A DNA stretch of 64,000 bases, taken from contig NC_083412.1 in NCBI RefSeq assembly GCF_020745735.1, forward strand, positions 66,616,320 to 66,680,319, in the 5' to 3' direction. Shown piece by piece: positions 1-64,000 of the stretch (positions within the stretch are counted from its first letter, which is position 1; every line of letters begins with the position of its first letter). This DNA comes from Hemiscyllium ocellatum. Lineage: Eukaryota. The position numbers were made by a program, and so were the translations under genes. The notes under the pieces were generated by a model that made no database searches, was not told the DNA's origin, and saw nothing but the letters and a program-made list of their open reading frames with translations.

Positions 1-1230
1 ACTGAATTGATACAGATGAGATCCTGAGAGGACTTGACCAAGTGGATGTTGAAAGCATGTCTCCTCTTATAGAGCCATAGTGATGGAGTCAAAAAGCATG
101 GAAACAGACTCTTCAATCCAACCGGTCCATGCCGATCATAATCCCAACCTAAACTATTCCCACCTGCCTGCACTTGGCCCATATCCCTCCAAACCTTTCT
201 TATTCATGAAGTTATCTAAATGTCTTTTAAACATTGTAACTGTACCCATATCCACCACTTCTTCTGGAAGTTCATTCCACACATAAACCACTCTCTGTGG
301 TAAAGGAAAGTGTCCCTTGTGTCTTTTTTAAATCTTTCTTCTCTCACCTTAAAATATGTCCCTAATCTTGAAATCCCCCACCCTTAGGAAAAGACACCTG
401 CCATTCACCTTATCTACATCCTGCATGATCCTATAAAGCTCCATCAGGTCACCTCTATGCTCCGATGAAAAAGTCGCAACCTATCCAGCTACTCCTTATA
501 ACTCAAACTCTCCCTGTCTGACAGATTTCTGGTAAATCTTTTCTGACCCCACTTCAGCTTAACAATATCCTTCCTAAAAAATGGTGACCAGAACTAGACA
601 CAGTATTCCAAAACAACCATCACTAATGACTTGTACAACCTAAACATGACATCCTAACTCCTATTATCAAAGGTCTGAGCAATGAAGGCAAGTATGCTAA
701 ATGTTTTCTTAACCACCCTGTATAGGTGTAATATGAATTTCAGAGTTATGCACTGAACCTCTAGGTCTCTCTGTTCTATAACACTACTCAAGCTCTATTT
801 TGAATTGTCTAATTCCTGCCCATGTTTGTTTTACCAAAATGCAATACCTCATGTTTCTCCAAATTAAACTCCATTTGCTACTCCTCAGTCCATTGACCCA
901 ACTGAGCACATGTGGGAGAATCTTAGAAATAGGGTCATAGTTTTAAAATGATGGAGTGCTCGTTTAAAACAGAAATGGGGACATTTATTTTTCTCTCAGA
1001 TAGTTGTGAGTCTTTGGAATTCTCTTCCTAAAAAAGTAATGGATGCAAAATCTTTAAACACTTTAAAGGCAGAAATTGATAGACTTTTGATTAACAAGCG
1101 GGGGGAAAGATTATCAGGGATACCCAAGAATGTAGGGTTGAGGTTAAATTCAGATCAGTCACAATCTTATTAAATGGTGGAGAAGCCTCAAAGGGGTGAG
1201 TGACCTATTCGTGTTCCTTGTTCATGTATA
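1..1230 (+). mobile_element. Old CR1 LINE 3' fragment split by a younger CR1 insertion (pieces about 1-69 and 909-1230)
   Basis: The two flanks join into the CR1 RT C-terminus and 3' UTR (aaagcatgtctcctctt...gtgggagaatct). Confidence 0.6.
70..905 (-). mobile_element. CR1/HER1 LINE 3' fragment
   Basis: Tail catggaaacagactcttc...cctgcacttggcccatatccctccaaacc is shared with copies at 16367, 41333 and 61225. Confidence 0.75.
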
Positions 1231-2059
1231 ACTGCTGCCTCACCCACCTCAAAATGCATTGATTTAAACATGTCTGAAGCATAAAGCTGGGCCTTTTGGA
1301 TAGTAGGAATAATTAATACCCTTTGAAGTGGCTGAGTAAATCATTCAAATGTCTTTAATATTGAAACAATGCTCTAAAATGTAACAATGCTCCAAGATGT
1401 TTGCCAGAAATGTAAAAAGAAAGAATCCTTGTTCAAACGAAATGGTATTGGAAGGGGCCATTAAATTTCATTCAAGGAATTGAGTAATAAAGAGGGCTTT
1501 AAAGGAGGACTTGTAAATTGGAGAGCTTTAATCAAAGAAATTATAAACATTGGGGTTTAGCAGCAGAAGATAAAACTTTCAATTGTAAGAAAATGAAGGG
1601 AAAATGAAGAGGCTAGGATCAGAGGAAAGGTGAGATCAGTGATTGAAGAAGTTGGATTGAAGAAGGGACAGAGATAGGAAAGGGCAATGTCATACGGGAT
1701 TTAAAGACAAGAGATTCTGTGGCTATGATCGGACAAATAAGAATAGAACTAAATGAGGATAGTCATACTTTACAGGACCAAAATATAGCAGTTGTTGGAA
1801 ATGAGAAATGAAAACAGGAAATGCTGGACACATTCAGGAGGTTTCAGCAGTCTCTATACTGATAGAAACAGATTTAATGGACTGAATTTGGTACAAGTAG
1901 CAGAGGTCCCAGCAAGTGCCACAGGAATTGAGATCAAAAACAGAAGGTAACCCTACAGCTGAACCTAGACGAGCAGATTACCAGCAACAACACGTCATTC
2001 CAAAACAATTTAGGATTAAAATAAGGTTAGATTTAAGTCTGAGAACCATGACCACTTAC

Positions 2060-2164
2060 TTGAAATTGAACGTGTACAAAGTACTGCAACAACCACACAC
2101 GCAATCGATACAATTAAACCGCTAACTATTAGTAATATCCACAATTGTCTGTTACTCGCAGAAT
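2060..2164 (-). CDS. IgSF receptor exon 4: transmembrane segment (DSASNRQLWILLIVSGLIVSIACVVVAVLCTRSIS)
   Basis: Acceptor ttctcaacag| and donor TCAA|gtaagt; 105 nt, phase 1-1. About 23 uncharged hydrophobic residues, in frame with C1. Absent from the supplied ORF track. Confidence 0.85.
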
Positions 2165-2545
2165 CTGTTGAGAATTATGGAGGACACGCATTACAAACTA
2201 TGTTGAGTAACATACCGTAAAGCAGAACTTAAGAGTTTACCCATTTTGTTCTAATATAATTAAATGGAGATATTAGAGTGGATGTACAAAAGCTGAATCA
2301 AAGAGATAACTTTAAAGGAAAATCTTTTAAAAAAGGCAGAGGAGCAGAAGTTGAGAGATGGAATTACAGATATTGAAGCATACGATTAGGAGCAAAAGTA
2401 GGACACACGGACCCAAGAGGTTGCTCTGAAACTCAATAAGACAAGACTGATCTGACAAGACAAGACCCAAAGATCTTGCTTAAGAAGAATCTATGCCTTA
2501 AAAATAATCAAGGACTCTTTGTCCACCACCTTTTCAGGATGAGAG

Positions 2546-2822
2546 TTAGATTAGATTAGATTACTTACAGTGTGGAAACAGGCCTTTCGGCCCAACAAGT
2601 CCACACCGACCCGCCAAAGCGCAACCCACCCATACCCCTACATTTACCCCTTACCTAACACTATGGGCAATTTAGCATGGCCAATTCACCTAACCCACAC
2701 ATCTTTGGACTGTGGAAGGAAACCGGAGCACCTGGAGGAAACCCACGCAGACACGGGGAGAACGTGCAAACTCCACACAGTCAGTCGCCTGAGTCGGGAA
2801 CTGAACCCGGGTCTCAGGCGCT
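2546..2822 (-). mobile_element. HE1 V-SINE, 5'-truncated
   Basis: (TTAGA)n tail, ccacactgta 3' end shared with the CR1 tail, and central V-domain ggaaacccacgcagacacggggag. Confidence 0.85.
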
Positions 2823-3019
2823 CCGTGACCCTCTGTGAGCAAAATAAATTCTTCTTACTCTGGCTTAAATGGATCCCTTGTTCTACATTCTCTTGCAAGA
2901 GGAAACATTCTAACCACATGCAGTCAGGTAAAACCCACCATCTGTGGTTATCTAAAAAATGGTTAAAGATAGTATCAAACTTCAAAAAAAATGTTTATAT
3001 AATTGCACACGAGTGGGTG

Positions 3020-4150
3020 GCAAGTCGGGGGGTTTAAATAGCAACAAAGACTGACTAAATGTATAATGGAAAGTCTAGTACGAGGGCAAGACAGCTGGAA
3101 ACATAAAATGAGATAATAATGTGTTAAAAAAAGTTTCTGTAGAAAGTGCATCTGAGGAATTTATAATAGGAAATAAGCAGATAGAAGATTAATTGAACAG
3201 GTAATTTTCATTAGCATACAGATCTGGATCATGCTGTGTGGAGGACAATAGCAAATATTGCAGATGGTACTCAACTTGGAAGAATTATAAACTGTGAGGA
3301 GGACAGTGTGAAGGTCCAAAAGGACACTGACAAGTTGGTATGGTGGGTGGATAGGGGTGGATGATGTTCAATGCAAAAAGTGTGGGGTATTGAACTTTGG
3401 TAAGACAAGCATTGAAAGACAATATAAAATATGCTGACAATTCTAAGGAGGGGCTGTAGGAGCACAGGGGCATGGGTGTATATATGCACATATCATAGAA
3501 AGTGGCAGAACAGGCAAGAGAGCAGTCAATAATGCAACCAGAATCCTCAGCTTTATTAAAAGGGATATAGAGTAGAATGTAATGTTGAACTTGTATAAGA
3601 CATTTGTTAGAGCTCAGCTGGAGTGTTGTGAACAATTGTGGGTGCCACAACATAGGAAGGATGGGGACACATAGGAAAGAATGCAGAAGTGGTTTACAAT
3701 AATGCTTCCAGGAATGAGGAACTTCAGTTTTGAGGATAGCTTGAAGAAGTTGGAATTTTTCTCCTTGGAGAGAAGGCTAAGAGGAGCTATAGTGGAGGTT
3801 TTCAACATCATGAGTGAACTAGGTAGATTTGATTTGGAGAAATTGTACCCCCTCATAAAAGGATCAAGAACAAGAAGCCATGGATCTAAACAGATCTGTA
3901 AAGCAAGCAAGAATGAAGTGAGGAAAAGCTTTAAACTCAGTGAGAAATTAGGGTATGGAATACACTGCCTGGGAGTATGGTGGAGAAAGGTTTAATGTGG
4001 TCAGCCAAGGGGGTTTCAGATGATTATTTGGACAAAAGTCATATGCAAGAGTGTAGGGACAAAGCAGGATATTTGCTGTAGATAACTTTGCTAATTTAAT
4101 GAGCCACTGCAGGAATGATGGGCTGCATGGTCTCCTCTTGTGCTATAATA
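3020..4150 (+). mobile_element. CR1 LINE RT C-terminus and 3' UTR, decayed
   Basis: ORF 3681-3995 reads LPGMRNFSFEDSLKKLEFFSLERRLRGAIVEVFNIM, a CR1 thumb region. Confidence 0.75.
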
Positions 4151-4989
4151 TTTCAGTGATTCTGCAAATTCCTTCATAAGTGAAATCCATGAGGCTCAAG
4201 GACCTTTAATTGAACAAGGAGAGAATCTAAGACAAGGATCTTCAATGCAGCAAACTATCAATCTTTTAAATCCAAAAATGTGGCATTCTGGAAGAATAGT
4301 GCAACCTCCAGATACCAAAGCTTGCAAACTCAGAGCCTTGAAAGGTAGCAATAGGGTAGTGGTAAATGTAATTATACACACAAATATATAAAAACTAATC
4401 AAGCTTCAAGTAAAAAGCTTGAAGAGAAATGTTCTACATAATCTGAAATGGACTGAAAACATTAATACTGAAGAGTGCTATGAGCACCTCCCACTACGGT
4501 GTTATTTGAACTTGTAGACACAATGGATTGTGATCACGAAGGAGTGAGATCTACACCAGCTCCTCCTCCAAATCTCTGTAACAATGTCTGTCATATCAAT
4601 GTAACCTACAATAAACTAATTTTGTTAACTAGAAGAGATGCTTATGATGAGACCAGGAAGTGGTTTTCATTTACCATACTAGACCAAGTAGGCCCTGTTG
4701 TTTCCTACAGATAAAGAGAATATTGGCAACCTCCTTCAACATGAGAGGAGCTCTTATAGCATGTTGAATTGGCATACCCAACAGCTAAAGTCACCACAAT
4801 CCCACTCTCCCATTAGAGAGAGCAGACTGGTGTTAGTTTAAACTTAGGGTCATCACTCCTCAGGTGAGGGGTGAGGTTGAAAAGGTCCAGCAAATGAACC
4901 TGCCCTGTTGGTGTAACTCTGCATCACAAACCAGTTGTCCAATCAATCCCTATACCCATTCCACATAGTATTGACTGTCGACAAAGTTG

Positions 4990-6290
4990 TCTGATAACTT
5001 AGTGGTAGTCGATGAGCCAAGCTAAGCGGGTGTAGAACAAAGCCAGGTGTCATCTGCTTAGTGAAAATGAACAGTTTGCTTTCCTATGATGATGCCAAGA
5101 GATGGTGTAGTTAAGAAATAGCTGCAGGATCAGCTTTGCTTGACAGGGGTAATAATGTGGAAATGTGAAGAGTAGTTATTGCAGTCAATCCTCTGAATCT
5201 GATAAGAGGCATTTCGATACTATGACAATGTGGAGATGTAGGGCATTAAGGGTCAGATAAATGATTATGGGTTTCAAACGTAGCTTGCTGGGAATGGGCA
5301 TGGATTCAGGAGGTTGACAACTTAACAGGTTTTCAGAGGAAAAGGCAGTTCACTGGAAATGGTGCGGCTCTGATTTGCAAGGTTAATGGTCTCAGGGCTT
5401 TCAGTTTGTGGAGAGAGACTTTCTGGAAAATGGGCCAGAACATTAAGAGGGTGAATCACAGAATCCATACAGTGTGGAAACAGGCTCTTCAGCCCAACAT
5501 GTCCACAATGAACCACCGAACAGTAACCCACCCAAACCCCTTCCCCTACTCTATATTTACCCCTGACTAATGCACCTAATCTTCACAACCCCGAACATTA
5601 TGGGCAATTTAGCACAGCCAATTCGCCTTACCTGCACATCTTTGGACTGTGGAAGGAAACCGCAGCATCTGGAGGAAATCCAAGCAGAACAGGGAGAATA
5701 TGCAAACTCCACACAGGCGGTAGTCTGGGGCTGGAATCGAACCTGGGTCCCTGACACTATGAGGCAGCAGTGCTAACCACTGAACCACTGAATTATTAAC
5801 AATATTGGCTGAAGTGGGGTTCAGGAGAGGAAGCTGTGTGTTCAGTACTTTATGAGGAATAGAGGACAATGGGAATCTTGTCTGCAAGATGAACGCAGAG
5901 GCAGTCAGAGGAAGGTTGGGTAGGAAACTCAAAAAAAGATGCAATTTCAAAACTCACACTGGGAATTACTTTGGTGGAAGTTTGCCCCATTGGCTCGTAA
6001 AAGAGAGAGATGGGACAGAGCTGTTGATAGGTTTAGCTTGATTTTAGTGACCAGGTTCCGGATGAGGGAAAGTAATTGTTGGCGACTAGGATATTAAAGG
6101 TAGAGCGAGGGTATAATTGAGTGAATCAGTAGCTGCAGACATATTGTTGCAAATCAAGTAGCAAAGACTAGATAGGTGGCATTTGGAAAGTACAGTTGGA
6201 AATGAATTGTCTAAGTGGACAGTGAGAATGGCAATTTTTAGACACGGAAGGCTGATATAGGTGGAGAACAATTCAAGGAGTGATACCAGA
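4990..6290 (-). mobile_element. L2-like LINE remnant interrupted by an HE1 SINE
   Basis: Minus strand near 5040-5075 reads HFH*ADDTWL (YADD motif). Heavily decayed. Confidence 0.4.
5455..5790 (-). mobile_element. HE1 V-SINE
   Basis: tRNA-like head (gtggttagcactgctgcctca, ggttcgattcc), V-domain and CR1-type tail. Confidence 0.8.
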
Positions 6291-6421
6291 ACCACATTCA
6301 TGTAGTAACATTACTCAAGTCATAAAAGTCAAAAGAAAATTAGAATCACAATTCAAACTACTGCCAGTTTGCAAAGTCCAGAGATTTTGCCAACAAATCA
6401 ATGACTGAAAATGTTTCTTAC

Positions 6422-6727
6422 CTTGGTTACAAACAGAAATCTTTTCAGTGGTGGATACAGACAGTGTTGGGTGGTTCACCTGACAGGAATATATTCCACT
6501 TTCATTCCGCTCAAATACAGAAAGATTCAGGAAACTTGTGGTGGAGAATGAGCCATCACTGTTAGTGTGGAGAGTCTCATTCTTAATGCCATTGGTGATT
6601 AGCTGTCCATCTTTAAACCAGGACACTTGAATGTCATCAGGGTAGAATTCCTGTGATGTGCAGATTAACTCTCTCCCTTGATTAGGGTAAGGCTGAGCCC
6701 TTTCAATTAACTGGACAGTTGGCCGAG
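6422..6727 (-). CDS. IgSF receptor exon 3: C1-set constant domain
   Basis: Acceptor aactttcag| and donor CAAG|gtaaga; 306 nt, phase 1-1. C1-set signatures LICTSQEFYPDDIQVSWFKDG, NSDGSFSTTSFLNL and YSCQVNHPTL. Confidence 0.93.
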
Positions 6728-7609
6728 CTGAAAGTTAATTGTAACATGTTATTAGACCTCTATACTTCAGTCTGCTTGTCAGTTTGCATTGAATAGTTTC
6801 AAGGACTTATTGATGATCCACAGTGAGAAATTTTGAACTGTCAACTATGTGTGTATCAGATAAATAAAAGGCTAGTAATTGCAAATCAGAGGGGCTGGCA
6901 TCATGGATCAGTTGATGCCTTAAGACTCACTAGGAAGCATTTTCAGGTGAGCTTGTAATTTGGTAAGCAGTCTACCTGCCTGAAACGAGCAAGAGGTGGG
7001 AACGAAGGAGACCTTTCAGTGCATCAAACCATTCCAGTTCCCTGTAAAAACAATTCAGCTTGTCCCATATCATCATCCTTTTCCCATAGTTCTGCAGTTT
7101 TTTTTCCCTCCTGGCACTCATACAATGCCATTTTGAAAGCCAGAGGCAAACCTGCCTCCACCACACCACCATCCATACAATGGATATGAAATATTGATGG
7201 CAAACTGCCAAAAAGAACTCCTTATGTGACCTTTTGCTCAACATTTTAAATCAATATTATCTTGTTTGTGACCCATTTGCCAATGGAAATTATTTCCCTT
7301 TATCTATCATAACTAGATTCCTCATGTTTTTGGCCACCTCCATCAAATCCCCATTCAATCTTCTTAATGATTGTTTGGTGATATATAAAATGCAAGCTGA
7401 TCTATGGGTTCTATTGGCAAGGTGAGCATGTGTTGCCCATCTCTAATTGTACTGGAGAAGCTGGCTTTGAGCAGTCCATGTGGTGTTGATGGCACACCCA
7501 TTATGCTGTTAAGAAGGAGATCCAGGAATTTGACAATGAAGAAATGATGGTATAGCTCCAGTCAGGATTGTCCTGGGCTCGGAAGGAAACTGACCTATGG
7601 CAGATGAAC

Positions 7610-7942
7610 TATAGAATCCCTACAGTGTGGAACAGGCCTTCTGCCCAACAAGTCCACAGCCATCCTCTGAAGATTAACCTACCCAGACCCATTCACCTAC
7701 TACTCTACATTTACCCAGATTAAACCACCTAAACCTGAATACTGTGGGCAATTTAGCATGGCCAATTCAACTAACCTGCTCATCTTTGGATTGTGGGAGG
7801 AAACTGGAGTACTGGAAGAAAACCACGCAGACATGGGGAGAGTGTGTAAACTCCACACAGACAGTTGCCCGAGGTGGGAGTTGAACCCAGGTCACAGGTT
7901 TACTGCAGCAACAGTGTTAACTACTGAACCACTGTGCCGCCC
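7610..7942 (-). mobile_element. HE1 V-SINE
   Basis: Full head-to-tail similarity to the other copies. Confidence 0.8.
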
Positions 7943-8006
7943 TAAGTAGCAAAAGGGTGGGAATGGAGACATTTCAGTCCATCTAGAACTGTTTCCATGC
8001 ATCTTG

Positions 8007-8490
8007 GGACAGTAATAGCCTAGTGATATTGTCACTAGACTATGAATCCAAAGATAATGTCTCAGAGACATGGGTTCAAACCCAACCATAGCAGATGATG
8101 GGATTTGATTTTGATTAAGAGTCTAATGACCATGTCGCAACTACTGATTGTCAGGAACACTCATTTGGTTCTTTAGGAAAGAAAACTGCCATCCTGTCGT
8201 GGTTTGGCCCACATGCAACTCCACACCCAATATGGTCTTGGCTCTTGTCACTGCATTCTTTATATGGCTGATCCAGTTCAGTTTCTGATGAATGATAACC
8301 CCCAGGATGTTGACGGTAGGGGATTCAGTGATGGTAATATCATGGAATAATAAGGGGAGATGGTTAGATTCTCTCTTGTCGGAGATTTCCTGACACTTGT
8401 ACAACTCAAATCTTTCTTAACAGCCCAATCTGAATGTTATGCATTAGGACATGGGCTGCTTCAGTATCTGAGGAGTTGAGGATGGTACAC
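8007..8490. mobile_element. Second tRNA-derived SINE family (plus, about 8007-8245) abutting a CR1/L2-superclade LINE RT fragment (minus, about 8250-8490)
   Basis: B-box-like gggttcaaacccaacc. LINE frame reads ITESPTVNILGVIIHQKLNWISHI, also seen at about 43000-43330 and 58740-59290. Confidence 0.55.
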
Positions 8491-9018
8491 TTAGTTGCAT
8501 AGTTATACAGAAGTTGAATATTTCTGAAAATAGAGAAATCTCACCAAAACTTTTTATCTTGCTCTGATCAGGGCAAAAATAAGAATGACATACTTCAACC
8601 TTTGTGACAAGAGAGAAGAGTATAGATTGGTTGGCAAATCAACTCTTTTTGGTTAAGTCATAGCTATAGAGAAAGTAATGGGGGACTCTAGGCTCTTTGT
8701 GCTCCCAGATTTTCATAAAATGCACAAGGCTTAATAGTATTCCTTTTGTTTGTGGAGTCTATTAGATGTAATTTTGTGAAAAAAAGTTGCTGAAACCCTC
8801 CTCTGAGCTTTTGTTACCTGTCAGCTTAAATATTCCAATGTGCTAGGAGGATGTTTCCTGCCATGGGAGAATGAAGGACTAAAGGGTACAGTTTAAAAAT
8901 AAGGAAGTCTCAAATTAAGATGGAAGTGTAAAGGAATTTCTTCTCTCAGAAGGCTGTTAGGTTTGGAAACCAACACAATGAATGCTGAAGAAACTGGCAG
9001 CATCTTTGGAAAGAAACA

Positions 9019-9053
9019 GTTAATGTTTCAAGGTCGACATGACTCTTCTTCAG
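9019..9053 (-). ncRNA. Degenerate PLE-type minimal hammerhead motif in intron 2, sense to the Ig gene
   Basis: CTGAAGA-A-GAGTC-ATGTC-GACCTT-GAAA-CATT. Core present, stem II imperfect, ACGT palindrome decayed to ACAT. Confidence 0.4.
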
Positions 9054-9289
9054 TGTTTGGAATTCTTTTCTCTGGAAAACAATGGAGACTGAATAACTGA
9101 CTTTACTCAAGGCTGAATAATTGAGGTTATTATCAAATCAGGTATAGTCTGAATGTGGAGAAGAATCAATGTGCCAAATGGCTCCTATTTCTAAAGATTT
9201 TTTGAAGTTTGTCTTGATTAGCCTCTTACCTTGTCCCCTGCATAAATTTTGCCTTATCCCTTAGTCAGTTGTTCTAATATAGATCCAGT

Positions 9290-9700
9290 TGCTCTCACCC
9301 ATTCCCCATGCCCTTTGAATTCTATTGGCTCCCAGTGCAGAATGTTCTTAATTTTGAAATTCTCAGCCCTGTTTCAAATCCCTGTAAAACTTTATCTTTC
9401 TATCCATGTAATCTCCACCACACTCAAGATATCTGTGTTCCTCTAATTCTGGCCCATTCTGCATTCCCAGATTTTAACACTACAAACTTGTTTTCTGACC
9501 CTTTAGATAAGAAGGCCTGAAGTTCTGTAATTCCATACACCCCTCTCTTCCTTTAAGACTTTCCTTTACAGCTAAACTCTGATCATGTTTTTGCTTATCT
9601 ATCCTAATACCTACTATGTGTAAAATTTGCTTTGGAAGTTCTCTTTTGAAGTGGCTCGAGCTGTTTAAGATGCTACATAAACACACATTGTTATTGGAGT
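9290..9700 (+). mobile_element. L2 LINE 3' end
   Basis: ctattggctcccagtgcag...ttttgaaattctc...gatgctacataaa matches the vertebrate L2 3' pattern. Confidence 0.55.
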
Positions 9701-9902
9701 TACTGCGATATGTAGAGAATTGCTGTTGGTGATGTATAAACCTCACAATCAACCTCTACTTCTGAACCAGGCAACCAGGGTTAAAGCCTCACCCACTCAA
9801 GAGTTGCACAGTAACATGTCTGAACAGGTTAATTAGAAAACATTTGAGAACTGAGGAATGATAAAACTGCTGTGTTTTTTGAATTGTAGATATAAAACAC
9901 AC

Positions 9903-10262
9903 CTTGTACTATAATGCGTGTACCTTTGCCAGTTGCTGATTTTGAAGGAGGTGGGATTTCAAAATTAACCTGACAGAAGTAAATATCAGAGTCGTTTAAA
10001 TGAAGATTGTAGATTATTAAGGATGAGGATTTTGTTGAAGCGTTCTTCGTAATGTTAGCACGTTCTGTGCAATGTATGATCGAAGAACAATTAAATGTAT
10101 TTTCCACGCGATGGCAGAATGTTTGTGTACTGCTGTTTCTCTTCCACGTAATTCGGAATTGTTCTACCGTATCACTGTATGAACAATTTATTTGTATGTT
10201 GTCCCCCTTCAACGCTCTGATCTGTGATGGTTCTTGGAAGACTGTTAGATTTCTGCTTCTCA
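9903..10262 (-). CDS. IgSF receptor exon 2: V-set domain with germline-joined J-like G strand
   Basis: Acceptor ttaatttctttag| and donor CAAG|gtgtgt; 360 nt, phase 1-1. Has B-strand Cys (IQINC), C-strand Trp (RITW), LxIxNLxxNDSDIYFC and GKGTRIIV. Confidence 0.93.
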
Positions 10263-11984
10263 CTAAAGAAATTAAGAAACAAAAATGATTAACAATGTAT
10301 AATTTCTGATCAGGAATGAATGTTTCGTATGTCCGGGTGTAGTTTATAGTTTAGTGAACTGAGTCAATTCAAAGACATTATGAATCTTTTTTGCTGAAAA
10401 GAAGTAAATGAAATTGGATGTCTTGCTGACTTTATAGGAAGGTAATAGCAGGAGTAAGTCATTCAGCTTCTCAAGCCTGCTCTGGTATTTTAGATCATGG
10501 TTAATCATCTTCCTTCATATCACTTTCTCACAATCTACCCATATCTTCGACATTGTTAGTAATTAGAAATCGATCAATGTCTCTTTTAAACTTACTTTCA
10601 TACCCTTCCAGATAGCAAATATCAAAGTATCATTACCTTCCAAGTGAAGAAATTCCTCCTCATCTCAGTTCTAAATTGCTTACCCCCACAGCCAAGGGAA
10701 CCATCCACTCTGTCTATCCCTATAAGAAGTTAGTATGCTTCTATAATCATTCTTCTAGTCTCCAGTTTCGTCCCATCTTTCTTCATAAGACTGACCCACT
10801 ATCCTAGCTATCAGGCTGGTGGACCTCTATTACACTCCTTCTATATACCTTCCTTAAGCAAAGGTACCGGAACTGTACACAACACTCCAAGTACAGTCTC
10901 ACCAGAGACCTATACAGTTCACCATAAAACCATTCGACATAGGAGTAGAAGTAAGCCATTCAGCCCATCTGCTCAGACATACAATGAGACCATGACTAAT
11001 CTCATAATCATCAACTCCACTTTCCTGCTTTCTCCTTATAACCCTCAATTACCTTACTGATTAAAAATTTATCCATCTCACCTCAAAACTATTTAATGAT
11101 CCAAACTTGACAGCTCTCTGTGGCAAAGGATTCCAAAGATCCATTGCACTCTGTAAGAAGAAATTCCTAATAATTTCTGTCTTAACTGGGCGGCACCTCA
11201 TTATGCCCTCTGGTCCTAAATTCTCTCACAAGTTGGGACAATCTCTCTGCATCTGTTCTGTTATTTCCCTAAGGATCTTATATGTTTCAATAAGGTCATA
11301 CCTCATTCTTCCAAACTCTAATGAGTACAAGCCCAATCTACTCAATATCTCCTCATAATGTAATCTCTCCATACGTGGTATCAACATAATGAACTTTCTC
11401 TGGGCTATCTCCAATGTCAGTATAACTTTCCTTAGATAAGGGACCCCAAATGATTAACAGTATTCCAGGTGGATTTAACTGGTGCCTTGGATAATATATA
11501 GCAAAAGCTCTCTAATTGTATACGTTATTTTCTTGGAAATTAAGGCTAATGTTGCATTTGCCTTCCATATTACCTGCTAAATATTTATGTGGTTCATGGA
11601 CAAGGACTCCCAAATCCCTCTGTGATATAGTATTCAGCCCCTCTACCGGTCAAAGTACAAAACTCCACGTTTTTTCCCATTATATTTTATCTGTCAAATG
11701 TTTGCCCAGTTGCTTAACTGGCTTATATCCCTCTGCAAACTCATCCTCACTATATGGCTTTCCATCTATTTTTATGTCATCCACAAATTTGGCTGTAACA
11801 CATTCACTTTCAAATAATGAAATCCATGTTGCAAGTAACTATGGCTCTAGCAATAATTCCTGTGGCAATCTCTTAGTTACAGGTTGCCATCCTGAAAATG
11901 CCCCGTGTCCAAACTCACTGCCTTTTATCCCCTCTTCATGTTACTCCCTCCAGCACCATAGGCTTGTTTTTAATTACTCACAGG

Positions 11985-12265
11985 ATACGGATGTCTCTGG
12001 CTAGGCCAGCATTTTTGTGCATCCCAAATTGCCCAGAGTCAACCACATTGCTGTGGGTCTGGAATCACATGTGGTCACATGATGGCAGTTTCCTTCTCGA
12101 AAGGGCATTAGTGAACCAGCTGGGCTTTTTGACAATGATTTTGTGGCCATCATCAGAATCTTAATTCCAGGTTATTTTGTCTTGAATTCAAATTCCATCA
12201 TCTGCCTGGATGGGATTTGAACCCTGTCCCTAAAACTTTAGCTGAATTTCTGGGTCATCGCCTCC
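11985..12265 (-). mobile_element. Second SINE family copy nested in CR1
   Basis: gggatttgaaccctgtccc head and gccagcattt...cccaaattgccc tail; related copies at about 47200-47530 and 50405-50720. Confidence 0.6.
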
Positions 12266-12544
12266 CCATAGTCTTATTCAGTTTCATTAAGTGGATGAAT
12301 GTGTAGCAACTTACCAAATGCCTTCTGGAAATCCACATATATTAGACCCACTCCTTTCTCTTTTTGTATTCTTTTTGCTATCTCATCAAAGAATTCTATT
12401 AGATTTGTCAGATATGATTTTCCCTTCGTGAAGCCATACTGATTCTGCTGGATTAGATATTTGCAAATGTTCTGCTGTTATAAACTTTATAATACATTTT
12501 CTTACATAAGAGATAAATGAGACCTTTATCTCTCCACCCTTCAG

Positions 12545-12635
12545 GCACTCTGCCTGTATTCCTGATGAAGGGCTTTTGCCTGAAATGTCGATTTTCCTGC
12601 TCCTCGGATGCTGCCTGAACTGCTGTGCTTTTCCA
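12545..12635 (+). mobile_element. PLE family A short fragment with hammerhead-like motif (core 12562-12589)
   Basis: CTGATGA-A-GGGC-TTTT-GCCT-GAAA-TGTC followed by gatgctgcctgaactgctgtgcttttccagca. Confidence 0.7.
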
Positions 12636-13429
12636 GCACCATTCTTTTCCATAAATTTAAAGACTCCCTTGCAGCTAATCTTCATGTTACTTGCAAGTTT
12701 ACCCTTATCCTTTCCATTTTTTTTGGTGTTTACAACTTTCCCAATCCTTTGGCTTACCACTAATCTTTGCCACTTTGCATGTTTGTTTCTGTGCTGTACA
12801 ACTCTATGACTCGAAACAATAGGGTTACATGTGCAACCTTCTGACCTTTAGGCATCATTGCCTAATTATTAGAATTTTGAAAGATGATCAGTAAGGCATC
12901 CAATATCTCTGTAGTCATCTCTTTCAATACTCTACAATGAAGGTCAGCAGGTCCCAAGGGATTTGTCAACTTGCCATCCCATTAATTTTCCAACCTGACT
13001 TTTTTACTAATACTAATTTCTTTCAGTTCCACACTCTCACTAGACTCTTGGTTTACTGACAAAAGTATTCCTGTGTTTTGCATTGTGAAGAAAGGCACAA
13101 AATACCTATTCAGTTTTCCTGCCATATCCATCTTTCCTATTTTTAATTCTCTTGTGTTTGCCTGTAATGGAACCACATTTGTCTTTGCTAATCATTTCCA
13201 TTTCTCTTCTCTATAAAAGCTTTTAAAGTCTGTCTTTATGTATATTGCTGTTGTATGCTCATATTCTATTGATTCTTAAATTCTACCAATTCTCAGGCAT
13301 GCAATAGTTTTTGGCAACTCGATAAGCCTCCTCCCTGGCTCCTTTGCCTTTCCTATTGGGTATCTTTGCCTTATAATGTATATATTTTCGAAGTGAATGT
13401 TTTGATTCTTTAAATAATAGCCATTGTTT

Positions 13430-13733
13430 TAGATTAGATTACTTACAGTGTGGAAACAGGCCCTTCGGCCTAACAAGTCCACACTGACCCGCCAAAGCGC
13501 AACTCACCCAGACCCATTCCTCTACATTTATCCCTTCACCTAACAGTACGGGCAATTTAGCATGGCCAATTCACCTAACCTGCACATTTTTGGACTGTGG
13601 GAGGAAACCGGAGCACCTGGAGGAAACCCATGCAGGCACGGGGAGAATGCAAACTCCAGTCAGTCGCCTGAGACGGGAATTGAACCTGGGTCTCTGAGGC
13701 AGCAGTGCTAACCACTGTGCCACTGTGCCGCCC
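13430..13733 (-). mobile_element. HE1 V-SINE nested in CR1
   Basis: Full-length, little-diverged copy. Confidence 0.85.
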
Positions 13734-16366
13734 AGTTTAATGTACTGTCAAACCAAATAATATATTTTCGATCCACCTACCAGAGCCAACCCTCTCCTTG
13801 TCACTTTATAATTGCCTTTGTTATGATTTAGATCCTAGTTTCAGATTGAACTACAAATTTTTCTAACTTAATGGAAAATTCTGTAAAACTATGGTCAATA
13901 TTAAAGTTTGTATTACACAGGATTACCAATTAGTCATTTCTCACCGCCTAATGCTAAATATAAAATAGCCAGTACCTCAGTTGGTTCCTCAACATATTTC
14001 TTCAGAAATTTATCATGCACAAGCAATCTTCCTCCACAGCATTACAGAACATCAGATTTACCAAGACATAATCTAGATCAAAATCATTCAATTACAGCAA
14101 TCCCCTTGCTAAATGTATGTTTAATTTCCTGAATTACGTCGTGCCCTACATTATCGCCACCTGTTTTGTGACCTAAAAAAACACTCCTAGTGTTTGCTGC
14201 CTTTTGCTGTTTCTTACTTCACAGAAACTGCATCATGTTCTTCCAATCAGTGATTCTCTCTTACTGATACACTGATCTTGTTCATTATTAATAGTATCTC
14301 CTTTCCCTTTTCGCCCTCTCTTCTGAATGTCAGGTATGCATTAATATTCAGTTCCCAATCTTTGTCACTCTGCAGCTACATCTTCATACTGGCAATAATA
14401 TCACAACCTTTCATTTCACCGATGCCACCAATTCACCTATTTTGTGAATGTTGTGGGTACTCATATAGAGGAATGGTGTCTTTTTAGCACTATTCTATAA
14501 TTTGATCCTAGTTAATTTTAGAATTTGTTTCTCAATGCTTTTCACTTTCAATTACAGCTTTTCTACTTCCAATAACCAGCTTTGTTTTTATCTAAGTTTC
14601 CTCTTAGGTTCCCAGGCCCAGACAAGTAGTCTTAACTGTCCACAACAGCATGAGCAAATTTCCCTGTGATAGTATTAGCCCAACTTTTGTTAAGGTGTAA
14701 CCCATTCTCCTTTTAGAGATCTCCCCTGTCCCAAAAGCAGTCCCAATGTCTGAAAAATTTAAAGACCTCCCCTTGCGCCATATTTCCAACTGCATATTCT
14801 TTCAATCTTTTCGTCATTATGATCCCAGCTGATGGTAATTCTGGGCAAGTCAAATCATAGAGTGCCTTGATAGATCATAAATTCTACTTTTATATGATAG
14901 TTACTATTATGATTAGTTACTGAATATATTCACATAAGGTTGTCAATTTTTTTAGATGAAGATAATGTGCTTATTACACAAAAGGCAAAGAAAAAACAAT
15001 ACATATCAGACAATTTAGAAAGATTTTAAGAGCAAAAAGGGTTAAGGCCTTCCTCTGCAATATTCTTTACAAACACTGAACCCTACTGAAGTGTCACCGC
15101 TATCGTAACCCTCTTTATTACTCTTTCTTAACTCTGAATGTTGCAGGCATTTCCTTTCCATTACTTTGTATATCAGATGTCAATCTCTCTATTACTGTCC
15201 CTCTCTGAGATATACAGGCACCGGCTACTTCACTGACTTTTAGTAACTAACTGTAAAAAAAATCCTGTCTAAAACAGGGTTTTAGACTTCTTTCCAGCTC
15301 TGAAACCAGGTTTCTCAGAATCTAAATTACCCTTCTTCTGGTATGAAATGGGTCAACTGAAACCTGATTGTGACCCTGTTCTGTCACTCTATATATTATA
15401 AAAGTACAACTTTATAGACATTTCATTAATTAACTGCACAGATATCCAATCATTTCACTTTAGTCTCATGCTTTCTTGGAAATAATGTTTGAACTTGCTG
15501 TTCAAAATTACTTTCTGAGAACAGAACTAAAAAAAACACATTAACTTCTACTGCTAAATCCAAGTTCCCAACTGATATTAACATATTCTAAACTATTGTC
15601 ACACTTTTTGTATACGTACTAGTATGTGATACTGGGAACTATTCCGAGATTACTGCCTTAGTGGTCCTGGTTTTCAGTCTTTTGCCTAGCTTCCTAAATT
15701 CTCCTTTCAGGACCTCATCCCTTTTTCTACTGAGGCCATTGGTCCCACTTCATACCATGACTTCTGACTGTTCACTCTCCTCAAAAGAATGCCATGTAGC
15801 CACACTGTGGGAGCCTTGAACTTTCACCAGGGAGACAGCATGCCATTCAGTTGTCACTGAAGTTGCCTTAGAAATGCCTGTCTGTTCCCTGAACTATTGA
15901 ATCACCCACCGCTATTGCCAGTCCACCTCCCCACCCCCCCACCCCCACCCCCAACCCTCAGTGCAACTGAATCACTTGCTGTGACAAAAACCTGGCTCTC
16001 GTTACATTTCTCAGATGAACCATTGACCTCATCAGTTTACAAAACAAATTTGTGAGTGAGATAGATACAAGGGATTCTTGTACTACCTGCCTGCTATTTC
16101 TAGACAGCCCAGTAGTTAACTTTTCTTCTTTGGTCTTAATTAGCAGTCTTAATCACATAGCTCTTAGCTTTACTGATACACCATCACTCCAGCTGCGGTT
16201 CAGATTTCAAAAGCAGGAATTTGAGATCTTGCAGCTGAAGGTGCTTCCTGCATATGTGATCATCTAAGCCATGCGAAGCATCCACTGTTCCCAAAAATGA
16301 TAGGCATTTCACATAATTGAACTGTCCTGCCAAGCCTTAACTTATTCAGACCTTCCAGTATCAATA

Positions 16367-16921
16367 TAGAGTCTTAGAGTCATAGAGATGTACAGCATGG
16401 AAAGAGATACTTCAGTCCAATTCATCCATGTCGACAGATATCCTGACCTAATCTAGTCCCACCTGCCAGCACCTGGCCCATATCCCTCCAAACCCTTTCC
16501 ATTCATATGCCTTTTAAATGTTGCAATTGTACCAGCCTCCACCACTTTCTCTGGTAGCTCATTCCAGACATGCACCGCACTCTGTGTGAAAAAGTTGCCC
16601 CTTAGGTCTCTTTTACATCTTTCCCTGCTCACTCTAAACCTATGCCCTCTACTTCTGGACTCCCCGACCCTAGGGAAAAGACCTTGTCTATTTACCCTAT
16701 CCATACCCTTCATAATTTCATAAACCTCGATAAGGTCACCCCTCAGCCCCCGATGCTCCAGGGAAAACAGCCCCAGCCAATTCAACCTCTCCCTATAGCT
16801 CAAATCCTCCAACCTTGGAAACATCCTTGTAAATCTTTTCTGAACCCTTTCAAGTTTCTCAACATCATTCCGATAGGAAGGAGACCAGAACTGCATGCAG
16901 TATTCCTAAAGTGGCCCGAAC
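16367..16921 (-). mobile_element. Young 5'-truncated CR1/HER1 LINE
   Basis: Uninterrupted ORF 16453-16896 (QFWSPSYRNDVEKLERVQKRFTRMFP...) and (TAGAGTC)n tail. Confidence 0.9.
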
Positions 16922-17387
16922 AATTTTAAATGACATCTTTTGTTTCCTTGTTTTGAGTTTGCAGTTTTCATTGTTTTATGCTTGACTTTGCAATTTCTTC
17001 CATCTGACCTCCCTTTGTCACTTTTACAATGTAATAAGAAATCCCAAAGCACATGATTGAAATAAAAGACGAGCAGCTATTTGAGCAGCAATTAGATGAG
17101 GATTAGGCTATGTGACCGAGGCACGACCAAAGGGTTAGATTTTGAGAAGGCTTTATGCACCCAACATAAGAAGGAAAGAAACATTGATATCAATATCATG
17201 GAGGTTTTGGATGCATTTTTTAAATGACTTTGCGACCAATGCAGTGGAATTATGTCCAATGATTTATAAAGTTAAAGTAAGGAACATTTCTGTTTTTCAG
17301 AAAACATATCTATCATTTCTTTCCTCCTCCTGAAATTCATCGTGACTGCAGTTACCCAGTAATAATGTTAGACCAAATAAACCATAC

Positions 17388-17451
17388 CTGCAAGTAGAAA
17401 AAAATGAAGCAAAACACAAAGTTTGAATACTTGCGTCCCCAGAGATGTCAT
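17388..17451 (-). CDS. IgSF V-C1-TM receptor, coding exon 1 (signal peptide MTSLGTQVFKLCVLLHFFLLA)
   Basis: ATG at 17451 with A at -3. 21 codons plus 1 nt with a hydrophobic core, then donor GCAG|gtatgg. Phase 1 joins the V exon to give LLA-V-RS/RNLTV, a plausible cleavage site. Confidence 0.75.
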
Positions 17452-19415
17452 TTTATCTGTTTCATCCTGAAGATATAAGAGAAACCATTAACTTTGATAA
17501 AAGAATGAATACTTGGCTTTATGTTATATATGCTATATGTTACAATTTATTGCAACATTTTACACTATTAACATCAAGAAATGTTCCAGATACTTCACAA
17601 ATAAGTATTGGTGACATTCAGATTGAGATTTGCTTCATTTGTGCAAGGTGTGTAAATATTGCTGGCTGGCCCAGAATTTATTGCCTGTTTTTTTGTCCAG
17701 GGCCTGGGTCTTGGTCATTTGACCCTCAAATCTCAATCTTATCCAATCTTATGTGTGTTTTTTTTTATTTATACTGATTTCGATGTTATGGGATAGCCAT
17801 TTGAACGTCTTTGATTTTAATGTGTCTTAGTGAATAAATGTTAAATCAGAGCACTACGTTCTTGAGAAACCATAAAATTAAAGGGAAATAGATTTAAATT
17901 ATTTCAACTAGGTCTTGCTTTTCGGCACCTGGACAGAAGTGTTTGTTAGAATATTTACCATAATTTTATCTGACACACCCAGTTTCAGGTGCATGAAGAG
18001 TAAGTTTTGCTCTGTAGATTTTATAACCTGAGTGCAAGAGGTTATCTAAAATTCTCATGACCGGGGATATAAATTCTAATTCTGTAGTTCCTGATGGAAA
18101 TCAATAGACATATTAGAAACAGTTCATCGCTCTGGTTCACTATTTTCCAGACAACCAAATTATTTATTTCATAGTGACAATATCAAACCTTTTCAAATTT
18201 CCTCTTTTGACAGATGAATTCCAAAGAATTGGACTGGAACCAGTTTACCTGGTTAAACAACATTTTGACTACATGCTTTTGTACTATTTACATTCCTTCA
18301 TTTAAGGTGGAGATTTTGAAAATATTTCTGTGATTTTTTTGGATCACGCCCCTGATGGGCACTCACAGTCAACTGCCAAGTTCCAAAAAACTGAGCTATC
18401 ATGCCACACTTTAGAGAGTTCCAACTTCCTTAACTGGATAGTTACTTATAAGGATTAAAACCAGTCATAATTCCTTGACAACCACACTTCTGACCATCTC
18501 CCCCACACTAAACTCCTCACTGACTCACCCTGACCTTGTGTTCACCCCCCAACAATTACCATTCCCAATCCCCCTGACTCAACAAGGCTACTGCCCCCTT
18601 AGCCAGTGATACTAGCCCATCAACCCTTCCCTTTAGTCTGACTTCACTGTGCCCCAGACCTGACTTGACTATTCCCATAACCTGACCTACTCTAATATAC
18701 GCTATCTTCCTCAGTCCTCACCCACCTGCCACTCTATTTTCTCATTCATCCATCTGCCACTTTATCCCTTCACTAACCCACTTGCTAATCCACACCCTCA
18801 CTCACCTACTGTATGCAAACTCACCCACCCACCTGCCAGCTAACCCTTCCCTTAATCACTGACCCACTAACCTGCCATCCTAACCAGCACCCAGTGCACA
18901 TCCTTCTCTTATCCACCGGCCAATTTGCTCCCTCACCAACTTACCTTCTTTCTATAACCTTTCCAAGAGGCTTTGGATGTTTTAACTGTATTAACTTACT
19001 GGAATACATGAGCTATTATTGTAAATACAAGTGTTGGGTTTAGATTCCACAAAAAATATCTATGATCTTCTATGTAAAGATGCTTGTGCGTTGAGACTCA
19101 GGCTGATAAATTACAGAGAAGTAATTGTGCAACCTACTGTCTAATCTTGGTCAGAAATAGGGATTCCAACTGTGATCAGAAGTTTTGTGCCCTGACCTGA
19201 TCTCTAAGGCACTGTAATTGCATGCCAATCATCAGGACCTAAAACAATTCAACCTAACTCTAGGGGCTGGTATTTCTTCCATTCCTAATGAAGGGCTTTT
19301 GCCCAAACATCGATTTTTCCTGTTCCTCAGATGCTGCCTGACCTCCTGTGCTTTTCCAGCACCACTCTAATCTTCAGTACTCACTTCTGCCATTCTTTCA
19401 TACAGTCTCAGATAA

Positions 19416-19712
19416 TTTTAGATTACTTACAATGTGGAAACAGGCTCTTTGGCCCAACAAGTCCACACCGACCTGCTGAAGGGCAACCCACCCACACCCA
19501 TTCCCCTACGCTTACCCCTTCGCCTAACACTAAGCGCAATTTAGCATGACCAATTCACCTAACCTGCACATTTTTGGACTGTGGGAGGAAACCCACACAG
19601 ACACAGGGAGAACGTTTAAACTCCACACAGTCAGTCACCTGAGGCAGGAATTGAATGCGGGTCTCTGGCGCTGTGAGGCAGCAGTGCTTACCGCTGTGCC
19701 ACCGTGCCGCCT
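19416..19712 (-). mobile_element. HE1 V-SINE
   Basis: Head ggcggcacggtggcacagcggtaagcactgc, V-domain and tail. Confidence 0.85.
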
Positions 19713-20392
19713 TCTATAAGGTATATCCTAATGTGTCTGTGATTCCAGTTTATGCAGGACTGAAATGATTACAAGTTTCCCATCCAGGTAAATTGGATAA
19801 TACCTGGTCATACTGGGAATCCCTTATCTTTGGATCTTCAGTTGTTCCTTTGTTTGTGATTTTTCCCTCGAGAGGATGCCTGCTCTCCATAGCAACCTAA
19901 TGAAAAACATCTGGTTTCACGGATTTCTCATAAATACTATTGTACTTGGGTGAGAGCTCTGATCCTTGTAGAGCTAGGTGACTCATTTGCCATTAATCAG
20001 TCTGACTAAGACCAGACCTTCAAAATTAGCTCCACAAAATTTGAGAATTTTGACACAAGTTGGAAAACCAATTTTTTTTTCCTTTCGAAGAACTTATCCA
20101 CTCAAGGGGTAACCACTTCCACCTGATGGCTGTTTATTCATTCTGCAGCAATGTTACCTCAAATAAAAAGACCATTAGTTTCTACAGTGCGCCAAACATC
20201 ATTTGTAGCTAAAGGGATAGAAGCAAGAAGGAAATAATGAAAGTATGTGGATTTATTTGCAGGTCCTAATATTAACACATGACTTGCCAACTAGAAAAAA
20301 AACAATTAGAAGGCAATAAAAATGGCCAGGGCTGACCATGCTCACAAGATGTCTCCAACTGAATTTAAGCGTGGTCATTCCAAAGTTATTTG

Positions 20393-20481
20393 GTGATGAA
20401 GGGCTTATGCCCAAAATGTCAATTCTCCTCCTCCTTGGATGCTGCCTGACCTGCTGTGCTTTTCCAGCACCACACTCTCAA
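20393..20481 (+). mobile_element. PLE family A micro-insertion, 89 bp, with 12-bp TSD
   Basis: CAAAGTTATTTG at 20381-20392 and 20482-20493. Hammerhead core truncated and mutated. Confidence 0.8.
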
Positions 20482-21319
20482 CAAAGTTATTTGATGCCCG
20501 TTTATATCTGCTGAATATTGTTCATGGACTTGTTCTTGGTAGAATTTAGAAGTGAGGATCTATATCATTAGGTTGTTTATACTGGATAATGCACTCTCTT
20601 GAGTGTACAGGATGGTAGTTGATGTATCTCACCTGTATGGAACTGTCATCCACAGGCTCCAACTCATGTGGAACTCTAATCATTGCAATCTTTCTTACAC
20701 TAATGCTCATCCATTCAATAGAATGGTCAATTTTCATTGTCTTCCCATTCCTCAGAATTCCTTCAAGCTCTTCATCCTCATTTGCAAACCCTTTCACAGT
20801 TTTGCTCCTCCCAGTTTAAATGTCTCCAGTCCTACACTAACCCTCTATCCTACAAGGACCTACAACAACTTTCCTCTCCCTTCAGTTCCAGGATTCTTTG
20901 GAACTGTCCTGTTAACTCCCATCTTCTTGTAATGTCTGTCCAATTTCTAATGTCAACACGAAAAGCTGTAACGATAACGTCTTTGGCCAAATCCCAGAAC
21001 TCTCTGGTAATCCTGCTTACCTTTAAGCTACAAATATGTTTTGATCGCTTTGCAGTAACAAAAACAATATACGCTTGCAGTCTGGTGTTATTGGGTCTCA
21101 ATTCCTTCTGTTATTATTTAAATGTTCTTCAATAAAGTATTTAATCTCATAAGCATTAAAAATTTATTGTTTCTTTCTATCCTTCCACAGGCAAGCCAAC
21201 GGGTGAATTAAAATGTGGTGCCAATTACAAAATAATCTGTGAGGTAGGATGAGCTGGATGAAAAATAACCTTACTTCCTAGCAAACTGTATGTGAGATAC
21301 CAAAACTACAAATAATACT

Positions 21320-21790
21320 CTGACAGACCACAGACCCATTTATTCCTACACTGTTTTCTGTCTGCCAACCAGTTCTCTATCCATGTTAATACATGAGCCC
21401 CAGTCCCATTTGCTTTAATCCTACATACAAATCCCTTATGTGGGAACTTACTGAATGTCTGAAAGTTCAAGTGTACCACATCCACTGGCTCCCTCTTATC
21501 AACTGTATTAGATGCATACTGGAAAAATTCCAGTTATTTTGTCAGATATGATTTCCCTTCCGAAATCCATGCTGACTCTGTTCAATCCTGTCACTGTTTT
21601 TCAAGTAAAAAGTGAGGTCTGCAGATGCTGGAGATTAGACATGCCCTGCTATTAATTCTTTCATAATGGATCCTGGCAATTTTTCCACTACTCATGTCAG
21701 GCTAACTGATTTAACATTCCTTGCTTTCTCTCTACTTCCATTTTTAAACAGTAGAATTATATTATTTACCTTCCAATCTAAGGGTGGAAA
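21320..21790 (-). mobile_element. CR1 RT fragment
   Basis: ttcaagtgtaccacatccactggctccc and gtcagatatgatttcccttcc are reverse complements of CR1 RT motifs. Confidence 0.6.
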
Positions 21791-22197
21791 AGAGAGGGGG
21801 GAAACATCTGTAAATTTAAGAAGTTGTGTGGTCATTACTCAAAGGACCATAAATTCCAAGGTTACAGGCCAAGTAGTGAAAAATGGGACAAGGTTTGATG
21901 ACCGGCATGGATAGAATGGGCTAAAGATCCTCTTTCCGTTCTGTTAACCTCTGTGATTCTATCACTCTGCAAAGTGGGAAATCAGCTCTGCATATCAGGA
22001 AATTAAAGTAAACATGTTACCCACAATTTTCCATCTGTTGTGTTAATGTGGGTATTTTACCACAATTGTGTTAGGGTGGCATAACTGCAATTTACCACTA
22101 AGACCAGCCAGTGATTGAGATTCTTTGGCGCACACATTTATAAAACTGACTCGGATTTATGAACTGGGGTAGTTATACAGACCCACTAGCTCCATCA

Positions 22198-22545
22198 GGG
22201 CAGCATGGTGGCTCAGTTGTTAGCACTTCTGCCTCACAGCACCAGAGACCCACATACGATAGTATCCTTAGGTGATTGTCTATGTGGAGTTTGCATGTTC
22301 TCCCTGTGGCTGTGTGGGTTTCCTCTAGGTGCTCCAATTTCCTCCCATGGTTGAAACTTGTGCAGGTTAGGTGGATTAGCCATGCTAAATTGTCCATAGT
22401 ACCTAGGGACGTGTAGGTTAGGTGGATTAGTAATGTAAGATGACAGGAATAGGATGTGGAGGAGGGATGGGTCTGGGTGGCAGAGGATCAGTGTGGACTC
22501 GATGGACCAAATGGCTGCTTCCACACTGTAGGGATTCTATGATTT
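22198..22545 (+). mobile_element. HE1 V-SINE (older subfamily)
   Basis: Head, V-domain and ccacactgtagggattctatg tail. Confidence 0.8.
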
Positions 22546-23101
22546 GTTCAACCTTCAGCAGAAGTGTACTAAAGAAAGCTTGCTGCAGGACATGTGTTCG
22601 GTTTTTACTTTGAAGCCCCAATCTAAGATAAAAGTATGAGTGAACACAATCGTTGATCATGAGCAAATTCAATGACAGGTTACCCAGATGAAAGGACTGG
22701 TATTTGAGAGGTGTTAACATATAGTAATATGTTCTTTATTTTGTTTTTTCCAACTGATCAGGAAGCCTGTGGAAACTTTTTAAAAAGACTGCAGCACAAC
22801 TCTCCTCTAAGCACAGACATTTTATGTCAGTCACAGGACCACACCCCAGAGCTGCAGCCACAAGCCTCAATGTGGGAATTGGCCAAGCGATGGGGAACCC
22901 TCTGATGTCCAAACAAACAAACACTGCAACATGATTCTGCTCCTTGGGGAAATTCTACAATTAGCAATTGCTATTGCCTACTAAGATAGTGTAGTATATT
23001 GTATTCCCTTGAGTATCACCAATATCATCAGGGGCAAAGTAAATGGGACACATATATTGATTACGAAGAAGTTTAACTAAAGCTGACATAAAACTGAAGT
23101 C

Positions 23102-23230
23102 ATCGGGTAAAAAATGAGGTCTGCAGATGCAAGCCCGTCCTGATGAAGGGCTTATGCCCGAAATGTCGAATTTCCTATTCCTTGGATGCTGCCTGACCTG
23201 CTGTGCTTTAACCAGCAACGCATTTTCAAC
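23102..23230 (+). mobile_element. PLE family A micro-insertion, 129 bp, with 15-bp TSD and inverted 5' piece
   Basis: CATAAAACTGAAGTC at 23087-23101 and 23231-23245. Hammerhead core CTGATGA...GAAA at 23140-23163. Confidence 0.8.
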
Positions 23231-24359
23231 CATAAAACTGAAGTCCCCCGTTTTCCTGCCCACACAGGATGTTTGTCATGTTTATCGAAATGAAAATCTT
23301 CACACCAGCTTGTTCCTACACATTAAGTATTGCAACATCCATGTAATGGCTTTGGAAACACAAAGTGTAAAGTATTCAGAAATACATTGAGAAATATTTA
23401 ATTTAAAACTGTGACTGTTGTGAATACACTAGTTTATTCTTTTTTTAAAAAAATACATTCATGGCATGTGGGTATCACTTTCTAGGAGACACTTACTGTC
23501 TATTATTAGTATTGAGTAAGACTAAACTGTTAAATATTAAAATAGCAAGTGCTGAGAAATTCAAAAAGTCTCGTAGTATCTGTAGAGAGGGAAACAGAGT
23601 CAATGTTGCAAGTCTGGTGACTCTTTTACAGGAACTGTAAAACTTTCCACACTGATATTTCATTTTTTTTTAGATACAAATGGTATGCACTGCATATCAG
23701 ATTATTACCTGAAATTATGGGCAAAATCTTCCTCGCCCCTGAATAATGTGAGCAACGGTAAGTCAGTTGCTAACATGTATAGTCTGTCATGTCCTGCATC
23801 TGGGGGCTGCCAACTATGTTGCTAACTAAGTCCAAAACCCAGGCTACAGCACTGACCTCCTCACAGGGGAATGAGATGAAGCATGTGATCTGGCAACAAG
23901 GTAACAGCCTTTATTCATTTGTAGGTGGACAATTGAAAGGTCCCAATGGTTTCTTGGAGGGAACCAGTTGCATTGAGGCTCATCGCAGCAGTCACCAGGA
24001 TAGGATGGCTACCTGCCCCTTCATGCCTCTGCCCAGCAACTGACACAATTCAGCATTGACAGTGTTCCAGTACATCCTCAGCCTGGGCTGGCACTGCATT
24101 TGGTCACCCAGAGGAAATGTATTGAGGACAGTAGACTCTGAACCTCCTGTACATCCTGTGCCTTCTGAGAGGACTTGCAGATGCAGCCTCGTCAGGCAGA
24201 GGCAGGAGAGCCTCCCCTGGAGGTTGCCTCTGCTCCTGAGCTTATTGATACATCACATCTTCCATTTTTTCACATCTTACAGTGGCAATAATGCCTGCTT
24301 GATCCATCAGTCACATCTGAACTTTTGTGAGGAGGTCCTTAGCAATGTGAGCAGTCAGC

Positions 24360-24690
24360 ATTCATGTCAATCACAAATGATGGCATTGTGTACTGCTCTG
24401 TTCAGTGGGACATGGAGTACTCCAACAAGGATGGCCATGGAATAATTCAATGTGGAACTTTGACAAATGTCCCCACCTTCCACCGCTGATGCTCTACAAG
24501 ATGTACTGCAGAAACTCACTAAGACTCCTTCGATAGCACCTTCCAAATTCATGACCAATACTATCTAGAAGGACAAGGGCAGCAAATACATGGGAACACC
24601 ACAGTCTGCAAGTTTCCCTCCAAGCCACTCACCATCCTGATTTGGAAATATATTACTATTCTTTCAGCGTCATCTGGTCAACATCATTCT
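24360..24690 (+). mobile_element. 3' end of a second LINE family (CR1/L2 superclade)
   Basis: gaaggacaagggcagcaaatacatgggaacacc...ccctccaagccactcaccatcctg. Reverse-strand pieces of the same end occur near 7430-7590. Confidence 0.55.
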
Positions 24691-25295
24691 CACTTTTTTG
24701 ATGGTATTGTTCATCACTCCCTTTAAAAATTGCCAGTTATAGATCTGATTTTTATTTTTTAGTATATAGATCTGATTTTTGAAGGCACAGCCCGAACCAG
24801 CTTCAGGGGAGTTGGGTTGTCTAACCCCTCCTTAAATTTACTCACTGTCTCAGCATCCACCGCACTTTGAGATAGTGAATTCCACAAAACTCACAACCCT
24901 TTGGGAGAAGTAAATTCTCCTCAGCGCTGTTTTAAATTTGCTACCCCTTATCCTAAGATTATGACCTCTTGTCCTAGAATGCTTTCTCAACATTCACTGT
25001 GAAACCCATCTATTCTCAAAGCATCATTTCAAATACGGGCAAGGAAGTCTCCTACTATTTACCACCTACTGCACACCCCACCGGCCTGACTGAAAAGTTT
25101 GTAGTCTTGGTGTTGAACATCATTTGGAGGAAGCACTGAATGTGGCAAAAGTGCAGAATATACCCTGGGTAGAGGGTTTAAAGGTACATCACCAAGAGTA
25201 ACTCAACAGCACCACTACTGACTGAGCTGGTCAAGACCTAGAGGTAAGAGCTGCCTGACCAGATCATTGTCAAGTGGTGAGAGAACCAACAAGAG

Positions 25296-27050
25296 TGACA
25301 TAACGGTGAAGAGGGGTGAGTTAGAGTCTCTTGGTGTTTGACCCACTCCCTCTTTTAGTTGCAACAACATTTATTTAAAATGTATCCCTTCGCTTGTGGT
25401 ACCTCACTCCCAAACCCAAATTAACTTATGATTTAAAAGGAACTGATTTAACCAGACTTGCTTGAATTGGAAACAAAAGTGAATTTATCAATTATTAAAT
25501 GTGAAAAAAATAGTAACACGACACAAACTCATATAAGTAAGATGTGAGCCGTGAGTTCAAGAAGATCAAAGTTAGAGTAACATATGGATCAGTTTCTGAA
25601 TTATTTGTGAAGACCAGATTATTGAACTCTGCTGCTGTCGTAGCCCATGTTACTGATGGTGACATTGATAGTTAAACAGTCAGTTGAGACCTGTAGCCTT
25701 GTAGACTGACTGAAACTCATTTAACCTGATTGCTTTTTGCAGTTCTGGGCTAGCAACACTTAGAGTAAGGGAGAGCCTTCATTTTTCTTTCATTCATCTG
25801 CAGTGCAGACATGTTTAAACGACTGGTTTCAGAGCCATGAACCTCACTGTATACACTGGGGCCTCAGACTACTGGACTCAGGTCAAAGCTTATTTTTAAC
25901 CTTTATCCTTGTGTATTAGAACGTAGAACATAGAACAATACAGCACAGAACAGGCCCTTCGGCCCATGATGTTGTGCCGAACATCTATCCTAGATTAAGC
26001 ACCCATCCATGTACCTATCCAATTGCCGCTTAAAGGTCGCCAATGATTCTGACTCTACCACTCCCACGGGCAGCGCATTCCATGCCCCCACCACTCTCTG
26101 GGTAAAGAACCCACCCCTGACATCTCCCCTATACCTTCCACCCTTCACCTTAAATTTATGTCCCCTTGTAGCACTCTGTTGTACCTGGGGAAAATGTTTC
26201 TGACTGTCTACTCTATCTATTCCTCTGATCATCTTATAAACCTCTATCAAATTACCCCTCATCCTTCACCGTTCCAACGAGAAAAGGCCAAGAACTCTCA
26301 ACCTATCCTCGTACGATCTATTCTCCATTCCAGGCAACATCCTGGTAAATCTTCTCTGCACCCTCTCCAAAGCTTCCACATCTTTCCTAAAGTGAGGCAA
26401 CCAGAACTGCACACAGTACTCCAAATGTGGCCTAACCAAGGTCCTGTACAGCTGCAACATCACTTCACGACTCTTGAATTCAATCCCTCTGCTAATGAAC
26501 GCTAATACACCATAGGCCTTCTTACAAGCTCTATCCACCTGAGTGGCAACTTTCAAAGATCTATGTACATAGACCCCAAGATCCCTCTGTTCCTCCACCT
26601 GACTAAGAACCCTACCGTTAACCCTGTATTCCACATTCTTATTTGTTCTTCCAAAATGGACAACCTCACACTTGGCAGGGTTGAACTTCATCTGCCACTC
26701 CTCAGCCCAGCTCTGCATCATATCTAAGTCCCTTTGCAGCGTACAACAGCCCTCTTCACTGTCCACAACTACACCAATCTTCGTATCATCTGCAAGCTGC
26801 AAGTATCATTCTTGAAAGTTAGGAAAATACGAACATGTCTCTATGTATCTACTTCTTTTAAAACCCTCAGGTGTATTCTATCAGGTCACAACAGCTTGTC
26901 AGCCTTTAGGCCACCTTTCCTACCTTTAGCTCAGACCTTGCACCGGTAGTGTGACTGATTTACACCAAAGCAATACCAAGCCTATAAGGCCCGAGACCCC
27001 AAAAGGGAAAAGAACGAAGAAATAAAAGACTTTTAAAAATTATCATGTCA
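25296..27050. mobile_element. Solo-LTR-like or MITE-like segment with TGACAT...ATGTCA termini, interrupted by CR1
   Basis: Terminal inverted match TGACATAA / TGACATGA (7 of 8); no TSD seen. Confidence 0.3.
25917..26795 (-). mobile_element. Young 5'-truncated CR1/HER1 LINE
   Basis: ORFs 26266-26802 and 25990-26262 are one RT frame (ADDTKIGVVVDS...) broken by a single TGA in CGG-TGA-AGG; (TAGAACA)n tail. Confidence 0.92.
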
Positions 27051-27089
27051 TTGTCCGCTCACATCTTTTCCTCTTATCCCCTTGTTCAA

Positions 27090-27860
27090 AGTCTATTATT
27101 TCAGCAAGTTCAAAAATTCTTTTACTTTATCTGCTGAGTTGTAGACAGCTCCTAGGTACTGCTAGGTACATCAGAGAATATTGAATGTTTAAATCTCTTA
27201 ATTTTTTCTTTACATAATCAAAAGTCTTTCTTTTCTTAATTATGACCCCAGAAAAGTCACGAAAAAACATTATCCTCGAGCCTTTACAAACCAAAGCCTG
27301 TGGATCTCCTCCCAGTCTTCTGACTGTTCCTATTATTAACTGCTTTTCTTTATAGTGCTGGAGTCACACGAGGACCAGGCGGGGGTGCTGATCTGGCCCA
27401 GACCTGTGCATCGTGATCCAATGGGTCTGCTCCACACTCACCCGGGTTGACTCAATCTCCAGCCCCAGCATCTCCAGAACCCACTTCCGGAGAAATTCAA
27501 AAGAGTTTTCACTCTCATCATGTTCCAGAAGACTCATAACACAAGAGTTTTTTCTCTGACCTCGGCTTTCGAGGTCATCTACTTGTTTCAGCAGGACCCT
27601 TCCAAGGGTCAGACACGCCTCTCAAAGTTCTCCATTGTGGCCTCCGAGACCGCAGTCCTTTGTTCCCCCACTTCTATGCGCCAATCCAGAACCCAGATCT
27701 CCTTCTCATGCTTTGTCAATCTGACAGTAATCGGCTCCAGCACTCTTTCAAGTTTTTTCACGGGGTTTTTCAAACTCCGTGAGTAAGTACTGCTGCTCCA
27801 CTGAACTTAAAGGCACCACCATGGGAGTTGAAGCAGTGGCTGACGCATGCCCAGCATAGT
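27090..27860 (-). mobile_element. L1/Tx1-type LINE ORF1 remnant
   Basis: Minus frames read QVDDLESRGQRKNSCVMSLLE...FLRKW and GSRIMFFRDFS...KKRKTFDYVKKKLRDLNIQYS, an L1 ORF1p RRM/CTD pattern. Confidence 0.7.
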
Positions 27861-28329
27861 AGGGGAGTGCTCTGCCTGCTACGCTAGCTCCCTTTCCTTT
27901 AAATGTCTTCATTTCAACCCCAGAACCTCCAAATCCTAATGTAAAGGAGGTCTAGGTGCTCTACCTACTTTCAACTACAAATTTTCCTCAGGGGTGACTA
28001 CTATGGGGAGGTGTAGGAGCCCCCCTTGCCTGGGGTATGGCACAGAGCCCAACACAGCAGACTGTCAGATTGCCACCATATTGAATCTCCAGTAGTGTGA
28101 CTGCAGAAACCTTTAGTAAGGTAGATTCCTCTGAAGGTAGGTCCTTAGGCTGAGATACCATTGAGATCCCTCAAAGCAAATAATGACAAGTGATTCACAT
28201 TTCACAGACAAAGGCTATCATGAAATAACTTGCAACTTGCAGGGACTCAGATGGTTGTGGCCATGATTCCTTCAGAAGACAAGTTCTGTTACCCACCCTC
28301 TCCCACTGAATTGTCAACACAAAGGGACA

Positions 28330-29870
28330 ATAAAACTCATTTCCCTCATATGGGAGAGCATGCCAAGGGATCTCCAAGACAGCATCATTATGGGCTTCTT
28401 CAGGAGAAAAGACATGACAATTTGCACTAAATACAGTGTGCTGTCTGCTACATAAAGGTTTAATGCAAAAAAGATCCTCAAATGCTTCCTCTCAATGGCT
28501 GAAAAGCTCCAGCAATGACACAGTGTGAATCCCATTCAGCAAGAGGCACAGTGAACATAATCTTCATGATTTGTCATCGAGCCAAATCCAGGAAAATTGC
28601 GGAGAATAGCAGCAACTCCTATGCATGGCTTTCACAAATCTCAAAAAGGCCTTTGACACTATCAAGAAAGAGGAACTATAAAACATCCTTCTCAAAATTG
28701 GCTCTACAGAAATTTATCAATATCCCTTGCCTGCTGCGTAATGGCATGCAAACCATGATCGTCATCAATGGATCGCTTACAGACTGAGTCCCTGGGCAAA
28801 CTGGGCTCAAGGAAAACTGTCTCATTGCACCAACTCTCTTCTCAATCTTCCTGGCCAGAATAGTCCACCCCAAATTCATTAGTCTTCCTGCTGGTATAGA
28901 CTTAATTTACAGGGCAAGCAGAAAACTGCTCAACCTGCATCACATCCATAACCAAGAATTCCCCACCATGTGTTGTCAAGCTTCAATGCTTATGTATGCA
29001 AGTGCAGAGGTCAAATCCAAATGATCATCAATGCATGCACTGAATGGACCTTAGGCTAAGTGTCCAAAAGACAAAGGTCCTCTACCACTCTGCTGTCACC
29101 ACATAATACTGTCCCCTGACCATCAAGATCCACTGCAAGCCAAAGGACAATGTGAGTCAATTCCCAGACCTCGGGAGACTCTTATGAGAGATATTTTTGA
29201 TGATGAGTTTCAACATGCCTCCAGTGTGCCTTGGGCTATCTGAGGAAAAGTGTTTAAGAACAAGGACCTGATACCAAGCAGATGTTTGACAGGGCAGTGG
29301 TATCACCTAACCTCCTTATATGCATTGGAGATATGCGCAATGTACAGCAGGCATTTCAAATCCCTTAAAAACTGAATACCTCTGTAAAATCCTGCAAATC
29401 CACTGGAAGGACAAGAGCTTCAAAATCATCGCCCTCTCCAGACCAACATCCCTCAGTATCAAGGCTGTGTTGAGTGGTCCTCAATGTCCATGGACCTGAC
29501 ACAAGACTACTCAATGTTTCATCACGGCAAGAGGTATAAGGAGGTGAAACAAAATCCTTTAAGGACATTCCGAAGGCCTCCCAGAAAACATGTGACATTC
29601 CCATTCACAAGTGGAAATCTGCGCAAAATCTGGAGAAGAACTATTTGTGAAGGAGACAACCATATTGGGCATTTCCAACAGTCCCAAATGGGAGCCATGT
29701 ACAAACAGCAGAACAGGCAAGGGGAAAACCAAGCATCTGAAACACTTTGCACGTCAGCAAACACCACCTAGCCCATCGGTGACATTGCCTGTGGTTTCTG
29801 TTTAGTCAGAAACTGCAAAAGCCAGAGTGGAAGAAAGTCATCCTTCATCCTGAGGGACTGCCTAAGGGGA
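28330..29870 (+). mobile_element. RTE-clade LINE remnant
   Basis: QIQENCGE*QQLLCMAFTNLKKAFDTIKKEEL*NILLKIG and TLFSIFLA; RTE-type 3' end catcctgagggactgcctaag. Confidence 0.75.
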
Positions 29871-30800
29871 CCAGCAAGAAGACTTGCCAATACAGTTATT
29901 CCTCTTATTTGGACAACACTTAATCACAGTATAAAGCTAAGGAAGATTGAAAATGGAAAAAAAACATTCTATCAAAGGTAGCTCAAGAGTTAGCTTGGAC
30001 ACCAAGATCATAAATCTGAAAGTTCCTCAGGACATGATCCCAGAAGTTGTACCATAATATTTGAGATGTTCATTTACTGACTCTTGTTAAGGACTCAGGG
30101 GGATGCCACTCAACAGCAAAGACCAGACCAGTGCAAGTCTCACTTTGCATGTGTCTTTGACATATACCAGGTTTTGCAGAGGCAATTGATCAGCTTGTTC
30201 ATTTTCCCTGAGCCCAGGCATAGTTCTCCCTTCAGACCTTAAGCAAGACTTTGCTTACAGGGGAAGGTTAATAAATTAATCAGGGTCTAGACAACTACTG
30301 GCACTTATGAAACTGTATCTGCAAGAATTGTCACTTTTTTTAGCAAAAGATCAACAGAAGCATCTGGAGGTCAATTAAAACAGGATACACATGATGCATT
30401 ATGGTGGCAAGAATGTGGAGAATATAGTTATGAATATTCGTAAAATATGGTTATAATTTCAGAGTTTGGAAGAAAAATGGATTCTGATTTTCAGTTCTGT
30501 GAAGGTCTCATTTTTTATAAAGTCATTTTGAACATTGAACATTAAACAGAATTTTAAAAAGTTATGTGACTTCAGCTAAATTACCAGCAAGCTATCTGGG
30601 AGATAATTGCTAAGGTATTTGCTGATTTGAGTTTTATGACTAATAAATAGAGAAGCTGAAAGCAGTTTTGTTCTGGGAGAAGAGGTCCATAATGGCAGAG
30701 GCTGTGTCAAAAGCAGTCTCCAAGCAAGAGGAACAAAATCTTGAGTTGCTTAGAAGTAAGAGGGAAGAAATCTTTAGAATTATAAAGCAGTTTGTGTTGT

Positions 30801-30818
30801 GGGGGGGGGGGGGGGGGG
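30801..30818 (+). repeat. G18 homopolymer
   Basis: Counted directly from the sequence. Confidence 0.9.
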
Positions 30819-33149
30819 CAGGTATTGGTGTCAGAGAGGAAGGCATCCTATCGGATTGTTGATGACGTGAGTTTAGGGAACTCACATTAAGCAATAGTGA
30901 ACTGAATTAGCTAAGGAGAGACATTAATTGAAGAAAATAGCATCTCCTGAATGCACAAGATTTGCTTTTAGGAAACCCATTACAGCTATGCCAGCTGAGC
31001 AAGATGTTTTAACGTTAAGAGAAAGGATGACTTTTCATTAAGGTTTCAATGCCTGTAAGGTTATTTGCTGGAATAAAATAAATGAAACCACTTTTGATAT
31101 TTGTAATGAAGTCATTCCAATAATTCTTGCCAGTTTGTGTATTATCCTTGTGTATAAACTGGTAAATTATTTTATGAAAGGTACATTGGTGATCTCTCAT
31201 GAATATGTTCAGTGACTGACTTCTAAGGTATATAAAACAAAAATCAAATTTGTGGTCTATCAAACAAGGTTTCATTCTGGAATCTAAACTGTCCATTAAT
31301 GCCATTAGTTGAGACCATAGCAATATGAAATAGCAAAAAATGCTGATTTAAAAAAGCATGTGTATTAAAAGTCATGGCAGACATAGAATAATTTGATATA
31401 TGATGAATAAAACAGCAAAATTAAATGTATCAGTTTTGAAAAAAAATCAATAATCAGGAAGGCTGTGATTTGAAAATGTTTAAAACTTCGTATATGACCT
31501 TTAAGAACAGTAAATGTGAATTAGAAGTAAAAATATTTGGGTGCAGATGTTTCCGGCATTATCAGCAGTGGTCAGAAAAACACATCTAGATGCTAACCAA
31601 ACTGGTGGTGACCTTTCAGATTATCCACAATTCTAATTGAAGTAATTTGTCTTTGAAAATGTTCATAAACAAATAAAATATCATGCCAAGCTGCCTGTTT
31701 CAAGAAGTCACGCCATCCTTAACCAAAAAGGTCATGAGTTTATTTATGCATGAAATTTTAAAAATATTAAATTGCAAACAACCAAACATGATAAACTGTG
31801 TTTATTTTATCAAGAACTGCATCAAGACTTCTGCCTCCAGAAGGTAGCTTAATTAAATCATCAAACGTGAAGTTTCTGTTGTGCTGGAGGACTTGTCACA
31901 CTGCAATAGCGTTTGGTGCACAAGGATAGTTTAGACAATGCCATTAAAGATGAACTGTACTGAGAAAGAAAGGTGATAAAAGAGTGATACAACACTCTTT
32001 TTCTCATTAAGTTCCTTCCCTGTCTTTAGTTTACAAAATGCTATGGTTTGATTTGTGCCACAATTCCGAGAGATATCGCTTGTTCACGACATTGTTAAAG
32101 TGTAGAGGGTCCCATCAGGCAGCTGGAAATAGCTGCCTTTTCCAGGAAGGACCACTGAACTACATGTCAATCAGGCAGTGGCAATGCCACCAGCTGGCTT
32201 TCCCTGGAATCGAGTCCCCAAGGCGTAGGTTCAACACAGCGAGTGCTGCTGGTCAACAGTAAGTAATCCAGCAAGTCTCGCACTCAGTGATGTCACAGTA
32301 AAGTCTGTAGCTGATGGTGGAAGAGTGCCCCTGGACTCCCAGAACTGCAAAGGATCAGAATAGAGATGTTTTTTTCTTGGATGGATGAGTGAATAGCATT
32401 CTCAGGTTGGGGTCTGTGTAAAGAGGTCAATGGTAGAATTGGAAGCACGGATAGGGCGTGATTCCCAATGGTCATCCTCACACACAATGCTCAATCTCTC
32501 CATTAGATACTGGCTGCATTTGATTCTGCTATAAGGAACACCATATAGTGACAGGTCTGTCAGTAGCTGGCTGAATCCCAGTAGCACAGGGCTGAGGCCC
32601 TTAAGTGGCCCTTCATTTGTCACTTAAGAGTTTCAATTGGCAGCAGGTCAAAGGGTCTTCCTGCCCAGTATCTAGTTCTTGTGGAACTGAGACAGTGGCA
32701 AGGTTTGAGTAGACCACCAACATGGGTAATATTAGGTGCCGTCTTTACCTCCAAGCTCCCCACCTCTGGGAGCAGAGGATTCCTCCTTGAGTATTTGCAA
32801 GCGACATGACTATATTAAACATCAAAGGAATCAAATTGTTACTCACTAGCACTACCTTGCACATTTTTATCAAAAATGACTGGATGATTATCAGGGTCAG
32901 AGCTTTGGTTAATTTTCCTCTTCTTAACTTTGAGTTATTGAAGCTAATGGTAATGCTGTTCTGACTATAGGTCATCTAGTACAGGATGGGGATCGGACTT
33001 GGTAATGCCTTGCTTCATAGTTCAGTTGACAGTCTCACTGAGCTTTCACAGGAAGGTGCCATATTGTGAAAACACTGTAAAATTGTTATGCTTCCTGCAT
33101 AACAGGGTCTATATTCCATTGATTGTAAAGTACTTTCTGACGCTCAGAG

Positions 33150-34860
33150 GGCATAGGAACATAGGAATTAGACGCTCTTCAAGCTCACATAATCATGGCT
33201 AATCTTATTCTGGTCTCAACTCACTTTTCAGCCTGGTCCCCATAATTTTTATCCACTTTAAAATCAGCAACATATCAATTTCTTTCCTGAATCAATCAAT
33301 TGATTCCACCTCCACTGCACTCTGGGGCAGTGGGTTCCACAGATTCACAACCCTCTGGGAGAAGTAGTTTCTCCTCACCTCAATTTTTGACCTATCTCCT
33401 CTCACTCTATATCTATCACATATTGTTTGAGGCTATCTCACAAGCGGGAGCATCTAATCAACTTCCACCTTAACATGCCACCATATCCTTCCTCAAGTAT
33501 GGAGATCAAACCTGGGCACAATACTCCAGGTGTGGTCTCACCAATGTTTATATAATTGCAACAACACATCTTTACTTTTATAATTCAGTTCTTTTGCAAT
33601 AAATGCCAGAATTCTAATAGCCTTTCTTAATATTTGCTGTACCTGCATACCCACTCTCTGCAATTCAGGCACAAAGATGCCCAGATCCCTCTGCACTGAC
33701 ACACTTTGAATTTGCTTCCTATTTAAATAATAATTTTTCCTTGTATTTTTCCAGCTGAAATGGACAGCATAACACTTATCTTCATTAAACTCCATCTGCC
33801 AGATTCTGAACCATTCTCATAGCCTATTGGTGTCCATCTGTAAGCTCTTTATCTCCTCATCGCTGCATGCTTTCCCACCTGTTTTGATATCGTCCATGAC
33901 TTTTGCTATGCCACACTCTTTCCCTGCTTGCAGATCATTTATGCAGGTTATAAATAGTTGGAGCCTGAGAACTGAACCCTGGAGCACTCCGCTTGTCTAG
34001 ACAGCACCATCCAGAAAAGGTCTCATTTATCCCGACCCTGTGCTTGCTGTCAGTTAGCCAATCCTCTACCTAAGCTAAGCGACTACCCTTAACACCCTTC
34101 CGCCCCGGCAATCTAGTCTTCTGGATCAGTCTTATACCTTGTTAAATGCTTTCTGGAAGTTTAGATATACTACATCCACTGGATCCCCATTATCCAAGAT
34201 CGCCAGCAAACTTGTCAAGAATGACAATCCCTTTATGAAACCAAGCTGACACTGATGAAGTGAGGTTTGTTTTGCCAAGTGTTCAGTTATCTCCTCCTTT
34301 ATGGTTGACTCAATAATAAGGGTATCCAATTAGTTTGTTTCCAATCCATTGCTATCTTTTCAGAATTCAGGGAGTTTTAGAAAGCCATAAGTACATCCAC
34401 TATCTTTGCTGCCACCTCCTCTAATACCCTCAGGTGCAGGCGATTAGATAGCAGGAATTTATCTGCCCTTAATACCATCAATTTACTTATATACTTGTTC
34501 CTAGTTTTAGTAATTGCACCAAGTTCCTCTGTAATAATTGCAGTTTGGGGGGGAAAAAAGCTATCTTCCACTGTGAAAACAGAGGCAGAATATTGGTTTA
34601 GTGCCTCTGCTATTTTTGAGTTTCCCACTAGTACCTCACCGGTTTTGTCCTCTAAAGAGCCAATGTTTACTTTCATTATTCTCTTCCTTTTGATGTACTT
34701 ATAGAAGCTTTTGATATCAGTACTGCTAGTTTCCTTTTGTAGCTCATCTTAGCTCTTTTGATGTATTTAGTTACCCTTTGCTGACATTTAGAGTTCTCCC
34801 AATCCTCCAGGCTGCTTCTAACTTTTGCAGTATGATATACCATGGTTTTTGCTTATAAGA
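33150..34860 (-). mobile_element. CR1 LINE RT and 3' UTR, decayed
   Basis: ORFs at 33538, 34132 (GFIKGLSFLTSLL...VDVVYLNFQKAFNKV) and 34377. Confidence 0.85.
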
Positions 34861-35184
34861 CATTATCTAAATGCAAATCATTCCTTTCTTCTTAACAATG
34901 TTCATTGTAAAGATATTGCAACATATTTTCATGGTTACTGATGTCCAGAACTTTAACATTCATTTTGGCATTTGTCGTGCTGTGACCCAGTTGAATTAGA
35001 CAGAAACTAAGCTAAGAAGGCAAGAAGAATGAAAGACTTACTCTATGTTCTCCAGTTACTGCACATCTTGTAAATAGACATGGAGTGTTCATTTGGAAAA
35101 CGAACAAAGATCCTTTGATAAGATGCTTATTTCTCAAGTTTTCAATGATTTTGCTTCACATTTCCAGAATTTTAAACAAGAAAT

Positions 35185-35491
35185 GGGTGGCATGGTGGCA
35201 CAGTGGTTAGCACTGCTGCCTCACAGCTCCAGAGACCTGGGTTCAATTCCCGACTCAGGCGACTGACTGTGTGGAGTTTGCACGTTCTCCCCGTGTCTGC
35301 GTGGGTTTCCTCCAGGTGCTCCGGTTTCCTCCCACAATCCAAAGATGTGCGGGTTAGGTGAATTGGCCATGCTAAATTGCCCGTAGTGTTAGGCAAGGGG
35401 TAAATGTAGGGGTATGGGTGGGTTGCGCTTCGGGGGTCAGTGTGGACTTGTTGGGCCGAAGGGCCTGTTTCCACACTGTAAGTAATCTAAT
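35185..35491 (+). mobile_element. HE1 V-SINE, young full-length copy
   Basis: Near-identical reverse complement of the 2546-2822 copy plus an intact head. Confidence 0.9.
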
Positions 35492-36865
35492 ATCATTCCT
35501 GGGGTGTGGATATCAATAGTGAGGTTGGTATTTTTTGCCCACCCGTATTACTGTTGAAGTGTCGGATAGCCATTGCTTTAAACCATTGCTGATAATATGA
35601 TGTAAATATAACCATTGGTAAATAAGAAATTTCAGAATTTTGCCCTAGCAATGAATAGAATGGAATAGAATAGAATATCCTTTATTGTCAGGTGTACTGG
35701 AGTACAGTGAAATGTTTTACAATGTCACCTCTTATGGTGTCATCTTAGGTACAAGTACCCCAGTACAAACCTTAAACTCAAAAGAAGCATAAAAAGAAAA
35801 TTAGTTAAATTACTTTACAGTGTTTAAAGAACAAGTTAGAAATAAGACATAGGTGAAGGATTGACATTACAGTCAGATAAATAAATTACATATAAAAATT
35901 ACATTGCAGTATCTCAGTGCAGGGGTTTCCACATGAAGTCTAATGGCCCGAGCCAGACCCACACCAAGAACTGTTCCAAGCTGGGAGGCAAGATACTTGG
36001 ATCAGGTGCATGTCCTAGACATAGCCAACATTTTCTGGATCACTACTTTTCAATTCTCACACTATTGCTTCAACTATGTTTGCACCATCTCTCCTCCTGG
36101 CAGGCTCAAAGGGCCAAATGGCTTACTCCTATGCCTAAGTCCTATTTTTTGACAGATATGTTGTCTGAATTATCTTAAGTACTAAGCGCTGATACAACGA
36201 ATGTTTCAAGTTCAAGCATAACCCTATGGCTCTAAGCTTTCTTTTTGCCTGATAGGATCCAATCCACCTCATCCTGTATGCTTAATTTTTATATGCCGAT
36301 GGAAGATTTTGGATTTCCTTTTACATTGATTGCTGTTTCTGTTCTTAATTTTTTGTTTGCCCATCCTCAGTCTTTAAATAATGTATCACTTCCTTTAAGA
36401 TCACCTACTGTTCCACCAGAGGTTTCCTTATCATCTGATTCAATTTTATCCTGGTTCAATCCTTGCTCAACACATTGAAATTAACACTCTTTCATTTTAG
36501 GAGTAATGTACATATTGGTCCTAGCTATTATCCAATACTAATCTAAACCTTATAATATGATGAACATTCTTAACCAACGTTCCCCCACAGACACATGGTT
36601 CACTTAGTCCTCCCCATTTTCCAACACCAGATGCCACAAAGCTTCATTTCTAGTTAGACCAAGAAAAATTATCAAGAAATTTCTGTTGAACATATTTCAG
36701 AAATGTGGTCTGTTAGTCTTTTTTTTAACATTTTCCAAATTAAAATTTGGATAATTGAAGTCCCAAAGTATCATCACACCACACTTCTTGCATGTTTCTG
36801 ATATTTCCTTGAATATTTATTCTTCTATCTCTCTTACTATGTGGAGGCTTATAGAATACTCCAAG

Positions 36866-38190
36866 TAGAACATAGAACATTACAGCGCAGTTCAGGCCCT
36901 TTGGCCCTCAACGTTGCGCCAACCTGTGAAACCAATCTGAAGCCTATCTATCCTACACTATTCCATTTTCATCCATATGTTTTTCCAATGACCATTTAAA
37001 TGGCCTTAACATTGGTGAGTCTACTACTGTTACAGGCAACGCATTCCACGCCTCTGCTACTCTCTGAGTAAGGAAATTACTTCAGAATTCTGCCCTATAT
37101 CTATCACCCCTCATTTTAAAGCTTACTCTCCTTGAGGTAATTCATCAACATCTAAGGAAAAAAGTTCTCACTATCCACCCTATCTAACCCTCTAATTATC
37201 TTATATGTCTCAATTAAGTCACCTCTCAACCTTCTTCTCTCTAATGAAGACAGCCTCAGGTTCCTCAGCCTTTCCTCATAAGGTCTTCCCTTCATAGCAA
37301 ACAAATCCTGGTAAACCTTCTGTGAACCCTTTTCCAAAACTTCCACATCCTTCATATAATGTGGTGACCAGAACTGTATGCAATACTCCAACTGTGGCCG
37401 CATCAGTTTTGTAAGCTGCAACATGACCTGGTGACTCCAAAACTCAATCCCTCTTCCAATAAAAGCTAACACACCACATGCCTTCTTAACAACCCTATCA
37501 ACCTGAGTGGCAACTTTCATGGATCTATACATGTGGACACTGGGATCTCTCTGCTCATCTACACTGCCAAGAATTTTACCATTAGCCCAGTACTCTTTAT
37601 TCCCATTGTTCCTTCCAAAGTGAATCATCTCACATGTTTCCACATTAAACTTCATTTGCCACCTCTCAGCCCAGCTCTGCAGCTTATCTATGGCTCTCTG
37701 TAACCTTCGACATTCTTTGACACTATCCATAACTCCATCAACCTTAGTGCCTTTCACAAATTTACCAACCCATCCTTTTATGCCCTCATCTAGGTCACTT
37801 ATAAGAATGACAAAAAGCAATGGACCCAAAACAGATCCTTGTGGGACACCACTATTAACTGAACTCCAGGATGAACATTTCCTAACAACCACCACCCTCT
37901 GACTTCTTTCAGCTCGTCAATTTCTGATCCAAACCGCTAAATCGCCCTCAATCCCATGCCTCTGTATTTTGTGCCTACCGTGCGGAACCTTATCAAACAC
38001 CTTACTGAAATCCATATACACCACATCAATTTCTTTACCCTCATCCACCTGTTTGGTCGCCATCTCAAAGAACTCAATAAGGTTTGCGAGGCACGACCTA
38101 CCCTTCACAAAACCGTGTTGACCATCCCTAATCAAATTATTCCTTTCTAGATGATTATAAATCCTTTCTCTCATAACCTTTTTCACACTT
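36866..38190 (-). mobile_element. Young CR1/HER1 LINE, 5'-truncated within RT
   Basis: ORFs 37917-38186 (QHGFVKGRSCLANL...DFSKVFDKVPH) and 37152-37895 (SGVPQGSVLGPLLF); (TAGAACA)n tail. Confidence 0.92.
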
Positions 38191-38204
38191 ATTTCTTATT
38201 TCTT

Positions 38205-38841
38205 AAACTAATCTTCCAGCCACATATTTGTCTTTCCCATTTCCTGTTTATAATGAAATGCAGCAATTATTATCTTAGCGATCTTATTTCTTTCAGTTTT
38301 TATGTCTTAGCATATGGACTCCATCCTTGCCTCCCCAAGGATATCCAGTTTTCCAATACTGCCATAACTACCCTAATCATTTTCCCCTTCTTGCCTTTTC
38401 TGAACCATCAATGTCATTGTACATTAACACGCAATCCTCATAATCCTTCAGCTACAGTGCCACTACATTATACTTCCACACTGCTATTGGTGCTTTTAGC
38501 TCAGTAATCTCATTCATCACACTTTGAACATTTTTATACATGCTTTGTAATCTTGTCTTTGTATTCCTTGTAGACCCTTTTAGTTTGCTCCTGTTTAATA
38601 CTATGACCACCCTCTCTAATCCTGTTCAGCATTCTACTTTTACTTACTGGTGTCTATCTCTCTGACACATTTGTTTAAACCTTTTCCAACCTTATTAGTG
38701 AACCTCTATACAAAGATATTGTTGTGTGAAATCCATCCCTTTTGCCCTAGAATCTGAAACTAATCTTCCAGCCACATATTTGTCTTTCCCATCTCCTATT
38801 TCTAATGACATGCAGCAATTATTATCTTTGGGATCTTATTT
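38205..38841. repeat. 85-bp direct repeat pair (38205-38289 and 38757-38841)
   Basis: Both begin aaactaatcttccagccacatatttgtctttcccat and continue with few mismatches. Confidence 0.8.
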
Positions 38842-38899
38842 TAAAGTTTCATATTAGCTCCTGAAAATCTGGCCATGCCAATAGCATGCAGAGTAGAAC

Positions 38900-41090
38900 A
38901 ATCATAACGTCAAGCTTTATGCAATACTGACTTGTCAAAATGATTAGTGAAGACAAAGGTAGGTCCCTTACAGAGGAACAAAGAAATGGCAGACCAATTA
39001 AATACATATTTTGGTTCTGTCTTCATAAAGGAGAACAAAAATAATATCCCAAAAGTGTCGGGGGACACATGGTCTGATGAGACAGATGAACTGAAGAAGA
39101 TGTTGTTAAGGAAACTGATGGGATAAAAGGCAAACAAATGTCCAGAATCCAATATTCTGGGGTCCAGGTACTTAAGGAAGTGGTATTAGAAAGAGTGAGT
39201 GCAGTAGTGGTCAACTTTTACAATTCTACAGGCTCTGGAACTGTTCCTTTAGATTGGAGGGTAGCTAATACATCATCACTATTTAAAAAAGGAGATAAGG
39301 AGAAAAAGGAAAATTAAAGACTGACTAGTCTGACATTGGTGACAGATAAATGGCTAGATTCCATTATAAGCAATTTAATAGGACCGCATTTGGAAAACAG
39401 TGACAGGATCATACAAAGTCAGCATGGATTTACAAAAGAGAACTCATGCTTGACAAATCTATTTGATTTTTTTTTAGTAGAGGTGAAATAGGGGAACCAG
39501 TGAAAATAGTTTATTTGGACATTCAGAAAGTACTCAGTAAGGTCCCACAGAGAAGATTAATATGGAAAATTAAAGCACGTTGGTTTAGGGGTTGTAATTT
39601 TAATATTTTTCACAGCTTGGCCTGTTGCCTTGGAATCTACGGTGCTTCAAGTAATGACCTAACCACTTCTTAAATATGCAGATGGCTTCCTCCTCTTCCA
39701 CTCTTAGATTGGACGGTAGGTAATGTAACTCTACTTTTTAAAAAAATGAAGTAGAGAGAAAACAGGGATTTATAGACTGGTTAGTCTGACATTAGTCGTG
39801 AGGAAAATACTAGAGTTCATTGTAAAAGATTTAATAGCAAGGCACTTGAAAAACAGTGACAGGATCAGAGTCAGCATGGATTTCGAAAGGGAAATTATGA
39901 TTGACAAACCTACTGGAATTGTTCGAGAATATAAGTAGTAGAGTTGAGGGAGCCAGTGGATTTGGACTACTTGGACTTTCAGAAGGCCTTCAATAAGGTT
40001 CCATATAATAGATTAGCATGTAAAATTAAACACATGAAATTGAGGGTAGTGCACTGACATGGATAAAGAACTGTTTGGCAGACAAGAATAAGAGTAGGAA
40101 TAAATGGGTTATTCTATGAGTGTCGATCATTTACCAGTGGAGTGAGTAATTGATCAGTAGGGTATTGTAGGGATCGGTTCTTGTGCCCAGCTATTCACAA
40201 TAGATATTAATGATTAAATGAGGAACTCGATGTAATAGCTCTACGTTTGCAGATAACACAAAGCTTGGTGGGAGGATGAGCTGTGCAGAGGATGTAGAGA
40301 TACTTCAGTTCTGATTTGGATACGTCAAGTGAATGGGAAAATGAAGTATAATATTTGTTTTGTGAGTTGTCCACTTTGGTAGCAAAAACAGTAAAGCAGG
40401 TTACTATCAGAATGGTGATAGATGAGAAAATGGGGTAGTGCAACAAGATCTAGGTGACCTTGTACACCAGCCACTAAAAGTAAGCATACAAGTGCAACAG
40501 GTAATGAAGAAGGCAAAAGGTAGGTTAGTCCTCATAGCAAGAGGATTTCAGCATGGGATTAGGGTCTTGGTGAGGCCTCACCAGAGTATTGTGTGCAATT
40601 TTGGTCTACTTATCCAAAGAAGAATGTTCTGATTGTGGGGGGAGTGCAACAAAAGTTTATCAGACTGATTTTGGGGATAGCAGGACGTATGAAGAGAGAA
40701 TGGATCAGTTAGGACTATATTGATTGGAGTTTAGAACAATGAAACATACAATATTCAAACAGGACTAGACAGGACAGCCATGAAAAGGATGTTCCCATGA
40801 CTGTGAAAGCCCAAGAGCCTGAGGTCACAGTTGAAGGAAATGGGGAAGGCCATTTCGGACGGAACTGAGGAGAAATATCTTTGTGGAATTCCCCGCCACA
40901 GAAAGTAATTGAAGCCAAAACTTTGAGCGTTTTCATTCAGGAGATAGATATGTTTCTTAGTGCTAAAGAGGCCAAAGGATTTTGGGCAAAAGTGGGACCA
41001 GGATACTGAGTAAGATGTGCAAACATTATCATATTGAATATCAGAACAGGATTGAAGGGCCAAATGGCCGACTCCTGTTCCTATTTTCTA
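38900..41090 (+). mobile_element. Two adjacent decayed CR1 copies covering overlapping RT regions
   Basis: The segment gaaaacagtgacaggatc...gtcagcatggattt occurs near 39390 and again near 39850. Confidence 0.7.
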
Positions 41091-41332
41091 TATTTCTATG
41101 TTTCTGTTTCTACGTTTTTAAGATATCAACAAACGCTCATCAGCATAAACAGCCCCACACTCGGGCTATATAAAGGGAGGAACCATGAACTATCTGAAAT
41201 TTGTTTAGAACGTAAGTATTTAAACCCAGGAAGTTTGATGAATAAGATTGGTGAGCTGTAGACAAAAATAGCAGTATGAGAATAAATGTATGCTGACAAT
41301 AATGGAAATATAGCTGAGGGCGATGAGAACTA

Positions 41333-41600
41333 GATAGAGTCATAGAATCATGCAGCATGGAAACAGGTCTTCAGTGCAATTACTCTACACTGACCATGTC
41401 CCCAAAGTAAGCTAGTCCCAACTGCCTGTGTTTGGCCCATATCCTTCCAAGACCTATTCATGTACTTATCCAAATGTCTTTTAACATTGTAACTGTACCT
41501 GCATCCACCAATTCCTTTGGCAATTCATTCCATACATTCTATGTAAAATGTTCCCCCCATGTCCTTTTTAAATCTTTCTCCTCTCACATTAAAAAAATGT
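41333..41600 (-). mobile_element. CR1/HER1 3' end
   Basis: Same tail as the copies at 70 and 16367. Confidence 0.75.
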
Positions 41601-43407
41601 TCATGTTTCATCTTCAACGCTATAAAGTATTCAAAGAAAGAGACAATCAAAAATGGCTGTACAGATATAATCCAACTAACTTTTAATTCCAAGGAACATT
41701 GAATTTAAATTTCACCATCTGTCAGAGTGGGATTCAACTCTATGTTACAGAACATTAGACCGGGGGTTCTGGATTACTAAGTACAGTGATATTACCGCTG
41801 TGCCATCCTCTCACCTAAATTAACACTTCCAGGTAATAAATTTGCTGGGATAAGTGGTTAGAATGGGGGAACAGGTGGAATGGATTGTTCTGTAAAGAAC
41901 TGGGATGAATTCAACACTTCTACTTGTACCCCATTGACGAACAATGTTGCAATATCTATACTTCAGTTAGAATGTCTTAATTGAAATCTACTGCCTAACT
42001 GAGACTTCAGAGCAAGACAAGGACACATTATCAGTGTCTATGAAGATTTCTAGGGTCCCACCAGGGCCACTCAACTCCAGACCTTTTTTTAACAGCCTTG
42101 GTCCAATATGAACAAACTGCTGAAATTAAGAGTTGTGATGAGAGTAGGTGTCCTGATACCAGGACTCCATTTGTTCAAGTAGGGCACTGAAAAGCCAAGG
42201 CAAAACTGAAGACAATAGGACTCAGGTGAATAATCACTACCAGTGGTCACTAATCTTTTTAAGCACACAGCTACTTTTTACAATTTAACTGCAACCCAGA
42301 ATCTTTCCCTTATGCATTTTTAGTACTTTATAAATCTAAAACCAAGAATATTAATTATTATTTTGTCTTTGACTCACCAAATCTCAGCCTGATGATTGCT
42401 TATCTTCTGTGAGAAGTCTGGTTTGTATTTTCTTCAAATGGGCATCTGTGAGGTGGGTACAAAATTTGAACATGATTGTCTTCATTTGGGACAATTCAGT
42501 CTCACAGAGATATGGGGATTCAAGGTAAGATTTCAGGTTGACAGAAGCAGGTGTTTTTCTCTGTTTACAACTTCCCAATCTGATCCTTGATCTGACTTCC
42601 AGCTCAATAATGTTTTAATTATAATTAATCTCTGTATAAACTCTGCTGCTTTGTAAGTCAAACATTTGGTTAAATTTGGTAACGCACCCATCAGTGCCTA
42701 TTTGAAGGAATGGATTTGAGAATAACAGGATGATTTGTTTCATGACAATAATTCCTGAAATCACCTGCTGAATTCCTGTTCTTATTTCAACATCTTCTTA
42801 AGGACATTTAGGGATGGGCAGTAAGTGTTGCCCTAGCCAGAGATGCCAATATTCTCTGAGCGAATGAAGAATTTTAAAATTTTCTCTGCTTGGCTCATTC
42901 TGTTCTTGGTTTGACATGTTGGCTCTAACACTGGAATAGTGGTCTGTTGCAGAACTGAGATTAAATTAATGACAGACTATTGGATTTTGACCTGCATACT
43001 TTGCTGTCTATGGTCACATACTAGTTTGACATTGATGGTGGACTGCCTTTGTGGAGTCAGGAGGTATGGTACTCACGACAGAATTCACTGTTCTTGCAGC
43101 TACAGTATTTATGTGGTTGGTCCAGTACAGTTTCTGGTTAATGATGACACTAAGGGTATTGATGATAGGCTGTTCAGCAATGGCCTTTCCATTGAAAATC
43201 AAGGACATGTATTTTGATTATCTTCTATTACTGATAGTAATTGCCTAACACTTGAAGGCATGAATGTTACCCTGTACTCTATACACATTGCTGTAATCTG
43301 CACAAAGTACTCTGCAAGCAATGATTTTGGGTGAGTGAGGCAGTGTGGTGCACTGAGCAACAAAAGAGGTGGTGGGTTGCTGGGTCAGAGATGTCTTTTG
43401 AAGACGT

Positions 43408-43708
43408 GACGGCATGGTGGCTCGGTGGTTAGCACTGCTGCCTCACAGCGCCAGGGTCCCAGGTTTGATTCCAGCCTTGGGCAACTACCTGTGTGGAGTG
43501 TGCACATTCTCCCTGTGTCTGCGTGGTTTTCCTCTGGGTACTCTGGTTTCCTCCCGTAATCCAAAGATGTGCAGGTCAGGTGAACTGGTCATGCTAAATT
43601 GTCCATAGTGTCAGGTGCATTGATCAGAGGGGGGTGGGTTACTCTTCGGAGGGTCGGTGTGGAATTGTGGGCCGAAGGGCCTGTTTCGATACTGTAGGGA
43701 ATCTAATC
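43408..43708 (+). mobile_element. HE1 V-SINE
   Basis: Head, V-domain and tail. Confidence 0.85.
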
Positions 43709-45876
43709 GTGTAGTCACTGACACTGACCACTTGTGTTTAGTCATTTGACCTATTTGTGGCACTGCTGGCTGGTCCTTATGTCCAGAATCCAAGTATGAA
43801 CTCCCTGGTTTCATCCATGGAGAAATAGTATTGCTCCTCATACCCACCTCCAGGTCATATCTGTCACTCTGAAACTCTCACTCTCCTGTAATGAACTCTT
43901 ACATGAGGAAATTTGTTGAGCCAATTTTGTATATAGCAAAATAAAGCAAAAATAGAAGAAAGGGATAAAACATTTCTGGTATTGATCAAGAAAATAATTT
44001 TGCTCAATTTGGAAGTCTCTGAAGAACTTTATTGTCATCTTATCTCCTGTCACATTTTAATTCTCCATCTCCCTTCCTCTCTCTGTTTTCTGTTGTCTGC
44101 AATGTTACAATGAGGCTTAACACAACCAGAAGAAATAGCATCACATCATTCAATTAAGCATGAGACAGCTTTCGGGTGTTTTGATGAGTTCAATTTTCCT
44201 TTTTTTCCTTTTCTCTTTAGTGATGTTCTTGTTTTTGATTATTTGATTCAGTCAGTGACACAAACACCTCGTCTAGAAATATAACACCAACGTGAATACT
44301 TTAGTTGCTGGAAATCTGAAAGAAAGGCAGAAAATTCTGGAAATATGCAACAAGTTTGGCAGCATCTGTGGAGAAAGAAATAAAATTCAGATATCAAGTT
44401 AGTGACCTTGCAGAGCATCATGAGATCAGAACATCCAGACACATCCCTTGTTTTTTTTACTTAATTCCAATTGCCACTTCATTTGGCTTTACAACATCAA
44501 CACTTTCATCATTTAACCCATTCTGCCTTCTAGTCCATAACAATCCTTCCTTTATATTCTTTTTCCAACCCTCAACCTGTTCATTCACTTAAAATCTAAT
44601 TCATCTCTGACATTTCCAACTTCTGATGGATATCATCAATATGAAACATTAAATCTATAATGAATTGCCAGCTTTCTTAAATATTTCCAGTGTTTTCTAA
44701 TCTTAGTCCAGAAGAATTTGTCACTTTTAGAACTATACAACCAATTTTTTTAGCCAATCATTCGTCATTGCTGTTGTAACTTCTTTGTTCTCATCGCTTA
44801 GCACCTGGAAGACATGATGCTGTGTTTTGAATTGAATCTATTCCTTGCTGTAGGTGCCCTTGTGGCCCAGCCTCTTTAGCAGGATGATGTCCCTTTCCTG
44901 CAGGATTGATTCAGATGGGACTATTCTTTGCTAAGATTGCTTTGAATAATGTTTATAGAGCTTCTTGGACTTCAGGACAAGCAACCATTGAAGATGGTCC
45001 ATTGTTTAGCTACAGCTTTGCACATCAACCTGAACACAGTCCTGAAGCATAATCCAGGAAGTTGTGACCCTGTCCACCCTGTATTTAGTCTACATTTTGG
45101 TTAAGTTCCCAATCATGACCACTTTTTATTGTTGACATCTCCCTATAAGTTCTTTGATCCACTATATCCTTCCTGCATGTTAATGGTCTGTCGATGTAAC
45201 TGCAATGTGAGTGCACCCATTTCATTCCTCAGCTCTAACCAGATTGATTCTGTACTTGAACCCTCTGAAATATCCTCTTTCTCCAGCATTGCAAAACTCT
45301 CTTTAGCCAATCCCACTGTCCCTTCTCCTTTCTTCTTTTATTATCTTTTCTGAAGACCTTGGACCCATCAATATTGAAGACCCAGTCTTCCCCTTGCGCA
45401 TTTTATAGCCTTCACTCAGATCTACACCCTTGCAAGTTTGCTGTCTCTCCAGTTCCCCAGTTAAGTGGTGCATGTCTCGAGACTTGGCTGTGACTTATAA
45501 ACCCCCACTCTGAGCTGCTTCCTTGCAGATCAGAGACCTCCTTGATTCCAGGTAAATGTTTTGGGCCTTGAGAATCATCTACAATTTATAGCCTTCACTC
45601 TGAGCAGATCACAGGTTGGATGTCTCTCCAAATTCTAAGTAGTTGGACACGCTGGAGTTTCAAGTTATTTGATTTTAACGCAACACAATATCACCATATG
45701 TTCTAACATGGCTGCCACAGATATGACTGTACATTTGCTTTGTATTACCCTTTTCCAAGATTTTGTTTGATGTGGATCAATATATAAATAACAGAAATGT
45801 CTGTCAATCTTGCAAATTGTTTGCCAGAAACATGACACAAATACAATTAATTAAATATTTAAATGAGATATATTAA

Positions 45877-46185
45877 GATTAGATTAGATCACTTACAATG
45901 TGGAAACGGGTTCTTCGGCCCAATAAGTCCACACCGGCCCTCCAAAGAGCAACCCACCCAGACCCATTCCCCTACACCTAACACTACAGGCAATTTAACA
46001 TGGCCAATTCACCCAACCTGCACATTTTTGGACTGTGGGAGGAAACCAGAGCACCCGGAGGAAACCCACGCAGACACGGGGAGAATGTGCAAACTCCACA
46101 AAGACGGTTGCCTAAGGTGGGAATTGAACCCAGGTCTCTGGCGCTGTGAGGCAGCAGTGCTAACTACTGTGCCACTGTGCCACCC
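45877..46185 (-). mobile_element. HE1 V-SINE
   Basis: Head, V-domain and (TTAGA)n tail. Confidence 0.85.
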
Positions 46186-46239
46186 ACTAAGCAGTCAAAT
46201 TTGGCAAACTCATAACATATATGGTAATGAATAAAATGA

Positions 46240-46700
46240 ATGTATTATAGGAAGGATGTGATTACAGTGGAAGGGGTGCAGAGGAGATTCACCAGGATTT
46301 TGCTATGAAGGGAGGCTTATGGGCCTGGGTTTGTTTTCTTTAGAGCAGGGAATGCTGAGGGAGACCTGATTGAGGTGATGAAGGTTATGAGGGGCTTGGA
46401 CAGGGTGGATAGGAAGCAGTCATTCCCCTCAGTTGAAAGGTCAAATACAACAGATTACAATTTAAAGGGGAAGGCAGGAGGTTTGAAGGGGATTTGAGGA
46501 AACATTTCTGTCACCCAGGGGATGGTGGGAATCTGGTATACACTGCATTGCTAGGTTATTCAAAGGGAAATGTCACAACCTTTAAAAGAACAGGATGGGC
46601 ACTTGAAATGTTATAACATCCAAAGCTGGGAACCAAGTGCTGGAAAGTGGGAGTAGACAAGTTGGCACAAGCTCAATAGGATGAAGGGCTTCTTCTGTTC
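46240..46700 (+). mobile_element. CR1 RT C-terminus and 3' UTR, decayed
   Basis: agaggagattcaccagg...gggagacctgattgaggtgatgaaggttatgagggg. Confidence 0.65.
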
Positions 46701-47860
46701 TATATGACTATATAGCTCTATTATTTCCATTAAAATCCTGAACAAAGAAAGAATTAATCTCCTGATATAATCAACTGTAATTTCTCATCTCACGTTTTAT
46801 CTGGTAGAAATCGGCCTACATTCTTTTTCTTAATTTACAGTAACCTCTTACTGTTCAAAGGGACTGCGTTGTCAGAGAAAGTCAGAGTCAATGATTTTTG
46901 GGAATGGCCAACATATGCAGTGCATGAAGCATGCATAGTGCACACTTTCACTCCCAACAAACCATGAACAAACAAACATTGGAGACGCATAGGCTACAAG
47001 GTACACTTTGGATTTTGTGGATAAGGAAATTCATGAAGAGTGGATGAGGGAATGGCGGGACTTTGATGTGTTATTTCATGGGATATGGATATCATAGGCA
47101 AGGTCAGCACTTGCTGCTCATCCTGAATTACCCTTGTGATTGTATCAAAGACCTACATTCCTCAATTGCAGCAGTCCACCCAATATGACTTTTTCTGTAG
47201 TGTTTCAATATAATTGAGTGGCATACAAGGATATTTTAGGGGGCAGATCAAAGATAGCCACATTGCTATGGATCTGGAATTCCATATAAGCCTGAACAAG
47301 TAAGGATGCCATTTTTCTTTCTCCATTAATGAACCAGATAAGATTTTTGGATCAATATAAGATTGTTTCATGGTCACCATGACTAATGCTAGCTTTCCAA
47401 TCCAGATTTATTTATTAATTGAATTTAAATTCTACTAGCTGCCATGGTGGGACTGGAATCCATGTCCCCAGATCATTAGCCTGGTCCTCTTGAATACTAG
47501 TCCAGTAACATTGCCAATATGCCACTACATCTCTGTAAATTGTGTACAAATTTCAGTCATAATATCGAACATACTATCTCGTAAACTCCAGCATCTTACT
47601 CCAAAATCATTCTTCTTGACATTGATCTTTATGATTATGGTTCCCTATTTGTGCATCCACTTGGTAACTTGTCCATGTAAGTTTTTAAGTTTTATTTAGT
47701 CATATCAATATTCTTATTTGTGCGCTAGAATGTTAAGAGCTACACAAAAGACACATGGAGTATTGCACTGCAAATAGTAAAACATCTTATTGTCAATTGC
47801 TTGATTTTTTTGCTGTACAGATGATTTATTGGTTTTAAATTATGGGTTAATTAGAGTTGT

Positions 47861-48504
47861 TGTTATGGACTAGGCCAGACCACTCAAAACATTCTTAAGC
47901 AAGCAGCCCAGACCATAACTTTGCAATTTATTTCGGTAATTGTGTACAGTGAAAATTACCTGAAGTAAGACAGCTAGGTTGACGACTAGATTTTTAAACA
48001 GACAAAAATTATTCACAAAGCTACACAATGAAACATAAAGAACAGAATAAAGAACCCCAACAGAACTCAATCTATCCAAACTAGACTTAATTATGCTGTT
48101 CCAAATACACACAACAGTTCCAATAAGCAAACTCCCTTTAAAACCCAGTATAAATGGAACATATGCTAACAGGTGGAAGTTGAAGAGCAGAAAGAGAGAG
48201 AGAGTTTCCACACAGCTCAGTGTTGAACTCCTCACCAGTTCAGGACTGAATTAAACTGCTCAGCTCGAGAGCTGACTACTCCCCTTTCATTATACAGGTC
48301 ACTTCTAAAACATGACCACTTCGGCCTGAAGTCTCATCTGTTTACATATAAATAAAAGGCCTCTCAAAATCCTTTTCATCCCTGTACCAAACCAGTGTGA
48401 TTGGAGCCCAACCTGGTATATTAACCCTCTAAAAAATATCAAGGACAGAGTCTCTTTGAGCCAAGGAACAGCTTTGAGAAAAAAAAGTGACTACCATTGT
48501 GACA
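47861..48504. mobile_element. Solo-LTR-like element (TGTTA...TGACA)
   Basis: TG...CA ends with a 4-of-5 inverted match, AATAAA motifs and no ORF; TSD not convincing. Confidence 0.45.
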
Positions 48505-49114
48505 AAGTCAACACAGTGTTTCAATAAAATATTCAAATCAAGATGCAAAGTATCACAAACCAGCAACCTTTCAAACCATTCGATGAAAATTAAATATAAC
48601 ACCTGCTCATTAGAAATTCACGAAAACTTTCAGCAACATACAACACCTCTATCTAGATGAAAATATATGGATTCAGAACTGTTTTGCAGTTCTTTAGGTT
48701 TTTACAATTTCAAAAGAATGTTAACTTGTGATTAATGGAATCGATATTTTGTGTATTCCAATATATTGTGGTAAACATTTCCAAATAAGATTACTATCCA
48801 TCAATTCAATCATTATAAATTCACAAGTAATAAATCTTACAATTATATTGTAATCTTGTTATTCATAATGCATTAAGGTACCAAGTAATGAATGAGAATA
48901 AAAGCAATAGATAGCTATCAAAGGTATCAAAATTAGCAGTCTACATGATCACAGAAAGACTGACTATACGCAATGTTAATAAGGAAATACAAGTAGTCTG
49001 CATCTGTATGATGCTTTATTCTGACTACAATTTTCTTCAAAATAAGCCACTAGTTGACTTGTGCTCAAATGTATCTCAAAACAGTGAACACGTTGGGATG
49101 TAATGTTACATTAA

Positions 49115-49500
49115 CACGGTGGCTCAGTGGTTAGCACTGCTGCCTCACAGCGCCAGGGACCGAGGTTCAATTCCCACCTCGGGCAACCGCCTGCATGGAG
49201 TTTGCACATTCTCCCCATGTCTGCGTGGGTTTCCTTCGGATGCTCCGGTTTCCTCCCGCATAATCTGGTCGGCTTGGACGGTTTGGACCGAAGGGTTTGT
49301 TTCCATGCTGTACATCTCTATGACTCTGTGCAGGTTGGATGAATTGGCCATGCTAAATTGCCCCTACTGTCAGTTGCAGGGGTAAATGTAGGGGAATGGG
49401 TCTGAGTGGGTTACTCTTCGGAGAGTCAGTGTGGACTTGTTGGGCCAATAGGCCTGTTTCCACACTGTAGGGAATCTAATCTATTCTAATCTAATCTAAA
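49115..49500 (+). mobile_element. HE1 V-SINE containing a nested CR1 3'-tail fragment (about 49260-49327)
   Basis: SINE breaks at tcctcccgc and resumes at gtgcaggtt; the insert ends ggaccgaagggtttgtttccatgctgtacatctctatgactct. Confidence 0.8.
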
Positions 49501-51659
49501 TGTGCTGTATACATGCTGTTTCACGTAATATGTATTTAAAGCGATTTTGAAACACTTTCTCATCATTGAGAAACTCTACCATCAAACAGTTTGTAATATG
49601 GCACAAATTGAAGAGTATGAAGATGACAATGTGGAAAGCTGAATAAAATTTAAATACTATTTTATAGAATCTCTTCCACAAAAATAATTTGAATCTCCTT
49701 ATCAGAACATTAGCATAGAATTAAAAAAATATTTATTTTATATGTTTTCCATAAATCACGTACAGTCTAATATATCATGAGCCACATTGAACCAATTCTC
49801 ACTCACAATGCAAGGTTGTGTGGAAAAAATAATTGTCCCTATGATAGATCAGAAATCTGACTTATCTAAAGTGGTAGGCTTTGATATTTCAGGTTAAAAG
49901 AACTTTGGAATTATACGTGGTATATAGGCGGCTTCAATGTATTTACTGCAACAAAATACGCATTGATCCCAGAGTGAAATGTAATGACTACCCTGTGACG
50001 ATGTTTAGATGCTATGAATGCGTTGGGAAGACGTCCTGCAGGGAAACCCTGTTGTGAGGCTGTGGGGATAGTCTGCTTCTTTTCTTCTGAAACTAATCAA
50101 TGAACATTTCAGTCCAAATGCATATGTACTCTTTGAGATCTTGAAATCATTAATTTTATTTAATAACTAAAATTATTTATAAATTATCTTTGGATTCTGA
50201 GATCTGTGAATATGCAGATCTGTACATGTGGTTTAGTGATAGCGGTAGGATTACTAAAATATGACATCCTAATCATTTGCAACTGAGAATTATGAGTTTT
50301 GTTTGGTAGTTTTATAACATTGGTTTCATTGATTTCTTGCCACTGATTAATTTTTGCCATTATTAAATCTGAGTAGGTTATAGACTAAGGTTATTCTTAC
50401 TCACCAATGGGATGTGGGCATTGCTTGCCGGTCAGAATTTATTGTCCACTGCTAATTGCTGAGAAAAGCAGTTGAGAGTCAACCACATTGCTGCGAATCT
50501 TTAATCACATTTTGGCCAGACCAGGTAAGGATGGAAGATTTCCTTCCCTAATAAGAACATTAGTGAACCACATGGGTTTTTACAGCAGTCAACAATGGTT
50601 ACAGGATGGCAAAAGTGAGGACTGCAGATGCTGGAGATTAGAGTCGAGACTGTGGTACTGGAAGAGTGGATCACCAGCGTTTGATTTAATTCCAGATTTT
50701 TATTCAATGCAAATTTCATGATCTGCTATAGTAGCAAAATACTGCAGATGCTGGAATTCCAAAATAAATGCTGAAGAAACTCAGCAGCTCAGGCAGCGTC
50801 TGCGGACAGACAAACAGCTAATATTTGAAGTCCAAAATGACTCAGTTCTTGAAGAAGTGTCATACTGGACTTGAAATGTTAACTTGATTGATCTCTGCAC
50901 AGATGTCATCATGCTTGCTGAATTTCTTCTACATTTTCTGTGCTTGTTTCACTCTCTGCTGTGGTGGGATTCAAACCTACAACCGCTAGAACATTTTTCT
51001 GAGGCCTGGATTATTAGTCCAGTAACTACCATTACACAACCATCTCCCCTTAAGGTCTGTCAGTTTCCATTCCTTCATTAACCCACGCTCAAAGAAACAC
51101 AAGATGGCTTTGATATTCCTCACAAGTACCATGATGTTTCAGGGCTCTATAAAAGCTTTTCACGTTCACATCACGTGATTGTAATTAATCAGATATTTAT
51201 TTACAGTGATGAGTTAATGACTTACTTATTTCCTTAAAAGCGAGAGTAAAATATTACACTGTGGAATTAACAAGAACTTCTTTGATAAATAACCTGTATT
51301 GGTGTGTAGTAACTATTTCCTTTACACCAACATGCTTTTGTGTAGCTATCAAACTTTTAGTTAATGGATTTCTATAATTTTCACATTACTGGTTTATTTT
51401 CTTATCCAAAAGCGAATGTAAACAAGCCAAAGTTCCCTGACATTCAGCATGCGAGGATCAGAAAAATCATGTAACTTTAATTGTTTTCCCACCACCAACC
51501 TCTGGCTCTGGTTGCATTAGTCTTCCACGTACCCTTTCTCCCTCAATCTAATCATGAGCAGCCCATTTGATGCCCATGTCCAATCCGACCCTCTGCTACC
51601 ATAGAATAAAATCATAATGATCAGAGAATGAGGCTATTTGGCCTATTAAGATCATGCTA

Positions 51660-51915
51660 TGATTTGGAGATGCTGGTGTTGGACTGGGCTGTACAAAGTT
51701 AAAAATCGCACAACACCAGGTTGTAGTCCAACAGGTTTAATTGGAAGCACACTAGCTTTCGGAGGGACACTCCTTCATCAGGTGATAGTGGAGGGCTCGA
51801 TCGCAACAGAATTTATAGCAAAAATTTGCAGTGTGATGTAACTGAAGTTATACATTGAAAAATTGATTGTCTGTTAAGCCTTTCATCTGTTAGAATACAT
51901 TGATAGTGATACAGT
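51660..51915 (-). mobile_element. PLE family B terminal fragment, 256 bp, with 10-bp TSD
   Basis: GATCATGCTA at 51650-51659 and 51916-51925. Inverted copy of the end of the 54957-56062 element. Confidence 0.8.
51750..51784 (-). ncRNA. Minimal type I hammerhead ribozyme motif with intact core
   Basis: CAC-CTGATGA-A-GGAG-TGTCC-CTCC-GAAA-GCTA-GTG. Stem I CAC/GTG, stem II GGAG/CTCC, self-complementary AGCT in place of stem III, CUA cleavage triplet. Confidence 0.7.
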
Positions 51916-54900
51916 GATCATGCTAGTTCTCCACAAGAGTTATTTAGCTAGCCCTATTTCCCAACCCTTTAATAATAGTCCAATCTTTATCTGGTTCCCT
52001 TTAAAAGGCTTGGATTGAATGCATCTTCATCAACTCCTCGATGATTGAAAAAGATGAAAATTTCCTATAAATCTAAATTCAAGTGTGTTTCCTCTCAGAA
52101 TTAAAAACCCTGCATTCTGAAATCGCCTTCTTGATTTTATCTGAAGTATAATCAAATACATCCTTTGATTTAGAAGATAGAGAATTGTTCACTGACTGTA
52201 AATAATAGACCATCCATCATTAAGATGAGAAAACATCCGCTTGCTTTTTGAAACGAGCCTACTTAGCAAGCAGCAAGAAAATGGAAATCAATCATTTCGT
52301 TGAAGCAGCCAAGACTCAGACTGGTGTCAATGTATTGATATATCTACAGACAAGAGCAAAGTTATTTGAGAACATAAATTTGTTACATGCTACTTACACT
52401 TTTAAATTCAGTGCCAGTTACTTCATCTGCATCCAGGAAGGAAAAGGCACAAGAAACAATTGGTTGACTGTTGATTAATTTCAGCTTTTTGACAAAGCCC
52501 TGGAATTTCTCTAAAGTTCAGATGTTGAAGGACGTTCAAATGTATTGGGCTCAAATTTTCTTTTATAGATATCCCTGTAAGGGGCTGTTGTGAAACTAGA
52601 GCACTGCTGATGTAATGTCACTGTGTTTATTTGCTTCCTTCCTCCTCCAGCACTGCAAATAAACTTTCACAAATAAATATCAGAGATAGGGATTGTTCCA
52701 AAGAGCCACTAGTCTATGAGAATCTGATTTCTTCAATCTCAAATTTCAGCAGAAATCTCATTTTAAAGCAGAAAAAGCATCACTAATGAGCAGAAACTGC
52801 AAAATAGCAACTAGATTGTTTATGAACCTAATCATTTATTTGCAACGAAAATCTGCCATCTATACCAAGACTTTTCTCTCTTCAGAAATGTATTTCCTGC
52901 ACTTATTATCAGGTAACTGCAACTTAACCTCTTCACACCAAATCTTATCGTTTTCACCACTGCATGATTCAAACAAATGAGTGATCAGTGGCTTTGCGCA
53001 ATGCTGCAAACATGAAGAGACTTTGAAAACTCGCTTAAGTGCTAATTTTGAAGGGCAAGAATCATGAATTGATGTGCAGTGTAAACAGACATGATTATGG
53101 GGCAACATTTAGACAGAACTGAACTTTGATTTTTAATGTCATTGTTATTCTAGACATTGAGTCAGGTGCAATGGCAACTGCGAGAGAATGTATTTCACTC
53201 AATTAGTTACATTTCAAATGATTGCTGATTCATTTTTGTTAATTAATAGAAAATCATTCGTATTCTTGTACTAGTGCATTAATGTCATGAGGTATCTAAC
53301 CACATCTTTTTTGTAGATGTGCTTCCTTTACTAAAGCAGATTACAATGGGCTAATATGATAGTTGCAATGAAATTAAATTGTTTAGATTGGATGGTGCAA
53401 ACGCCAAGAGCGGTTTTTAGCTGGTTTGAGTTAAATGAATATCATTTTAATTGTTCTGAACAAAGGGCTTATCTTTTCCAAAGTCTGAAATTTTTTACTC
53501 ACTGAAGCATTTCACACTGTCATACAAATAAAATTTTTTGGAGTCATGAATTTATATTCCACAAAATTAAATTTTAGTCAGCATTTATTTAATTCACAAA
53601 TGAGTAATAACTGAGCTGAGAGTTATAATAGTTGCATTAATTCAGCCTTCCAGCAACCAATGGCGTATGAAAGGTCAGAAGAGAATGGAACTCATAAGGA
53701 GTGATTAGAATATAACTACTGACATTTTCATTCATATATTTTACTGCTTTTAAGTCTAAATTTATTTTAACCTTTTTCATCTCTGTTGTTCAATGTTGGG
53801 AGCTGTTTGTTTTGTACCTTGAAATGAATGGGTTTGTAGTAGCAATGGGTGATTAATTGCTTAAAAAATGCAATTAGCTGTTCAGTTTCCAGCTTTAACC
53901 TTTGCTGCTGGGTTCTTTCTTAGTTCAGTATAAATTTGAGTTAAGTATTAAGAACTCAGTCTTACAGCGACATACCAATGAAGTGTGAAAGGCTAGGACA
54001 GTATGACTAGTTGTTGCAGATGATGCATTAGATATCGTTTTCATTGAGTTTTGCCAGGTTTTTGAAAAGGTTCTGCATAGAAGACTGGTCATTTACTTAA
54101 AATCACACAAGTTTCCAAGGGAAAGTGGCTTGTTGGATTAAATATTGATAAATTGATCAATTTATTAATTGATAAATATTGATAAATATTGATAAACCAG
54201 TGGTGACTGGTTGGCTGTTGTGCAGGACTCAGTATTCAGTCTCTGCTGTTTGTTGTAGGTATCAAGTATTTATACATAAAGTGGAGGGGCCTCAAATTTA
54301 GTAGAAAATGCAAAAATTGTGTGCGTTGGTAGTGAAAAAGAAAACTATAAATTTGCAACAAGCTAGCAAAAGGTTTGGTCAGGTGGCCAAAAAAATGGCC
54401 AATAGAATTCAATACAGAGAAGCATGAGGTGATAGATTATGGAGAAACAGTCAAAGTAATACACAAAGAATAATAAGATTCTGAAAAGTGTAGAGGAACA
54501 GAGGAACCATACATATACCCGCAGATCCCTGGAAGCAAAACATTGGTGAAATGGTTAAGTAGGCCATGGTTTGCAGTATAAAAGCAGAGATACTACTCTA
54601 CAACTGCATAAAAAAGTTACACTGGCAGTGATTGGACTGAGGGCCAGGTGGATCTCAATGACAATGAGATCCTTGATTGGGGTTGTTAACCTGGGCATTC
54701 AGGGAGCCCGGACTGACAGATATAAAGAAGAAATTCAGAGAGTCTCCTCAGTCTCAGCTGGCAGGTCAGAGCCCATGTACAGTGCACATGTAAATAAAGG
54801 GTGACTTGTGAAGGAATACCAGCTTCTGTGCAGTTTTTTCCAATAGCTAGGAGTAATACATACCAAGTGGATTGGGCATTACGTTAGAGAGAGAACAGAG

Positions 54901-54956
54901 GAAATTCACAATGATATTTCCACCAGTGCAAAATTTCAGGTGTGTGGTCAGGTTGA

Positions 54957-55289
54957 TTGCACAGACTAATTTTATTTGGAAGAGAAGAAGCTATTAGAGG
55001 ATTTATTATAACATTAACAGCTCTATGGCCTCAGCTACTGCAATGGATGAATGGCATCACACAACAATCACCAGCCAGGAGTGTTCCTTCCCAGTCAGGG
55101 AACACTTCAGCAGTCTGGGAGGTTCGACCTCGGACCTTTGGGTGATCATCCTCCAGGGCGGACTTTGGGATATGCAACAATGCAGAGTGGTCAAGCAGAG
55201 GCTGATTGCCAAGTTCGTTACCCATGGGGATGGTCTCAACCAGGACTTTGAGTTCATGTCACACTACAGGTGACCCTACTGCAATATAA

Positions 55290-55373
<84 letters not shown>

Positions 55374-56062
55374 GACCCTCTCTTATACACAAGCTCTCTC
55401 TCATATGCTTGCATATACACCCCTCACACTCATACCCACACACACACCTTCTCACAGACTTATACTCCTTCAGACTCATATACACATACACACACTTTCT
55501 CACAGATATTCATAACTCCCCCACCCACTCCCCCACCCCCTCCCCACCATCACACGCACACATATAAGTTTGTGGATTGAAGTTGTACTTGCAGAATTTA
55601 ATTTTGCTGAAAACTTGCATGAATCCATGTAAAATTCTGTAAATCCCTTTTTAGAAATAGAATCAGTCTGAACATTGGGGTAAAGACAGACAGACTTTAA
55701 CCTCACACCTTCAATGCATTATCTGAACTGACATGGCACCTATTGTTAAAGTTCACTTGAGAACGTAACTTTAAAGGAAGTTCTGGAATTTGCATATTAA
55801 AGAACTGAAATCAACATGGTAATTCTACGAGATAAAAGACCTCACAAACATTCCAGGTCTTTTTCAATATATCATTTCAGTTGCATCACACTGTAAACCT
55901 TTTGCTATAAATTCTGTATCTTATAATCTTATACTCCACAACCACCTGATAAACATAAAGTGTCCGAAAGCTATTGCTTCCAATTAAACCTGTTGAACTA
56001 TAACCTGGTGTTGTGTGACTTTCAACTTTGTACACCCCGGTCCAACACCGACACCTCCAAAT
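54957..56062 (+). mobile_element. Penelope-like element family B: GIY-YIG C-terminus plus 3' region with dead hammerhead motif (about 55943-55976)
   Basis: ORF 55025-55273 reads FPVREHFSS...LQGGLWDMQQCRVVKQRLIAKFVTHGDGLNQD, a PLE endonuclease tail (PVxEHF...GLN). Confidence 0.75.
55292..55369 (+). repeat. (CA)39 microsatellite
   Basis: Counted directly; lies within the PLE 3' region. Confidence 0.95.
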
Positions 56063-56499
56063 CAGGAAGATATAAAACAGCCTCAGGAGGATGTGGATAG
56101 AGTCAATGAATGGGCTAGAACATGAAAGATGGAATATAATGTGGTAAATGTGAAGTTGTCCACTTTGGTAGGAAAAGCATTATGATGAACTTCACTGAAT
56201 ATAATACTAAGTTTTATGATTTTATGGGAAGAACTCAGAGCACAACAAGAACTCCTGTTCTTTATGGAACTTGTTAGTCACTCAGCAGGTACAGAACCTT
56301 CACCAGATTGGGTGCATGTTGCTGCTGAAACTGGATAATAATGGAAACACAGCCCTTGTTATCAGGGTGCTGCTTGTCTCACTGTTTGAAGTGTGCAGTC
56401 CTCATCTGCAGGGCACGGCACCATTGACTGTTCTCAGAGCTGAGAACCTGTTTTATTCTTTACGTTCCCCATATAGGTCATTGCAACAAGTCTGCTGCA

Positions 56500-57400
56500 G
56501 ATGGACTTTGGTTGTTACGACTCACTTCCTAAGAAAATGCCATGACTCCATTTCTGGGGATGAGCGGGGCACAGTGTTGATGAATGCCCTAGGACACTGT
56601 GATGGAACTGTGTCAGATGTTAGAGCAGGACCTAATGATTACAGGAGTGGGAACCTTTCGTCTCTTAGTAACTGGGAAGTTGACAGCTGTTTGATGCTTT
56701 ATGTAAGTGGCTCCTTACAAGGAATGGTGGGCGATTGGTGTGGGATCTCTCTGTCGTGTTCCCACAAATGCATCAGGACTGTGACCAATGCTATTTATGC
56801 AAGATGACACTGGCTCATTTTGCTTCCCCCAAGATGAGTTGAACAGTAAATTCCAGGCAGTAGGGGTCAGGAACATACCTGACATCCTATAGGTGCAGGG
56901 TGCCATTGACTGCTTACACATGGCACTGAGAGGGCTCTATCACAACACTGCGGAACTTATTGACAGGAAAGGGCTCCATTCCATCAATGTTCTGGTGGTC
57001 TGTGGTTGCTGTCACCAGTTCCTGAAGGTGTGTGCCCACCACCCTGATTGCTGCCAGGACTCCTAACGCCAGAGCACTCTTGTGAACCTTGGTATTTGAG
57101 GGTCAAGGTACCATACAAGGCTTGTTACTAGGGGTTAAGGGATACCCATTGTGACTTTGGCTCATGACACAATTGTGCAGCACCCAGCTGAAGTACAGCA
57201 CAGATAAAATGCTGCTCCTGCTTTGACCAGGGCTGTGGTTGAGTAGATGAAAGGAACTGTGGAGGTATGGTTCCAGTACTTGCTAGGAGCTAGGAGCCCT
57301 TCACTATAATGCAGGCTGAGTGTGCCACACCCTAGCAAATTGTGCTCTGCAATGAGGCTATATGATAGATGCTGAGGAACTGGGGGATCAGGAACACTTG
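56500..57400 (+). mobile_element. PIF/Harbinger DDE transposase remnant (pseudogenised)
   Basis: LYVSGSLQGMVGDWCGIS...CIRTVTNAIY, VQGAIDCLHMAL, DRKGLHSINVLVVC and LLGVKGYPL*LWLMT match HARBI1-type motifs, with stops and frameshifts. Confidence 0.75.
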
Positions 57401-57842
57401 TCTGAGGATGAGGATAAAACATTGAGCCAGGAGAAGCTCTCTTTGTGGGTGACAGAGCTTAGGTCTTAGGTGTTGGCGATGTTACAAGCTAGACAGGACC
57501 TGGTTGAAATCCAGTTGAGAGATGAGATTTGGGGTCAAAGGACAACTGTGGACTATAAAACAGCTATTGGTTGTCATTCCAGCATTTAGTTTGCATTGTG
57601 GACACATTTCAGCCTGTGCTCAGTTTGTTTGCATTCTCTTTTGCGAGCTGTTAATAAAAGCCCATCTTTGGAATTGTCTAATTGGTTGCCTGTCTGTGAT
57701 GTTCCCCTATTGCATAATGACAATCTATAGTCTACAGTGGCCATTAGGAACAAAGTAGAGGTGGCTGGGAGAGGCTGGTTAGACAAGAGGTAGAGGGATA
57801 TAGTGTGTGGCCTGATGGGTAAACAATGACTAAAGTGAGAGA

Positions 57843-57977
57843 TTCCATTCCTGACGAAGGGTTTTTGCCCGAAGAGTCGACTTTCCTGCTTCTTGGATGC
57901 TGCCTGACCTGCTGTGCTTTTCCAGCATCACTCTAATCTTGACTCTGATCTCCAGCATCTGCAGTCCTCACTTTTGC
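57843..57977 (+). mobile_element. PLE family A micro-insertion, 135 bp, with 13-bp TSD
   Basis: CTAAAGTGAGAGA at 57830-57842 and 57978-57990. Confidence 0.8.
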
Positions 57978-58910
57978 CTAAAGTGAGAGAATGCCATGGT
58001 TATATTGCTAGGGAGTTGTAAAACATGCTAGCTATGTGCTGCGGTCAGTATGGCTTTGTGTCTGCTGTGTCCTTTCATTGCCAATGATGGGCAACAGTAG
58101 ATTGCTAATACATTTCTTGGTGCACAGCGACCTTTCAAAGATGGTGTTGGTGCCATGGATGTTCATTTTTCTCGGGGCTATCCGGTGAATTCTTCTAGGA
58201 ATTACACATGATAGAAGAGGACTAGAATCGAGTGAGAGCGTACTGTATGTTGGTTTGGGAAGTTAATGAGGTGAGATATGGAGGGAAACCCTCTGAAACT
58301 TGAATGAATTGACACCTGTATATGCATCAATACGATCACTTCTCATTCCTCATGACTACAAGCCAAACCTACTTAACTTCTCATGAAAAATTCCTCTATG
58401 CACAGGATCAACCTTATGATCTGCATTGCCTCCAATGCAGTATATTGTTCCTTAGATAAGAAGACCAGAACTGTTCATGGTATTCTAGTCCTGGTATGAC
58501 AAATGCCGTGTATAATTTTAATAAGATCTCCCTATCTTTATACTCCATGCCTTTGAAATAAAGGCCAGCATGCCCATGTTCTTCCCTACTACCTGCTGAG
58601 CTTTGGAAACCAGCTTTTTTGTGAATTATGGATGAGGAACCCCAAGTCCTTCCTTGTTGTAGGTTTCTGCAGTCTTTCTCCATTTAAATAATATTGTTTC
58701 ACTATTTTTCTTGCTAATATGTAGAAGAATTCTTGTAGGCAAGTACTTATGTCTTCATTCCAGTTCATTTTCTGGTCAATGGTAACCTCCCAGGATGTTG
58801 ATATTGGAGGATTCAGTAATGGAAATGTCACAGAATGACAAGAGCCAGTCACTAGATTCTCTCTTTTTGGAGATGAACAATGTCTGGCGTTTGTGTGGCA
58901 TGAATATCAT

Positions 58911-59041
58911 GTCATTCCTGAAGAAGGGCTCATGCCCGAAACGCCGATTCTCCTGCTCCTTGGATGCTGCCTGACCTGCTGCGCTTTTCCAGCAACACAT
59001 TTTCAGCTCTGATCTCCAGCATCTGCAGTCCTCACTTTCTC
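58911..59041 (+). mobile_element. PLE family A micro-insertion, 131 bp, with 12-bp TSD, inside a LINE fragment
   Basis: CATGAATATCAT at 58899-58910 and 59042-59053. Core CTGAAGA-A-GGGC-TCAT-GCCC-GAAA-CGCC, cleavage triplet mutated. Confidence 0.8.
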
Positions 59042-60829
59042 CATGAATATCATTTGCCATTTATTAACACAAGCCCAAATGTTGCCCATGAACAATGTGG
59101 ATCTACTTCAGTATCTGAGGAGTCTCATATGGTCCTGAAAACTGTGTAAACATCAGAAAATATCCCCACTCCTGATCATATAATGGAGGGAAGGCCATTG
59201 GTAATGCTGATGAAGACGGTTTGGGTCCAGGAGCCCAGTATGTGGAACTCCTGCAGTGTTGCCCTGTAGTTAGATGGTAGATCGCCAACAATCACAACCA
59301 CCAACCAAACTGCACCTAAAATTGTGCCCATTCTGAAAAGTTTTCTTCTCCTCTGGAGTTTCCACTTAAGTCTATTTAATTGAATGCAAAATGTGCCATG
59401 AATGAGCATGCATGCATTTCAAAATAGATTAATTTTTTTTAAACATGTTGCTTGAGGTGATATCTGGGGTGATCCATGGACACTATGCTTTCAATCATAG
59501 TGTTGTTAGGCTTGCTGAGAAACTGTCTGTATTTTGTTTTCTACTAGACCAAGTATTGTATCATGAAACAAAAAATATAGATATGCAGATCAAAGTAGGC
59601 CAGTGGTTAAAGTTGAGAAGTGACCTTCTTTGCATACCAATGCCTTTCTGCTCAAAATCGAGCAGATGAAAGCAGATGAAATTGAAGTTTCCTGATTTAA
59701 AGGTGTCTTCGCTTCTCATTTTAGATAAATAAGACCTAACCTTCACACTTGCTGTAGTGGTTTAAAAATTCTAAATGTAAGTTTTTTCTAGTTGAAAGCT
59801 AAACAAAAAAATGCTAATTATTTTTCTTAATGCTGCCTTGGCTGAATTTTAAGAGTGGGAAAATCTTTTTAATATGGGAGTCATGAATTAGGTTGAAAAT
59901 ACATGGCAGGTACAGTGGTTTGTGTGGAGAACTGTATGTATGGCAGGGTTTTGAATTGGGTCCTAACTGCATTGAATTAGTTTAACTGAGCTGGGCTAGC
60001 AGCATAATTGTCACAATTAGCTTCAGTGGCAATGAGCCAGGTAGAGAGATAGCATCCACCTTCCTCATTCAATCACTGTCAGCACTGGACTTCCTAATTT
60101 GTGGCAGATTTGGGCAGATTGCCCCTCACTCCATTTTATTACAAAACATAGGCACTCCATTTCTGTGGACCTGACACCCCTCTTCCCTTGGATCCAACAC
60201 CCCACTTCCCTCACTGCTGAAGGCCATTCCTCTTCTGCTCCAGAACCCAACCGACTCTCTCCCACACTGAACCCTAAACTTCCCCCCTTCCACTCTGCTC
60301 CCCTTTCTCCCCTAAAGTCCCCTTTCTTACTCCTGGCACAGTACATCCGCCCCTACTATGGAACCATCAGCCCCTTCCCCATTCTGGACCTGAACATCTC
60401 TGTGCCACAGCAGAACCCTGTTCACATGCCCGCTCCACCTTTCTCACCCCTCCCACACAAGATTGACACCATCACTCCCACACTCACCAGACCCTATATC
60501 TCCCACCCATCCAACCTACCCTAATCCCACTCCATCAGTTACCTAGCCCCCTTGTCCCCTGGCACTTTACTTTCCCAACATCCTAATCTTACATACTTAG
60601 CTTTTCACAGAAGTTGTCAAAATGGTTGCAAGATGGGAGAGGGAGTTGTCAGGTCATAGTTTTCAGGATCTGGGGAGTGTAGTTGAGGGTGGCTGAGGTA
60701 AGCTGGGGATCAGTTCAATGGTTACTGAGAAGTTAGACACAATATTTAAGAGAGTAACTTTTCCCAAATAACTATCTGCTTAACTGTTGTGGAACCATAT
60801 GAATGTTTCAATTGAAATGGACACCATTG

Positions 60830-61600
60830 AAGGTTTTGAGACAATAAAGAGGTGAGGCATGTTCTGCAGTATTGTGTTTAGTTCTGGCCACCCTGTTATA
60901 GGAAGGATATTATTAAGCTGGAGAAGGTTCAGGAAAGATTTACCAGGATGTTGGCAGGAATGGAGGGTTTGAGTCATAAGGAGAGGCAAGATAGGCTGGG
61001 ACTTTCCCCATTGGAGCATAGGAGTTTGAAAGGTGACCTTATAAAAGGTTTATAGAATCATGAGGGGGTATAGATAAGGTGAATGGCAGGTATCTATTCC
61101 CTAGTCTGGGGGATTTCAAGACTAGCGGGTATGCTTTAAGGTGAGAGGAGAAAGATTTTAAAAAAGACATGAGGTGCAATCTTTTACACAGAGAGTGTTG
61201 AGTGTGAAATGAACTTCCAGAGTCAGAGTCATAGCCATACAGCACGAAAACAGACCCTGTAATCTATCTCCTCCATTTGGACTAAGTTTCCCAAATTAAA
61301 CTAGTCCATTGTTTAGACCAGTGCTTGGCACATATCCCTCCAAACATTTCCCATCCACCTACCTGTCCGGATGTCTTTTAAATTTTACAACTGTACCTGC
61401 ATCTGTCACTTCATTCCATGGATGCACCACCCTCTATGTGAAAGGTTGCCCTCAGGTCCCTTTTAAATTTTTCTCCTCTTACCTTAAAACTATACCGCTA
61501 GTTTTGAACTCCACAGCTGTAGGGAAAAGCCCTTTGCTATTCACCTTTTCAAAACGCCTCATAATTTTATAAACCTATATAAGATCACTCCTGAACCTCC
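60830..61600. mobile_element. CR1 RT end (plus, to about 61215) joined to a CR1 3' end in the opposite orientation (about 61218-61600)
   Basis: gttctggccaccctgttataggaaggat...; tail gagtcatagccatacagcacggaa-like. Confidence 0.7.
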
Positions 61601-62914
61601 TCTGCAGCAGTGCTATCCACTGAGCCACCATGCCACGCCTATCTTTTGCCTCAACTTGTTGAGCAGATTGGAAATCTTCATTTGCCCCATATAGTTGTCC
61701 GACTGGACGACTAGACATGTTCACAACCTCAGTTGTAGTACAAGATGATTGCTGCCCACTTAACTTTTTTTTCCATTGGTGCTGACAATTCTTTCTTGAA
61801 ACACAAATGACATGTCAATTCATCATCGAGCATTAAAGGCAAATTTGTTTGATCAATTTGTTCAGAGATCTGACATTGATTCAGAACAGTTTCATTCAAA
61901 GATTTGTCAATGAGTCAAGTGAGTTGTGCAGTTCATTCTTGTTGCCAGTATTTGCTTTTGCTGTTATACTTGCTGATTATCATTTTCTGCATTTTCTTCT
62001 GCAATAGGATTAGAAACATTTCCACCAATCTTACAGGTTCCGTAACTTCCTTTCCATTGATAGTATGAAGCAATTTTCTCTACTTTCTGGGTTCCTCCAT
62101 GAACCTAGGAAGCTCATGAAATCTTTTACCAATTGCCCTTTATCAACTGGTGAACAACGGTTTGTTTCAGAATCAGTAATTCTCTTGGAACTAGTTGAAC
62201 ACCTGCTTCTGCATGGATGTTGAGATCAAGCCATGTTTACTGGCTCAAAACTGAAAACTGTTGATTATGGATTGGGTAAGCACTATCAACTTTTATGCCT
62301 TTTGTGCTGCAATGTTACTTATATCATAGCTTTGCTGTTGAGAACTATTCCAACTGCAGCAAGCAGTCTCATCTCTGTAGGCTGTAATTTCCGCTCCTTC
62401 AGCTATGGTATTTGATCTGATAGGACAGTGACACTTGTTCATGGATCAAGCTTAAATTAATAACATCAATAGGTATTAAAAAAAATGTTCTGTCAAACAC
62501 GGGCCTGTTGCATCACTAATTTCCCTTAGATATTCTTCTGGTATGTTTTTCCAGTGGTGGTTTTTCTATAGTATCATACTCTTTACAAGTGTAACCTCTA
62601 CCACAATAACTGCTTTGAAACTGAGTCCTACTTCTGCACATCTTCTAGACCTACAGTTTTACAGAAGTAGCATTCTTTTGTCAGAGCTGCATGCTGCTTG
62701 GGCTTGTGACTTTTCTGCTCCACAGCCTTGACACCGACTCTCAGTATCTGCTGTTTGCCTATCCTTTGTGTTGGCTTGTGAGTGTGTCTTTTATACTTTA
62801 TAAAATGGATAGATTCTGGTGCTCTCCAGTTGTTAGATTGTCCTTCTGGATTTCTGAACACTCAGGATTTGTTTTTGACTTCCTGGTTTCTGTTTCAAAC
62901 ACAATATCAATAAA

Positions 62915-63383
62915 TCAACCGCCCTGTGGCTGAACACTTTAACTCCCCCTCCCACTCCGCCAAGGACATGCAGGTCCTTGGCCTCCTCCATCGCCAGACC
63001 ATGGCAACACGATGCCTGGAGGAAGAGCGCCTCATCTTCCGCCTAGGAACCCTCCAACCACAAGGGATGAATGCAGATTTCTCCAGCTTTCTCATTCCCC
63101 TCCCCCAACCCTTGGACTCAGCACCACTTTCATGATCTGCAATCTTCTTCCCAGCCTCTCCGCCCCCAACCCCTCTCCCGCCTACCACCCTCACCTTAAC
63201 CTCCTTCCATCTATCGCATTCCCAACGCCCGTCCCCCAAGTCCCTCCTCCCTACCTTTTATCTTAGCCTGCTTGGCACACCTTCCTCATTCCTGAAGAAA
63301 GGCTTATGCCTGAAATGTCGATTCGCCTGCTCCTTGGATGCTGCTTGACCTGCTGCGCTTTTCCAGCAACACATTTTTCAGCT
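62915..63383 (+). mobile_element. PLE family A 469-bp insertion: GIY-YIG C-terminus plus hammerhead motif (63292-63319), near-perfect 14-bp TSD
   Basis: PVAEHFNSPSHSAKDMQVLGLLH...EEERLIFRLGTLQPQGMN; ACAATATCAATAAA at 62901-62914 vs ACAATTTCAATAAA at 63384-63397. Confidence 0.85.
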
Positions 63384-64000
63384 ACAATTTCAATAAAGAC
63401 AACTTTCATTAGACAATTACGTTTGACAAAGACTTATCAATAATTTCAGCAACAATTCTACTTCTTATGAATTCTGATCTCAAAGTTTTCAAAGAAATAA
63501 GGTTATCTACTGATCCTCGAGGATTTTGAATTCTTCTGTTAAATCTTGCTCTTTTCAAGGAATTTGCATGAACTTCATAATGAAGTAACCGTCTGTTAGA
63601 TCTTATATTTTCCAATGGGAGTCTGAGTCTGGTGGTAGATTAGATATAGCTTTATTTTGGTACAACTCTATTACAATTTCAGATTTTCTTTTCAGTAAGA
63701 CACACAAAAACCTCAGATTGTATACAGTGAAAACTTAGAGGGCACAGGCCCAACCCCCATATGACTGGTCAGAGGTGCCCAGTTATCCCTCTGTGATTGG
63801 CTGTCTGGTACAGCACCATAAAGCCACGGACAGGCTGGTGATCCAGCCTCGGTGATGATGTTTTCACAGATTTTAATGATAGAAGGGGCCATTTCTATTG
63901 CCTGAAACCTTTCTTTTGGTGATTTTTTTGTATATATGTGGATCTGTAGCAAAATGGAATCTATATCTATGATTATCAGAAGAATTTTAACTGAAACCTA

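What the first reader, a model, noticed from the sequence alone, without database searches (positions are those of the whole stretch)
2060..17451. Non-rearranging antigen-receptor-like gene: leader + germline-joined VJ + C1 + TM
Seen: four minus-strand exons with GT-AG, all phase-1 introns (7125, 3175 and 4257 nt) splice into 278 codons without a stop. The V exon already contains its G strand (GKGTRIIV), and no recombination signal lies at its 3' end. Established: C1-set domains are largely confined to Ig, TCR, MHC/b2m and a few V-C1 relatives (tapasin, SIRP, B7-H6), and sharks belong to the oldest living lineage with RAG-based immunity. Inference: this is an intact, probably uncharacterised innate-type VJ-C1 membrane receptor, relevant to the origin of antigen receptors. 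The ORF track shows only the V and part of the C1; the leader and TM exons were found by reading splice signals.
Basis: partly seen in the sequence, partly recalled or inferred. Interest (0 to 1): 0.78.

Follow-up and report, generated by a model that had tools for sequence, protein, structure and literature searches.

The report
Shark CD28H-like V-C1 inhibitory receptor gene
This is a real, intact shark gene for a surface receptor that joins a CD28/CTLA-4-type binding domain to an antibody-type constant domain; its family is old, runs from sharks to reptiles, is auto-annotated under misleading names, and appears undescribed.

Summary
Four minus-strand exons (leader, V with built-in J, C1, TM) splice with AG/GT in phase 1 into 278 open codons. 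No recombination signal is present.

The TM exon also ends in phase 1. A fifth exon, the tail, lies about 0.9 kb beyond the window start. I inferred this from the collinear bamboo-shark locus, and it matches scan note s1-236450.

The gene is under purifying selection against bamboo shark (dN/dS 0.28, P=0.001).

It is not SIRP, tapasin, B7-H6, UrIg or UrIg2. It belongs to a small family found in sharks, rays, chimaera, sturgeon, gar, bowfin, teleosts, lungfish, turtles, tuatara and alligator. Databases name its members inconsistently.

The V domain carries the CD28H/CTLA-4 loop signature (YxCQxxxEIPPP-x5-GxG). Its nearest outside relatives are CTLA4-like, CD28-like and TMIGD2 proteins. Unlike every described CD28-family member, it also has a true C1 domain.

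Elasmobranchs hold two clades. Clade A, which includes this gene, has an uncharged TM and a (V)IYSLLGQ tail. Clade B has an arginine in the TM and no tyrosine motif. That suggests an inhibitory/activating pair.

The scan logged other "SIRP-like V-C1" genes in this genome; this small EIPPP family seems separate, but I did not compare them.

The parts
17388..17451 (-). Exon 1: start codon and most of the signal peptide (21 codons + 1 nt). The last leader residues are on the V exon, i.e. a split leader.
   Evidence: 100% conserved over 21 aa in bamboo shark L001 11103-11166
10263..17387 (-). Intron 1 (7125 nt, phase 1, GT..AG); holds SINE and LINE fragments
9903..10262 (-). Exon 2: V-set domain with germline-joined J-like G strand (GKGTRIIV), extra Cys pair and 7 N-glycosylation sequons
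   Evidence: Pfam V-set 2e-13 and ICOS-type V-set_2 3e-9; AF2 model pLDDT 92.3; dN/dS 0.23
9922..9981 (-). FG-loop signature YFCQVNFEIPPPSKSATGKG, matching the CD28H/CTLA4-type motifs YxC[EKQN]xxxEIPPP and YxCx6PPPx5GxG
   Evidence: regex and alignment; motif definitions in PMC11599192; IPPP invariant in 21 family V domains
6728..9902 (-). Intron 2 (3175 nt, phase 1)
6422..6727 (-). Exon 3: C1-set domain (…LICTSQEFYPDDIQVSWFKDGQ…YSCQVNH…) ending in a membrane-proximal Cys (SVCNQ)
   Evidence: Pfam C1-set 7.6e-19, 68 bits; 97% aa identity to bamboo shark, dN/dS 0.14
2165..6421 (-). Intron 3 (4257 nt, phase 1)
2060..2164 (-). Exon 4: short stalk plus uncharged transmembrane helix (LWILLIVSGLIVSIACVVVAVLC) plus first cytoplasmic residues; ends in phase 1 at a gtaagt donor
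   Evidence: hydropathy maximum at residues 253-273; TM helix in the AF2 model of the orthologue
1..2059 (-). First 2059 nt of intron 4. The last coding exon (125 nt, tail ending in the tyrosine motif) lies about 0.9 kb beyond the window start.
   Evidence: no tail match in the window; window position 1 corresponds to L001 29448, and the tail exon's coding part ends at L001 30471; scan note s1-236450, unverified

Best explanation
Window 2060-17451 (minus strand) holds the first four of five coding exons of an intact, selectively maintained gene for a type I membrane glycoprotein of about 319 aa. Its layout is signal peptide, one V domain with a germline-joined G strand, one C1 domain, an uncharged TM helix, and a short tail ending in one tyrosine motif (V-x-Y-S-L-L-G-Q in the orthologue, a canonical ITIM).

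Shown: the gene structure, its conservation and purifying selection, and its membership of a small gnathostome-wide family (chimaera, sharks, rays, sturgeon, gar, bowfin, teleosts, lungfish, turtles, tuatara, alligator). The V domain carries the CD28H/CTLA-4 loop signature (EIPPP, then GxG), and its closest outside relatives are CD28-family receptors. The elasmobranch family splits into a tyrosine-tail clade (A, this gene) and a clade with an arginine in the TM and no tyrosine motif (B).

Inferred: the EIPPP loop is the ligand-binding edge, as MYPPPY is in CTLA-4/CD28, and probably contacts a B7-family ligand. The C1 domain acts as a spacer and possibly a dimer interface; in this species there is also a membrane-proximal Cys. 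On ligand binding the tail tyrosine is phosphorylated and recruits SHP-type phosphatases, so this gene would be the inhibitory partner of an inhibitory/activating receptor pair. In evolutionary terms it is a CD28H-type V exon joined to a phase 1-1 C1 exon. That could be either the ancestral V-C1 form of the CD28H lineage or a later exon-shuffled derivative.
For: Gene structure and open frame. Domains: Pfam V-set, V-set_2 and C1-set; AF2 V model pLDDT 92; orthologue model with SP, V, C1 and TM.

Conservation: window and bamboo-shark locus are collinear at about 94% nt identity. All 8 splice sites are kept and there are no indels or stops. There are 14 synonymous and 14 nonsynonymous changes, dN/dS 0.28, P=0.0013 against neutrality.

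Tail exon. Its 125-nt coding length and position agree with scan note s1-236450.

Family and orthology. The tree follows the species tree, with the window inside clade A. A cDNA-derived chimaera record (NP_001279395) and intronless Logan contigs show that family members are transcribed.

CD28-type V: the signature matches against the definitions in PMC11599192. The next-best V domains in 1.8 billion proteins are CTLA4-like, CD28-like and TMIGD2. The V tree groups the family with them (SH-aLRT 93). The top structural hit is human CTLA-4 by Foldseek and PD-1 by VIA-align.

Paired clades: with the clade B locus. B7-H3/H4-like gene 7.6 kb downstream, co-oriented, in chimaera.
Against: The last exon is outside the window, so its intactness in this species rests on an unverified scan note.

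The epaulette-shark protein did not appear in protein searches.

The canonical ITIM (-2 position I/V/L/S) is present only in galeomorph sharks and a salmonid. Family-wide, only Y-x-x-L/V-G is conserved, which could equally be an ITSM-like or an AP-2 sorting signal.

The ligand is unknown. B7 adjacency was shown only in chimaera. It was not seen within 10 kb in bamboo shark, sawfish, catshark, devil ray, turtle, bowfin or sterlet.

Structure and PDB profile scores do not separate CD28-family V domains from TCR or antibody V domains. The V tree is weakly resolved.

The extra Cys pair is shared with gerbil TMIGD2 but not with the shark CTLA4-like proteins.
Confidence: 0.72

Rival explanations
1. 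It is an ordinary member of the large 'SIRP-like V-C1' receptor families that the scan has already logged many times in this genome, with no special relation to CD28.
For: Scan notes list many VJ-C1-ITIM genes on other pieces of this genome and one 7 Mb away. RefSeq names several family members 'SHPS-1/SIRP-like'. The layout V-C1-TM-ITIM is the same.
Against: The V search found only 27 cluster representatives at E<=1e-10 in 1.8 billion proteins. This family has 2-3 genes per genome plus orthologues in bony vertebrates. IPPP is invariant. SIRP V is absent from the top 60 PDB hits, and SIRPA aligns at 14% identity and TM 0.30. I could not fetch the other families' sequences to compare them directly.
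Confidence: 0.12
2. [quoted passage not shown]
For: PRARP is cited as a non-rearranging VJ gene. From memory only: it was reported with an ITIM tail and in bony fish, amphibians, reptiles and birds but not mammals, which resembles this family's range.
Against: The paper is not held, so no sequence comparison was possible. PRARP is described as lying in the MHC, whereas the green-turtle gene lies at 189.9 Mb on a 348-Mb chromosome, another turtle's gene model is fused to RPL7, and the bowfin gene is next to TIPRL. Bony-vertebrate members of this family lack the GxG J motif. No bird or amphibian member was seen.
Confidence: 0.13
3. The conserved tail tyrosine is mainly a YxxΦ endocytosis/sorting signal (as YVKM is in CTLA-4), or an ITSM-like switch, and not an ITIM. 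The receptor would then act by ligand capture or competition, or would signal positively.
For: Family-wide, only Y-x-x-L/V is conserved. The -2 residue is A, T, G, C or P in most lineages. The V domain is CTLA-4-like.
Against: This gene's orthologue and other galeomorph sharks have a canonical V-x-Y-S-L-L. A sister clade with a charged TM and no tyrosine is the usual partner of an ITIM receptor.
Confidence: 0.2
4. It is a recently inactivated or never-expressed gene copy that merely looks intact.
For: There is no RNA evidence for this locus and no matching protein in the collections. The bamboo-shark GenBank model is mis-spliced.
Against: There are no stops or indels in 278 codons in two species that differ at about 6% of neutral sites. 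All splice sites are conserved, and dN/dS is 0.28 with P=0.0013. Orthologues exist across sharks and rays.
Confidence: 0.05

Closest known systems
CD28H (TMIGD2) and its paralogues CD28HL1-3 (Quiniou et al. 2024, PMC11599192)
   Same: FG-loop signature YxC[E/K/Q/N]xxx-E-I-P, here in the E-I-P-P-P form that the paper calls possibly primordial. GxG in the G strand. The extra Cys pair aligns with gerbil TMIGD2. The V domains are the nearest outside relatives. All introns are phase 1 here; from general knowledge CD28-family genes run leader/V/TM/tail, so this gene would differ by one extra exon.
   Different: It has a C1-set domain between V and TM, whereas the paper states that every family member has a single V domain. 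There is no YxxxxT motif in the TM. The tail motif is (V)IYSLLGQ, not YxNx or YEDM. None of that paper's synteny marker genes was seen in the flanks examined (window and fetched loci).
CTLA-4 / CD28 / CD28X
   Same: YxCx6PPPx5GxG with PPP and GxG in the canonical positions. Human CTLA-4 is the top Foldseek match of the V model. Shark 'CTLA4-like' proteins are among the best V hits.
   Different: E-I-P-P-P instead of M-Y-P-P-P-Y. It has a C1 domain and a different tail. Only 24% identity to human CTLA-4.
SIRP alpha/beta (paired V-C1-C1 receptors)
   Same: A VJ-type V followed by a true C1-set domain. There are ITIM-tailed and charged-TM forms with similar ectodomains. RefSeq often names family members 'SHPS-1-like'.
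   Different: One C1 domain, not two; one tyrosine motif, not four. The V is not SIRP-like.
UrIg and UrIg2 (Flajnik et al. 2023, 2025; PDB 9dmx)
   Same: Non-rearranging single-exon VJ, split leader, true C1 domains, cartilaginous fish.
   Different: UrIg has a V plus 3 C domains and is secreted. UrIg2 has a V plus 9-11 C domains plus a TM. UrIg2's top rank in the C1 search comes from summing three domains; its best single domain scores 38 bits, against 52-57 bits for Ig constant domains and SIRP-gamma D3. UrIg2 V is not among the best V matches.
PRARP (Fu et al. 2019)
   Same: Non-rearranging VJ IgSF gene. From memory only: an inhibitory motif, and absent from mammals.
   Different: Not testable here. 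PRARP is described as lying in the MHC, and from memory its chicken form has a single V; this family is V-C1 and was not seen near MHC genes.

Membership tests
CD28 family (CD28, CTLA4, ICOS, CD28H, CD28HL1-3, CD28X, PD-1; Quiniou 2024) | V-domain FG/CDR3 loop motif: YxC[EKQN]xxxEIP(PP), or YxCx6PPPx4/5GxG | tested here: met
   YFCQVNFEIPPPSKSATGKG at window 9922-9981. Definitions read. IPPP is invariant in the family.
CD28 family (CD28, CTLA4, ICOS, CD28H, CD28HL1-3, CD28X, PD-1; Quiniou 2024) | [quoted passage not shown] | tested here: not met
   A C1-set exon (68 bits, E 7.6e-19) lies between V and TM. It is kept in all family members.
CD28 family (CD28, CTLA4, ICOS, CD28H, CD28HL1-3, CD28X, PD-1; Quiniou 2024) | V domain clusters with CD28-family V domains and not with Ig, TCR or other V domains | tested here: inconclusive
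   The best non-family hits are CTLA4-like, CD28-like and TMIGD2, and the tree groups them (SH-aLRT 93). However, the tree is weakly resolved, many rows are unnamed, and PDB profile and structure scores do not discriminate.
CD28 family (CD28, CTLA4, ICOS, CD28H, CD28HL1-3, CD28X, PD-1; Quiniou 2024) | YxxxxT dimerisation motif in the TM (CD28, CTLA4, some CD28X) | tested here: not met
   The TM LWILLIVSGLIVSIACVVVAVLC has no Tyr.
CD28 family (CD28, CTLA4, ICOS, CD28H, CD28HL1-3, CD28X, PD-1; Quiniou 2024) | Family-type cytoplasmic tyrosine motif (YxNx, YEDM, YVKM, or ITIM+ITSM) | tested here: not met
   The orthologue's tail has a single VVYSLLGQ. This species' tail exon is outside the window.
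CD28 family (CD28, CTLA4, ICOS, CD28H, CD28HL1-3, CD28X, PD-1; Quiniou 2024) | Conserved synteny block of one of the nine members (e.g. fsd1/stap2 for CD28H) | not testable with these tools
   There is no other gene in the 64-kb window, and flanks of fetched loci are limited to 10 kb.
SIRP | V-C1-C1 ectodomain | tested here: not met
   There is one C1 exon only, and no further Ig exon in the window.
SIRP | V domain specifically similar to SIRP V | tested here: not met
   No SIRP chain is among the 60 best PDB V matches. SIRPA aligns at 14% identity and TM 0.30.
UrIg / UrIg2 | VJ domain followed by three or more C1-type domains | tested here: not met
   A single C1 domain. UrIg architecture was read.
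Rearranging antigen receptors (Ig/TCR) | Separate V and J segments flanked by recombination signal sequences | tested here: not met
   The J-like strand is inside the V exon. No heptamer lies in or beside the exon.
PRARP (Fu 2019) | Sequence similarity or orthology to chicken PRARP1/2 | not tested
   The paper and its sequences are not held.
Paired inhibitory/activating receptor systems (works-like, not a homology class) | Similar ectodomains, one form with an uncharged TM plus ITIM tail, the other with a basic residue in the TM and a short tail | tested here: met
   Clade A and clade B tails and TMs were compared across 20 elasmobranch sequences. The clades are supported in the tree. The clade B gene lies about 156 kb from the orthologue in bamboo shark. 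Adaptor binding is untested.

The most novel reading that the evidence does not exclude
This family would be the surviving V-C1 form of the CD28H/CD28 lineage. On this reading, CD28-type co-receptors descend from an antigen-receptor-shaped VJ-C1 ancestor that lost its phase 1-1 C1 exon. In elasmobranchs the family works as an inhibitory/activating receptor pair for a B7-H3/B7-H4-like ligand encoded next to it, a class of ligand whose receptors are, as far as I know, still unidentified in mammals.
Probability: 0.2. Interest if true: 0.8.

Novelty: new variant of a known kind. Interest (0 to 1): 0.55.

Why it matters
The most recent survey of the CD28 family (2024) defines its nine members by a single V domain and says the family's origin was not revealed. 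Here is a conserved gene family, present from chimaera to alligator, with the same diagnostic ligand-binding loop (EIPPP plus GxG) but a true C1 domain.

That gives a concrete candidate link between CD28-type co-receptors and the VJ-C1 architecture of antigen receptors. It also gives a testable receptor candidate for B7-family ligands.

The split into a tyrosine-tailed clade and a charged-TM clade would place paired inhibitory/activating signalling on a CD28-like scaffold in sharks and rays.

On the practical side, public annotations name these genes Ig light chain-like, SIRP-like, tapasin-related-like or MHC-like, all of which are misleading.

Tried and rejected
- **Tail exon in the window.** I looked for it in window 1-2059 and found nothing.
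- **Tandem paralogues in the window.** No further Ig exon is present. The rest of the window is repeats and reverse-transcriptase fragments.
- **UrIg/UrIg2 identity.** Rejected on architecture. UrIg2's top rank in the C1 search comes from summing its domains.
- **SIRP, tapasin, TAPBPR, B7-H6 or butyrophilin orthology.** Rejected: 14-23% identity and none stands out.
- **Structure comparison to decide CD28-family versus TCR-type V.** Not decisive. Foldseek puts CTLA-4 first and VIA-align puts PD-1 first, but the margins are trivial.
- **PDB profile search of the V domain.** Generic result: CD28 at 41 bits against TCR and CD4 at 42-45 bits.
- **B7 neighbour outside chimaera.** Not seen within 10 kb in bamboo shark, catshark, sawfish, devil ray, turtle, bowfin or sterlet.
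- **PRARP paper and UrIg 2023 paper.** Not held, and literature searches for a PRARP description failed.
- **The epaulette-shark protein itself.** Not found in the protein collections.
- **The spliced 278-aa protein as a direct query.** Not done, because it has no reference form. I used domain references and orthologue ids instead.


Full report
**Observation.** I rebuilt the proposed gene by script, after reading the exon edges. On the minus strand:
- leader 17451-17388 (64 nt)
- V 10262-9903 (360 nt)
- C1 6727-6422 (306 nt)
- TM 2164-2060 (105 nt)

Each exon is flanked by AG and GT, and every junction is phase 1. The G strand GKGTRIIV is inside the V exon. No CACAGTG heptamer lies in or beside that exon. 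Pfam calls the two large exons V-set (E 2e-13, plus the ICOS-type V-set_2 model above its cut-off) and C1-set (E 7.6e-19). The last leader residues sit on the V exon, the split leader typical of V genes. The ectodomain has ten N-glycosylation sequons, and the TM helix is uncharged.

**The missing 3' end.** The TM exon ends in phase 1 at a gtaagt donor, so the gene continues. No tail exon is present in window 1-2059. The exhaustive V-domain search returned a near-identical bamboo-shark protein (GCC24402). Its locus, L001, is collinear with the window at about 94% nucleotide identity through the introns.

L001 holds all four exons intact, so the GenBank model's internal deletion is a modelling error. 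It also holds a fifth exon about 2.95 kb after the TM exon. That exon has an AG acceptor in phase 1, then 41 codons ending in NDDNVVYSLLGQYPCDI and a stop.

Window position 1 corresponds to L001 29448. The fifth exon should therefore lie about 0.9 kb beyond the window start. Its coding length is 125 nt. Scan note s1-236450 reports a 125-letter ITIM-bearing exon 882 letters before the window. I could not read that DNA myself.

**Is the gene alive?** Between the two shark species the 278 codons show no indel and no stop, and all eight splice sites are kept. There are 14 synonymous and 14 nonsynonymous changes, giving dN/dS 0.28 (V 0.23, C1 0.14). Under neutrality 77% of changes would be nonsynonymous, so P=0.0013. 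Transcription of family members is shown by a cDNA-derived chimaera RefSeq record and by intronless Logan contigs, but not for this locus.

**The family.** V identity of 47-66% marks out a small set of proteins in sharks, rays, chimaera and sturgeon. Searching with orthologues and with bony-vertebrate members adds whale shark, great white, houndshark, sawshark, sevengill shark, devil ray, gar, bowfin, salmonids, cyprinids, lungfish, many turtles, tuatara and alligator. I saw no bird, amphibian or mammal member, but the searches are word-indexed and not exhaustive.

The source names are automatic and contradictory: Ig kappa/lambda light chain-like, SHPS-1-like, tapasin-related-like, MR1-like, HLA-DM-beta-like, or uncharacterized.

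Identity to the window falls with taxonomic distance: bamboo shark 95%, whale shark 81%, great white 67%, catshark 62%, chimaera 47%, sturgeon 39%, turtle and lungfish about 33%.

A maximum-likelihood tree places the window in an elasmobranch clade A that mirrors the species tree. Its sister is an elasmobranch clade B. The chimaera and a bony-vertebrate clade fall outside both.

Across 21 V domains, IPPP is invariant and an extra Cys pair is nearly so. The GxG 'J' motif is confined to cartilaginous fishes.

**What the V domain is.** The FG loop reads YFCQVNFEIPPPSKSATGKG. This fits both signatures given by Quiniou et al. 2024 (PMC11599192):
- YxCx6PPPx4/5GxG for CTLA4/CD28X
- YxC[E/K/Q/N]xxx-E-I-P for CD28H/CD28HL, with E-I-P-P-P in chondrichthyans and reptiles proposed as primordial

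After the family itself, the best V domains in the 1.8-billion-protein library are single-V proteins of 190-265 aa with the same loop. RefSeq calls them CTLA4-like or CD28-like. TMIGD2 (CD28H) of alligator and gerbil comes next, and a TCR-alpha-like chain comes lower. An alignment shows strict collinearity of the loop and G strand. The extra Cys pair aligns with gerbil TMIGD2 but is absent from the shark CTLA4-like proteins.

A 138-row V tree groups the family with CD28-like and CTLA4-like V domains (SH-aLRT 93), next to the CD28H group. TCR/Ig-like V domains lie across the midpoint root. Resolution is poor, with only 121 columns.

The AF2 model of the window's V domain (pLDDT 92.3) has human CTLA-4 as its top Foldseek hit and PD-1 as its top VIA-align hit. 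TCR and antibody V domains follow within trivial margins. A family profile scores CD28 no better than TCR or CD4 in the PDB.

The CD28-type assignment therefore rests on three things: the diagnostic loop, the ranking in the large library, and a weak tree. It does not rest on fold.

**What the C1 domain is.** It is a bona fide C1-set domain without a specific affinity. UrIg2 (9dmx) tops the PDB lists only because three of its domains add up. Its best single domain scores 38 bits. Ig mu, epsilon and gamma constant domains and SIRP-gamma D3 score 52-57 bits.

The full-length catshark orthologue models as signal helix, V, C1, one TM helix and a disordered tail. In the PDB it resembles Fab chains. 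Among reviewed proteins it resembles the general V-C-TM class: CD276, butyrophilins, B7-H6, tapasin, TAPBPR, SIRPA and CD200. All are at 14-23% identity, and none stands out.

**Paired clades.** I compared the region after the C1 domain.
- Clade A, which includes this gene's orthologues, has an uncharged TM and a tail ending (V/A)IYSLLGQ.
- Clade B has a conserved arginine in the outer third of the TM (…VLR…) and a short tail with DDEFE and no tyrosine motif.

In bamboo shark the clade B gene lies about 156 kb upstream of the orthologue, on the opposite strand. A more divergent IPPP paralogue lies about 100 kb upstream. Both are outside this window. This is the pattern of paired inhibitory/activating receptors, though adaptor binding is only an inference.

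The canonical ITIM is present in galeomorph sharks and one salmonid. Family-wide, only Y-x-x-L/V-G is kept, so an ITSM-like or sorting role remains possible.

**Neighbourhood.** In the compact chimaera genome, a co-oriented gene starts 7.6 kb downstream. Its V exon is closest to CD276 (B7-H3, E 8e-17) and VTCN1 (B7-H4, E 4e-15), and it also has a butyrophilin-type C exon. Scan note s1-236450 says a B7 gene also follows this gene in the epaulette shark, which I could not verify.

Within 10 kb, no such neighbour appears in the other genomes checked:
- bamboo shark, catshark, sawfish, devil ray and green turtle show no neighbour
- bowfin has TIPRL as its neighbour
- sterlet has a tandem pair

A receptor-ligand reading is therefore a hypothesis.

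**Known families.** It is not UrIg or UrIg2 (V plus 3 C, secreted; V plus 9-11 C plus TM). It is not SIRP. It is not a rearranging receptor. It fails the CD28-family definition on the single-V criterion while meeting the loop criterion.

PRARP (Fu 2019) could not be tested because the paper is not held. Indirect points argue against identity: PRARP is described as lying in the MHC, whereas the turtle and bowfin loci here are not near MHC genes, and bony-vertebrate members lack the J motif. I leave it at about 13%.

The scan has logged many 'SIRP-like V-C1' genes elsewhere in this genome. The small size of the EIPPP family and its bony-vertebrate orthologues suggest it is a different family, but I did not compare the sequences directly.

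**Verdict.** This is a real, intact, conserved gene. Its V domain points to the CD28H/CTLA-4 lineage more than to the antigen-receptor precursor. I rate it a new variant of a known kind, of moderate interest.

Noticed in passing
L001 10001-30471 (Chiloscyllium punctatum BEZZ01000056.1): GenBank model GCC24402.1 (174 aa) joins mid-V directly to the end of the C1 exon. The genome holds both exons intact, so the deposited protein is a mis-spliced prediction.
   Followed up: yes
L007 16559-16951 and 22135-22437 (Chiloscyllium chiPu_0002799): The clade B paralogue has an EIPPP V exon that the deposited 190-aa model omits, an arginine in its TM, and a DDEFExPC tail conserved in several sharks. It may be the activating partner. 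The function of the DDEFE motif is unknown.
   Followed up: partly
L003 10001-16295 (Chiloscyllium chiPu_0002801): A divergent third paralogue (about 30% identity, loop YIPPP without GxG) has a different tail carrying YVNI, SNYSFI and IYENTF motifs. It lies about 100 kb upstream of the orthologue.
   Followed up: partly
L002 24222-26594 (Callorhinchus milii): A B7-H3/B7-H4-like gene lies 7.6 kb downstream of the chimaera family member, on the same strand. The precomputed Pfam order V-set, C2-set_3, V-set hints at more than two Ig domains. The gene runs off the locus.
   Followed up: partly
window 37152-37895 (-) and 26266-26802 (-): Reverse-transcriptase (RVT_1) fragments of LINE-type retrotransposons in the gene-free 46 kb upstream of the receptor gene.
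   Followed up: partly
window 2570-3037, 5570-5790, 7611-7949, 13435-13742, 19546-19719, 35172-35474, 45863-46234: Many copies (about 70-83% alike) of one SINE-like repeat, whose spurious ORFs share the motif …NLHIFGLWEETG…. Several copies sit in the receptor's introns and carry the only CACAGTG heptamers near the gene.
   Followed up: no
window 17452-17469 (-): Bamboo shark has an in-frame upstream ATG (MDETDKM…) where the epaulette shark has CAG. The conserved start is therefore the ATG at 17451.
   Followed up: partly
window 51750-51784: Another scan note (s1-203675) reports a minimal hammerhead ribozyme in a Penelope-like fragment here. I did not examine it.
   Followed up: no
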